Of a stretch of DNA of 64,000 bases, positions 1 through 64,000 are shown piece after piece. Positions within the stretch are counted from its first letter, which is position 1; each line of letters begins with the position of its first letter. The stretch spans positions 43,586,001 through 43,650,000 of the forward strand of contig OX597818.1 in the NCBI GenBank assembly GCA_951406725.2, written 5' to 3'. The translations under genes and the position numbers were made by a program. This stretch comes from Octopus vulgaris (taxonomy: Eukaryota). Under the pieces are notes generated by a model. The model searched no databases. It was not told the DNA's origin and was given only the letters and a program-made list of their open reading frames with translations.

Positions 1-1499
1 CTTGAAGAATCTTCAAGACACTTCACTCCCACTATTCTAATTCCCCTTCAGTTACTCCTATTGACTCTTCTATAAACATGAGCAAACATGTAGTTCCTCT
101 TTGACAAGGTCCCATCTTTCATAGATCTGTTCTGGGCCCATCTTTCAAAGCTTAACCTCTTATATCCCAGAATTAAGCCACCTCTCTTTACTGTAGCCCT
201 ATTCAGACAAAGGGGATCTTGGTCTTGCAGCCTGCACAACAACTTCACTAGTGTTAATGTCATGAAAAAATAGCACCCAGTACTCTCTGTAGATTGGTTG
301 GTATTAAGAAGGACATCTACATGTAGAAACCATGCCAAAGTAGACACTGGAGCATAATGCAGTACTCAGACCCATCGAATCCTGTCAAACTGTCCAGTCC
401 ATACCAGCAAGGAAGGTGGATGTTAAATGATGACAATAATGATGACGATCACACACAGAGTTTTTTCACTTTCTGTCTATCACACTGGTCAGCTTGGGAC
501 CATACTAGAAGACACTTGCCCAAGATGCAGCATAGTGAGATTGAACCTGTAACCTTGTGTTTAATAACTGAACTTCTTTATAAAGCATGCCTACCTAGCC
601 TTATGCTCAAGTAATTTATTAAATATATGTTTGGTAAAATACAAAGAGAGTGCTAGTGGCATGTAAAAAACATCCACTATACTCTCAGAGTGGTTGGTGT
701 TAGGAAGGGCATCCAGCTGTAGAAACATTGCCAGATCAGACTGGAGCCTGGTGCAGCTGCTGGTTTTCCAGACCTCAGTCAAACCATCCAACCCATGCCA
801 GCATGGAAAGCAGACGTTAAACGATAATGATGATGAGAAAATAGCATTAAAACTGTTTCTTATGCTTAAACCTATTCATGTAGAGATTATATGACATGCA
901 AACAATTTAACCTACTTTATCCTACAGAACTTTTTTTCCTTTCTCAAAACCCATGACTTAATTTTAGGTCAGAGCATGAGAAAAAACTGAAAAGTAAACA
1001 CAGAAAAGTTAAAGAAGTAAACACACCCAATTTTACATAAGTGAAAACAAATTAAATCATTTAATATAGCGTGGAGGATATTATCATTGTTGGGTTGTTT
1101 TTTTACTTCTGCTTTTTCATGCTAGTATGAGTTAGATGGGATTTTTTGAGGTGGTGTTTTGTAACAGGATATCTTTCCTGATGCCTTTATTTTTAGTTAC
1201 TTCTTACAACAATAGGGACAGCGTGTACCTATTCTAAACACCAGTACTCACAAAAGCAACTTGGTCAGAGAGTATCATTTCATATCTCAACTGCCAGGTT
1301 TCCTTTGAATAGATGGGATGGTGAAAATCCAAATGCCATCTATATTATATAACTGGTGATGTGGCATGTTTGATTTAGTCTTTCTTCAAAATACTAGTAA
1401 TATAATCTGGCATTGGTACATGTAGAATAAAAAAAATAGGATAAATAATTGAAAAACTAATGCCTGATATAGTTTCTTTTTTTATGGGTTACTCATTAT

Positions 1500-1625
1500 C
1501 ATCATCATCATTTAATGTCCATTGTCCATGCTGACATGGGTAGAATGGTTTGACCGGGCTGGCATGCTGAAAAAACCGTCCAACCCATGCCAGCATGGAC
1601 AACGGACGTTAAATGATGATGATGA
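1500..1625. repeat. Inverted pair of SINE/LINE tails forming a ~50-bp hairpin
   Basis: CATCATCATCATTTAATGTCCATTGTCCATGCTGACATGGGT ... ACCCATGCCAGCATGGACAACGGACGTTAAATGATGATGATG. Confidence 0.8.
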
Positions 1626-4600
1626 GCAACCCAACCAAAATAGCAAAAACAAATTTTAAAAACTGACAAATGTACCCGTCATGTTAAGTATATAATTTTG
1701 ATTTGCCACTTAACATAGCTGGAATAATTATTTATATTTTTAATTACCCAAGGTAGGACAAATGCAATTCTTTGTTCAATACCATACATACTGGTGACAA
1801 ACTGGCATAGTAATCAGAGTGTCAGACAGAACGCTTTGTGGCATTTGTTCTAACTCTCAGCACTTGAAGTTCAAATCTCACCAAAGTCATTTTTACCAGT
1901 CACCCTTTCAGGACTGATAAAAAAATATACCAAAGCAGGACAGTGGAGTAATGGGACTGTAAGAATGTCAGACTGGATTCTTGACAGTACTTTTTCTTGC
2001 TCTTTGCATTCTGAGTTCAAATCCTGCTGAGGCCTACATAGGTGATAAACCTAATCCATTACCCAGTTTAAAACCACCACCTGGCACCTTGGGTGCCTTT
2101 AGCCAAATCCACTCTGTTGGAAAAGACCCTTTTCTCTCCCTACCACCAGTCTTGTAGACCCTGTAAAAGATCATACAGTCACTTTCCCAATGAGAGAAAA
2201 TAGTTTATGCTGAATGTCAAAGTTTACAATACAAAACTTAAACTGAATAGATAAGCTTGTTATTACTGGTATTCCTGCTGTGGCTATTATTATATGCATT
2301 CATTCCTCCTTGCCCAAGTTAGCAAACAAGTCAGATTACTAGATAGAGAATTCTCACACTCTTGTCCCACTTTTCTAAACTTCCCATGTATGACTAACTG
2401 CCATTACTCCAATTACAACCCACAACTGCCATCACTCCAACTATTGTGACCAACAACCATTACTCCAATTACTACAATCTGTTAGTCAACCTTAAACTCA
2501 CTACTACTCCTCTTCCAATAAATAGACCAGCTTGCTTTAAGCTCTATTCCCTGCCCTACCCTCATGGGATCTTCATATGTGCAAACAAAACTGCCAGACT
2601 ACTGAAGCTCATCCCTACCAATGGCACATTACCCAGCCTGAACAAACTTCAAAACTGCCAGTCTACTACGGTAAAATGCAATTAAAGAATATGAAATTAG
2701 AGAAAACAGCCAAGCCATTAAAGAGAGACACCAAGATACTGAAAATGCTCCTGCTAATTTAATCCCTTTTCCCACTAAAATACAAAGATCTTGATCTGAC
2801 ATTGTAATGACCTCTAATGATCTCTGGTAAGCTATTTGAATAAGAAGCCTTTTTTTTCAAAGAGTGATAATAAAACAAAGAAGGAGAAAACAAGAAAGAA
2901 AGCTACAGCTCCTTAAAAGATTGTTTTGATTTGCATCAACAGACTAGATTGCTAGAAACCGAGTAGAATATATCACTTGAGTAGCCATAAGAAGCAGATA
3001 TGAACATTTAACTCTCACTTCTTGAACAAAACATGCACTCAAAATAGCAATGATCAATCATATAACTACCTACAAAAAAAAAGGGTCAAGAAACTTCTTA
3101 AAAAAACCAAAGGTATCAGCCTACTTACCATTGCCTACAAATTGCTCACTGACAACATAATTTACCAAATTTACTAGATATTTTACTGTGTAAAATACTT
3201 CTAATATAAGCCGAATTTCTTGAAATGGCCAACAAATTTACTTTCTTTGACAACTATACCAAATAAATAACCATTACTATTGGAAATTCCTTTGCCAAGA
3301 TGAACTATTTAATTCAAGGTCATAATATGATGATGATAATGATGATGAATATATAAGCTATTGCGTACGTTACACTTGACAAGTAAACAAAGAGCGTACA
3401 GAACCTAACCCGACAACATGACATGTCCAAGTTAGCAGTTAAAAATAGTAAAAAAAAACTATATATCTAATGGTATATAAATATCTAAATTTACAATGAT
3501 GCAACATTTCTCACCTTTCCATTACAATATAGAGAAAAAGGAAGTAAAACTTTTTAAGAAAGACAATTGTATAGGTGAAAGGATTTTCAAAACAAATTAA
3601 GATTTTCCTTGTTGGGATAAAGAAAGTTCCAGATATCATCTATTAATTAATTTAAGAGATGTCACTAGCTATAGCTGATAAAGTAACAAAGAAAATTAAC
3701 AGTTTTCAGAGCTAAGTAGATAATTTTCTCATTTTATCATAATTTATCAAGTGCATTACAGTAGTTAGCGCAGTGGTCTTGCAAACCAGAGGTTACAAGT
3801 TTGGTCTTTACTAGACGCTGTTGCAAGCCTTTCTATGGGCACTGACATGGCTGTGCGGTTAAGAAGCTTACTTCCCAACTACATGGTCTCGGTTTCAGTT
3901 CCACTGTGCATCACCTTGCGCAAGTGTCATCTGCTACAGGCCCTGGCTCACCAAAGCCTTGTGAGTGGATTTGGAAGATGGTAACTGAACATTAAAAGCA
4001 CCCGTACCAGTGCCACGTAAATGCACTTGTGCCAGTGTTGTGTAAAAGCAACCAAAGTAGACTCTGTAAAGCAGTTGGCATTATGAGGAAGGACATCCAG
4101 CCACAGAAACCATGCCAAAACAGACATGGAGCCTAGGCAGATCAGCTGGCCAGCTCTTGTCAGACCATCCAACCCATGCTAGCATGGAAAACAAACGTTA
4201 AATGATGATGATGATATATATATCATCATCATTGTCGTCATTATTTAACATCCGTTTTCCGTGCTAGCACGGGTTGGATGGTTCGACCGGGGTCTGGGAA
4301 GCCAGGAGGCTGCACCAGGCTCCAGTCTGATCTGGCAGTGTTTCTACAGCTGGATGCCCTTCCTAACGCCAACCACTCTGTTTGGGAGTGGCACTTCTTC
4401 ACACATCTCTCCTCATCCATCCGCAGTACATGACCATACCAGCGCAACTGTGCAAATGTAGACATTAGAGCTTGATGCAGTCCTTGGACACATTAGATGA
4501 GGTCAAACCATCCAACCTAAACCATCATGGAACATGGAGGTTAAATGATAATGATGATATACATGTGAGTGTGCGCCTATGCATACCCTTACCCAGACAT

Positions 4601-5839
4601 CACACGATGGTTGTAAATGAGCAACATCATCATGCATGTGACGTTATTCATTTCCAGTCTTCTGTGAAAAACATGTCAGACCATGAGGAAATATTACCTT
4701 CCTTGCAAACAGCTGAGAGTTGGTGACAAGAAGGGCACCTGGCTATAGAAAAATCTGCCCCAACCAATTCTCTGTGTGCCATACAATCATGGATAGAAGA
4801 AGGCATGGCTGTGTGATAGGAAGTTTCTTTCCTAACCACATGGTTCTAGGTTCAGTCCCACTACATGGGACCTTGGACAAGTGTCTTCTATTATAACCTC
4901 ATGCTGACCACTTGTGAGTAGATTTGGTAGACAGAAACTGAAAGAAGTCCACTGTTTTTTTTGTGTGTGTCTGTATTTGTCCCCCCCCCCCTCGCCTCAC
5001 TATTTGACAACTGGTGTTGGGTGTGTTTATGTCCCCATAACTTTGTGGTTCAGCAAAAGAAAAGAGAGAAAAACTGGTGTTAGTTTGTTCAACTTAACTT
5101 CTATAAGGTCATGCCCCAACATGGCCAGTCTAATGACTGAAACAAGTTAAAGGTAACTTATTTATTTATTTTTCACTCTAAATAATCACAATATTAGACT
5201 TTTCAGTTTCCAAATTCACATTGGTTATCAATTATAAAATATTATAATTTCAGTTTATTAAAAACAGAAGTCATAAATTTAACCATTCAATCAGTTTAAA
5301 ATTTGCATTGATCTACAAAGTGGCACACATTTGGGATTCTTCACAATAGGGTTAGGCCTATCAGATGTAAGTTGAGGTGTATTAACAGGAACAAGAGCAC
5401 TTGGAGAGTGTAAGCCTCCACCAAGGCATCACCAATGTCCTCTCAACGATTAGCTGAAGATAATTTTTGAAATGAGAATATCTGAAATAAACTCGACTGT
5501 TCTCGCAAACAAGAATACTAAAAATGAACCCGACTACTCTCAAAAATTAAGTAAAAAAAAAAGAAAACGGAAAAATAATCCAGAATCCTTGTTTGGCACT
5601 GGATTGATCCCAAAATCTAATCAGTTTGTGCCAGTTACAAGGCCAAACATCCCTGAAAGTTTCATCCAAATCCATCCAGTGGTTCTTGAGATATCTTGTT
5701 CACAGACGAACAAACATGATTGAAAACAATACCTCTGCCTTCGCTAAGGTGGAGGCAATAAAGTTCAGTGTGTACAAGGGACTTTGTAATTCTAAATTTA
5801 TTGTAGAAGTAGTAACACAAGTACAAAACAAATGATCCA

Positions 5840-6170
5840 CTGATTCTCAGAACCAGATATATAGTTTATACTCTAAGAGGGGAGTTTGATTCTTCAGCTT
5901 AGGATTTTAGCATTTAAAAAATTTTGCAATTTCTTGTCATACATAAATGAAACAGACTTTTGATCTGTTGCTAAATTCAAATGTTTTGAGGAGAAATTTA
6001 TCTATTTTGTCACAGCTTCTGTAACTGCAAAGGTTTCATTTTCAATGTCACAAGAGTTTTTCTTTGCAGTTTTATTTAAGGACCTTCATAAAAATGCCAC
6101 AAGTCTACCATCATATGATAATGTTGCAGCAATAGTTTCATCATGAGCATCTGTTTCTTAAGTTAAAACA
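5840..6170 (-). mobile_element. Ty3/Gypsy pol relic (RNase H domain)
   Basis: Stop- and frameshift-riddled translation ETDAHDETIAATLSYDGRLVAFL*RSLNK...IENETFAVTEAV...ATDQKSVSFMYDKK...KILS*RI matches the Gypsy RNase H pattern TDAS..AIAA.L.Q...VAF.SR.L...EKE..A..EA...TDQKS. Confidence 0.7.
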
Positions 6171-6324
6171 AATCATCATTAGCCGCCCATTCAGTATAAT
6201 TTTTAAATGGGACTGATATACTTTACAGTATCCTCAGATAGAAGGAAATTTTCATCAACAGCTTATTTTACAAAAAGAAGAAAGATACCCATTTTGTGTA
6301 GTATGCAAAACATCCATTGTAATT

Positions 6325-6790
6325 CATCATCATCATCGTTTAATGTCCGTTTTCCAGGCTAGCATGGGTTGGATGGTTCGACCGGGGTCTGGGAAGCCAG
6401 GAGGCTGCACCAGGCTCCAGTCTGATCTGGCAGTGTTTCTACAGCTGGATGCCCTTCCTAACGCCAACCACTCCGTGAGTGTAGTGGGTGCTTTTTACGT
6501 GCCACCGGCACAGGTGCCAGTGGAGGCTGGCAACGGCCACGATTGGTTGGTGCTTTTTACGTGCCACCGGCACGGAAGCCAGTCAAGGCGGAGCTGGCAT
6601 CGGCCATGTATGGATGGTACATTTTAGGTGCCAGGGGAGGCTGGCAACGGCCACAAACAGTTGGTGCTTTTTACGTGCCACCGGCAAGGAAGCCAGTCAA
6701 GGCGGCGCTGGCATTGGCCATGTACGGATGGTGCAGTTTACGTGCCACTGGCACTGACACAGGTATCACAACTACAATTTCCATTGATTG
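6325..6790 (-). mobile_element. Abundant (GAT)n-tailed retroposon family with internal ~55-bp tandem subrepeats
   Basis: Core GGATGCCCTTCCTAACGCCAACCACT and GGTGCTTTTTACGTGCCACCGGCA repeats. Further copies at ~650-833, 4010-4380, 7180-7650, 18130-18560, 24320-24480, 30130-30486, 38385-38700, 39370-39780, 49130-49565, 52590-52770 and 53185-53440. Confidence 0.85.
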
Positions 6791-8607
6791 CTATTTTCAA
6801 GCATAGCTATTCAGAGTCGGTTCATAATTCTCTAAGTGAAATTAATAGATATTAGCTTTGATCAAGCAGCCCTATGGCATGCAGGCAATCAGCTGAATGA
6901 CATACAATCCCCAGATCTTTCCATTTATACCATGTCTTGGTCTCAAAATGCAGCAATGACAGTCTAGACATTTTGCACTCTCTTCCCCACTCAGTCTATT
7001 CCTGAACACCCATAGATTCTAGTGATGCCCAGAATGTAACAATCGGTGTCCTTTGCACCCAATATTTGTTTTAGGCCAGTGAGGATTTGATGATGTTGCT
7101 ATTTCTGTATGTATGTGTTTATTTTTGTTTGGACTGAGTGAGAGAAATAATATTTTGTGGAAGTTGTACTTGTACTCTCATCATCATCATCGCTTAACGT
7201 CTGCTTTCCATGCTTGCATGGGTTGGATGATTTGACTGAGGACTGACGAACCAGATGGTTGCACCAGGTTCCAATCTTGATCTGGCAGAGTTTCTACAGC
7301 TGGATGCCCTTCCTAACGCCAACCACTCCAAGAGTGTAGTGGGTGCTTTTATGTGCCACCAGCACGAGGGCCAGTCAGGCAGTACTGGCAACGGCCACGC
7401 TCAAATGGTGCTTTTTATGTGCCACCTGCACAGGATCCAGTCCAGCAGAACTGGCAACGACCTCGCCCGAATGTTTTTTCACGTGCCACCAGCACAAGTG
7501 CCAGTAAGGCAACACCGGTAACGATCACACTCGAATGGTGCTTTTTACATGCCCTGGCATGGGAGCCAGTTTGTTGCTCTGGCAACAATCACACTTGGAT
7601 GGTGCTCTTAGCGCTCCACTAGCACGGATGCCAGTCATCGAATTTGATTTGTGCTCTATGGTGTCGTATAAGTATTTGGGTGCTTAGAAGTGATTTTCCA
7701 TGTAAAGGCTGGCACTGAGCGGATTGAAGTCTAGAGCAGCAACAAACTGTCACTCACATATCCAGATGGTTTTCCATTATTTAAAAATATTTGTTCTATT
7801 GCATACATGGCTTGTGCACAACCAATTCTGATGCATAGTGTGTTTTTTTTGTAGATTATTGTACTTTGCTGTACAGAGAGTTGGGGCCCAGTAGGACTGA
7901 CAAAGTCTGTGATAGTGCTAATGTTTTCTTTACACACCATTGTTAATGTTTGTTTCTGTTGGTTAAATCGGATGCACAAATTACTGTAAAATATATATGC
8001 TTCATTTTGCTCTTTTAATGTCAAGTATGCTGGCTAAACGGCTCTGGCCTGGGGAAAGACTTGGCCACCTACTCCAGTATCCTGGCCAATATACTCTATG
8101 GATCAAAAGTTTAAGAATTCTAATGACTGGAGGACAACAAGTGACCGAGAGTCGACTTCGACTGAGCAGATAGAGAGAGAGTGAATGATGTGGAGGAGGT
8201 TGATCTAACACCTCATGCTTTTGTCATCCGTCTATGTGAGTGTGTGTGGTATGTTTATACTGTGTATGTGAGTTGGCTATATCAGATGTTCTTTGGTGTT
8301 GCTCATAAGAGATGGGATAGTGATTTTGGTAGATGTGGAGTCAGATTTCTTGGTGATTAAAGTAGGTTGGAGTATTTGTGTGGCAATATGTGGAGAATAG
8401 CAAGAGGATGCGAGTGTGATGTCATTTGCACATGAGACTGTCTGTACTTACACACCTTTTGTAAAGGTGTGTAAAAGTTGTATAAGTGTAGGCTGAAAAG
8501 AGTGATTAAGAGGATGGGTTCTTGTGATGCATCATTCATGAAACTGCAGATTCTGTTGAGAGCTTTAACAAATAGCTCTAACAATTCTGATTTGGTCATG
8601 GCATAAT

Positions 8608-8939
8608 AACTTGCTTTCTGCTTTTGTGTGTGTGTGTATATAACTAATTAATGTGTGTGTGTTTATCTATCTTTATATATATATACACACACACACACAT
8701 GTAGAAAGCAAACTTATAGCTTGCTTTCTGCTTTTGTGTGTGTGTATATAACTAATTAATGTGTGTGTGTTTATCTATCTTTATTTATATATATATATAT
8801 ATATATATACATACACACACACACATGTAGAAAGCAAACTTATAGCTTGCTTTCTACTTTTGTGTTTGTGTGTGAGTCTGTGTGTGTATACAACTAATTA
8901 ATGTGTGTGTTTGTATCTATCTAATGTGTGTGTATCTAC

Positions 8940-8979
<40 letters not shown>

Positions 8980-9006
8980 CACATACAGCATGTAGAAATC
9001 AAACTT
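8608..9006. repeat. ~110-120-bp tandem repeat with embedded (TG)n/(TA)n/(CA)n microsatellites
   Basis: Unit CTTGCTTTCTGCTTTTGTGTGTG...CATGTAGAAAGCAAACTTA repeated about three times. Confidence 0.8.
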
Positions 9007-9210
9007 AAAATATACTGGAGTGTACAGGAAGAGTATAAACAATTAAACTGATCCCCAGAACATTACTTGTAATCATTTTATCACATTTCAGTACAGTGTA
9101 AAGTTGACAGTAGCAAGGTTTGAATTCACAACAGCATGCTAACAAAGATCCGATCAAATGGTCCTTGTTATCTTCCTCGCCAACAAAAACAAAAGAAAAA
9201 AAGCACTTAC

Positions 9211-9372
9211 TGAATAAACTCCATCAAACCATATATATATATATACTTTACATTAGTGGTTACCAACTAGTGTGAGACGACGCCCTGGAGTTTTGTATAG
9301 CCTTCAGTAATTAAGGATGTCGCAGGATTTTAGATTTAAATAGCAATTGACAAAAATATCAAAGTCCATATT
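9211..9372 (-). other. Probable second exon (largely non-coding) of the leftward gene
   Basis: Acceptor AATTTTAG| at 9373-74 and perfect donor CA|GTAAGT at 9205-10. Contains a short ORF (MDFDIFVNCYLNLKSCDILNY*) and a terminal ATG GAG TTT ATT CA. Confidence 0.35.
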
Positions 9373-10226
9373 CTAAAATTGGAGGAGTGAATTTTGAGGG
9401 AGAGATACACTTAGTGCGAACCCATATTTTGCTCTGGAATTCACATTTTCTCTGTTAGAATAAAATAAGGGAGTCACTTATCCTCAGCGTTGGGAGATGG
9501 AGTAATGATACCACTTAAACATTGGAAACCACTGCTCTGTGTACTTGTTATAAATGTATAAACTTCACACTTAATGTAATTTTTTTAGTGTCTTTTTCTT
9601 TGTTATTTGAATTGACGAGAACTGTTAGACATGTGTCTATTAATTTAAAAGCGGGCGGGGGGGACGATAATTGAATTCAGACATTGGCGGAATCCCATCA
9701 TTGATTGAAATTGTATACATAATGTAAAACAATTAGTCATTTCAATAATTCCTTTGTCTTACGATTTAAAGACAATTTAAAAAGTAAAAGAATATAAGGA
9801 GGAAAATGCCCACGTCAAAAGTAGAGGATGTTTGAATGTCAAAATCCAGCTGATTTAAGACATTACATAAAACGAGTGAATACTATCGTAATAAAAAGGT
9901 TAAGTTATGTCATAGTTAGAATTATTACCATAATATACGCTATTGATCTTTTTGGCTTTTAATGAATTATTTTGTGCATTTGAAATTAAGAGTTTTGACG
10001 AAATACGTGTTTAAAAAGGCAAATAAATATGGGTGGGTTAAACATAATCGTAATTGGCATCAAGACATCGCCGAACAAACGTTAAAAAAATGGAATTATA
10101 AACAGCACAAAGTTAAGAACGGTGTATAAAATAATAGAATGAATGAAGATGCATCAAAAAAGACAAATTGAGTACAATTTTAAGAAGTATGAACATATTA
10201 AAAGTAAAAGTTAATTCGACACATAC

Positions 10227-10995
10227 CAAAAAGGTCAACACAGGAAGCGCTTTTCATTGAAGTAAAAGAATGACGTTAAATGAAAATCGGCAATTTTCGT
10301 TAAACATCGGCTATCTCCGTGCTGTATTATTAAAAGCCTCCGTTGAAAGGAATTGGTTTACGTGACAGCAGCAAGTAGCTGCTATGGTGGCTCTATTTTT
10401 TTTCTTTTTTTATTCTTTCTCTCTGTCTAGCTACGTACAGGCAGCATTATAATGAGCAATTGCCAAACCAATTCGCTATCACTGCAATGAAGTAGAGACT
10501 TCAGCTATCTTTTCCCCGATTGCGTTGGCGGACATCGTCGTCGGTTTACTGGCGATACTAGAGGTTTCCATTGTCACCGATTCCGATCCAAAGGTATATA
10601 CGTGCCTGGTGGTGGCACAAATATGCGACACTTGCCTTTCTGTAACCTCGTCGCTGCACTAGATAGGTGAATCGCAGTCTCCGAGATAGAATCTGGGAAG
10701 CCGCTGTCATTGATATATGTATCGATGATAGTGGTAGCCTTTCGAACCATCTAGCGACCCTAGGCGCACGGAAAACAGGACTTCGTACCTGGGCATTAGC
10801 CATCACTGCTATCCAATCTAGTGGACTCCGCGATCACCGACATGTCCAATGACGCTGGGAATTCTGTGACTGAATGGTACCACATTTCCGGGTTTTATGA
10901 AAGTGGAAGTATTTACTTTGTTAAAAGCAGGTGTTTACCAAAGTAAACTAGTGCGCAGCAGAATGCCGGTTACATATTACAAAGCAGCCAATGTG
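10227..10995 (-). promoter_or_regulatory. Probable promoter and long first (5' leader) exon of an unidentified gene running leftward
   Basis: The only CpG-rich non-repeat island in the left half. On - strand: ETS-like CCGGAAAT (10884-91), Inr-like TTCAGTC (10868-74) and donor TTG|GTATGT at 10221-26. A CCAAT motif lies at ~10988. Confidence 0.45.
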
Positions 10996-11982
10996 GTACT
11001 TGTGGGCCGTTTTCAAAGAAATATTTACTCGCATCTACATTAACTATACCTCCATTCATATCTTGCATATTTTCAGAGGAACACCTTCGTTTAGGTTATT
11101 TCCACCATCAGATGTTCCTCAAACATACTCTCTTAAGTACATACAGCAACAAAGAATACTGATATTTCCCTCTAAAATTTTAAAGTAATAAAAAATACGG
11201 CATTACAGAGGGAGATTGTGAGATTGGGGTACTGGAAGGGCCAAGCAGGCCTCAAGAGTATCACTTAATACTTTAGGAAGATAAATAAACGATGACAAAA
11301 TCCTCTTTGTCAGCAACCTGACACCCCAGAACGTCTTTAATACTATACCTGAAAAATATAAATTGCCATCAAACTACAGTATTTTAGGATTTTATTCCGT
11401 TTATCTGCTAACATACTAGCTCCCATCTCTACCACAGCATCTAGAACATTCATAAGCGACCTGCAACCTGCGGAACATTCTGAATGGCACGTCTAACAAA
11501 AACATTACTTTGAATTTTTTAGTGGCATGGCCTGCTTAATGATGAGCTATGTCTCACACGTCTGGCTTCTGGAAAAAAGGTCTCCTGCCACTGATCTTAT
11601 ATGTAATGAGACAAAAGAATCCGTAACAATGATGTCTTATATGAGGCATCTACTTCTAGCTCAAGGTCTCTTCCTAATGCCATGCAGACTTATGTTCATC
11701 TGTGGTAATGGTTGTCTTAAAGTATTTTGAGAAGAAAATGAGTGTCCCTTGTTGTAGTGGTAATATGAGAGTTTGCTTGCCCTCTCTGACTTATTATTGC
11801 CATGGTCTATTTACTTTCATAAATTGGTAATCTTCTTTAAAAATAAACTTATTAGATATTCATCTTCAGGGGCGGACCGGGGGTGGGAGCTGAGGAGCAC
11901 ATGTCCCCCTCAAGAAAAGAAGTGCACCCTTCTAAATAATGTTACTATGCCCTTTTCTCCTGGAATTGCATTCCCTTCTGAT

Positions 11983-12709
11983 CAGGGCTGGATTAAGATC
12001 CATTGAAGCCCTAAGCACTTATAAGATTTTAGTGCCTCCGTAAAAGATTAATATAAACGATAACAAACCATAAAATAAATTTTTATTTTTCAAAATGAAG
12101 CAAAACAGTAAGACCACATGGTTCCAGGTTCAGTCCCACTGCGTAGCACCTTGGGCAAGTGTCTTCTATTATAGCCTCGGGCCAACCAAAGCCTTGTGAG
12201 TGGATTTGGTAGACGGAAACTGAAAAAAGCCTGTCGTATATATGTATATATATGTGTGTGTTTGTCCCCCCAACATCGCTTGACAACCAATGCTGGTGTG
12301 TTTACGTCCCCGTAACTTAGCAGTTCAGCAAAAGAGACCGTTAGAATAAGTACTAGGCTTACAAAGAATAAGTCCTGGGGTCGATTTGCTCGACTAAAGG
12401 CAGTGCTCCAGCATGGCCACAGTCAAATGACTGAAACAAGTAAAAGAGAGGGAAAATAATGTTTATTTTTGTATACTTCCACTTTATATTTGAAAAGCCT
12501 CCTCCAACTTTTTTGAATTGGAAAGTCTTCAATCACATTCTCAAAATTAATCTTAGGTAATACATCTGGCATCCCGAATATTATTTTAGCAAGTTTAAAG
12601 TGTACCATAAATCTTGTACCATAAATCATTGACCATTTCTGTAGTGCCCCCTCCTTCCCTTGATGCCCTAAGCACGTGCATATTTTGCTTAATGGTTAAT
12701 CCAGCGCTG
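11983..12709. mobile_element. Non-autonomous hAT element carrying an inserted SINE
   Basis: TIRs CAGGGCTGGATTAA / TTAATCCAGCGCTG with an imperfect 8-bp TSD (CTTCTGAT/CTTCTAAC). Residual hAT C-terminus DVLPKINFENVIEDFPIQKSWRRLF on -. Confidence 0.7.
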
Positions 12710-15700
12710 CTTCTAACCTTGTGCCCTTCCTTTGAAAAATTCCTGGGACCACACCTGATCTTATTTGTAAAGATTCTATGAACAATCATATAGTTTGGAA
12801 CCTAAGTGCAACATACAAGCCACATAAACATATGCCAATCTGGAACTGTTCCAGTTTTATTCAATTTGCATTCTTGAATAATTAATTACAGGATCAATAT
12901 TAATGCTCCAAAAATATATCACTTCAAGCAACTGCTTTCAAAATAATTTACAGGAAAAGAAACTTTAGCTGAAACCATTTTACAACATTGTGGAAAATGT
13001 TCATCAACATTTTAGACATATTTTTCAGTTTGCAATTTAGTTGGACATTTCAATCAAACCTCACTAATGTATGCAAGATGTTAGGTGACTCTTCATAAAC
13101 TATATAGAGGGTGTAGACTTCATTTAAAAAATTGTATGTTGTATAAATAGGTTCAGTAGTTGAAATTTTCTGCAGGTAATTACAATTGTATTGAAACAGA
13201 GATAAATTTTCAGGATGAATCCACTTGTGTATGCTGACAGGTACTTGCAACAGAAATATGCATAACAAATGAGAGGTAGTGATCAGCGAAGAATACAAAA
13301 CTTGAGGTCCTAGATCAGTATTTCTCAATGGTGGCAGTTTTTGTGTCACTCCACTCACAGAAGGCAAAAAGAGAATTCTTGGGGTCAAAAAGTAAGAATA
13401 AATTTGTTGGAAGGGGGTCAAAAATTTATTCAAGCAATAATTGAAATCAGATTATTTTTAAATGCCTCGTCAAGATTTTGAAATATTTTGGGGGTTATAT
13501 ATATATATATATATATACGATCAGTGATGTTGAAGGGAATTGATATGAGAATTACAATGTGATAGGAGTCGTCATTCAAAAATTTCTCTGGCAGTTTAGT
13601 CATGAGTATGCATTCAACATTCAGTTCTTAATGAGGGGTGTACACGAGTGTTCTAATTTATTATAAACTTTTCTGACAGCAAACTGGCAGAATAATTCAC
13701 ATGCCAAACAAAAATGCTTAACACCATTTCGTTCTATGTTCAATTTCTGATGAGCTTGACTTTTCCTTTCACCCTTTCAAGGTCAATAAAATAAGTACCA
13801 TTTGAGCACTGGGGTCAATGTAATCAAATTCCCCACCCAGAAATTGCTGGCCTTGTGCCAAAATTTGAAACCATTATTTATTATAAATTTTCCTTCTAGT
13901 GTTCTAATGCTCCTTAAATTTTGCATTTGTTCCTTAACTTCATTGTTACTTTTCAAAACTTCATTTAAACACTCAATTACAGCTTGTGCTATTAAGACTA
14001 AATAAAGTGTTTAAAATGTTGTTTTGTCATGATTAAAATTGATAAGGAGTGCTAACATGTATGAATTTTATTTTCTTTTGATATTGCTGTAGGTTTCCAG
14101 GGGAGGATACAACTTTGACCTACTTTTCATGAATAAAGGCTACTTTAACTTCAGCTTGTGTTACTAAAATGATAACATAATTAATATTTGTGTGCTTTGT
14201 AGTGCATTCACAGCTAGCAAATTAGTGCAATTTAAATATAAAAAGTAGTTGGCAATTCACTTAATTGTGATAAAATGTTCTTCTATAACTAGCACCACAA
14301 CAAAATTGAAAAAATGATTAAGTCTAACAATGAATGATAGTATAAGGACAAAATTTGTGAAACTGAGAGGGTTTTTTTTTTATACCAATTCCACCATTTT
14401 TCAAACAATACATCTAACTGCACCCCAGTTGTTTTTACAAATTGCACATTTTTAAAAATAGCTTATTGTAATTACATAATGCACAAGTCTTATTACTAAT
14501 ATCAAGCAGTGTCAGCACCAGCATTTTTGTCATAGCCTGAGCAAAGTTCAGCCAGAAAACTATGGAGACGGGTAAATTTCATAAAATATCATGAGTTTTC
14601 ATGTAACAAGTCAAATTCAAAGATACTTCTCTGCTTCATTGCAAACTTAGTACAGCCAGCTTGTCACTTATTGGCGAGTATGGCTTGTAAACATGTATCA
14701 TGCCTTCCCTGATTGTCTTAGACGCCTGTGTAGTAGTGAATAGACATAGACACCATCTCAGCCTCCTCATCTTTAATCGAGTGGAGCATCCAAGATATGA
14801 TGCCTTGCAAGTGGGAGGATTGTACCAGCTCTCTAGGTGGTACTCATTATTACAGCTGAGCAGATTGAAGAAATGTGAAATGAAGCATGTTTCTCCAGGA
14901 CATAACATGGTCTGAGAATCAAAATTATGACTTTTATGATTGCACACCAAACACCATAAGCACCCTGTCATGTGATTTCACCATTGCAAATTTAAAATAG
15001 TATGAGACATAACTGGCAGAGAAGATTTTAAATAAGTTACAATATAAACAGAATGAATGACCATGGGATTGCACCTAGAAAGTTATCCTCTGAGGCACAA
15101 GTCTGAGCAAGGTTGTTTATGGAAGACCAGTAGTTGCCCATGCATGCCATCCTCCCCTCTTCACACTACTGATGTTCTCCAAGGGAAAGGCAAAGGCCAG
15201 TACAGCTTGGCACCAGTGCTGTCGCAACTCATTTCTACAGCTGAGTGAACTGGAGCAGTGTGAAGTGAAGTGTCTCGCTCAAGAACGCAATACAGAGCCC
15301 AGTCCAGGAATCAAACTCACTACCTCATGATTGTAAGCCTGATGCTCTAACCCAGGGGCAGGTAAACCCCTGCCCGTGGGTGCAATTGCACTCACAGGCT
15401 GGTGTATTTGCATGTTCAAAATATAGCCAATTTTTCAATTATAAAATTTATATGATACTCGTATGCCTATTTGCAACCTAGGTCGCGTTTCCATGACAAC
15501 TTAAAACAGTTAAACTAAAACAGAAAATTGTCCAGCAATTGCCATTTGATTGGAAATTTTGTTATCACCATAAAACATATTGCTAAGTTTGTACCACCTC
15601 CTTGGACAATTCCACTTGAAACAATTGGGTGGTCAACAAATTTGAAGTAGTGCTAAGTGTTATTAATGGTAGAGTGCATATGTATTATTTTAGTGAATAT

Positions 15701-17949
15701 CTTTGTTTTTGCAGATTACTGATAAGAGGACTAGAGGAATGGCAGCAGATAAGTCTAGGTATGATGTAGATAAAATTGAAAGCAATGAAAAAGGAATTTA
15801 GTACTATGGTTGGATTAGTTTAGCAAGGAATAGTGTGAAAATGATACGATTTCATTATACATACAAACACCCACATTTTTTTAACTGGTTTCAGTAATTG
15901 GACTATGCTTACACTATTGCTGAATTCTTATTTCAGTATGTTACTTATTTTATCACTCTATTTGTCAGACTGTTAAGTTATAGGACATAGTTACCCACAT
16001 TGATTTTTTTAAATGAAATAAACATAAATACAGATACACATATATGTACATAACAAACTTCTACACAATTTCCACCAACAAAATTTCATTTACAGAGCTT
16101 TAGACAACTCAAGGTTACAGTTGGAGACATATATGGAAAGTGCCAGGCAACTGAGCCAAATTTAGAAAAAAGGCATTACAAAAGTGAATTCCTTAACCTC
16201 ACAACTATGTCTGAATATATTATATCCATATAAAGAATTGATATATAAACATCAAGAAATAAATACACAGTAATTAAGAGCTCAATAGCATGTCATTAAA
16301 CTCTGACAAGTTGTTACATTGCAGCAAATTCAAATGGGACCAACTTGCAGGTATATATATATATATATAGTTGGTTAATGTTATCTTTAAGAGCAATGTT
16401 TTTAGCATACATTTCAAATAGAGCATACTTCAGTTGTGGTCAACAGCTGTTTCATTAAGATAAACACTGCCAAATGTATAATTACATAATTGTGGTACGT
16501 AAGTCAAATTACTTTAAAACCAGTATTCACCCAAATCATCAGGAGTGTTATGTTGTTTATCAGAAAACTAAAAAAATTAAGTATCACAGCCTCGGGCCGA
16601 CCAAAGCATTGAGAGGGGATTTGGTAGATGGAAACTAAAGGAAGCCCATTGTGTATATATATATATAATTTTCTAGATGGTGTAATTTAATTGCTCATTT
16701 TGAATTGATGAAAGGTGTTTTTTTTCTAATTTTTTTATATATATATTATATTGTGCGAAATTTGATTTAGTATTTCTAAATTGAATTTTTTTCCTTGTAA
16801 GTTTTGGATTTTATTCCCTCAAATAATAATTATTATATATATATATATGTATGTATGCGTGTGTATGTGTTTGTTCCTCCAACATTGCTTGACAACCGAT
16901 GATGTGCTTACATCCCCGTAACTTAGCAGTTCGGCTAAAGAACTGATGGAATAAGTACTTGGCTTACAAATCCTGGGGTCGATTTGCTCAACTAAAAGGC
17001 AGTGCTTCAGCATGGCTAGTCAAAGGACTGAAACATGTAAAAGAATACCCTTATTGTATGGACATCAAAGTTTGTAACAAGATCCAGATCAGTTGAATTT
17101 AAAACAATAATAGTATTTTCCCTCAATTCACCAACATAGAATGATTAAGGTTTGACCAGGAGTACATTAAAACTTCATTTTGCAAACCAATGCAACAATA
17201 GTGAGAGTGCAGGTATTGCTATGTCCTTGCTCCGCCCTTGATGTCAAGTGGACAAAGTGTCAACAACACCAAAATGATTACATATAGTTTTAGTGATAAT
17301 TCTCTTGACCCCACTGCCCTAAAAATAAAACGTCTTTCATTTTATAATACTCTTTCAGCTGAAATTTTAAAACCTTTAAGACATCTTGACATTTTAAAAA
17401 CAAATCATCCAGCTAAAGCTAATAAAACTATTACAAAAAAACTGAAAGTTGTATCCTTATTTAGACAATTGTAAAATTATATAAAAATAAGAGAATCACC
17501 ATTATCATCATTTAACCCTTTCATTACTGTATTTATTTTGAGATGCTCTGTGTTTCTTTCAATTATTTTAAACATAACAAAGAATTTAGTAAAATAACTT
17601 AGTTATCATTAAGCTAGTGTTAGGAACGTAAATTGTGACTAAGGCTTGGTGGAATATTTTAATTCAAAACTTATGAAAACAAGACATTTTACCACAGAGC
17701 CAGAGCCGGTTTAGTAACAAAAGGGTTAACATACATATTCCATGCTAGAATGAGTAAGACAGAGCATTCATAACTAGCTGCTATCTTGTTTCCTGAAGAG
17801 TACATTTATCTGGCTTGCATGTTCATCACAACATACTTGTGTTTCATCATTCAGGCACACTAACACTATACATTGAACAAAGAATGCATCCTTTCTTTTT
17901 AGCCTTTGCACATTCTCTGTATTTAATGCCCGTGATTTGTTACCATGCA

Positions 17950-18790
17950 ATATTGCATTTTGTGTAAAAACATTATATAGCCAATCAAATTTTGTACACT
18001 GCAGAAACCACTCTTTGGACCTAGTCCTCCAAGAAGTTGGATTTACATTTGCCCTGGTCACTGCTGCATTGAATTTTATTCACCAATGTACCTCCCTTGG
18101 ACACACAAAGACCTGTTGAGGCAAGCGAAGTCAAAATCGAACCTCATCCGACGACAGGCACCCATGCCAACCCCCCTTCTCTGCTTGCGAAGACCTGTTG
18201 GGGCAAGTGAAATCGAAATTGAACCAATCCTATGACTGGCACCCGGCAGTTGCCAGGACCCCTGGACTGGTGGTACGTAAAAAGCGCTATCCGTATCGTG
18301 CTGGATGCCAGCGTCGCCTCGACTGGATTCCGTGCCGGTGGCACGTAAAATGCACCAATCCGATCATGACCGTTGCCAGCCTCGCCTGACACCTAAAAAG
18401 CACCCACTACACTCACGGAATGGTTGGCGTTAGGAAGGGCATCCAGCTGTAGAAACACTGCCAGATCAGACTGGAGCCTGGTGCAGCCTTCTGGCTTCCC
18501 AGATCCCCGGTCGAACCCATGCTAGCATGGAGAACGGACGTTAAACGATGATGATGATGAATGTACCATTCTTCTGAAAGCGCTATGGATAAGCCTTTGT
18601 GATGAGGATGTTCAGCACACTTTTGCTGTTTGAAGACCTGACTCCGTACCATAAAGACGCAACACAGTCTGATACACTGTGCTGTAATGTATGTACATAA
18701 GAACTTGAGCAAGGAAAACCCTTTGGACATTCTCTTGGAAAACTTCATTGCCAAAACGAGCAAGCACAGAAAATTCTTTTAAATGATTTG
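17950..18790 (+). mobile_element. hAT transposase relic split by a SINE insertion
   Basis: FVHCRNHSLDLVLQEV (CxxH motif, ~17990-18040) and LKT*LRTIKTQHSLIHCAVMYVHKNL...FIAK (C-terminal dimerisation domain, ~18630-18780). Confidence 0.65.
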
Positions 18791-20860
18791 AAGCATTACT
18801 TTTCCATATATAATAATAAAATATCTTACCTATGTTTGTTTTGATATTAAGATTGAAAAAAAAAAAATCAGCCTTGTTTGGAGAGAATTCGTTCCCAACA
18901 GGTGCAATAGCTTCTTGAACATTTCCTGCTCTCTTATTTTGGATACTATGTTTTAGGAGCACTCATCTTACCTCCACTGCTGATGTCACTGAGTAATAGT
19001 AGCTATTGAAAGAATGTTTCATGGATACTCATACTAACTACTCAGTATATCTGGTACAAAATCTATTTCAACCTGCTAGTGATCTCTGCATATCATCCAT
19101 CAACACGCAAAAGAATTCCCAGACTCTTTTTCCGTACATTAAGCATGGCCGTACAGTCCAATATTTCTTGCAACATTTAATTTTAGACTTGATTCTAGGC
19201 TGCTTTTGTTTGGAACTCGTTCTTTGATTCAACTTTGCAAAGTGAGTTGTTGGTACAGTTTTTAAGGACACCCAATCTTAAATTCTTTGTTATGATAGAG
19301 AGAAGTATAATAAACAGGAAAGAAACAAGAACAAAACTATTGGACAACCAACCTAAATGCTTGATAAACATTGCTAACAGATGTAATATAAAGCTTGTGT
19401 TGCTCTCACAAGTCATTTATCTACCCCTGGTTTTCTTAGGTATCACCACTATACAGGTGGAGGCACATGGCCTAGTGGTTAGAGCAACGGACTCGCAGTC
19501 AAGGGATTGTGGGTTCAAATCTCAGACCGTGTAATGAGTGTGTTTATGAGCGAAAACACCTAAGCTCCACACAGCTCCAGCAGAAGGTAATGGTGAACTT
19601 CTGCTGACTCTTTCACAATTTTCTTTTACTCTTTCCTACTGCATCTTGCAGCTCACCTGCAACGGACTGGCGTTCTGTCCAGATGTGGACCCTATACGCC
19701 AAGGAAACTGGCCCTTATGAGCCAGGCGTGGCTCGAGAAGGAACAAACAAGAAAACCACTACACAGTGTATGGAACACACATGGACAAACAGATACAAAT
19801 CCTAATTGTTACTCACCCAATATATGATGATGTTTAGGTAGCTGCTTCCACATTTCAAAACTATGAACTGAAAACAGTACCACAAGTTAACATGAAGTGC
19901 AATATGCTTAACAGTCGTTGGAGTCATGCTTTATGAATGTTGTACTAAGGTTTTGGCAAAAAGAAATGGGAATCTGTTACTAGGAACGTCTTTGTCACTC
20001 AGTCTGTGCCAACTTGCATAAAGGTCAATTAAAGCCAACAGATAGCTTGACTTCAGCCAATGGAATCAATCTTCTTTCTGCTGTGCCAGTGGTACATAAA
20101 AAGCACTCAGCACACTCTGTTAAGTGGTTGGTGTTAGGAAGGGCATCCAGCTGTATAACCTATACCACAAGACAATTGGAGTTTGGCCGGCTCCATGTCA
20201 AACCGACCGACATATACCAGTATAGAAGACGGACAATAAACAATCACGATGATTCATTTATGTTTCAGTCATTTGATTGTGGCCATGTTGGAGCACCGTC
20301 TTTACTCGAACAAATCAACCCCAGAATTTATTCTTTGTAAGCCTAATACTTATTCTATCGGCCTCTATTGCCAAACTGCTAAGTTACAGGGACATAAACA
20401 CACCAACATTTGTTGTCAAGTGATGGTGGGGAGGACGACAGGCTTCTTTCAGTTTCCGTCTATGAAATCCACTCACAAGGCTTTGGTTGGTCCGAGGCTA
20501 AAGTAGAAGACGCTTTCCCAAGGTGCCACACAGTGGGGCTGAACCTGGAACCATGTGGTTGTTAAGCAAGCTACTTACCACACAGTCACTCCTGTGTCCT
20601 ATATGATGATGAAACTCAAATCCTCTGTGAAAGAAGTCACAATGGCATTTATCATTTACAAAGCAAGTATCAAATTGCTACTGTCAGTTAATTTCCACTC
20701 ACAAGAAATAAGCTGGTTGCTGCTTGATATATCACAGTAAAGCATTAACCACACTTCAACACATCCTTTCATTAGCTTTTGTGATTGCACAAAATACTCA
20801 TTAACAACTCCAGGAAATTATTCAGAAAAAAAACACACAAAATGCAAATATTTTGAATAT

Positions 20861-20866
20861 TTTAAT
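20861..20866 (-). terminator. ATTAAA polyadenylation signal of copy A
   Basis: CTGATTAAAA context conserved with copy B, ~210 nt after the stop, followed by GU/U-rich sequence. Confidence 0.6.
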
Positions 20867-21073
20867 CAGATTAAATTTACATACAATATCAATGGTGAAA
20901 AAAACTCATGATTATGTACAAATGAAATCACATATGTTTAAAACAGAATTTAAAATGACTTTACTGGTGTCATTAGATGTTTGTGATTGAATTCATAAAA
21001 TAAGGTGAAATGACCATCTATCACTCAATAGGTACAAAAGCCACAGCTCTCACTTCCATGCTGCTAAATACCA

Positions 21074-24000
21074 TCAGTCACTGTCACTGAAAGTCTTTTT
21101 CTTCCCGGTTCCTTTAAAAAACAAACAAGCAAAAAAAAAAAAAAATTGTTTAGAAAATATCACAAGTAAATTAATATTCATTTATTTATCTCAAACTTCA
21201 AATACAAAACACAAGATCAAAAACAAAAGAAAAGAAAAAAGAAAGAAAAAAGGCCTTACATACCTCCAAAGCTACTTCGTCCTCCACCACCAAAACGTCT
21301 GCCACCTCCACCACTACCACCACCACCACTACCACCACTACCACCACCACGTCTGCCATAACTGCCACCGCCACCACCACCACGACGTCCTCCGTAACCT
21401 CCGCCACTATGTCTACCACTGTAACCTGCACAATCAAATTTCAAACTAAGAAAATCACATGTCTTAACTCCTGAAAACAATCTATTAATTATCTGGTTTA
21501 TACAAGGCTTAACCTTTTTTTAATACAAATCCACCTAAAACTGACCTTGGTTCTATGATAGAAATTTCTTGTTTTAAATTAAACTTTGCATCAAAATTTC
21601 ATGTCAATTTATATTCCATACATTAACTTAATAATAATCATTTGTCTTTTACTTGTTTGTCATTAGACAGTGGCCATCCTGGGGCACCAATTTGAAGAAT
21701 TTTAGTCAAATGAATTGACTCTAGGACATCTTTTTTTTAAAACCTAGTACTTATTCTATTAATCTCTTATGCCAAACTGCTAAGTTACAGGGTGTAAACA
21801 CATTAACACTAGTTAACTGGTGGGGTACAAATGCACACACACACACACACATACGACAAGCTTCTTTCAGTTTCTATCTACAAAAATCCATTCACAAGGC
21901 TTTGGTTGCCCTGAGGCTATAGTAGAAGATACTTGCCCAAAGTGACACACAGTGGAACTGAACCCAGGTTTGGAAGCAAACTTTTTACCATAAATCCACG
22001 CTTGACAAAGTTATCTTAATAAATTCGTTATTTTCAAAAATAATTAAAACAAAGTCAGTGTGATTTAACAGAAATATGGTAATAAAAGGACTTAAAGGTT
22101 AAAGTGTGATAAAAAAAATAACTGAACTAGCCACTAAACAATATTATGACGGTCATGAAAAGAATTTCTCATAGACACCTCAAAACTAATTAAAACAGCC
22201 AGACGTTAACAAAACAGTCAGCAAATATCTTTGTTGGTCTCGAAAAAAGAATTGTCTATTAACACCTGACTGTAGTGATGAGCTCAATGTCAATATTTAG
22301 AGGTACAAAGAAATTAGAAGTTCAATTATCTGAATATAATTTTAACATGTTTACTGCATAAAAGCTGAAGTAAGAACACAACCCTTTAGCATTTAAACCG
22401 GCCCTAACTGGCTCAAATATTCTACCTGTTTTATGCTCAAACCAGCCAGCTCTCAACTCTCACACGTACCCTATGATATCATTCTTAAAATATACATTTA
22501 TATCATCAAAATCTCAAAGCTACAAGGTAACACATAATTAATTGAAAACAGTGTGAGTAAATAAGCATTACATTTGACAAAGTAATCTGATCGTTAAAGG
22601 GTTAAATAAAATAGGCGCAGGAGTGGCTGTGTGGTAAGTAGCTTGCTAACCAACCACATGGTTCCGGGTTCAGTCCCACTGCGTGGCATCTTGGGCAAGT
22701 GTCTTCTGCTATAGCCCCGGGCCAACCAATGCCTTGTGAGTGGATTTGGTAGACGGAAACTGAAAGAAGCCTGTCGTATATATACATATGTATGTGTGTG
22801 TGTTTGTGTCTGTGTTTGTCCTCCTAGCATTGCTTGACAACCGATGCTGGTGTGTTTACGTCCCCGTCACTTAGCGGTTCGGCAAAAAGAGACCGATAGA
22901 ATAAGTACTGGGCTTACAAAGAATAAGTCCCGGGGTTGATTTGCTCGACTAAAGGCGGTACTCCAGCATGGCCGCAGTCAAATGACCGAAACAAGTAAAA
23001 GAGTAAAATATACCAATATTTAAAATTATTTCAGACCAACACCCTATACAATCAGATTGTGTCAGATGTCACAATCCACTCCAACAAAATGAGGTAAATC
23101 AAAAGTTACTGTACCTCCACTACTTCTTCCATCACCATCACCCCTGTTTCTAGCAAAGCAACATCGAACAGTTCTGCCATCAATGTTAGAGTCATCATGT
23201 TTGTTTAAAGCACTTTTAGCTTTTGATGCAGATTCAAATTCCACAAAAGCAATTCTAAACAAAATAAATAAATGTCCTTTTCAAGAGCAATCAACAAACA
23301 TAACTGATGTTAAAAAGGAAAATATACAAATGATCAGCCAGAAATTAAAAACGTCCTAAGCGATGTAGCTGTTTTTACATACCCTTTTAGCTTTCCAGTA
23401 TCTGAATACATTGGTATTCGTACATCAGTAGCATCTTTGAAATATGATCGCAAAGAATCCTCTGTTGAATCATAGGATAGATTTCTAATTAACAGCACAC
23501 TGGATTCTTCAGGTTGATCTAAAATATAAAAAAAAATCAAGTGTGTGTATGTGTGTGTAAGACAGAAGAGTGTGCTGGTATGGATGAGAACAGCTGCATA
23601 AAGAGCATAAAGAAGTACTGATCCCTAACTGTGGAAGGAACCTATGCAAGGAACCCAAGAAGATGTGAAGCGAGGTGGTGAAATATGATCGTTGGTTTTT
23701 GAGCCTCTTAGAGGAGATGACAAGAGACTGAGACTTCTGGCAATTTTCCTGCTTGAGAAGACACAAGCCAAGTGAGATTGTGGTTATCCACATATGCACG
23801 CATGTCCTTTTCAGCCATATCCCCACCCCACACAATACCCGACTTCTGTCAAACTGCCACCAGACTCTTCCCCTCTACTCTCCCTCATGCACCTCACATG
23901 CTGCAGGCCCCTCCACTCTCTCGTGTGTCTATCTACATGCTCCCCATGCCTCACATACCTTCCCTACCTCTTTCCCAACCACTCTAATTTCCCTCATTAT

Positions 24001-27000
24001 CACTTACTACAGTCATGTCTTCCTCATTCCCAAACATATACCCTCACACTCACATGGAATATCCCTCTCTATCTCCTCTGCACAACCTATACTCCCCTCC
24101 ACTTTCCCCTGTGGATAAACTCCAATACATCCCCACACCATCTATTTCTCTCTCCCAACTCCCTTCTCCTACTAGGATAGCCAGATAATTCCTCTTAGTA
24201 AGATGACTACCTCTGTCCTTCCATCATACTTCAACCTCCTGTCTGGCACATTAATCCCCTTGATTCACTCCCTCTCTCAACCAAGAGGCCTTTGCCTTGC
24301 AAGTTACCCATGCTGGTAAAATGTAAAAGGCACCCAGTACACTCTGTAAAGCAGTTGGCATTAGGAAGGATATCCAGCCATAGAAACCAACCCAAAACAG
24401 GTGACTGGAGCCTGGTGGAGCTCTCTGGCTTACCAGCTCCGATTAAACTGTTGAACCCATGCCAGCATGGAAAACAGACATATGATAGGATATTAATGCA
24501 CACACTAACTTGAGTTAGTTTCAATCCGAATCCCTAACAAATACAAATACAAAAAAAAAAAAAAAAAAAAAAAAAGCAAAAATTACCATTAAAGCCACGT
24601 CTTCTGTTTTTTGAAGAACCACTTGCATAATCCAAGAACAATTTTTGGTCGCCACACTCAACCCCTTGTTTATTTTCAACAGCATCCTTTACTTCTTCAG
24701 CACTACTAAACTCAATGTAGGCAAACCTAGGTGCAAAAAAAAAAAAAAAAAAAAAATAATAATAAGACAAAAACATACGCAGTAGTTTTACTAATATTAT
24801 AAATAGTTTGAGTTAAGCCTTGCACATGGGAACCCTCTCGTTTCTAAAATTTTTGACAAGCCCTTTCTTATTTGAACTATTAAAATCTAGTCGCTTTTTG
24901 CAAAACTACTGCAAAGACCTTTATCTAATATGACAAAACAAGAACATCCAAACATATGATTCTCTAATTGATAAGCAATTCAATAAAGCTTACCCTCTAT
25001 GTGCATTCCCCCTGAATGGAATTCTAACATTTTGTGCATCAGGGAATATCTCCATCAGATTGCTCCTGATACTATCTTCTGAATCATCGAAGGACAAATT
25101 CTTCACAAACAGGGATTTTGAATCATCCTCTGTAGAAGGGGAAGAGAAAAAGTAAGTTCATCAACTTCAACTGAAATTTGCAGTGTTCAGTGTATCATCA
25201 CAACAGGACATCTTGTGCAATTAAAAGAAAAAAAAATTCAGGAAAACAAATCAACATACCCTTGCTCCTTTCTGGTTTTGATGCCCCTAAGGGTCTACCT
25301 TTTTCAAATGCCAACATAGACCCTTTATATTCAAGATTTTTCATTGCTAAAACTGTATCAAGATCATCAGGATTAGCTAAGTCAATGTGGGCAAACCTAT
25401 AACAGAAAGCAATAAAAATGAATGAGGATAAAGTAGAGAAAAGGACACGAAATGTAAAATGGCTAATAAACTATTGTAATACATACATTCTGTCATTACG
25501 CTTGCGAACAGATGTAAATGCAATTCCCTTCTTCTTAAGAAATTTCTCAAGTTTCTCAATGGTCACTTCCTGGGGAACATTTCTGCACAGAACAGTAACA
25601 GGTTCTGAAAAGGAAGATTAAAAAAATAAAGACTCAATACTAGCTTACTTTAATAACCAATGATATAGTCAGCAGTAAATAATGAACAGCAGTAAATAAT
25701 CAACTCATATTTTATTATAATTTCTATGAATAAAAAAATCAAAAAGAGCTTATATTAGGTATCACTGCAGAGCTCCATAGAAGGGAAACAAGCACAGCTT
25801 GACTACACAAAAACATGCTTTTGCCTGATGTCAAAATACATTTTTTCCTACCGACAGCTTTACACCTATTTCTTTACTACCCACAAGGGGCTAAACACAG
25901 AGAGGACAGACAAACGGATTAAGTCGATAATATCGACCCCAGTGCGTAACTGGTACTTATTTAATCGACCCCTAAAGGATGAAAGGCAAAGTCAACCTCA
26001 GCGGAATTTGAACTCCGAACGTAGCGGCAGACAAAATACCGATAAGCATTTCGCCCGGCGTGCTAACAACTCTGCCAGCTCGCCGCCGACAGCTTTATAC
26101 CATTTGAAAGTTCTGGGCGTGAACTTTCTTCTCGTATACTTTTCCTCAAAATCTGACACTTCCCTATTATGGCAGGTCCCCTCAATTACAATCATATTTC
26201 AACCCATTCACAATGTTTGTTCCACTTTTTGTTTCTGACTGCTGAACGGTAGACCTTGTTCAAGTTCAATGCATTTGAGCACTATAACTTGATTTTTGCT
26301 GAAAATGATAGTCATGAAGGAGGCTTTTGCTTTATTTTACTGAAAAAATTGCTGGAGGTAGGTCAGGTAATCCTTATGAAATAAAAAAGTGAAAATTTTA
26401 CTGTTAGAAAAGAACATATTTTCTTCAAGATTTTTATGTAATAAGAAAGAAAAGTTTCTCACGAATTCAATACAGCCATTGGTGAATCTGACTATGAAAT
26501 GGTGCAAAAACGCGAAGTCAATACAAAGGGGACTACCATGACTGCCCATATAGGATTAATGCATACTGATACTACTTGTCAAACACCAGTCTGACTAGCC
26601 ATCCATGTGTATGTGTAAGAAAGAACAGATTTATTAAGAAAAAAAAATGCTAGGTGTAAAGGTGTGTGTGTGTTTCTTTTTTTTTGATTGCTTAAATCTC
26701 AGCAAGAACTACCCTTGGTTAAAAAAAGACTCTTGTGTTCTTTCATACCAATCAATAAAATGTGTTTATGAAGAGAAAAACTATTGAAAGACATCAATAT
26801 ATGTCGGAGTGACAAAGAAACGAGGAAGGTACCAGGTGGCTGTGGGATGTGTTGGAAGCAACAGTTAATTCTCCCTTAAATCATGCTTTTTTGTTTGAAA
26901 ATATTTTCAAGAACGTTTTTTTTCTACTGAAAAGGCTCCTTCTATCCTTTTCAAGTTCGTAGTGTAAAAAAAAAAGAAAAAAAAAAGGGGGAATGAAGGG

Positions 27001-30000
27001 TAAGGGGAAGAAAAAAACCACAAACTTTCCAACATTTTTTTTCATAAAAAGCTTCCCCACCATCATTTCCAAGGCTGTGGTAAAATATATTTTAAAAAAT
27101 TGGAAAAATCCCTGTCAAAAGGTTCTAATATGAAACTCCACTGTTTGTAGCCAATTTTAATAGGCCACTAAAATTTTATTGGAATGGTATCACATCCCAA
27201 AATTCAAGTCCCCATGGCTTGTACTTTTGAATTTAGCTAGATCTGAAATTGACTGTTTGTTACATGCAACAAAATAGACTTTACATAAATATTTTTAAAA
27301 TTGCCCCCCAAAAAGGCAGGCAACTGCTATTCCATGAACACTATTAATCTGTGTAATTTGAAGATATTATCACCTCAATTTCAAAGATATGACCTCACAA
27401 ATATGGCTAATTAATTTAAACCTAATTAAGCAAGGTATTGACCAATTTGCTGACCATTCAAATTGTCATCTAAATTTCACAAATTAGGTATCAAAATGTT
27501 TCTTTTTGGATTCTCTCCAAGAATAAGTATAATAGAAGTTAGATTTAAATTTTTCAAATATTCAGTGATTCTTATTTATATACAAAAATAGTCAATATAT
27601 ACATATTCACTAGTTGGTTTGAACATGCATACGTTAAACTTTCAAAATTCAAATTTCCTTACCATCAACTTTAGCTTTTTTGGCATTTTTACCATCATCC
27701 GTTTCCTTTTTACGTTTCTTGGTCTCTTTTGACCCTGTTGTAGACAAAAATTGAAAAGATCTTACCGGTATATCTAGTATCATTAAGATTCTATTTGTAA
27801 CTAGTTAATAAATAGAAACAACAGTCTATGTAGCAGTTATGAAACATTATTAACCCTTTAGCGTTCAGATTATTCCATCAAACATAATGCCTATTGATTT
27901 GAATTAATCATGCATTATCTCATATCTTCAATATCTTGATGGTGTAATTACTTAATGTAGAATAACATTGTAAGGTAGGTGTGAGAGCCTGGATCTGGTC
28001 AGTTTGAACATAAAGCAGATTAACTATTTTGGCCGGATATGGCCGGTTTAAATACTAAAGGGTTAAACATTCATAAATAGAGAAATTAAGCCATAAATAA
28101 AGGAAACTTCATATAAGAATCACATGCAATGATTTACAGATAAATATATGAAATTGAGTGATCTAAAAATGTAATAAGAAACCAAGATAATGTATCAAAC
28201 ATTCTGAATGTTATTTAGCAAGGAAAAACTGAATAAATTAAAAATACTAGAAGAAACCACAGATTGGCAAAATATCAAAAACAATTTGAAAATACTCACC
28301 ATCTTTCTGTTTATCATTTGTTTTTTCAATGGCCTTTGATTTAGGAGTATCATCTAAATTTTAAAGCAGAGATGTTATGTTTTAGTTTAATAAAAGAAAA
28401 ACACTTGCTAGTGAAATTATTTACCAAGACATCTTAATTCGTTATCAATTATTAACTGACTAAAAAAGGCTGTATACCTTCACTAGTTTCTTCTTCACTA
28501 GAATCCTCTTCTTCATCAGAGTCACTAGATTCAGCAGCTGCTACAGGTTTTTTCACCTTTGCCTTTTCTTCTTCCTCATCATCTTCCTCCTCCTCCTCTT
28601 CTTCTTCCCCTTCCTCACTGTCACTTTCCTCATCCTCACTGCTTTCTTCCTCTTCTTCCTCACTGTCACTAGATTCTACCTTCTTAGCTACATGCAAAAC
28701 AAAAGTAAGTTGTTAACGAAAGAATAAAGCAGTATAATCTATTCAAGGCAGAAAAATTTAAGTTTCTTCAATAAACTCTAATTTAGAGTACTGTAATTTA
28801 GAGTAAATTATTCTGCCTTGGACTTCTTATATCATTCAAAAATCAGAAGACTATAAACAACTGTAAGTAGAATACATTTCACAAATAAAAAATTAAATGT
28901 ATACAGCAAAACCTAGATATGGAAAAAAACTCAATGAAATCTTGAATTTCACCCCTATAGACACTCCTTGTTGAAAGTAGGCAAGTGTTAGCAACAGGAT
29001 GTGCATTCAGCTGTAGAATGTCTGCATAGAATTTCATCTACTTCAGGCAAGGATAGAAAAGTGGATGTCAACCCTTTAACATTCAAATTATTGTGAAATG
29101 TAATGCTTGTTTTATTCACATTATTTTGAATTAATCATGCTTCAAGAATTCAATGATGTGATTGTTCATTTTTAGAATGACATTGTAGGATAGGTGTGAA
29201 AGGCCAGATTTGGCTGGTTTGAACATAAAATGGGTAGAAATATTTGAGGCAAATGTGGCCAGTTTAAATTCTAAAAGATATATACATATTTGAGGCAAAT
29301 GTGGCCAGTTTAAATTCTAAAAGATATACACATATTCATTCAAGCCATTTGTCAATGAAACTCCAATTGTGAAAGATACTCACTAAGCCCTTTGTTACAT
29401 TTCTTACTCTAACCCATTCTCAATTAAATTCTCTTGCTGACTTTTCCCATTTAATAATCCAGTCAAATGTAACAGAGAAACAGCTCATCTTTCCACTCAT
29501 TTTCATTTTACTTCTACCCTCAGTTTAGAGTAAAATGTAACAGAGAAACAGCTCATCTTTCCACTCATTTTCATTTTACTTCTACCCTTAGTCACTCTCA
29601 ATCCTTTGACAGCTTTTCACTTCCACACTACTTCCTTAGTGTAACAACAAATTTTAAAAAATCATTATTATATTTGGATAATACTCATCAAGCCTTACCA
29701 GGTGTCTCTTTGCTTTTTGTCAGCTTCTTAGTTTTCATAACAGGAGCTACCTAAAAATAAGCAATATTTTTTTCCTTAAGCATATTTAAAAAAGTTTTAT
29801 TTGAAGCATCACTACTGTAAACTGCAAATTCACAAGTTAAAATTTCATATTTTCTACAACTGCTTTTGGCATGCAACTTGGCAGCTGCAGGTTAAACATA
29901 AGTAAAATAAAACTGACATTTCCAAAGCAGATATTCCTTTTTCTCTTATTCTTTTATTTGTTACAGTCATTTGACTGCGGCCATGCTGGGATGAGGTAGT

Positions 30001-30603
30001 GAGGCATGACCTTCGAACATTGGGCCTCACAGAGGCAATGACAAAAGATCGAGGCACTCAAAAGTACCTTGGATCGTAGGGCAACATGCTGTGCATGAGG
30101 AGACCTATTGAGTCAAGTACATCAATATCAGTATCAAAATCAAATCAAATGGAAATTGTAGTTGTGACCCACTTGCTGGTAGCACGTAAAAAGCACCATC
30201 CAAATGTGGCCAATGCCTGTGCTGCATTGACTAGCTTCCATGCCGGTGGCATGTAAAAAGCACATCTGATCATGATCAATGCCAGCTCCTCTGGTCTCTG
30301 TGCTGGTGGCACATAAAAAGCACCCACTACACTCTCGGAGTGGTTGGCATTAGGAAGGGCATCCAGCTGTAGAAACACTACCAGATCAGATTGGGGCCTG
30401 GTGCAGCCTCCTGGCTTCCCAGACCCCAGTCGAACCATCCAACCCATGCCATCATGGAAAAGGGATGTTAAACGATGATGATGATGAATGCACAGAAGAC
30501 AGAATAAATACATTAGAGTATTGGAGAGACTGCAAGGCAATTTGCTGCCTCAACTCATTTAATACATCTCTGTATATGAGTCTGCAAGATATATATGCAT
30601 ATC

Positions 30604-30658
<55 letters not shown>

Positions 30659-30844
30659 TGTCAGATGAATAAGGCACTTAAAGGTAAGGCACCAGGTTAG
30701 GTCTGAATTAAAATGCATGCACAGCAATTATAAACAAATACCAACATTGGTACAGAAGTAGTGGCAGAAGGATACTCAGGTTATGTATACAATTAATTGA
30801 AATCAACTGAGTATACTGTCAGCCTTTGGGCTAATTCAGAAATG

Positions 30845-30888
<44 letters not shown>

Positions 30889-33800
30889 CATAATAATGGT
30901 TTAAAATTTTGGCACAAAGATAGCAATTTCAGAGGAGGAGTTAAATCAATTACATCAAATTATTTTATCAACCCTGAAAGGATGAAAGGTAAAGTCAATC
31001 TCAAAAGAATTTGAACTCAGAATGTAAAGACAGATGAAATACTGCTAAACATTTTGCCTGGAGCACTAACGATTCTGCTACCTCACCACCATAATAATTT
31101 TTTCTACTATATATACACACTATCCAAAAAATTTTCTTACATATTCCAAACTCAACGACCATCAATTTTACAGGTACTATACTACTTTATTCATAATTGA
31201 GGTCTACTAGACTTTTGATACAAATAAAGCAAAATGAAAAGAATAATAAAATAACTTACAACTTCCATTTCTTCTGATTCTGAAGAGGAATCCTCTGAAG
31301 ATTCTTCAGGTTCTACAGGTTTTACAAACTTTTTTGGAGTCTAGCGCAAATAATAAAAATACTAATTGAAACCACTATCAACACAAACAGGTATTTTTCT
31401 GTACAAAATTTCATCTTTTCTGCTGGATCTTAATTTTATATTAACACATCAAGACTCTTTGGTTCCACTTTCAGAGAAGTTGTCTAAGTTTTTTATTATT
31501 ATTATTATTAAACTTTTTCAAACTTTTTACTAAAAAGAAATGTCTTCAAAGTTAGTGATGTTTGATTTCTTATGGCCATAAAATCAGGAGTCTTTTTTTT
31601 TGTATGATTTATTACTTTCAAAGAATGCAAAGAAATGTATCTTCCATAATAATATTAACATAAATGACATCATAATCTGCACGAAGCTCAGACTGGGAGG
31701 ACCTTACTGTAGATATGAAATTCATCAGCATTGGAAACAAAAATTCTCAGTATACAAGAATAAATGATCATTGACACAGTTGAATTATAAGAAACATATG
31801 CAAAAATAAATACATTCAAATCATAAATTACAAATTATTGACAGGGCAAACAATGGTTCAGAATTTGAAAACAGTTGCATCAAAATTCTGTTAGATGCTT
31901 GAATTTTGTGAACTATTTTGAAAACGAAACAAACATTTTATAGCAATGGCATAACTACAGATGTGTACCCCTCTGACTTTGTGTCCTCATAACTTCCAGG
32001 AAAATAGATACTTTTTAATGAAATTTTCAACAAATACCACTTAGATGCTGTGGATTCAGAGTATATAAAGATTTATGGGAAAGAATTTTTTGAGTGGAGT
32101 GGAGTGGATTCACACAATCTGACTTTTTTCCCTTCGCGACTTTCAGGAAAACGGATATGTTTTAGTAAAATTTTATACAAATACTTTTGAAATGACATAG
32201 ATTAAAATTATTAAGAAATTTGTGGGGAAAATTTTTTCTGGGAGGAGGGGGAGGAATTTCAGATCAGGAAGACTAAATAAGTTGGAACTACTTTGGGTAA
32301 TTTTTGGTTATCTCACCCAGCCCCATTAAAAAAAATTGGGCTATCTTCCCGCCAAAAAATTGAGTTAATATGGCAACAAGAGATTGGATTAAAAGAGATC
32401 CATTTGATTCAATACTTCAACACATGCCTCCTCTAATAGGCATAGTATGATTTATTATAAAAATATCAGATTCAGCAAGATGTTTAATTTTTTACCATTT
32501 TCATGTTTATTAATTTTTTTCAGTTTTGTATGATTTGTTATAAAAAATATTATCAGATTCAAAATGATGTTTCATCTTTCCATTTTTTATGTTTATTATT
32601 TTTTTTTTTATTGAGGGCTAAACATTTTATTTGAAGGAGATAACCAAAAATAGATATTTTTTTGTAAAACGGGGGGGGGGGGCAATTTTTTAATGGGGGT
32701 GAGATAACCAAAAAGTACCCTACTTCATTTTGACGGAGATTTTCCCCATTTTTTAACCACAGCCTTTGAAATGATGGGGTGGGGGCATCTTCTTGTGAAA
32801 AAAGTTTTGAAAATTTTTTGTACACCCCCATTCGATCCCACTCCAGACCAATTTTGGTCAATTTTTTTTTGCACTTCAAAACCATGGGAAGAGCCTTTTC
32901 AGTAAAAAAAAAATTTCAAAAATTAATATTTTCTGAGGAAAAAGTGAGTGATTTAAGGGAGATTTGGCAGGTGTTTCTAGCACATCCCAAGACAACCCTC
33001 CTCATTTCTTTCTCACTCTCGAATGTATTGATATTTTTCAATATTTTGCTCCCCAATAAATACATTTATATGCTATAAAAAAAATTGAAAAATTATGATT
33101 TTTTTTTTTGCAACCTCACACCCTGCCCCCGATTGTTTGTTAGAGCCTGAGAAGATCATTACTGGCATTTATCCAGTGATTTAAAAAAAAAAGAGCTATG
33201 TAAAAGACAATTCATTTTAATAGCATACTTTACTGTTAAAAAAATGTTTTTTCTTATACACACACACGGTTTCGCTTGATTGAGGTGGGGTATATTCAAC
33301 CAATGGACCGCGCACGTGTTACTTCAATATCACCATTCCATAAAATATGCTTAATGGGAGAAAAATATTGAAAAAACATCAATACATGTGAGAGTGGGAT
33401 GTGCTAGAAACAACAGCCAAATCTCCCTTGAATCGTACACCTTTTTCCACTGAAAATACTTACATTTTATTCTATTTTATTTTTTTTATCAAAAAGGCTC
33501 CTCCCATAGTTTTTAAGTTAAAAAAATTGGTCCGGAGTGGGATGGTGAGGAATGTGGTGGGGGGTTTAAAAGTTTTTTCACAAAAAGATGCCCCCTCCCA
33601 ATCATTTCAAAGGCTGTGGTGTAATAAAAAAAAGGGGATGGGGGGAATCCCCGACAAAACGGAGTAGTTACAACTTATTTGGTCTTCCTGATCCGAAATT
33701 CCTCTCCCCACTCCCTCGGGAAAATTTCCCCACAAATTTCTTTATAATCATAATCTATGCCGCTTCAAAGGTATTTGTATAAAATTTCATTAAAAAATTT

Positions 33801-36683
33801 TCATTTTCTTAAAAATTATGAGAGAAAAAAAGGCTCAAAATACAGATCTTCACCCGTGCATAACCCCCCACCCAGCCTGCTGGGTGTTAACAAGAATGTA
33901 GAAAACGAATATGAAAAAAAAAAATTGCGCCAAGACCCGGGAGGAGGGGTCAGAAAATTCACAAAATCCGATTTTTCCGTCATAACTTTCGGTAAAATGG
34001 ATATATATATATATATATAAATTTTTTTTTTTTAACAGAAACCCATGTTTTTGGTTATGGATGATCCGATTCTGAAAAAAAAGATTTTAAAAATCGCATT
34101 TAAAAAATTTCAACCGCTCCCCACCCCTTCAGTTCTCACTTTTTCCGGAAATTTCCTATTTTTCTACGTATTTCCCGGAAAAAGTGGAAAATGAGGCGGG
34201 GGGATTGAAATTTTGAAAATGCGATTTCTGAAATTTCTTGTTTCAGAATCGAATCCTCTATAACCAAAAACGTGGGATTCTATATGAAAAAAAAAAAAAA
34301 AAAAAAAAGCGAAAGTTATGACGGAAAATCGGATCTTGTGGATTTTCTGAAAGCCCTCCTCACCCTGCACGGGTCGTTAGCGCAAATTTTTTTTCATATT
34401 CATTCTCTACATAGTTGTTAATACCCAGCAGGCTGGTTTATTATCGTGTAAGTTTTCTGACCCCCACCCCCAGAACTCTTTCCCATAAATCCCTATATAT
34501 TTTAAATCCAGCGCTATTTGTTGAAAATTTCGATAAAAAGTATCCATTTTCCTGGAAGTTATGAGGATGCAATGTCGTGGTGGGTCGGGGTACACATATG
34601 TAGTTATGCCACAGCAACAAATGATATACGATATTGATAAATGGTTGTACTGGAAAGGATTACATAGTGTGAGAAAATGGGAGTTGGGGAAAAAATTCTT
34701 CAAACTAACTTAGACATATTTTGAAATTTTAATCTCCTTTACGTTTTTTGTTATTTTAATTGCAATGTCATGGCCGATTGACATCGTATTTCACTTTATT
34801 GCTCACATATAAATAAATTCTAAGATAGTATAAAACAAGACGATTAGTTTAGGTTCAGTCACGACAAATACCTCCAGAAACTAATCAAAAGTTTGCAAAC
34901 AAATGTTTCTTTTGCAAAAAGCATTGGATTTTAAGGTTACGTTAAAAATTACCAAATTGACATAAACACTGTGTACACAAAATACAATCTTGTCTACATT
35001 CATACATTTTTAACCCTTTCTATACAAGGTGTATTATTTCTTTATTGCCCACAAGGGGCTAAACATAGAAGGGGCAAACAAGGACAAAGGGGTTAAGTCG
35101 ATTACATCGACCCCAGTGCGTAACTGTTACTTAATTTATCGACCCCGAAAGGATGAAAGGCAAAGTCGACCTCGGCGGAATTTGAACTCAGAACGTAATT
35201 GCAGACGAAATACCTATTTCTTTATTACCCACAAGGGGCTAAACAAGGACAAAGGGATTAAGTCGATTAAATCGACCCCAGTGCGTAACTGGTACTTAAT
35301 TTATCGACCCCGAAAGGATGAAAGGCAAAGTCGACCTCGCGGGAATTTGAACTCGGAACGTCACGGCAGACGAAATACGGCTACGCATTTCGCCCGGCGT
35401 GCTAACGTTTCTGCCAACTCGCCGCCTTCCTATACAATGTTTCTGCTTACAGAACAAAATGGGTTAAGAATAATCCGACCATAATAAGAAATAATTTCTC
35501 ATTCATGACAAAGCAATTAAGATAACCGAACAACGTACAATAACAGACAACATGGAATTTAAACAGTATATGACTGAAAAGTGCATAATGATTACCTCAT
35601 ACCCCTTTTCATGGCGCAGCTTAGCCTCCACCGTAGACTCACAATACCGGTTAGTGGGTGTTGTTGCAGGTTGACACCAGCTTGCACACAAACCAGGAAA
35701 TCCATTGCAGCATTCAGAATCATTTGCACGGTAACCATTTATCGAAACACGGCCAAATCAAAACGATATCGCAGCCAATGGCTTATATTTCGGTACCCCT
35801 CGAGCCAAATGGCATTACCGACCGACACACGAGGAACCACGACAGCCAAATTCACCGCATGGGTGAAAAGACGCACGTACCAAAGCGACCACCATAATTG
35901 CGAAAATTTACCGAATCGAGATCTTGTTTGTTTAATCAGTATAATGTAATGATTTAATCATTATTACAAATTATATTTGTAAATTCTAAGTCTAAAATGC
36001 TTGATCTATTAAAAAAAAAAAACTCTTAACCTAATTGATTTTTAATTAATATTTATAGATGGACAATAAAAGTATCTCATTTTTAAAAAAAGTTATTATA
36101 CTTTAGAACTAAGGTACTAATATATAATAAAGTAGAAGTAGATTTAACTTCTTAAATCTCTGCAGCATTATGTGTTTAATTTCCATTGATCATATATATT
36201 TATATGTCATCTTTGTCAATTCAAACTCCTGCATCAAGTACCACCAGACATTTCTTCAACAATGAATGGCCTAGTTATAAACTGGATGTTTAAAATTAGG
36301 GATATGCTTTTTCTATTTCAATGAACCAGCAATCAGATCAAGCAGTGAAAGCTATTAAGGTTTAAAAAAAAATACCCGATATTTTAAATTTTAAGTTATT
36401 TATTTGCCATTAGGTAAATATATATATAGATATTGAATTTTCTCAAAGCCATCATAATACAAGCTTTAACCGATCGTTATTTTTGCTGTGATTTCTTTGG
36501 AGATGCACTCCCATCTATAAATACTCTTAAAAAATGTGGATTCCGTCCCCATTTGCTTGGATTTCAGGTTTTATATTGCAATTCTAACCTGCTTATAAAT
36601 AAATTGATATATTCAAAATATCTCGTCTCTAAATAAAAGAGGAAACCAACATAACAACATACCTTATTCTTTTTAGCAGCCAT
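21074..36683 (-). CDS. NCL: Nucleolin-like protein, copy A (14 coding exons, ~498 aa, 3 RRMs + GAR-like tail)
   Basis: Hand-spliced GT-AG exons with consistent phase: 36663-36683 (MAAKKNK), 31260-31340, 29699-29750, 28478-28687 (acidic), 28300-28353, 27663-27734 (KKRKKETDDGKNAKKAK bipartite NLS), 25487-25604, 25260-25396, 24994-25129, 24587-24726, 23383-23518, 23115-23254, 21264-21425 (G/R-rich), 21074-21111 (GTGKKKTFSDSD*). Total 1497 nt. RNP2/RNP1 motifs LFVKNL/RGFAYIEF and LLIRNL/KGIAFVEF; TPKK and TPAK CDK-type motifs. This architecture is diagnostic of the nucleolin/Nsr1 family. Confidence 0.9.
22614..23005 (+). mobile_element. tRNA-derived SINE (head TGGCTGTGTGGTAAG...GGTTCAGTCCC) with composite tail
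   Basis: Pol III A/B-box-like head followed by a CORE-like TTGGGCAAGTGTCTT segment. Other copies at ~3845-3990, 4803-5150, 12113-12445, 16590-17045, 20265-20600, 21660-21990 and 61110-61460. Confidence 0.85.
31960..34600. mobile_element. Nested foldback/palindromic DNA element(s) in intron 1 of copy A
   Basis: Diverged inverted pairs: ~31960-32090/34480-34600, 32150-32290/33660-33810, 32740-32900/33490-33640, 32960-33050/33355-33430 and 33870-34160/34170-34437. Confidence 0.75.
35032..35428 (-). mobile_element. tRNA-derived SINE with Meta-domain-like core, tandemly duplicated
   Basis: GGCGGCGAGTTGGCAGAAACGTTAGC head and GCCTTTCATCCTTTCGGGGTCGATAAA core. Copies at ~25865-26090, 30895-31090, 40710-40900 and 63230-63435. 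Confidence 0.8.
35480..35970 (-). other. Conserved structured non-coding element in intron 1 of copy A (candidate poison exon 35596-35922 or intronic ncRNA)
   Basis: The reverse complement aligns nearly letter-for-letter with 42445-42960 over ~500 nt, whereas adjacent intron aligns poorly. Long-range sense-strand pairings are visible. Confidence 0.75.
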
Positions 36684-36850
36684 TTCACTTTGTTTTCTGG
36701 AATATTATATCGAACAAAATTTTCACTTGCTCTGAATTTTCTCTGTAAAAGAAGAATGAATACGTGCGCACAGTCTAATTCACTTTATGGCGTAGCCACT
36801 ACGATATAGTTTCGTATTTACTGATTAAATATCTCCAGAATTTGATTTTG
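36684..36850 (-). promoter_or_regulatory. 5' UTR/core promoter of nucleolin copy A with a pyrimidine-rich (TCT/TOP-like) stretch
   Basis: Homologous to 41450-41616 (shared ATCAAAT-CTGGAGA...ATACGAAACTA...GTGGCTA and CCAGAAAACAAAGTGAAATG). Sense TTCATTCTTCTTTTAC lies at ~36745-36760, just downstream of GTGCGCACGT. Confidence 0.55.
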
Positions 36851-39800
36851 TTTTTATTATAGAGATAATGATTGTTAGTAACGAAACAATTATTAATTCA
36901 AATTTCACCTAATACGATTCCAAAATATTACATTAAGATTTTTTTTTTTATAACAATGAAGCACTGTATTTGAGATTTCAAAAGTTGGAGGAAGAGCAAA
37001 TAAAAGTCAACACTAATAATGCGTATGAAATCTCGAACGTCTATACACAACAGAGAAAGGAACCTTAAACTCAAGAAAAACGTAATATAGATAAAATGGC
37101 TGATGGGAAAATATCTCGGAGCGTATTCTGCATGCTGGTGTAACAAGGGAAATAACTCCAGTAAGATCAGTTGATCGAAATTTTTGGATAAGATAGACTG
37201 CGTAGATTAGAATGGATCCAGAATAGATTAGAATTGAGCTGCTCTTTAAAGCAACTAGAGAAAGCAACAGTAATTTTTCGGTCTTATCAGGCCTCATATT
37301 CTTTCTCATGAATTTACTGTTCTACAGACATTCATTTTGATTTAATTTCTTTTCTCCTTCAAATCTAAGTTACATTGATTTATATATAATGTTCTATCAT
37401 TAATTTTTCTTTTACTTCAGATAAATGTAAAATCAGACTATTTAACAACAGCAGCCAATTATCATAATCTGTCCCCAAAATCCAAAACTTTTTACTCAGT
37501 CATACAATTAGGTTCATTCTTGGCTTTATGTTTTTCAAAGCAAACCATCAAATCAGAGACACTTTTTAATAAATTTCTACTACTTCTCTACTACTAATCA
37601 ATTAGATGCACTTGTTTATATTCCCCACAAATTAGAACTAGTATCTTGTCTACATGTTTGTACTCTAAACTAGAATTTAGCAGTTTTACTTGGGCACCTT
37701 ATTCCACCCATTTCACCTTCACCTATATCATCCCGACTTCTTTCCTTTCATTTCTCTTCTTATATTCCTTTTTTTTTTTCAATATTGCCAATTATGATAT
37801 ATGTAGCAAATTTCATATTGTTTCTCAAATGCATTAACAATTACTAGGCCAAGAACAAAACAAAATTGCAATTCTTCAGAATTCTTGAAATAAATATTTG
37901 ATACCATGCATTCACAGCATTAAGTTCTTTAGTTAGTTTGTGGTTCCCCTAAGACATTAATTCTATTATATACTTACCAAAAAAACCTCCTTCTGGAAAC
38001 TTTTCTGACTCATTATTAGAAGGATATGTGTGTGTGTACATATGTATGTGCCTACATATATATATGTATGTACACACAAATATATGTATGTAATTCATAA
38101 CAGGGAATTGGACCACCCCACACACACACACACCATCTTTGTGCTTCTATTATTTATCAGAATCTACACTCAGAATTTATTTGTGTCACCTCTCAAATTT
38201 GCAATGATTTCAGGTGAAACTGAGTCCAATTCACATAGCTCAACCCAATCCATTGTTATTGACCATTGTGCAATCTTAGGTTAGCTACAAACTTGAGTTA
38301 CTTCATTTTCAGACAGTCTGCTTTAGTTACTTAGCAATCTTCTCCAAGATCTAGATTTCAGATTCACATTAAGTTTTCTTGTACATGGCCATTGCCAGCC
38401 ACCCCTGGCACGTAAAAAGCACCATCCGTACATGGCCGATGCCAGCGCCACCTTGACTGACTTCCGTGTCGGTGGCATGTAAGAACCACCAACCGATGAT
38501 GGCCATTGCCAGCCTCCCTTGGCACCTCTGCCGGTGGCACATAAATAGCACCCACTACACTCACGGAGTGGTTGGCGTTAGGGAGGGCATCCAGCAGTAG
38601 AAACACTGCCAGAACAGACTAGAGCCTGGTGCAGCCTCCTGGCTTCCCACATCCCAGTTGAACCGTCCAACCCATGCTAACATGGAAAACAGGCGTTAAA
38701 AGATAAACGATGAGTCTTGCCTTATTTACTTTCTTCCTTCCACACAAAAGTAGCCCACTGCTACAAGCTTTGGGATATTCTATTGCAACTGACTAACATT
38801 CATATTTACTTACAATACATTGTAGATGTGGAAAACTGTATTGGTTGAATAAAATCTATAAAAATAAACTAAATCATTTTGTGTCAGTTCATTTTAGTGC
38901 ATCTATAACTGCTACTCACAGCCTTACCCAAACTTCTTATTAATTACATACATCCATTATGTGTGTGTGTGTGTGTGTGTGTGAAAGAGAGAGAGAGGTC
39001 TCTCTCTCCAAAAAAAACTACACTTTTAAAACTCTAGAGTCAACAGTGTAACATGTTTGTGACTGCAGTGCAGCTTATGAGTGATCTTGATCATCAGTCT
39101 AATAATAACTACATTATACGATGTCAGCTGTTGACTTACATGTATTAGAGTAAATGTATGCTTAGTGCATAAACAATATGTTGCAAGTTAAATAATGAAT
39201 TTTTAGAAGGGTAAGATATTTATGTGAAATTACTTTTACAAAAAACTTTTCTAATTTTGCATTAAGTCTATGGTGAAGATTGTTTGAAGGTTACAATTGG
39301 TACCAGTACTGTCCTAGATATAGGGGCAGTACTACACTATGGGTCTTATTTGAGACTTATAAGAAACCATTAATGGCCTCCGTGCCGGTGGCACGTAAAA
39401 GACACCAATCAAGCATTATCGTTACCAGCATCACCTTACTGGCACCTGTGCCGGTGACATGTGTAAAAGATTCAAGTGAGGTCGTTGCCAGTACTGCCTG
39501 ACTGGCCCTATAGTTCCGCCTGACTGGCTCCCCATACCGGTGGCCTGTAAAAAGCACCATCTGAACATGGTTGATGCCAGTTCTGCCTGATTGGCTCCCG
39601 TGCCGGTGGCACATAAAAAGCACCCACTACACTCTTTGAGTGGTTGGCGTTAGGAAGGGCATCCAGTTGTAGAAACTCTGCCAGATCAAGATTGAAGCCT
39701 GGTGCAGCCATCTGGTTCACCAGCCCTCAGTCATTCGTCCAACCCATGCTAGCATGGAAAGCGGACGTTTAATGATGATGAGAGCTGAAGTATTTTCTAG

Positions 39801-41449
39801 TATTAAAGAGGAAGGCTGGTCTTTGTGATGAGGCTTCAGTCATGATATGTGTGTAGCATTGCCAAGAAAATCATCAGAGATAGTGATATCTCATATTTGT
39901 AAAAACTTTGAGGGTTGGTTTCAATTGCATATTGTCCAAGACTAGAAAATCAGAGGTACAGTACAGTTTCCTTTCTATAAGCAGTGATTCTTCCTTTATG
40001 CAGTTGAATGAAACAAGATTAATATCTCCCTTTTGGAAAATATTTTTGAGGTCTCTTTTCATGGAGGCAATGGTGGTTTGTGGTGAGATACCATGCTTGC
40101 ATGTTGATGATGTCTGTACTGAAGGTCAAGAGAAGAATGAGAGTTATTTGTAGTTAGAGCAAATAGGTCACACATAAAACTAAGTGTTAGGAATATGAAT
40201 GAGTGGTGATGCTTATTGTTGCAGCATTCAGAATTTGGGTTCAGCTTTTGTGATAATAATTTTGGTACAAGAGGAGTGTGTGGGCTAAGAAGAGGTTAAC
40301 CTTTCTGGTCTATTGCTCTTGCCTCCAACACCTTAAAAGAGGAGATAACAAAGGAGCCTTTATGTGATTGCTTCATCTGCTAGACATAACAGCTGAATCT
40401 TTTTCAAGTAAGTCCCCATTGTCTTTAAAAGGAAACATAATGGAGACCATAGTCCTAATTACTATAAAAGCAGAAAGGTAACAGCTGGATTGCATTTGGT
40501 AACAGGTGTCCTGGTCCAGGATATACCTAAGGCTAAAAAAACAACATCACTATAGTTATAAACATAGTTATTAACAATTCTTTAATTTAATACTTTGAGT
40601 CTTTCTCCCTCATCAATTATCACTTGTACAGCCTCTTAGAGTTAGATCTACTGGTGATCTACTCAACTATGTCACTCACTTTGTTCTACAGAAATTCAGT
40701 AAAAATAATCTTGTCTACTCTAGGCACAAGGCCTGAAATGTTGGGGGAGGGGGGCAGTTGATTAGATCGACTCCAGTAGGCAACAGCTGCTAAATTTATT
40801 GACCCCTAAAGAATGAAAGGCAAAGTCGACCTCGACGGAATTTGAACTCAGAACGTAAAGACAGACAAAATACCGCTAAGCATGCTAACGTTTCTGCCAA
40901 GCTATTATCTGCCTCCGTCCCCTGTCTTTTACTGTAGCAAGTGTATTTATGTATTTTTCAAGTCATTGTTTCAAATTATCTCAATCCCTTAGTGTTAATT
41001 CTTTGAAATCCTATACTCTCTCCAGTCTTTGTAAGATGATGTTATTGTTAATTCCTGCTTCACTGATGAGGTCTAATAATATTAAAACATGTTCAGAGTT
41101 GTCATAGTACTAGCTCACTCTTCATTGCATTCAATATTCAATTAATTTTAATTTATCAAATTTCCAGGGTTGTCTCCCGGTCCTTTTATTTTCATTAGTC
41201 ATTTGTTTTATTGTAATTATTTTCTTTACTCGTCGCTAAGGACAATGAAGAAAATAATTTTACTTATTTAATTACTATTTCTTGATTTACGACATTTTAC
41301 CCAGTTAGCGCCCATTTTACCTCTCGTAATTTGATATCACTCCAGTAGATTTTCAATAAATATATTTACACTGAGTAAAGGGTTCAATGAAATAACCTCA
41401 GCTTTTATTATCCAGCAATAAATGGTAATAAAATTAAAATTAATTATAG

Positions 41450-41616
41450 AATCAAATGCTGGAGACATTTATTCAATAGATACGAAACTACATGGTGGTG
41501 GCTATACCTTGCCACTGCTAAGAAAAGTGTACGTACAGCTTCGAGCTACAGTTACAGAGAACATTCATAGCAGCTGAACTTTTTATTCGGTATATTATCC
41601 CAGAAAACAAAGTGAA
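41450..41616 (+). promoter_or_regulatory. 5' UTR/core promoter of nucleolin copy B
   Basis: Aligns with the reverse complement of 36684-36850; homology fades beyond this. Confidence 0.55.
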
Positions 41617-44600
41617 ATGGCTGCTAGAAAGAATAAGGTATGTTACGATAGTTTCCTGTTTTATTTAGAGGCTAAAATATTTTGAATTACATAAAATTTA
41701 TTTGTAAACGGGTTTATATTTACAACATTAATCTTGAAGGAAATGGGAGTGTAAAATATTTCTAAATCTCCCACAAATCTCCCCGAATTACAAATAACTA
41801 TTAAGATCTCGTATAACTACATTATTTAGGAAATTAGCAATATATATAAATATATATATAGATAAATATTTATATGTATTTATATATATGCATCTTAGGA
41901 CAAAATACACGGATTTTGCTTAAAATGGAAAATATCAAGTACTTGTTTTAACCTAAATTTTTCTCCCATCTTCATCTGATTGCTTATTTCCTAGAAATGG
42001 GGAAAAAGCAAGATATATGCATTTGTCTATATCATTTTTATGTATATTATTATATACATATGCAACCTTAATTTTAAACAACTTGGTTTAGTTTGTAAAT
42101 AAAAGAGGCCATTGTTTGTAGAAGCTGTGAAAAATCAACGGTGGCACTTGATCCACGAGTTTGAACTGACAAAGACGACTACATACACATTCTTAATATA
42201 GGTCAACTGAAATTAGCAGAACGTAATACGGCGATAGATTTAAGAAGTTAGGACTTCTTTGTGTATTTATTATATTACTACATAAAATGCATTCCTGAGT
42301 ACATATGGTTGTGAAATTCTGATATTTTATTTTCTCTAGTTACCCTTTTAGAAACAATAACATTTAAAAACCTTTTATCGTTGCGATTTGCGGAAGACTT
42401 TTATTATATCATTATTTAGGTCCTGTTCGGAATTTAGAGGATCTAATTTGTAATAATGATTAAATCATTACATTTTACTGATTAAACAAACAAGATCTCG
42501 ATTCGGTAAATTTTCGCAATTATGGTGTCGCTTTGGTACGTGCGTCTTTTCACCCATGCGGTGAATTTGCCTGTCGTGGTTCCTCGTGTGTCGGTCAGTA
42601 ATGCCATTGGCTCGAGAGCTACTGAAAATAAGCCATTGGCTGCGATATCGTTTTGATTTGGCCGTGTTTCGGTAAATGGTTACTGTGCAAACATCAAGTG
42701 GTTATCGACTATCACATGATTCTGGATGCTGCAATGGATTTCCTGGTTTGTGTGCAAGCTGGTGTCAACCTGGTCTTACAACAACACCCACTAACCGGTA
42801 TTGTGAGTCTACGGTGAAGGCTAAGCTGCGCCATGAAAAGGGGTATGAGGTAAACATGATGCACTTTTTCAGTTATATACTGTTAAATTCTATGTTGTCT
42901 GTCATTGCACGTTGCTCGGTTATCTTAATTGCTTTGTCATGAATGAGAAATGATTTCTTGTCATGGTCAGAATTATTCTCACGAGAGTTCGTTCTGTCGG
43001 CACAAACTATTTATTGTACAACACACCATTGTATCAAAAAGTTTACGCAATTGTGTTATACATCTTGTAGAATAGCCTGTTTATATATATCAATTTTTAT
43101 CTATTTATTTCTATTTGTTAACTTTTGATGTAATATTAAAATGCGGGCCCCAAATATGAAGATACGTCTGTTTGGGTAGCTTATGAGTTGTGTTTACTTC
43201 TGGTTTTCTTGTCTCTAACCACTTCAGATAAGTGAGCAAGAAATCGGAATACGATGTCTATCAACCATGACATTTGCAATTAAAATAACAAGAAACGTAA
43301 CGAAGATAAGATTTTCAAAACGTGAAGTTTAACTGAAAATTTTGAGCAATCAATGTTGCATATTTTCTTTTCATAAACCCTTTTCTCGAACTGTGATATC
43401 ATTTCTAGCACAAAGAATCTGTTAACCATTGTGTTAAAATAAATAAATATATCGTTTGTCATTGTAAAATGTTTGGTTGATCCTTAAAATAGTTCACGAA
43501 ATTCAGGCATCTAACTGAATTTTTAAGCAGTTATTCTCTGCTTATGAACTATTATATCTGTCTCGTTCATTAATAATTCATAATTAACGACAAAGAAATA
43601 TTTTTCATGTTTTTTTAATTTTTTTTATTTGATATTGCCTATGGTCACTTCGTATTTAGTGAATTTTATTTTCTAATGCGGATGAGTTTCATGACTATCA
43701 TAAGGTCCAACCGATCTTGATCAGTGTGTAGATAGTAGTATTAGTGATGTTTTATTAAAATAATTTCTCTGCATTTTTTTATATTTTGGGGAGATATGTG
43801 GAGGAAGGGCGGTGAACATAAGATTGAAATGCTTCCAGCGTACTCTGTTAAGAAATGAACTTTTCATTAAATATGTTTTAAAAAAAGTATTGCCATGGAA
43901 AACATGATTTTATGACGTTCTTCGCCAATCATTTAGAAGCAAGATTCAAGAGCAGAACGTGTTAAATGCTTTCGTGGTAGGAAATCGACCAACACTAGAG
44001 AGTATTTGATAAATAAATTCAATACTAATCGGTCCCTTAAACACGAGTTCTCTAATAGTGAGACCAGAACCTCTTGGCGGTAATGAATTCAGATCTAGTA
44101 TAAAAGAAAACATAGAATCGCTGGATAAAGTAATGCTGGGATGCGAAATAGGTTTAGACGGCTACTGCAGTTCAGAAGTATCACAGGCTTTTGTGAAGCA
44201 TTCAGTTGGGGTACAATAATTTTATACAAAATATACTTATTTTGTTTGCTTATATTTTCCCGATGATGTACTTGAGTTTGAATATTTGTTTCAATTACTG
44301 AATTTTATAATTTGAAATAGAATCCAAAAAAGTCAGCTGAAGCTGAAGAATCTAATGAAGAGTCTTTTTCAGAACCAGAAGAAATGGATGCTGTAAGTTC
44401 ATATATTCTATTTTTATTTTCTTATTTCAAAGTTAATAAATATTAATATGCTTATCATAATTTATTTTATGCCGCCCTTTCCATGCTGTCATGGTTTGGA
44501 CATATCATCATTGTCTCGGAATCACTACATTCCTAAACGTGTTGCAAGATATTATCTTGCTCGTACATTTCATTTTTTTTTTTTGCATGGTTCCTCTGGC

Positions 44601-47600
44601 AGGGTGCCTTACCCAACACCAACTATTTTAGGTGTACTGGGTGCATTTTATCATGGGACCAGCATCAAAGTGGTACGACTAAAATCCTCTCTACTCTGTG
44701 TTGTCTTTGTTATTCGATCACTTTATAGTGTTTATAAAGTGCATTTTATTGTAGTACCAGCATTAGAAAAGTTGCCTTATCCCTTGCAAAACTAAAGAGT
44801 TCTGTCTATGTAGTCTCTGTTCTTTCAAGACAGACATAACCAAGAGTGTGATTAGAAGCGTTCGTCAAGAGGGTGAAAGAGGAGAGAAAGATAGTATGAT
44901 TGTGATGGAGTGAAACAGTGATAGAATGGTTGGGGAAGGAGTGATGGAAGAGAGACATTGATGACTATTTGTTGTTATTGATAAAGAGATTGAATAGAGA
45001 ACAACATGATTAGTGTTATGGATAAGTAATAAAACTGGGTAAGAGAGAGTGACTAAAGGGCAACATTAGAGATGGATGAGGTGAGATTGGTAAAAGTTAA
45101 TGAAGAGTTACATGTGTGGAGAATGGTGGTTAATAGTTGAGGGTGAAGATTCCATGCATGTTAAGACAAGCATCATGATGGAAGAGAAGTGGCGTGGTAG
45201 CTGTATGGTGGTGAGTGGATTGAATGCAAACAAATCAGATAACATCTCTGGTTATATAGGCAGCATAGTGAAGTGAATAGGATAGATGAGAGGCTAATGA
45301 ATATGGTAGCAAATGGAGGTTTGGTAGGAATATAATAGGCAAAAGATCCAATGATATATATTCCAGCCACTATTACCATCACCATTATTTTAACAACTAT
45401 TTTGCCATGCCTGCATAGTGGCCAGGTCTTCTGAGCACTATGTGTTCCCATCTATCACTGTTCTTTGTCATCTTCTTCTTTAAGTTTAACTTCTTGAGGT
45501 CAGTCTTCACCACTTCATCACTAAGTCTGACCTTTTTCGTATACATTACATACCCACACCAGTACAATCTTCTTTCTTGCACACTTATCTAATAAAGCAG
45601 GTTCGTTTGATTTATTTCCAGATACCATAGATGCTCTGCATTTAAGGCCTGTGTTTCACTACACAATCACCATACATTCTGCTCTTTGTTTTGCAATAAT
45701 AACTTCCTGAACTTTCTATACTTCCCTTCTTACTCTAGTCACTTATGCTTTCAATACACCACCTCAACTACATCTTTGAGACTTCTCAGCATTTGAAAAA
45801 TATGTATTTCATGGGTATTATTACTAACTAACCTTACACATCTGCTACAAATGAAGTCTACCTTCTCTATCAGTCTGTCTATGGTCTTACAGCACCTCAT
45901 GTTTACATCAGGTATACTGAATGGAATTCCTACGTAATAAAGTTTTAGTCTTTACCATGTTTATTTTGAGAAATCTCAATTCTAGATTTTGTTTCCAGGT
46001 CTGAAATTTCTTCTATAGATTCAAATATAAGAAGTAGATCATCAATATACAGTAGTATGTCTCAAAGACAGCCAGTTTTAAAGTCCTCTGTTTACAACCT
46101 GGAAGACTATAATAGATGCCTTTGTATATGGATTGTATGGCCCTTACAAACCATTTGTCTTTCTCTTATTGACCACCAGATCACAGAACTTAGAACCTTG
46201 TCAGAAGCTTTCTCCAGGTTGCCAAATGCCAAGCAAAAGGGTTCACTCCTATCTAAGTTCTTTTACAGTTATTTCACTAGAGAGATAGTACAAATTGTAG
46301 CACAAAATTGAATGCATCTCATCTAGGTTAATTTTCTTTATAATTAATTCATTCTGCAATTTCCATGATCTGCCTTTATATCCTTAATTTCACTTACAAC
46401 TACAAAATGTTCAGAACGGCATTGTTTTTATCAGAAAAGTAGGTATAAGTTTTTATCAAAGTTGTTTTAGTTTCTATAATTTTCACATACAATAAATACG
46501 ATATTGTCATTGTCTGAGATTTTGGTGTAATTTGAGAGGATAATACAAAAGTTATGGATGATTTAGTGATTTACTGCAAAACCCATGGCGGCCAAAATGA
46601 TCAGAACGGTTGCTTTTACTCCGTGTTTTAACTGGTGAACTCCAATGTTTTGAATTTGTTTACCTGACAGTTCGTTTACTAAACATTAGTAAGAATATCT
46701 GCAGTGTACTTTGTTATCAGCAGATTATTAAGCTTCGAAAGAAGGATAATTTAAGTATTGGGTCTATTACAAAGGTTGTTAACAAGTCAAAAAGTGTTGT
46801 TCACGGTATTCTTAAGGTCTATGATGATTGTGGTTCGTGTGAAGCAAGAAAGTCTACAGGTAGGCCAAGAAAAACGACCAAGAGAGAAGATCGTGCTATG
46901 GTAAAGTTGGTTAAAAAGGACAGATTTAAAACTGCTGCTGCTGTTTCTCGGGAAATGAGCATTGTACTGAAGAAAACTTTATTTCGAAAAACTGTGTCTC
47001 GTCGTTTAGTTGAAGAGCACCTGCAGTGAAGCCACTGATCAGCTCCAAGAATAAAAAGTGTCGTCTTACCCTTGCAACCGAACGTGTGTTGTGGTCTCAA
47101 GAAAAATGGCAAACGGTGCATTTCAGTGATGAATCTAAGTTTGTTATTTGGCTCAGATGGGGGAAAACTATGTTCGTCGAAAAGTAGGTGAAAAATTGTC
47201 GCCTAAATGCCTTAAGACTAGGGTTTAATTCAGTGGAGGAAGTGTCATGGTTTGGGGGATGATATCTGGAGATGGTGTGGGCCCTTTGGTGTGATTACAT
47301 GGAAAGGTAAATGCAGGAGTTTATAAACAACTTGTAAAAGATCATGTCTTGCCTGTGCTGAGAAATTCAACTAAGCGACCACCCATATTCATGCAGGGCA
47401 ATGCCCCATGTCACAAGGCTAAGGTGGTCATGAACTTTCTCAAGGCTGAAAAGATTATTGTTATGGATTGGCCTGCTCAAAGCCCAGATCTCAATCCTAT
47501 TGAAAATGTGTGGAATATTCTAGGAGAACATTCGAAAGCCAGAAATCCTAAAACAACCAAGCAATTATGGAATGCCCTTCGGGAAGAATGGAATAAGATC

Positions 47601-50600
47601 ACCCAGCAAGAAATTGAAAATTTAATTTCCTCATGCAGTCGAAGTTGTCAAAGTGTGATTGAAGCTAAAGGGCTTCACACTAAATATTAAATAATTCCAG
47701 TATTCTCTGTCATTTTTGATTATTTTATTATTTTTTCAACCATTCTGATCATTTTGGCTGCCATGGGTTTTGCAGTAAATCACTAAATCATCCATAACTT
47801 TTGTATTATCCTCTCAAATTACACCAAAATCTCAGACAATAATAATTAATATCGTATTTATTGTCTGTGAAAATTATAGAATATAAAACAACTTTGATAA
47901 AAACTTATACCTACTTTTCTGACAAAAACAATGCCGTTCTGAACATTTTGGCCGCAACTGTATATAATGCTGTCAACTTTGCAGGGTTTACATGGAATAC
48001 ACCCTCTCTTTCCTGTACATTCTCTGCATTAAACAGTCTCTTACAATTGTACTTTTTTGCCTCTTTCCATTTCATTTAGAGTAAGTGTACCATTATCATT
48101 TTGTATACGTTTCTCAATGACATCTTGATTTTCTCTCATATACTACCTTCTAATCTGAAAGACTTCACATTCCCGAACCTCTGTAAACCTCTTCATTTCA
48201 GCTCTGAATATCTGATGTTTAGCTTCTCTTCCGGTTGCTTGGTATTGCTCTTTGTTGTCTCTTTCCTGCAATTTTTCCAGATCTGTTTCTTAGTTTCAAG
48301 TATCTACAGTATTCCATATTCCACCAGTATATCACCTATCTAGCTATAAGCTTACACCAGCCAAAGATCTAGTTTGTATCCCTCAGCATTTTGTGTCATA
48401 GGTACTCTATTATCCCCTATTGTAGGTAGGTGTCCAGCACTTCTCTGAACCTATGACTGGTCATTGGCTCTTTAAGTGTCTACATCTTCAAGTTGGCTTA
48501 TGCTATGAGTTTTCCTAGCTCTTACTCCGAGTACTTGTCTATGTTAGGTATTACATTTTTCACAACAACCTGTCCCACTTCCAGGGAGGCATGAAATCAA
48601 TTTAGTTTATGTATTCACCTGATTGGTCCTCTTCATGATGTTGGTGTTAGCAAATTGTTAGGTCATCAGTGTCACAGAATTCCAAGGCCTTGATTCTTTC
48701 TTATTACTTCAACAATAACCATAGCCACAAAAGACATGTATTAGCCAACATATTCATTAACATCACCAGCTTTTATAAGCAGGTTAGTCATTCACTATTG
48801 AGGTATTCTATAAGAGAGTCTCAGAACCGGCCATTTTGTTCATCTATTAACTGATTGTAGGGTATATACAGAGATAACTGTCTCTCATATTGTCCAAGAC
48901 AAAACTTAACTTAATTATTCTATTACATATTCTGTGGCTCAGTTATTTTATCAATACATTTCTCTGCCAACAACATGCCTTTTCCACCCACATCATTGCT
49001 GCTACTAACCCAGGGGAATTTGTACCTGTGTTCCTTGCTTCTAAGGAAGCAGGCTGAGACCCCATTCCTTCTTAGATCATATTTACAACACTTTAGCATC
49101 TCTATACTCTCTCTAGATTTAACTATTAAATCAAACCAAATCAAAATAGATGAACATCAATGGAATTTGTATCCTTGTGGTACCAGTGCCGGTGGCACAT
49201 AAGATAACAATCCGAACGTGGCCGTAGCCAGTACCGCGTCGACTGGCCTCCGTGCTGTGGGCACGTAACAAACACCATCCGATCATGGCCGTTCGCCAGC
49301 CTCGTCTGGCACCTGTGTCGGTGGCACATAAAAAAACACCATCCGAGCGTGGCCGTCTGCCAGCCTCGTCTGGCACCTGTGTCGGTGGCACATAAAATCA
49401 CCCACTATACTCTCGGAGTGGTTGGTGTTAGGAAGGGCATCCAGCTGTAGAAACACTGCCAGATCTGACTGGCCTGGTACAGCCTTTGGGCTTGCCAGAC
49501 CCCAGTTGAACCGTCCAACCCATGCTAGCATGGAAAGCGGACGTTAAACGATGATGATGATGATGTAGTAGCTCTAAATTTTTTAACCTAGCAGGAAGAG
49601 TATGAGTGGCTTGATGTTAATTTTCTACAAAAGTTGGTGCAATTGCTTGCAACCTGTCGACAGACTCATTGTGCCAGATGTTTCTGTTGATTTTTAAAAA
49701 ATGATTTCTTAATATGAATTTTTATTGTTTTATATATAATTTTTTTGATTTCTTTCTTTTTTTTTAGGAAGTTGCAGAAGCTACAAATGCTAATGTGGTA
49801 AAACAAAATAACGATTCACCTGGTAAGATTTGGTTAACACTTTTGTTACCATATTTCTGTTGAGATGCTCTGTGTTTCTTTCAATTACTTTAACCCTTTT
49901 GTTATTGTATTTATTTTAAGATGCTCTGTGTTTCTTTCAATTATTTAAAATATAACAAAGAATTTAGTAAAATAACCTAGTTATCATTAAGCTAGTGTTA
50001 GGAATATAAATTGCGACTAAGGTTTGGTGGTATATTTTGATGCAAAACTTATGAAAACAAGACATTTGTACTACAGAGCCAGTTTTGGCCGGGTTGGTAA
50101 CGAAAGGGTTAAATATAACAAAGAATTTAGTAAAATAACTTAGTTATCATTAAGCTAGTGTTAAAGGTTTGGTGGAAGATTTTAATTCAAAACTTATGAA
50201 AACAATACATTTGTACTACAGAGCCGGAGGCTGTTTCAGGCAGGTTGGTAATGAAAAGGTTAAGATATTTGTATTTCAATCACTCATTCATAAAGGTTTG
50301 GTGGAAGATTTTAATTCAAAACTTATGAAAACAAGACATTTGTACTACAGAGCCAGAGCCGGTTTTGGCTGGGTTGGTAACGAAAGGGTTAAATATAACA
50401 AAGAATTTAGTAGGATAGGAAACAGTTACTGAAAGATATTGTGTTATTTATTTGTATTTATTTTCCAAGAACACTCTACGTGGCTTTTTTTTTTAGGGCT
50501 TCAGAGGCTGGTCAGGAAAAGTTATCCATTCATAATTTTGCAATATGTCCTGGCTTAATGACCTGCTGGTGTTAAACCAGGTCACACAAGTTTCAGTTTG

Positions 50601-53600
50601 TCCAGTTTCTCTAATACAGCTTCTCTCTACCCAAGACTACGGTAGATGACACTTAAGTGACTCACAGTGAGATGAAGCTAAGCAAGTGAAAATTGAATCG
50701 CTTGATAATATAGTCATACCTGCTAATTGAATTTCCCACACATTTAGATATTTTTTCGTAATTTGGATTTGTTCAATTCAATTTTTATTGGCTCAAAAAG
50801 CAAAAGCAAGGCCATGTAGGGGGACAGGAAGTTATGTACAGGGAGGGTGGTCATACAAAGAGCAAGGCCATGTAGGGGACATGGAGTTATGTACAGGGTG
50901 GTGTTCATGTAAAGAGTTCAGGCCACTTGTGGTCAAGGGAGACTTTGAACCGAGCAGTCGTCGGCATCTTCACTATCTCATCCGGCAGCTTATTCCGCGG
51001 ATCTGCAACCCGGACGGAGAAAGCCCCTCTCCTTCGATTGAGATGAAATTGTTGTAGATAGAGCTTTTAGGAGTGACCCCGCAGCCCACACTCTAGAGCA
51101 GGTGTGAAGAACAGCTCTTTCAAGAGGTTACACTTCCCGCTTATGATGTTGTGAGCGAGAATGAGATCATCACAGCGGCGGCGTTTTTCAAGAGAATAAA
51201 GGTCGGGTGTCTTCAGCCTTTCTTCATAAGACAAATGCTTGAGACCAAGAACCATGCGAGTAGCCAGCTTCTGGACTCTTTCAAGATGATGTATGTCTTT
51301 GAGGAAATAAGGAGTAGAGGCTTGAATCCCGTACTCTAATATGGGTCTCACCAGCGTGACATAGAGTGGTAGGAATATGGCTGTTGTAAATCATATCAAT
51401 GTGTTTTGATATGTGAAATACAATGCATTACTTTGTAGACTGTTGTAGTTTAAAAGTGATACCAGTATTGTAAGACAGTGGATTTTTTGCCTTGAATACA
51501 TTATACTGATTCAGTCTTCAATGTTGTCTGTCTTTGTTTTGTATGCAGCAAAAGGAGATGAAGAATCTGGCGACAGTGAGGCAGATGGGAAGAGAAGTGT
51601 TGAAGATGAGGAGAGTGAGAGCAATGAAGGTGAGGAGGCAGAGGAAGAGGAGGAGGAGGAGGAGGAAGCAGCAGTAAAAAATACTACACCGGCTGCTGAG
51701 TCAGGTCATTCTGATGAAGAGAATTCTAACGAGGAAAATTCTAATGAAGGTATATGATGGTCTTTTATTCTGATTGCTGATAAAATAAACTATATCTTGG
51801 TAGATAGTATCACTGAGAAATATCCCTCTTTTCTAATATTTAACTAAAACTCATCTTCTGCTTTAGAACCAGATGATTCCCCTAATTCAAAAGCTAATGG
51901 AAAATCTAATGGTAAGTTATTTCTGTTAGCTTGTTTTCTCTATTCAGTAGTTTCTCTCAGTTTGATCACTTTTTATTTGCTAATTCAATCGGTGTTGCAT
52001 ATTCAAAATGTTTGCTACATGTTTACATAATGCTGTTTAATATGCTGACTATAAATAAATTTGTACAGTTTGTACATAAAGTTAAATTTGAATATACTTT
52101 AATTTCTCTGTTTATGAATGTTTGATAGTATTTCATAATTATGACGCACATGGTTTTGTTTCCATTGTTAAATAGTTTGAAATAGAATCTTTCTTTTTTA
52201 ACTACACCAGGTGAGAGAGAAGCCAAGAAGCGTAAGAAGGAAGTTGATGATGGTAAGATGCTTTGAAATTTGAAAGATTAGTGTGTGTGTATGATGAAGT
52301 CTACTTAGAGAAAATTTTGTATTGTTGACTTCTAAATACTGTATTTTAATAAAAAAAAGATTTCATACCCAACATTGTTTGTGGAGTTACTGCTGGCATC
52401 TTTTTTGGTTGTTATGAAAGTAGGCTGAGGCTGTATCAACTAAGAAATAAAATAATTTCAGTTTTAACTCTTACATCAACAATGACGTGTTGAGGTTTTG
52501 AATCAATAATTATTCTAGTAATCATATTCCCTGGAATATGATGGTGGAACTTTATATGTGTAGCTAAGCCATGTAAAGAGCACTGGTGCTGGTGCCATCT
52601 TAAAAGCACCGAGTGCACTCTGTAAGGTGTTTTACATTAGGAAAGGCATCCAGCTATAGAGACCGAGCCAAAAACAGATTATGGAATCTGGTGCAGCCCT
52701 TGGCATTGCCAGCTCTTGTCAAGTCATCCAACCCATGCCAGCATGGAAAATGGACATTAAATGAAGATGTTGAAATATAGCAGTGCTCACTTCAGCAGTT
52801 TGTGCCAATAATAATATATGAATAATTAAAAATAAAAACAAAAATAGTTAAATTGTCAGGTATGTCAGTGGTTGATTGCAATTTCAAATTAATAATAAAT
52901 TATGTTTAGCATTCAACAATAAAATAATACAAAATTTTATTATGTAATTTGAAATAACAATAATGATGACTGTTTATGATGGCAAGTATCACATCCTTGT
53001 TCAGGGATTGTAGTAATGACAGTGGCTCATAATCAGGATGATGGTGATGATGGTTGTAAATCAAATTCATCCAATACTTGACAATCCTGTAAACTAAATC
53101 TGATTCTCGTACTCTTTATATTGACTCTTGGATCTGAAGTTTTGGTAATCCATCAGCATTTTTGTGTGATTTTGAAACTTTATATTCATCATCATCATCA
53201 TTTAGCATCTGCTTTCCATGCTGGCATGGGTTAGACAGTTTGATTTGAACTGATAAGCTGGAACGCTGTACCATGTTCCTGTCTGACTTGGCATGGTTTC
53301 TATAGTTAGATGCCCTTCCTAATGCCTACCATTCCAAGAGTGTAATGGGTACTTTTTATGTGCCACTGGCACAGGTGTCAATTACATGACACCAGCATCA
53401 GCCATGACTATGATTTCACTTGGCTTGACTTGACTTGACAATTCTTCTCAAGCACAGCATATCGCCAGAGGTCTCGGTCACTTGTCACTGCTTCTGTGAG
53501 GGCGCACACTCTCCTACCCTGATGTAATCTCCAGGGATACAGGCATCCAGCAACCGGACCTCCGTAATGCTCTGATGGACTGTGAAGTCTGGCGTAGCAT

Positions 53601-56600
53601 GGTAAATTCCATTGTCTCAACCACGGTCGAACAATGATGATGTGAGGCCCAATGTTCAAAGATCATGCTTCACCACCTCATCTCATGTCTTCTTGAGTCT
53701 ACCTCTTCCACAGAGATCAGCACTTCTTTACACAATTATCCTCATCCATATGCATCACATGGCCATACCAGCACAGTCGTCTCTCTTACACACTACATCT
53801 GATGTTTCATGCCCAAATTTTCACTCAAGACGTTCACACTCTATCATACATGCACACTGATATTGCACATCCAGAAAAGCATGCTAGTTTCAATACTTTC
53901 AAGCCCATGCATGTCCTCAGCAGTCACAGCCCATATTTCACTGCTGTGTAGCATGGCTGTTTGCACACGAGCATCATACAATCTGCTTTTTACTCTGAGG
54001 GAGAGGCTTTTAGTTACCAAAAGAAGTAGGAGCTTTCTGAACTTTGCCCAGCCTATTCTTATTCTAGCAGCTACGCTCTTGGAGCATCCACCTCCACTGC
54101 TGACTTGGTCATCTAGATAGGGGAAACTATCAATTACTTCTAGGTACCCCCCACCTGCCATTTGATGGAATCTATTTTCTGTACACTTTTAGTGTTTATT
54201 GTACTGGTGCACCTGCCATGCACAAATACTATTTTCCCTGTTAACCTTCTTCTGATATTGCTGCACCTCTTGTGTATCCATAGCTTGCACCAGGTACATC
54301 TTACAGTGTTTCTACCTGCATCTTTTCTACATATTGAGCAGGGCCATCTACCTGAAGGGATTTGTAATTTGTCCTCTTTTCTACTTACTAAGACTTTGGT
54401 TTTTACTAAATTAACTCTAAGGCCCTTTGATTCTAGACTTTGCTTCCACATCCGAAATTTCTTTTCTAGTTCTGGTAGTGAGTCAGCTATAAGAACAAGG
54501 TCATCAGCAGCCTGACTTAAATTCCTCTGTTATTGCCTAGAGGACTATGATGAACAAGAGGGTGCTAAGCACCAATCCTTGGTGAACCCCTACTTGTACT
54601 CTGAATTCATTGCTATACTTGTTGTCAATCATCGCCTTACTGACAGCATCCCTGTACATAGTTTGTACAGCTCTCACCAACCACTCATCTATCCTTAGTT
54701 TATGCATTGGTCACCAGATAAGGGAGCAGGGGTCCCTGTTGAAAGCTTTCTCTATGTCAACAAAAGTCAAGTATAGAGGTTTATTTTTGGATTGGTACTT
54801 CTGCAGCTACCTTACCAGAAATATAGCACCAGTGGTGCTCCTCCCTGGCACAAAATCAAACTGCATCTTATCTAGACTAACTCTCTTCCTAATTAGTTGG
54901 GCTATGACCCTCTCTGTAATTATTTGTCTTAGGCATCACCTTTATTTTTGTAGCAGTTGGCTATGATTCTGCTCCACCAGTCTTTAGGTATGACTCCCTC
55001 ATGTACAACCTGATTAACTATACTGGTGATTAAGCCATAACCCATACTGCCAGATATTTTAAGCATCTCAACAGTGATTCCTGAAAGGTTGGGGGCTTTT
55101 CTAGTCTTCATATTCTTCATGGCTTTATCTATCATGCTCCTGTCTATTTGGATTGCTGGTCCCTCTGTTGTATCCACAGTAGGTAGACTCTCCTCCTCCT
55201 GAAAGTTTGCTACATTTAGTAGCCTTTCATAGTGGCACTTTCAAACCTCTTTCGTTGCATGTGAACCATCATCCATGTGAATACACTTCTCTCCAACAAT
55301 ATCACAATTTTCCCTGGCACACTGACTTGCAATGCAAGCCAAAGCACTTCAAGCTGCTGGCCCTTATGCTACATAACGTTGGCAAGCTTTTTCCTTTCTG
55401 CTTCACCCCTAGCTAAGTATACCTGCCTCCTAGCTGCCTGATGTAGCTTCTTGCTACCACCACACTTCCAGTCCTTCTAAGCCTGTTTCTTTGTTCTAAT
55501 GGCCCTGTCAACTACACTGTTCCATCACCACATTAACCTAGGTCTGGTTGGGATTTTGCACTAACCATAAATTTGGTCTGTGGCTCTCAGCAAGTTGCCT
55601 TGCAGGAACTTCCAGTAATAAACTGTCCTAAGTCTGCAACTCCTATTTCTCATTAAATGTTTCAGTTAGGATGTCTCTAAATCTCTAACTATTCAAAGGA
55701 TCCTTAAGCTTCCATATCCTTCTTTTCCAAACTGGCTTGCTTCTTGGTTTCTTTCATGCCTGTACCTTGAACTCACTACTGAGTAACCTATGCTGAGGGG
55801 TTGTATATTTGTACGATGCCATTAAAATCCCCCAGCATTGTTGTTGAAATGTAAATAAAAGTGTATTTTTGTCTCCTGAGAATATGTATTAGTTTTTGTT
55901 GTTGGAGATTAATTTAAAATGTTTTCCATATGAGTAATGATTTTAAGTTATGAAGACTGAATATAATACTTTTTCTAATCCATTATAGAACCAGTGACAG
56001 TTCTGTGTAGAAATGTTCCCCAGGAAGTGACTGCTGAGAAATTTGAGAAATTTCTTAAGAAGAAAGGAATTGAATTTGCATCTGTCCGTAAACAAGACAA
56101 TAAAAAGTGTGTATTAGATTTATTTATTACCCATTTTATGCCTGTTTTTCTGTGCTTTTCACTACTTCTTTATCATTCATTTTTTATTTTTTGTATTCTT
56201 CTTTTATAGGTTTGCACATATCGACTTAGCTAATCCTGATGACCTTGATGCAGTCCTAGCCATGCAGGATATGGAATATAAAGGATCTATATTGATATTT
56301 GAGAAGGGTAAGCCCATGGGGGCATCAAAACCAGAAAGAACAGACAGAGATAAGGGTATGTTTATGTTCTCTCTGAGTATGAATGTAATTCTAAAATATT
56401 TGTGAGTTTAGACTGGCTTTGTATGACAATATACAAGCTCTATCCATTAAATGTATTGCTGTGTTTTGCATAGCAGTTAATCTTTGCTGTTATTCTATGT
56501 AGCTTTTTAAATGGAATAAAGTAAAGTGAATAATCAGTGGGGTTTTTTTTTTAGTTTTGAGAAAACCGACTGAAGTCTGGTTTCTTCTAAAAAAATTTGG

Positions 56601-59600
56601 AAGAGAAATATTTTAAGTTTCACTCTGGATATCATTGCATTCACTACTGCTGCCTGACATTATTTAAACCCTTGTAATTTGAAGCATCTGGTTCAACCTG
56701 TCATGTGCTATGTTTGCTACATTTTTTTTTTTTTATCTACTGCATTCCAAAAATTGTTCAATTTCAGGTTCTTTATTTCTAAACCTGAAGCTTATAAAGT
56801 TTTAAAAGGGATAATACATTATGGAGATAAGAGGAAGATAAAGATTTAGAAAAAATTAGAGAATACAATTCATATTATAAGAATGCCAGACAGTACATGG
56901 CAAGTGTTTGTCTAGTGAAATAGTTAATACTAATGCAGTAATAATTTACATCAATATTTTGATTTCAGTATGAATAGATAAACTTGAGTTGTCTCAGATA
57001 CACTGTTACCATTTGAGTTAATTATACAAAATGCCCTTTCCTGTTCTCTGAACAATATAATTTCAGTTATAAACTCTTATTTTGTTTTTTTCAGATGATT
57101 CAAAATCACTGTTTGTGAAGAACTTGTCCTATGATGATTCAGAAGAGAGTATTAGGAACAGTCTGATGGAAATATTTCCTGATGCACGAAATGTCCGAAT
57201 TCCATGCAAGAGAGATACACATAGAGGGTAAGTTTACAGAGATGGTTTTATTGAAATTATGCTTACCAGTTAGACAGTCACATATTTAGATATTCTCTTT
57301 TCAGTAGTATCAGATGTGTTTTGCAATACAAATTTTTTCATTTAGCAAATGTAAAAGCACATTAATTTAACTAGTAAGGGTTGGTACAAGCAAGTTTTAT
57401 ATAAAAAACATTTTTTCCTAAATGTAATATGTGTGTTTTTGTTTCTTCAGGTTTGCCTATGTTGAGTTTGATACTGCTGAAGAAGTAAAGGATGCCGTTG
57501 AAAACAAACAGGGGACCGAATGTGGGGACCGAAAATTGTTCTTAGACTATGCAGGAGGTACTTCACGGCAAAGGAGAGGTTTTAGAGATGGTAATTTTAT
57601 TTCCTTTATTAAACTTTCATTTGATAGAAATTTGGATTGAAATTAAATGATTTACTTTGAATTAACTTAATTTTAATGTATGTATTTTCTTTCCTCTTTG
57701 TCAATTTAAGATCAACCTGAAGAATCCAATGTGCTACTAGTGAGAAATCTATCCTATGAGACAACAGAAGATTCTTTGCGATCATATTTCAGAGATGTTA
57801 CTGCTGTACGAATGCCAATATTTTCAGATTCAGGAAAACCAAAAGGGTGTGTAAAATGACTTTGTTATTTATAAGCAAGTTAACATTTGTTCATGATATA
57901 GTGTATTTTTTTGTTTGATTTTGGTATAATGAATTATTTTCAAAGTGGAATTTTCCATCTTTTAAAATTTTTATTTTAGAATTGCGTTTGTGGAATTTGA
58001 ATCTGTATCAAAAGCCAAAAGTGCTTTGAACAAATATGATGGTACTGATATTGATGGCAGAACTGTTTCCTGCTGTTTTGCAAGAAACAGAGGTGACAAC
58101 GATGGCAGAAATCGAGGTACAGTAGCTTTTGATTTTATCTCATTTTGTTAGGACCTATTGTGAATGAAATATTAACCCTTTAGTGTCCGCATTAATCTGC
58201 CAAAATTAATGCTTTTTCATCCACATTGTTTTGAACTAATCATGCATTATCTTGTAGCTTTGAGATTTTGATGAGGTAGCTGTTAATTCTTAAAATGATA
58301 TTGTAGGGTTGGTGTGAGAGACCAGATCTGGCCATTTTGAACATAAAACAGGCAGAATACTTTTGGCCAGATATGGCCGGTTTAAATGCTAAAGGGTTAA
58401 AGTACATTCTGTCAGATATTTTAAAAGAGGAGAAACCAATCATGTATGAGGTGCATTTGAGTAAAATTGACTGACACTTGGCCTACCAAACCCATTTCAT
58501 GTCATATTTTCTTTTTGCACCAGCAACCTCGTTTCATTATAAATTTAAACATTTCTTTTTAACTATGTATATGTTGCAGCGTGGAAGGTGTTTGTAAGCC
58601 ATTTAAGAAACACACAAAAGCCGTTCGATTCACTTCAACATTTAAGTTTAATTTGTCAAAATATTTTCGTTGCTATAAGACCGCAACCTGTTCACTGACA
58701 AAAATATTTTGACAAATTAAACTTAAATGTTGAAGTGAATCGAACGGCTTTTGTGTGTTTCTTAAATGGCTTACAAACACCTTCCATGCTGCAATTGTTT
58801 TTGTTCCAGCTCACGATCTCAGATCAAATCACTTGCTATGCAAGTACATCTCCGTAATATGTATATGTTCCAGTTCATTATATAAACTTACCACATTGAT
58901 GTATAGCAGGAGTGTCACTGGTGACTCCCGCAGTACAGAATAAATATTATATCAATTCTGTACTGTGGGAATCACCAGTAACACACGTGATAGGCAAAGT
59001 GTTCAGTATAATGCAATATTGTCTATCGGGATTTTTTCTGCAGCTTTTCGGCTATATTGCATATTACTAAAATTATATTTAAATAATTAGACCTTTATAA
59101 GTTTAGGTGTCTAAGTATAAAGTTGTCATTTATGGTGTCGGGTCTACACAGGGAAATGTTGATGGCTAATTCATTTTTTGTTTTTATTAGTTCCAATATA
59201 AGTATGATGAAATCCTGTTCATGAAAGTCAACAGCTATGGTTTTCTGAATTTTTAACTTTATTTGCAGGTTATGCTGGTGGAAGACGCAGTGGCGGTTAT
59301 GGTGGACGCAGTGGAGGTTATGGTGGCGGTGGCTACGGTGGTGGTGGTGGCGGCGGCGGCGGCGGTTATGGAGGTCGCAGTGGTGGTTATGGTGGCCGAA
59401 GTGGTGGTTATGGTAGCGGTGGCTATGGTGGTGGTGGTGGCTACGGTGGTGGTGGTGGTGGCTATGGCGGAGGTGGCTATGGCAGTAGACGTAGTGGTGG
59501 AGGCTACAGTAGCGGTGGAGGCTACGGTGGTGGTGGTGGTGGTTATGGTGGCGGCGGAAGCTACGGCAGTGGTGGTGGTGGTTACGGCAGCAGCTATGGT

Positions 59601-59823
59601 CGAAACAGAGGTTATAGTGGCGGACGAAACAGTATTGGTATATAAACCATTTTTTTTTTTTTTTTTTTTTTTCGTTTTGCATTTTAGTTTGAAGTTTGAG
59701 ATAGATAATTGAGTATTTATTTCCTAATTGCAATATTGTCAAAACAATTTTATTTTTGTTTCATGTTTTGTTTTTTTTAAAGGAACGGGTAAGAAAAGGA
59801 CTTATAGTGATAGCGACAGATGA
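41617..59823 (+). CDS. NCL: Nucleolin-like protein, copy B (14 coding exons, ~549 aa, 3 RRMs + expanded Gly/Tyr tail)
   Basis: Exons: 41617-41637 (MAARKNK), 44321-44392, 49768-49822, 51549-51749, 51873-51911 (alternative in-frame AG giving a start at 51867), 52211-52252, 55989-56106, 56210-56355, 57095-57227, 57451-57590, 57711-57846, 57980-58116, 59269-59637, 59783-59823 (GTGKKRTYSDSDR*). Total 1650 nt, open throughout, with the same intron positions and phases as copy A. Confidence 0.88.
42445..42960 (+). other. Conserved structured non-coding element in intron 1 of copy B (candidate poison exon 42495-42849 or intronic ncRNA)
   Basis: Paralog of 35480-35970. Pairings: CUUUUCA(42546-52)/UGAAAAG(42834-40), UGUCGUGG(42572-79)/CUACGGUG(42809-16), GUGUCGGU(42588-95)/ACCGGUAU(42794-801). 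Confidence 0.75.
46403..47960 (+). mobile_element. Tc1/mariner IR/DR-type DNA transposon, inactive, in intron 2 of copy B
   Basis: ~210-bp TIRs (46403-46612 and 47737-47960) with internal direct repeats CAAAATG(T/A)TCAGAA. The right end is ...CAACTG|TA and the left tip is missing. Frameshifted transposase with HTH/GRPRK, FSDESKF, FMQGNAPCH (second catalytic D changed to G) and SPDLNPIENVW. Confidence 0.93.
51040..51385 (-). mobile_element. CR1/L2-like LINE 3' fragment
   Basis: RPILEYG...LERVQKLATRMV.GLKHLSYEERLK...LYSLEKRR...LRGHS is the characteristic CR1 ORF2 C-terminus. Confidence 0.85.
53612..55800 (-). mobile_element. Degenerate RTE-clade LINE (RT region), antisense in intron 6 of copy B
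   Basis: Broken ORFs with MKTRKAP..GITVEMLK, VGVHQG, AADDLVLIA, GLRVNLVKTKVLVS, FPYLDDQVSSGGG and ARIRIGWAKFR motifs typical of RTE reverse transcriptase. Confidence 0.88.
58172..58400. mobile_element. TTAA-flanked MITE (piggyBac-like ends)
   Basis: TTAACCCTTTAG ... CTAAAGGGTTAA termini. Related copies at ~17513-17730, 22380-22604, 27850-28066, 49890-50410 (tandem) and 63435-63655. Confidence 0.75.
58574..58794. repeat. 94-bp near-perfect inverted repeat with 33-nt spacer (intron 12 of copy B)
   Basis: 58574-58667 is the reverse complement of 58701-58794 with one difference, which is a G.U pair in the sense RNA. Confidence 0.92.
58912..58984. repeat. 30-bp hairpin (intron 12 of copy B)
   Basis: GTGTCACTGGTGACTCCCGCAGTACAGAAT ... 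ATTCTGTACTGTGGGAATCACCAGTAACAC with a ~13-nt AT loop. Confidence 0.85.
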
Positions 59824-60045
59824 GATTTAACATCTTGGATGAGACAGCTGTGGCTTCCGTTGTTATTGGGTGTTAGATGGTGATATCGTCTTGATTTTTT
59901 TTTTTTTTTACATTCAATCACAACCACATCCACATCCAGTGACTGCAGAAAAGTCACTTTTATTCAGTTCTTTACATATGTGGTTTCACTTGTATATAGC
60001 CATGAATTTTTGCACTACTGATATTGTATGTAAACACTTACTCTG

Positions 60046-60051
60046 ATTAAA
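60046..60051 (+). terminator. ATTAAA polyadenylation signal of copy B
   Basis: Same position and context as in the copy A 3' UTR; TTGTGTTGT lies downstream. Confidence 0.6.
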
Positions 60052-60414
60052 AAACATCAAAATATTCACTTATTGTGTTGTCTGTAAATAATTTCTGCAG
60101 TTACTAACTAATCTTTATTAACATGTCTTTAACAAATCTTTATTAACCTTTCAGCTGAGATTACTTGTTCTAAAATGCTTATATTTAAACTGGCCATATC
60201 CAGCCCAAATCATCATCATCATTGTTTGGTCCTGCAGATCATGGGTTGTAATATTTTCACAAGGATTTGAGCAAAAAGCACTCAGTACCCTCTGTAAAGC
60301 AGTTTGTATTAAGAAAAGCATCTAGCTGTAGAAAACCATGCCAAAAATTTTGTTGGAGCTTGGCACAACCTTCTGGCTTGTTGGTCCCTGTCAAACTGTC
60401 CAACCCATCATCAT

Positions 60415-60880
60415 CAACATTGTTCAACCGTGGTCGAGACAATGGAATTTACCATGCTACGCCAGACTTCACGGTCCATCATAGCATTACGGAGGTCCTG
60501 TTGCTGGATGCCTGTATCCCTGGAGATTACATCAGGGTAGGAGAGTGTGTGCCCCCTGGCATTGCGAGTAGATGCTTCCAGGGGAGGAGAGTAGAAATTA
60601 CCTCTTTTTCAGCTCTACAACAATGTCCAGCAAACTGGACTCTCCTACCTTTCACAAGAGATGACACAGGTGGTAGTTTCCCATATATTTGCATTTTGGT
60701 TGGATGGCGCTTCCACAAGAGATTTTGAGCTCTCATAAGGAGGCGAGTGTAGGTTCCATCCAACCGCCTCTCAAGCTTCTTTGATAACGTCCAGGTTTCT
60801 GAGCCATATAGTAGAATTGGTTTGACTGTGGCTTTGAAGATTTCAAGTTTGAAGTCTCTACTTAGATTTGATAACCAGAT
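60415..60880 (-). mobile_element. LINE 3' fragment (RTE/RTE-X-like)
   Basis: LLYGSETWT...DGTYTRLL...RRVQFAGHC.R motifs with a (GAT)n tail. A second copy of the tail lies at ~53510-53641 (+). Confidence 0.75.
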
Positions 60881-61473
60881 ACTCTACCTGTCTTGTTTTC
60901 AAACTGATCAAATCCAGCCGTCATGCCTACTCCTTAGTGTCATTCTAAAAATTAGCAATCACACCTACAAGATAATGCTTGATTAATTCAAAACAATGTC
61001 AACATTTGACAAAGTAATCTGAATGCTAACAGGTTAAATAAATGTCATAAAAGGAACAAATGTATGAGTTGTCAGTTGGTCAACAACATAATATAAAGTG
61101 TTTTTACTCTTTTTCTTGTTTCCCTCATTTGACTGCAGCCATGCTGGAGCACCTCCTTTAGTCGAGCAAATTGACCCCAGGACTTATTCTTTGTACTTAT
61201 TCTATTGGTCTCTTTTGCCGAACCACTAAGTTACAGGGACATAAACACACCAGTATCAGATGTCAAGCGATGTTGGGGGGACAAACACACATATATACGA
61301 TGGGCTTCTTACAGTTTCCGTCTACCAAATCCACTCACAAGGCTTTGGTCGGCATAAGGCTATAGTAGAAGACACTTCCCCAAGGTGCCACGCAGTGAGA
61401 CTGGACCCGGAATCATGTGGTTGGTAAGCAAGCTATTTACCACACATCCACTCCTGCACCTATAGATTGTGTG

Positions 61474-61593
61474 ACGCTTACAGCACCTAGGTTTCCCAAG
61501 CAATCACCCATCTAAGTACTAATTAGGCTCAATGTTGCTTAACTTAGGTGATCAGACGAGAACCGGTCCTTTCAACGTGATATGGCCGTAAGT
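61474..61593 (-). pseudogene. 5S rRNA-derived copy (probable pseudogene)
   Basis: Reverse complement ACTTACGGCCATATCACGTTGAAAGGACCGGTTCTCGTCTGATCACCTAAGTTAAGCAACATTGAGCCTAATTAGTACTTAGATGGGTGATTGCTTGGGAAACCTAGGTGCTGTAAGC is full-length mollusc-type 5S with box A and box C. It has several CpG-type transitions, no oligo-T terminator, and is a single copy. Confidence 0.85.
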
Positions 61594-64000
61594 GAAAACA
61601 TTTAATATCATGATGATTTTTTTCAGTGATGTGAGTGGCAGTGCCTTCCAAGATTGTAATATCAGTGAGTTCATGTGTAAATTACTGTTTGTAAATCATA
61701 CAAACCAGTTCAGTTAATATCATTATGTATAGCAATTTGTGGTATTTGCTTCGCAGATGGCTATTGTTCAGCAATAAGGTCTTGCTTCAGTTTAAAAGAA
61801 ATGAGATAGTTATTGTGTATAGAAAAGTTGAATACTGTGATTCTTAAGAGTGAAAAATATTGATTTACTCACAGAAGTGGATACTAAATGTTTGTCTTCT
61901 TCACCTGGTTGTATATGACTGGAAATTTAAACATTATTGTCCACTTTTCCATGCTTGCAGCTTTTCTACAGCTGGATGTCATTCCTGTTGTCAACCTTCA
62001 CCTGTTTTCAAGCCAGGCAACATTTTCTCATTGCCAGACATGTATGTGCAGAATATTGGAGATGAATGACAGACACTTATTTACAAGGTTATCCTGCTTA
62101 TTGTGTTCTCTTCATGGAAGGTCCAGCTGGGTTGATAACTTGTGTTGGTCATGACAGGTAAGGTATCTCAAGAGTACGGGGACTGACTGGACTCTGCTGT
62201 GCAGGTTACCCAAAAGGCCTCAGAAATATACCAACAGATGGTGCATGCCTCCCACATAATGTCAAGACAATATACACACATTCACACAACAGTTTCAGTT
62301 TCTGTAACCAAATCCACTTGGAAGGCTTTGGTCATCCCAAGCTCAAGACATTTGCTGAAGGTGCGATGCAGTGGACCTAAATTCAAAACCATGTGCTTGG
62401 AAGTGCTATCATGCATTTTTTAAAGTTTTAAAAGGATTTGTAATGAATGGAAGATGGGGTTTGTAAAACTTTGAGGGTGACTTGCTCAGCAGACACTGTT
62501 GCGACAGGATTGTTTTGCATGCAGGAAAGATTATAAGAATGTTAATTTTGAAGTTGGTGGTTTATTGATGTGCCTGTTATTTTATTTTTTTTTGCAAACA
62601 GGTTTAAATAAAGATAAGAGTTACACTTTTAAGTTAGAATTAAGACCATTAGAGAAAAACTTTCAAAGACTTCATAGAATGTGGATTACTTTAGGGACTA
62701 TGTTCCAGAGATCTCATTTCAGTCAAAAATTTGTGAAAATTTAAATCTGTGTTAGAAAATAGATATTTATTTTTAACATCATCATTTAATGTCCATTTCC
62801 AACTGGCCCTGGGTCAGACGGTATAACAGGAGCTGACAAGCCAGAGAGATGAACCAAGCCCCAATTATCAGTTTTGGCATGGTTTCTACAGCTAAACATC
62901 GACCACTTTACAGCATTGACTGAGAGAGGGGCATAGCTGTAAAGGACATACCTATGTGTATGGAAAGCCAAAGTTTTACTTAGTTTGACACTCTTCCTCA
63001 AGCACAGCAAATTGCCATGTCTCAGTCTCTTGTCATCTCCCCAGTGAGGCAGAATGTCTAAGGATCCTTTCTCACCACTTCATTCCATGTTTCTACCCCT
63101 TCCATACATTCTCTCCACAATTAAAGTTGGACACTTCTTAATGTATCTGTCCTTATCCATACATACCAGCAATTTTCTCTCCTGAATGCTACTTTTCTCA
63201 TCTACTCTGTTGTACGTGCACACTTACACTACCTATTTCTTTATTACCCACAAGGGGCTAAACACAGAGGGGACAGACATATTAAGTCGATTACATCGTT
63301 ACAGTGCGTAACTGGTACTTAATTTATCGACCCTGAAAGGATGAAAGGCAAAGTTGAACTCACAACGTAACAGCAGACGAAATACCACTAAGCATTTCGC
63401 CCGGCATGCTAACGTTTCTACCAGCTCGCTGCCTTAACCCTTTCATTACCAAACCAGCTCTGGCTCTGTAGTACAAATGTCTTGTTTTCATAAGTTCTGA
63501 ATAAAAATCTTCCACCAAATCTTAGTCGCAATTTATGTTCCTAACACTAGCTTAATGATAACTAAGTTATTTTACTAAATTCTTTGTTATATTTAGAGTA
63601 ATTGAAAGAAACACAGAGCATCTCAAAATAAATACAGTAATGAGAGTGGGTTAAACTGGAACTGAACAGGTAATGTAAGTGGCTTCATTTCTCTCAAACC
63701 TTTGCAGATCCTCTATGGTCGTAATCCATGTAGCATTGTTGTAATGTATACAGGCATTATACAATCTGCTCTTCACTCTGAAGGAGGCCTTTTGCCCAGC
63801 TTGTTCTCATACTAGCAACTATACTTTCAGAACACCTACTCTAATGCTAATACTCAAGGTAACAGAAGCCATCTAGTACTTCTAAGGGTTCCTTAAGATA
63901 TTTGTGATTCTTAGTTTTTTTACTGTACCTGCACATCTGCCATACACAAAGACTACTTCTTGTGATACTAATGCACGCATAGCTTGCACTGGCTACATCA

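Follow-up and report, generated by a model that had tools for sequence, protein, structure and literature searches.

Feedback at the level of splicing is known for ribosomal proteins, for NOP56 and for many RNA-binding proteins, and a mechanism of this kind is not new. Precedents that combine an alternative donor with nonsense-mediated decay (NMD) are L10a (PMC4937301), GRP7/8 (PMC12218528) and NOP56 (PMC7038934). The L10ARE of rpl-1/RPL10A spans 39 nt, is bound by L10a, has been shown to act through NMD and is conserved from worms to mammals (PMC4937301), whereas the octopus element described here comprises ~300 nt, is present in three paralogs and is known from sequence and transcript contigs. 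GRP7 and GRP8 resemble the octopus genes in being paralogs that encode RRM and glycine-rich proteins, with an alternative intronic 5' splice site beside a predicted stem; for these genes auto- and cross-regulation via NMD is described, with the stem supported across 91 species and the feedback shown (PMC12218528), whereas the octopus rod lacks statistical support and the feedback is a proposal. Similarly, the structured 45ABC element is common to the three paralogs RBP45A/B/C, has an alternative donor at a stem (in octopus a predicted one) and mediates cross-regulation (PMC13485355), but there it is a cassette exon with both splice sites in use, whereas in octopus only the donor was seen used. 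Like the octopus genes, NOP56 encodes a nucleolar protein and has a downstream alternative donor, which retains a structured part of the intron in an NMD substrate, the switch being the C/D snoRNA SNORD86 (PMC7038934); the octopus element, in contrast, matches nothing in Rfam, and neither conserved boxes nor a guide to rRNA were found in it. As far as comparison with Rfam goes, the element is homologous to none of L10ARE, the GRP7/8 motif, 45ABC and SNORD86, and the open-access literature yielded neither splicing feedback for nucleolin nor a cephalopod report of the element.

The window, that is, the whole stretch of 64,000 nucleotides of Octopus vulgaris DNA that was analysed, contains two divergently oriented gene copies, A on the minus strand (ATG at 36683) and B on the plus strand (ATG at 41617), which are inverted and 6.5 kb apart. 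The host gene is nucleolin, with an acidic N-terminus, three RRM-like domains, a glycine/arginine (GAR) tail and named orthologs. One exon of copy A is identical to an Octopus protein named nucleolin over the aligned part (68% of the query), and a close cluster member of that protein maps on copy A exon by exon. The earlier note had described the element in two copies, both of which stand, but a DNA search of the genome returned three places, one of which had been missed: it belongs to intron 1 of a third nucleolin paralog, C, located 13.5 kb outside the window. Three proteins of this type are likewise present in Argonauta. When 11 RRM regions were placed in a tree, copy A grouped with one of the three (81/84), another was the closest to copy B (84% identity), and the remaining one was unplaced. 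The sequences thus suggest that the triplication may be older than the split of octopus and Argonauta.

Several features were observed around these genes. A 5S rRNA copy lies just downstream of copy B (window 61475-61593, minus strand; Rfam 90 bits), and the introns of A and B contain long palindromic or inverted repeats (33872-34436 and 58574-58794) that could form double-stranded RNA. The nonamer TACAGAGAA, which we take to be a METTL16-type motif, is found in the 5' UTR of A (36739-36747, minus) and of B (41553-41561); with five occurrences in 134 kb, it is near chance. In run X4, a loose end of 25 letters at 41557 had no match in the 134 kb examined.

Intron 1 follows 21 coding nucleotides of exon 1 and carries the element whose parts are collected in Table 1. 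The motifs that had been read from the letters of A and B were recovered: the branch-point-like TACTGAT (A 35941-35935, B 42476-42482), a hairpin upstream of it (A 35963-35947, B 42454-42470), an AG (A 35924-23, B 42493-94) followed by ATC TCG ATT CGG TAA, phase 0 for the intron, and the donor GAG/GTAA at the foot of the rod, its GT (A 35595-94, B 42850-51) lying 6 nt past the last predicted rod pair. Copy C keeps the core and the donor without the block of hairpin, branch point, AG and stop, and its best local match to that block at the expected place is no better than shuffles. TACTRAY occurs once in intron 1 of A, twice in B and not at all in C. The AG of copy C nearest the core was rejected as a homolog of the A/B AG because of a 19-nt offset. 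It opens a stop-free frame of 330 nt (110 codons) in phase with exons 1 and 2, which for that one frame is matched by 39 of 20,000 shuffles and lacks a coding substitution pattern, and an AG 12 nt further up is immediately followed by TGA; both score poorly.

Table 1. Coordinates of exons and intron-1 features in the nucleolin paralogs (window positions unless stated otherwise).
Feature	Position	Strand	Remarks
Copy A exon 1, coding part (MAAKKNK)	36663..36683	-	followed by the normal donor AAG/GTATGT; protein P0003 starts MAAKKNKTPKK
Copy A first read-through stop, codon 40	36564..36566	-	968 nt before the alternative junction
Copy A 5' block	35923..35977	-	hairpin, TACTGAT, weak AG; 95% identical to B, absent from C
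Copy A element, AG to GT	35596..35922	-	327 nt; stop 35910-35908; core 35867-35596 common to all three paralogs
Copy A predicted rod	35602..35698	-	basal strands within the two longest invariant runs
Copy A alternative donor GT (GAG/GTAATC)	35594..35595	-	contig joins element end to copy A exon 2
Copy A conserved intronic flank past the donor	35474..35593	-	90-92% A/B over 120 nt; ~60 nt shared with C
Copy A exon 2	31260..31340	-	acceptor 31340; in-frame Met is the start of three annotated isoforms
Copy B exon 1, coding part	41617..41637	+	normal join to 44321 in runs X3, X4
Copy B first read-through stop, codon 23	41683..41685	+	1164 nt before the alternative junction
Copy B 5' block (hairpin, TACTGAT, weak AG)	42440..42494	+	
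Copy B element	42495..42849	+	355 nt; predicted rod 42741-42843
Copy B alternative donor GT (GAG/GTAAAC)	42850..42851	+	join to B exon 2 not seen
Copy B exon 2	44321..44392	+	acceptor 44321
Copy C element	L003:1534-1863 (G000:C5), 13.5 kb beyond the window	minus	330 nt, open frame

The core of the element is 97% identical between A and B, 94% between A and C and 91% between B and C (aligned columns, gaps not counted), as compared with 85%, 82% and 78% for the six RRM exons and 77%, 66% and 58% for four-fold sites. Among the paralogs, the element is thus better conserved than both the coding exons and the neutral background, a selection-like pattern. Conservation between A and B also extends 55 nt upstream of the AG and 120 nt downstream of the GT, and of the downstream part copy C shares ~60 nt; intron 1 of C is otherwise unalignable except for the flank of exon 1 and a repeat. 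The two longest invariant runs, of 38 and 36 nt, correspond to the basal strands of the predicted rod plus the donor. A second intron-1 block conserved between A and B was noted at 34719-34810 and 43228-43320 (84% over 93 nt); an A-type contig of run X4 covers this block.

A protein-coding alternative exon was rejected: the frame is not kept, synonymous changes (4/16 and 7/27 against 23% expected) give no coding signature in the element, and a search of 1.84 billion representatives with the element peptide gave two spurious repeat matches and no credible homolog, while two of its words were absent from all 27 proteins checked. At the nucleotide level, an RNA model built from two sequences found only A and B in the 144 kb searched, copy C lying outside that sequence, and a metagenome pattern scan gave no matches. 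The element was present in 20 of the 24 public runs listed, none of the 20 being recorded as RNA, and the run search returned shares of 0.75 and 0.73 for organisms C and D (letters of organisms, not of paralogs).

Splice sites were scored with matrices built from the 30 acceptors and 25 donors of the three genes, a small set. The element donors score 5.7, 7.2 and 7.2, within the range of the 25 true donors (2.3-13.2) though under the 12.7 of the exon-1 donor, and rank first of 156 GTs in intron 1 of B, third of 354 in C and sixteenth of 269 in A. The conservation of the block and the strength of its donor are more than chance. The candidate AG, with scores of -4.3 and -3.1, falls below all 30 true acceptors (-1.2 to 18.9) and, at rank 96 of 224 in A and 44 of 116 in B, is not above chance; neither is the hairpin (-1.4 kcal/mol in a 19-nt window that omits its last base), perfect 7-bp hairpins occurring 7, 7 and 9 times in the three introns. 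These scores bear on the proposal of the earlier note that the element is a poison cassette exon, in which the weak AG and the donor would both be used and the stop at codon 5 would trigger NMD in A and B. The motifs for such an exon are all present, its donor is used (see below), the A/B conservation reaches beyond both sites, by 55 nt at the AG and by 120 nt at the GT, and 45ABC offers a precedent in three RBP45 paralogs (PMC13485355), but the AG scores below every true acceptor and the branch A lies only 14 nt from the putative exon. Nor are the AG and the stop kept wherever the element is kept: copy C lacks the block, and the AG nearest its core gives an open 110-codon frame. Loss of AG and stop from an element that is itself retained, which the earlier note had named as refuting its proposal, is found, in a paralog rather than an ortholog.

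Contigs of four runs (X1-X4, from four studies) were compared with positions 41500-44450 of copy B, with the stretches of its intron 1 that have no contig cover excluded from the evidence; contigs drop rare forms. The normal exon 1-exon 2 join of copy B is present in X3 and X4 and the exon 2-exon 3 join in X2, and X2, X3 and X4 therefore contain spliced RNA; no spliced join was seen in X1, and the 14 RNA labels among the 20 runs are guesses. One of the four joins that the earlier note had asked for, 35596->31340, was found in one of the four runs. In record 14 of X3 (464 nt, depth 20.8), the element can be read as far as 42849 and is succeeded there by the opening 30 letters of copy A exon 2; these letters are unique in the window and stand after an AG. 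The record thus joins B-type element letters to exon 2 of A. It may derive from an A allele without the two deletions, or be a chimera produced in assembly at the tail of the element, where A and B have the same last 32 nt. Under either origin, the words across the donor-acceptor junction must exist. The corresponding join of the B donor to B exon 2 (42849->44321) was not seen in X1-X4. Contigs of X2-X4 at 42570-42817 suggest A alleles without the 25-nt and 6-nt deletions of the A copy in the window, a hint of polymorphism or of A-B gene conversion.

On the acceptor side, the predicted joins 36663->35922 and 41637->42495 were not seen, with no join or loose end at the candidate AG among the contig pieces listed for all four runs; instead, unspliced contigs cross the AG unbroken in each of them. 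Record 2 of X2 (1005 nt) runs from upstream of A exon 1, across its donor unspliced, to 35944, and 712 of its letters equal the genomic distance 36655-35944 without a gap. The alternative donor is likewise crossed unspliced by contigs in X1, X2 and X4. No single contig in the four runs covers exon 1, element and exon 2; between exon 1 and the alternative donor there are overlapping unspliced contigs. An NMD-targeted cassette isoform would be rare and may drop from contigs, and we regard the cassette as unlikely without dismissing it. Of the original poison-exon proposal, unproductive splicing remains plausible, given the 35596->31340 join and the conservation among paralogs, but its cassette acceptor is unsupported.

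The join and the conservation could also be devoid of any regulatory role, with gene conversion keeping the copies alike and the join reflecting cryptic splicing noise or an assembly artefact. The inverted arrangement of A and B at 6.5 kb and the A alleles with B-like letters suggested by contigs would suit such an origin, as would the presence of the join in one contig only. Conversion would, however, have to strike the same 300 nt in three copies yet spare the exons, the core of C is 91-94% identical where the rest of its intron is unalignable beyond the exon-1 flank and the repeat, and a join cannot arise without words that cross from donor to acceptor precisely at GT..AG. We consider the absence of a role distinctly improbable.

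Rather than a cassette exon, the element probably mediates unproductive splicing through an alternative 5' splice site. We tentatively propose, at somewhat less than an even chance, that the second donor at the 3' end of the element extends exon 1 and thereby introduces a premature stop in all three copies, with NMD as the likely outcome. Use of the distal donor would keep the first part of the intron, lengthening exon 1 by 1.07 kb in A, 1.21 kb in B and 4.0 kb in C, and read-through translation would end at codon 40, 23 and 39, respectively. In the inferred isoform, these stops lie 968, 1164 and 3921 nt before the junction, in each case more than 50 nt upstream. A stop far before an exon junction marks a transcript as an NMD substrate, and the extended isoform is therefore predicted to be one. 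Molecules joined at the donor would start at exon 1 and be degraded by NMD, the donor choice being regulated via the predicted rod just upstream, and in some molecules the 5' part of the intron appears to be removed slowly or never, as the unspliced contigs indicate. The extension of exon 1 needs neither an acceptor nor a stop within the element, which fits their loss in copy C and explains that frame and stop are not kept inside it (327, 355 and 330 nt, with C open). The 5' block of A and B may then be a minor or decoy acceptor, or contain sites that act at the DNA level.

Against the extension stands that the join comes from one contig in one of four runs (four of the 24 listed), which may be a chimera, having B-type letters and exon 2 of A, and that pre-mRNA, or an intron retained in full, may account for the unspliced contigs. 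Furthermore, the A/B conservation begins ~55 nt before the AG, over the branch-like motif, as in cassette exons, the extension in copy C would reach 4 kb, no fold exceeds its shuffles in stability, and gene conversion could inflate the identity of A and B.

Among annotated proteins, the exon-2 Met is the first residue of P0004, P0006 and P0023; counted by species, this start is found in two of four O. sinensis and one of three named O. bimaculoides isoforms of the A ortholog. Such isoforms would be expected if stop-containing sequence sometimes precedes exon 2, which is a hint only. They also suit an alternative first exon, in which an internal promoter near the 5' block would yield transcripts in which the donor is spliced to exon 2 and nucleolin is read from the exon-2 Met, with ~31 N-terminal residues fewer. 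The 5' block presumably also contains a palindrome of the homeodomain type and a site of the forkhead type, and a copy B contig of X2 (depth 141) that begins at 43514 within intron 1, enters exon 2 without splicing and continues spliced beyond it indicates that internal starts may exist. However, the element contains several upstream ATGs and stops, contigs cannot show starts, the unspliced contigs of X2 and X4 extend well upstream of the block, and much of the intron around the core has a CpG observed/expected ratio at least as high as that of the core itself (0.9-1.1). An alternative first exon appears improbable. X2 has no contig for copy B exon 1, and window 43514-44392 may represent an internal start or a retained 3' part; a block common to A (31852-31940) and B (43465-43553) sits at the 43514 contig start.

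For each of the three copies, folding predicts the rod just upstream of the donor (A 35698-35602, B 42741-42843), with a high share of G-U pairs. Its stability, calculated in hand-picked windows, corresponds to z of -0.2, -1.6 and -1.9, with 110, 24 and 16 of 300 shuffles as stable, and the whole element (z +0.23 and -0.51) folds like its shuffles, with the minimum-energy fold of the entire copy A element differing from the rod. Folding in sliding windows of 80, 120 and 160 nt revealed no window consistently stable across the copies (lowest z -2.4, in one copy), and one of 95 pairs shows two-sided change, three sequences giving this covariation count no power. The predicted rod is thus a lead, not a result. 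A longer rod of 5' and 3' arms drawn by eye was rejected, since 47, 6 and 60 of 500 shuffles equalled it, its register differs in C and the ensemble lacks it.

Vertebrate nucleolin introns host snoRNAs, and the element could itself be, or give rise to, a separate non-coding RNA of the sno/scaRNA type within the intron, with the donor join secondary. The element is GC-richer than its intron, and SNORD86 sits between alternative donors of NOP56 (PMC7038934). By contrast, no Rfam family reached the gathering score (the lowest E for the region was 0.78, and the element itself had no meaningful match), rRNA mimicry was not found, the longest perfect antisense match to the rDNA unit of the same genome is 10 nt and within shuffles, and no pair of C and D boxes is kept in all three copies. 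A C/D or H/ACA snoRNA, for which a Rfam match, conserved boxes or an rRNA guide would be expected, accordingly found no support, the guide comparison covering perfect matches, and a non-coding RNA of any such kind seems highly improbable. Elsewhere in intron 1, C-box-like and D-box-like words 40 nt apart were observed in A (31690-31731, minus) and, weaker, in B (43677-43720), without an rRNA antisense match of at least 10 nt.

Within the proposed extension of exon 1, feedback by nucleolin itself together with cross-regulation among the paralogs would be the most economical regulator, a possibility that our analysis leaves on the doubtful side. The known nucleolin motifs were taken from PMC2919729 and 10.1101/2021.06.09.447752; NRE is absent from the element and ECM occurs at best with 3-4 mismatches, an absence that is compatible with binding of nucleolin to the element. 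In human cells, nucleolin knockdown raises the use of latent donors, including four sites in NCL itself (PMC8890436), and this is the wrong sign for negative feedback by nucleolin. In its fullest form, which we rate as unlikely, octopod nucleolin would bind the 300-nt element of its three tandem paralogs and switch on the second donor, one circuit would set their summed dose, and the element of C may in addition serve as an in-frame exon of 110 codons.

If true, nucleolin would join the ribosome-biogenesis genes that are restrained by unproductive splicing, with no earlier case of a splicing feedback loop on nucleolin as far as the open-access literature shows. The locus would provide a defined RNA and a defined junction open to assay and, with its three paralogs, a natural test of how dosage is shared after gene triplication.

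Follow-up and report, generated by a model that had tools for sequence, protein, structure and literature searches.

An element under selection in intron 1 of three octopus nucleolin genes ends at an alternative splice donor

Why do two neighbouring nucleolin genes of Octopus vulgaris share a long and nearly identical block in intron 1? The two paralogs, A and B, lie in the window that we analyzed (64,000 nucleotides of contig OX597818.1) as inverted copies, 6.4 kb apart, and in each, the encoded protein has three RRMs between an acidic N-terminus and a Gly-rich tail. An earlier note on this sequence had singled out the block as a structured RNA. In our alignment, 42430-43007 of paralog B (plus strand) matches 35986-35439 of paralog A (minus strand) at 87.6% identity (582 columns, of which 38 are gap positions), which agrees with the note's estimate of about 90%. 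This is the best self-match within the window. The intron that adjoins the block upstream is diverged and gapped, as the note had said (69% identity and 28 gaps between A and B at 42066-42250). The note also took the N-terminal coding exons to be far more diverged, but coding exon 1 is identical between A and B at 37 of 38 positions. Identity is 44/55 in exon 2 and 80-87% in the RRM exons.

The note placed the block in intron 1 of "both" nucleolin paralogs. The location is right, but there are three copies and three paralogs rather than two of each. Copy C, on the minus strand 13.5 kb past the end of the window, is likewise found in intron 1; the host is a paralog with a separate exon 1, exon 2, and set of RRM exons. 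A genome-wide DNA search with the block gave three candidates, all of which match (these counts are lower bounds), and at the sensitivity of this search there was no copy outside intron 1 of the three nucleolin paralogs. With one copy per nucleolin gene, the block is not a high-copy repeat, and the same count argues against a transposon or other dispersed repeat. A profile search over 164 kb recovered only the three copies that the profile was made from. A protein search, with 5 candidates scored, found exactly three nucleolin loci. When one RRM exon was used as the query, 3 of 4 candidate proteins passed, and all of these are named nucleolin (from Octopus and Argonauta). One Argonauta protein is nearer to B than to A (69.6 vs 64.9%) and another is nearer to A than to B (69.9 vs 58.2%). 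Because the Argonauta proteins pair off with B and A in this way, these identities, with no tree built, suggest that the A/B duplication predates the split between Octopus and Argonauta.

Is the block conserved by selection, or does its identity reflect recent gene conversion between neighbouring paralogs, without any function? The core of the element (42549-42860, plus strand) is present in all three paralogs. At ungapped columns, it differs at 11/281 positions between B and A, at 28/308 between B and C, and at 17/280 between A and C (3.9, 9.1, and 6.1%). At fourfold-degenerate sites, taken from six segments of the RRM exons, the same pairs differ at 19/75, 29/66, and 23/66 sites (25, 44, and 35%). 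The core is thus slowed about 5-6.5-fold relative to fourfold sites in each pair, and the pairs keep the order B-A < A-C < B-C (Fisher p = 1.5e-7 for B-A, 1.8e-10 for B-C, and 6.3e-9 for A-C). Conversion would fit the inverted arrangement of A and B, 6.4 kb apart, and it would fit the 5' part of the element (42446-42548, plus strand), which is common to B and A only and differs at 1 of 103 positions. However, similar slowing in all three pairs is what selection would give, as a clock running under constraint, and is not what conversion would give. Also, two stretches of 25 and 6 nt are present in both B and C but missing from A, and the conservation extends to another organism (see below). Judging from these rates, the core is conserved by selection rather than by gene conversion. 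The note had named recent conversion as a way in which its proposal could fail; the comparison of three pairs disfavors it, and we consider it largely refuted and give it hardly any credence.

The third copy also corrects the description of the block. What the note called an insertion of about 24 nt in B is 25 nt long, and because the same 25 nt are present in C, the difference is a deletion in A. Copy C can be aligned from B 42549 to about 42930 and lacks the 5' 100 nt. The 5' part cannot be aligned to it, but C keeps short islands of this part: a branch-point-like ACTGAT-AAA-ACAA motif and CTCGAT. We give the size of the element as 300-550 nt.

In paralog B, the core runs up to a second splice donor (42849/42850). 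Coding exon 1 of B (41617-41637, plus strand, encoding MAARKNK) ends at the proximal donor, AAG/GTATGT, and contigs from two sequencing runs (X3 and X5) contain the normal splice (41637 to 44321, GT..AG) between exons 1 and 2. Exon 2 spans 44321-44392, as defined by the joints and loose ends of contigs, and exon 3 begins at 49768. The distal donor, GAG/GTAAAC (42847-42855, with 42849 as the last exonic base), is found as GAG/GTAA in all three copies. Pairing with the 5' end of this genome's U1 is predicted to be about as strong for the distal donor (-6.9 kcal/mol) as for the proximal one (-6.8 kcal/mol). The note overlooked both this donor, which is used, and the third paralog.

The evidence for use of the distal donor comes from four runs (X1, X3, X5, and X14), which were aligned to 41450-44450 as contigs only. 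None of the runs that contain the block is recorded as RNA, and 14 of them are guessed to be RNA; spliced contigs are present in X3, X5, and X14 but not in X1. Coverage by X3 and X5 is near nil between 42876 and 44318, and X14 does not cover most of 41652-42440 of B, and contig depths were not used to rank the isoforms. In contig 12 of X3, 42628-42849 is matched without a difference and is followed by 242 letters from exon 2 of paralog A. These open exactly at the first base of that exon (31310-31340 is its start, on the minus strand), behind the acceptor AG that directly precedes 31340. The contig joins B letters to an exon of A, and since the last 32 nt before the joint (42818-42849) are identical in A and B, it is best read as an assembly mosaic of the paralogs, with the junction belonging to A. 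Trans-splicing from B to A would also give this contig, but it is less simple than a mosaic in the assembly graph over 32 identical letters. The junction is seen in one contig from 1 of the 4 runs, and use of the distal donor is evidenced for paralog A only. In A, the element lies at 35439-35986 on the minus strand, with the distal donor after 35596, and coding exon 1 lies at 36663-36683; extension of this exon to the distal donor adds 1067 nt.

The distal donor could close either an extended exon 1 or a separate cassette exon. In contig 2 of X14 (719 nt, with a spacing that fits paralog A), exon 1 and the start of the element are linked by unspliced intron, and three other contigs (X5 contig 14 at 41914-42569, X3 contig 9 at 42313-42569, and an X1 contig at 42239-42930) cross the candidate acceptors upstream. 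A splice from exon 1 into an acceptor ahead of the element is absent from the pieces listed. Because the contigs run unbroken through the candidate acceptors and X14 bridges exon 1 and the element, the data favors an exon 1 that is extended to the distal donor over a cassette exon. We also considered whether A>G differences at 42597 and 42617 might be due to RNA editing, but both are the letters of the other paralog. Recursive splicing at the AG/GT was rejected as well, as the stretch upstream of the AG is purine-rich rather than pyrimidine-rich.

The contigs also bear on another explanation, that the element is a decoy donor or decoy exon which chiefly keeps intron 1 unspliced, in a detained nuclear pool, with the distal junction as a rare by-product. 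The distal donor is read through unspliced in contigs from 3 of the 4 runs (X1, X5, and X14), and one X14 contig covers intron 1 from 42839 to its end and extends into exons 2 and 3. All three copies retain a branch-point-like motif, followed by a weak AG, at 345-406 nt upstream of the donor. A decoy would also fit the conserved cryptic exons in retained introns of over 1 kb that are described in PMC6097662. On the other hand, pre-mRNA would yield identical read-through, and a joint from exon 1 to an inner acceptor is absent among the pieces listed. We think that the decoy is rather unlikely as the main role of the element.

If exon 1 is extended to the distal donor, then translation would stop after 22 codons in B (at the TGA at 41683-41685, plus strand), 39 codons in A, and 38 codons in C. 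In B, this early stop lies 1164 nt ahead of the distal junction, and the distance is about 1 kb or more across the copies. A stop codon more than 50-55 nt upstream of a junction triggers nonsense-mediated decay (NMD). Since the stops lie far above this limit, we predict from distance alone that the isoform from the distal donor is an NMD substrate. Cassette versions that begin at any of the listed acceptors also have stops in all frames.

Could the element instead be an alternative coding exon that gives nucleolin a different N-terminus? Ahead of the donor, the reading frame that exon 2 continues has no stop for 58 (B), 54 (A), and 110 (C) codons, and it contains an AUG in B and C. Paralog A, which bears the observed junction, has no AUG in this frame. 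Furthermore, the copies are out of frame with each other because of indels of 25 and 4 nt, 4 of the 5 substitutions within the final 45 codons alter the residue, and 22-68 AUGs lie within the extended exon. We therefore consider a coding role very improbable.

Conservation does not stop exactly at the donor. Within the flank on its 3' side (42850-43007, plus strand), A and B differ at 6 of 94 positions (42861-42955). A single contig from another organism (run X14) spans 42839-43416 with 29 differences from B, and the 25 that are listed all lie at or beyond 43051. So, there are at most 4 differences in 42839-43050 (212 nt) and at least 25 in 43051-43416 (366 nt; p = 0.009). The X14 contig for the element itself has 10 differences from B, 9 of which are the letters of A, and it may be a mosaic of paralogs. 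More broadly, the sequencing data of five organisms contains at least half of the block words that we sampled. Two metagenome scans for an orthologous element returned 0 loci and 9 loci, and the latter matched over just 18-23 nt, which we take to be chance.

Conservation for 100-200 nt past the donor would also be expected from a decoy or from an enhancer, that is, a conserved non-coding element in intron 1 that acts at the DNA level, with the donor as an incidental feature. The element is placed as an enhancer might be, 0.8 kb (B), 0.7 kb (A), and 3.7 kb (C) behind exon 1, and its CpG observed/expected ratio is 0.97-1.17 in B and A. It contains non-canonical E-box-like hexamers, one of which is co-located in all three copies. 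The first intron of the nucleolin gene is reported to be bound by Myc, which would be a precedent, and our literature search for this binding found no paper. But hexamers of this kind are expected by chance, the canonical CACGTG is absent, and the core stops just behind a donor that is used. An enhancer seems improbable to us.

If the element acts in the pre-mRNA, as we prefer, then its fold might matter. The note had proposed a rod of about 300 nt. Such a rod would pair 42557-42601 with 42788-42830. Each helix that it listed can be drawn with its pairs, but folding predictions do not yield the rod: its helices (H1-H6) have mean pairing probabilities of 0.00-0.01 in all three copies, and forcing the rod costs 24-38 kcal/mol above the optimum. 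The block as a whole is not unusually stable compared to shuffled sequences (z = -0.83 for B, +0.63 for A, and -1.65 for the antisense strand of B), and no window on the sense strand has a z-score below -2.2. The note argued that the many G.U pairs point to an RNA on the sense strand. However, shuffled sequences show the same asymmetry (-135.9 sense vs -105.3 antisense), so it is due to composition. Nor does covariation support the rod: with just three sequences, the observed values were reached by 332 of 500 shuffles, and in copy C, 4 changes in the long-range arms keep pairs and 4 break them. (This count leaves out the note's G.U to A-U change at 42597, which would be one more change that keeps a pair.)

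The note's inner helix, UACUGAAA/UUUCGGUA (42620-42627 with 42667-42674, plus strand; local z = -2.2/-1.6/-1.4), does have a two-sided change, from C-G in B to U-A in C, but it has a C.A mismatch in A. In a predicted 6-bp hairpin at 42549-42565, both bases of a C-G pair are changed in C, where the pair is U-A, and the probability of this pair is 0.97/0.40/1.0 in B/A/C. Just before the distal donor, a long imperfect hairpin is predicted at 42742-42842, whose pairs are invariant, so covariation is uninformative. Together, these helices make up a local model with 2 two-sided changes in 60 pairs, which was reached by 88 of 500 shuffles, and as the model was drawn from folds of the same three sequences, it is favored by construction. 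A helix that would hide the donor (42675-42690 with 42844-42860) has an energy of -7.8 to -14.1 kcal/mol in isolation and a low probability in the full folds. According to these models, the rod is unsupported and the local hairpins are weakly constrained, and we regard neither as established. Competing folds near the donor, in a flat energy landscape, would be compatible with a switch that is set by a protein, but they are not evidence for one.

Alternatively, the intron might encode or stabilize an RNA with its own role (similar to a snoRNA or scaRNA, or a lncRNA), which would be excised or left over after cleavage during NMD. This would account for a long, G+U-rich block that is nearly identical between paralogs and has two two-sided changes, and 14 runs (guessed to be RNA) contain at least half of the block words. 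There is a parallel as well, as PMC7038934 describes SNORD86 leaving a capped fragment of this kind. To look for a known class, we compared the block to Rfam. At the gathering threshold, nothing matched the block (5S rRNA was the only match elsewhere in the window), which bears out the note's statement that it does not match U3, RNase P/MRP, SRP, or 7SK. At a relaxed threshold, there were only matches with E-values of 0.53-9, and those on the sense strand (SNORD73, E = 9, and SNORD11B, E = 8.7) are at the level of chance.

Motifs that mark these classes (C/D, H/ACA, snR30, and the telomerase template) gave no better candidate. Box C/D snoRNAs have a C box (RUGAUGA) and a D box (CUGA) at their ends. 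Neither A nor B has a canonical C box, and CUGA is not kept in the three-copy core nor at the 3' end. No H box or H/ACA pair is found at a common place across the three copies, there are no m1/m2 motifs of snR30/U17, and the best match to a template complementary to TTAGGG is a 6-nt CTAACC. We also compared the block to an rDNA unit and the U1 of this genome. Antisense matches end at 10 nt for pre-rRNA and at 9 nt for U1 (the latter is lost in C), and none precedes a conserved CUGA. The note's proposal of an intron-encoded RNA is not supported by any of these motifs. Contigs that span both borders of the block also argue against a discrete RNA, as does the absence of the 5' 100 nt from copy C, and we consider it quite unlikely. 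The block does not appear to mimic pre-rRNA either: the best match in the sense direction is 23 nt (E = 0.57), and the score of the core was reached by 6 of 30 shuffles. Nucleolin recognizes the motif (U/G)CCCG(A/G), which is absent from all three copies.

The likeliest reading is a regulatory element of the pre-mRNA. The note's "cis-regulatory element linked to nucleolin" has held up, in that the element is confined to a single locus, is selected in 3 of 3 paralogs, and belongs to no Rfam family. It is probable, although not strongly so, that the block is a cis-element for an NMD-coupled switch between donors, most likely fed back by nucleolin. The block sits between the proximal and the distal donor of intron 1, which would compete for the nucleolin pre-mRNA. 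A protein that binds to the element would shift the choice to the distal donor, and the resulting RNA, with its early stop, would go to NMD, so that surplus transcripts would be discarded. Access to the distal donor may be set by local hairpins rather than by one long rod. The protein that binds may be nucleolin itself; if so, then each paralog could damp the whole set of genes, as the core is common to the three. We put forward a more specific version tentatively, as something possible that we would not call probable: free nucleolin, released by a drop in rRNA synthesis, binds to the core in its folded state and promotes the distal donor, and the three paralogs form one cross-regulated circuit. 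The level of nucleolin follows growth and ribosome output.

The system lends itself to testing, as it offers two donors, three versions of the core that occur naturally, and an isoform that is predicted to go to NMD. If nucleolin is the sensor, then it would be a further ribosome-biogenesis protein, after L10a and NOP56, to read its own intron, the element would be a new nucleolin-binding RNA that is unrelated to pre-rRNA, and intron 1 of nucleolin in other animals would be worth examining. If nucleolin is not the sensor, then few non-coding sequences of this locus are still as constrained as the block, and it would be a clean invertebrate case of unproductive splicing that was retained across two gene duplications. 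In the literature that we searched, which includes few subscription papers, no title or opening of an abstract describes this element or a splicing feedback loop for nucleolin in any species. The main text of PMC6547761 has 0 mentions of NCL or nucleolin; its supplements list candidate events that could bear on this. The element is real, under selection, undescribed, and of a known regulatory kind.

How does it compare to known systems? Ultraconserved poison exons in SR and hnRNP genes resemble it in that they span hundreds of nucleotides, are far more conserved than the coding exons, and are linked to unproductive splicing in the gene of an RRM protein. These are mostly cassette exons of vertebrate splicing factors, whereas the octopus element involves an alternative donor, in the gene for a nucleolar protein of a mollusc. 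An intron of OGT is reportedly a decoy. SF3B1 intron 4 has decoy exons, among the conserved cryptic exons that Parra et al. 2018 (PMC6097662) describe in retained introns of over 1 kb. Like these decoys, the octopus element is a highly conserved non-coding block, in an intron of over 1 kb, with junctions that are rarely seen. The SF3B1 and OGT decoys are cassettes with acceptors, whereas in octopus only the donor side is observed to be used. In the yeast paralogs RPL22A and RPL22B, according to PMC13630204, control acts through the structure of the intron and involves the main as well as alternative 5' splice sites, and splicing is stalled. The octopus genes resemble these in having paralogs and alternative 5' splice sites, but there is no sequence relation.

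Two other systems are closer. In rpl-1 of C. elegans and in human RPL10A, the protein L10a binds a 39-nt element (L10ARE) that lies between two donors and switches the choice of donor; the distal donor yields an RNA with a premature stop, and there is proof of direct binding as well as of feedback (Takei et al. 2016, PMC4937301). The same source states that L10ARE need not resemble the rRNA site. As in octopus, the element is between two 5' splice sites, the distal one is unproductive, and the host gene encodes an RNA-binding component or factor of the ribosome. The octopus element differs from L10ARE in its size (300-550 nt instead of 39 nt) and in being carried by three paralogs, and we see no sequence relation; also, binding and feedback are proven for L10ARE, whereas in octopus they are what we propose. 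In NOP56, SNORD86 lies between two donors, and use of the distal donor retains this RNA in the message, which is an NMD substrate (Lykke-Andersen et al., as described in the review PMC7038934). Here too, an RNA lies between two donors in a gene for ribosome biogenesis. SNORD86 is a C/D snoRNA that senses snoRNP proteins, while the octopus element has no conserved C/D boxes. By sequence, the octopus element is a member of neither system, but as far as we have examined it, and by analogy, it appears to work like rpl-1/RPL10A and NOP56.

The window carries two of three clustered nucleolin paralogs: A (20800-36700, minus strand) and B (41617-60100, plus strand) lie head to head, and B lies tail to tail with C (loci L004-L005, G000:C5:43654100-43667570, minus strand), which is on the same octopus contig beyond the window end. 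The exon layout is identical in all three paralogs, and there are no stops in their RRM exon segments (all segments compared).

There is also a dispersed copy of the 5S rRNA in the window (61475-61593, minus strand, 90 bits), and it adjoins a repeat that is also present at 12113-12448, 20261-20602, and 22611-23008. The tandem rDNA array is on another contig (G000:C20:23.94-24.08 Mb, L013-L015), with units of about 18.4 kb; its 18S gene is 2.6 kb long. Beyond this array, 29 more matches to the 5' part of 18S are scattered at other places in the genome.

When we compared the window to itself, the promoter-proximal region and the start of intron 1 were 76% identical between B (41450-41738, plus strand) and A (36847-36563, minus strand) over 292 columns. 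Besides the conserved element, intron 1 contains another short block that is 84% identical between B (43228-43320, plus strand) and A (34810-34719, minus strand), which is above the other intron matches (70-78% identity). We found no match to this second block in paralog C.

In sequencing run X14 from organism C (distinct from paralog C), one contig covers 42839-44393: it begins in the region of the distal splice donor, spans the rest of B intron 1, reaches exon 2, and continues spliced to exon 3. Most of the 5' part of this intron has no X14 contig. This pattern may equally reflect intron retention, a fragment left by cleavage, or an artefact of filtering.

A near-perfect AU-rich inverted repeat (42451-42469) lies at the 5' edge of the A/B element, followed on its 3' side by a branch-point-like ACTGAT and then a weak AG (42493-42494). 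Paralog C retains the ACTGAT-AAA-ACAA motif within sequence that is otherwise unrelated.
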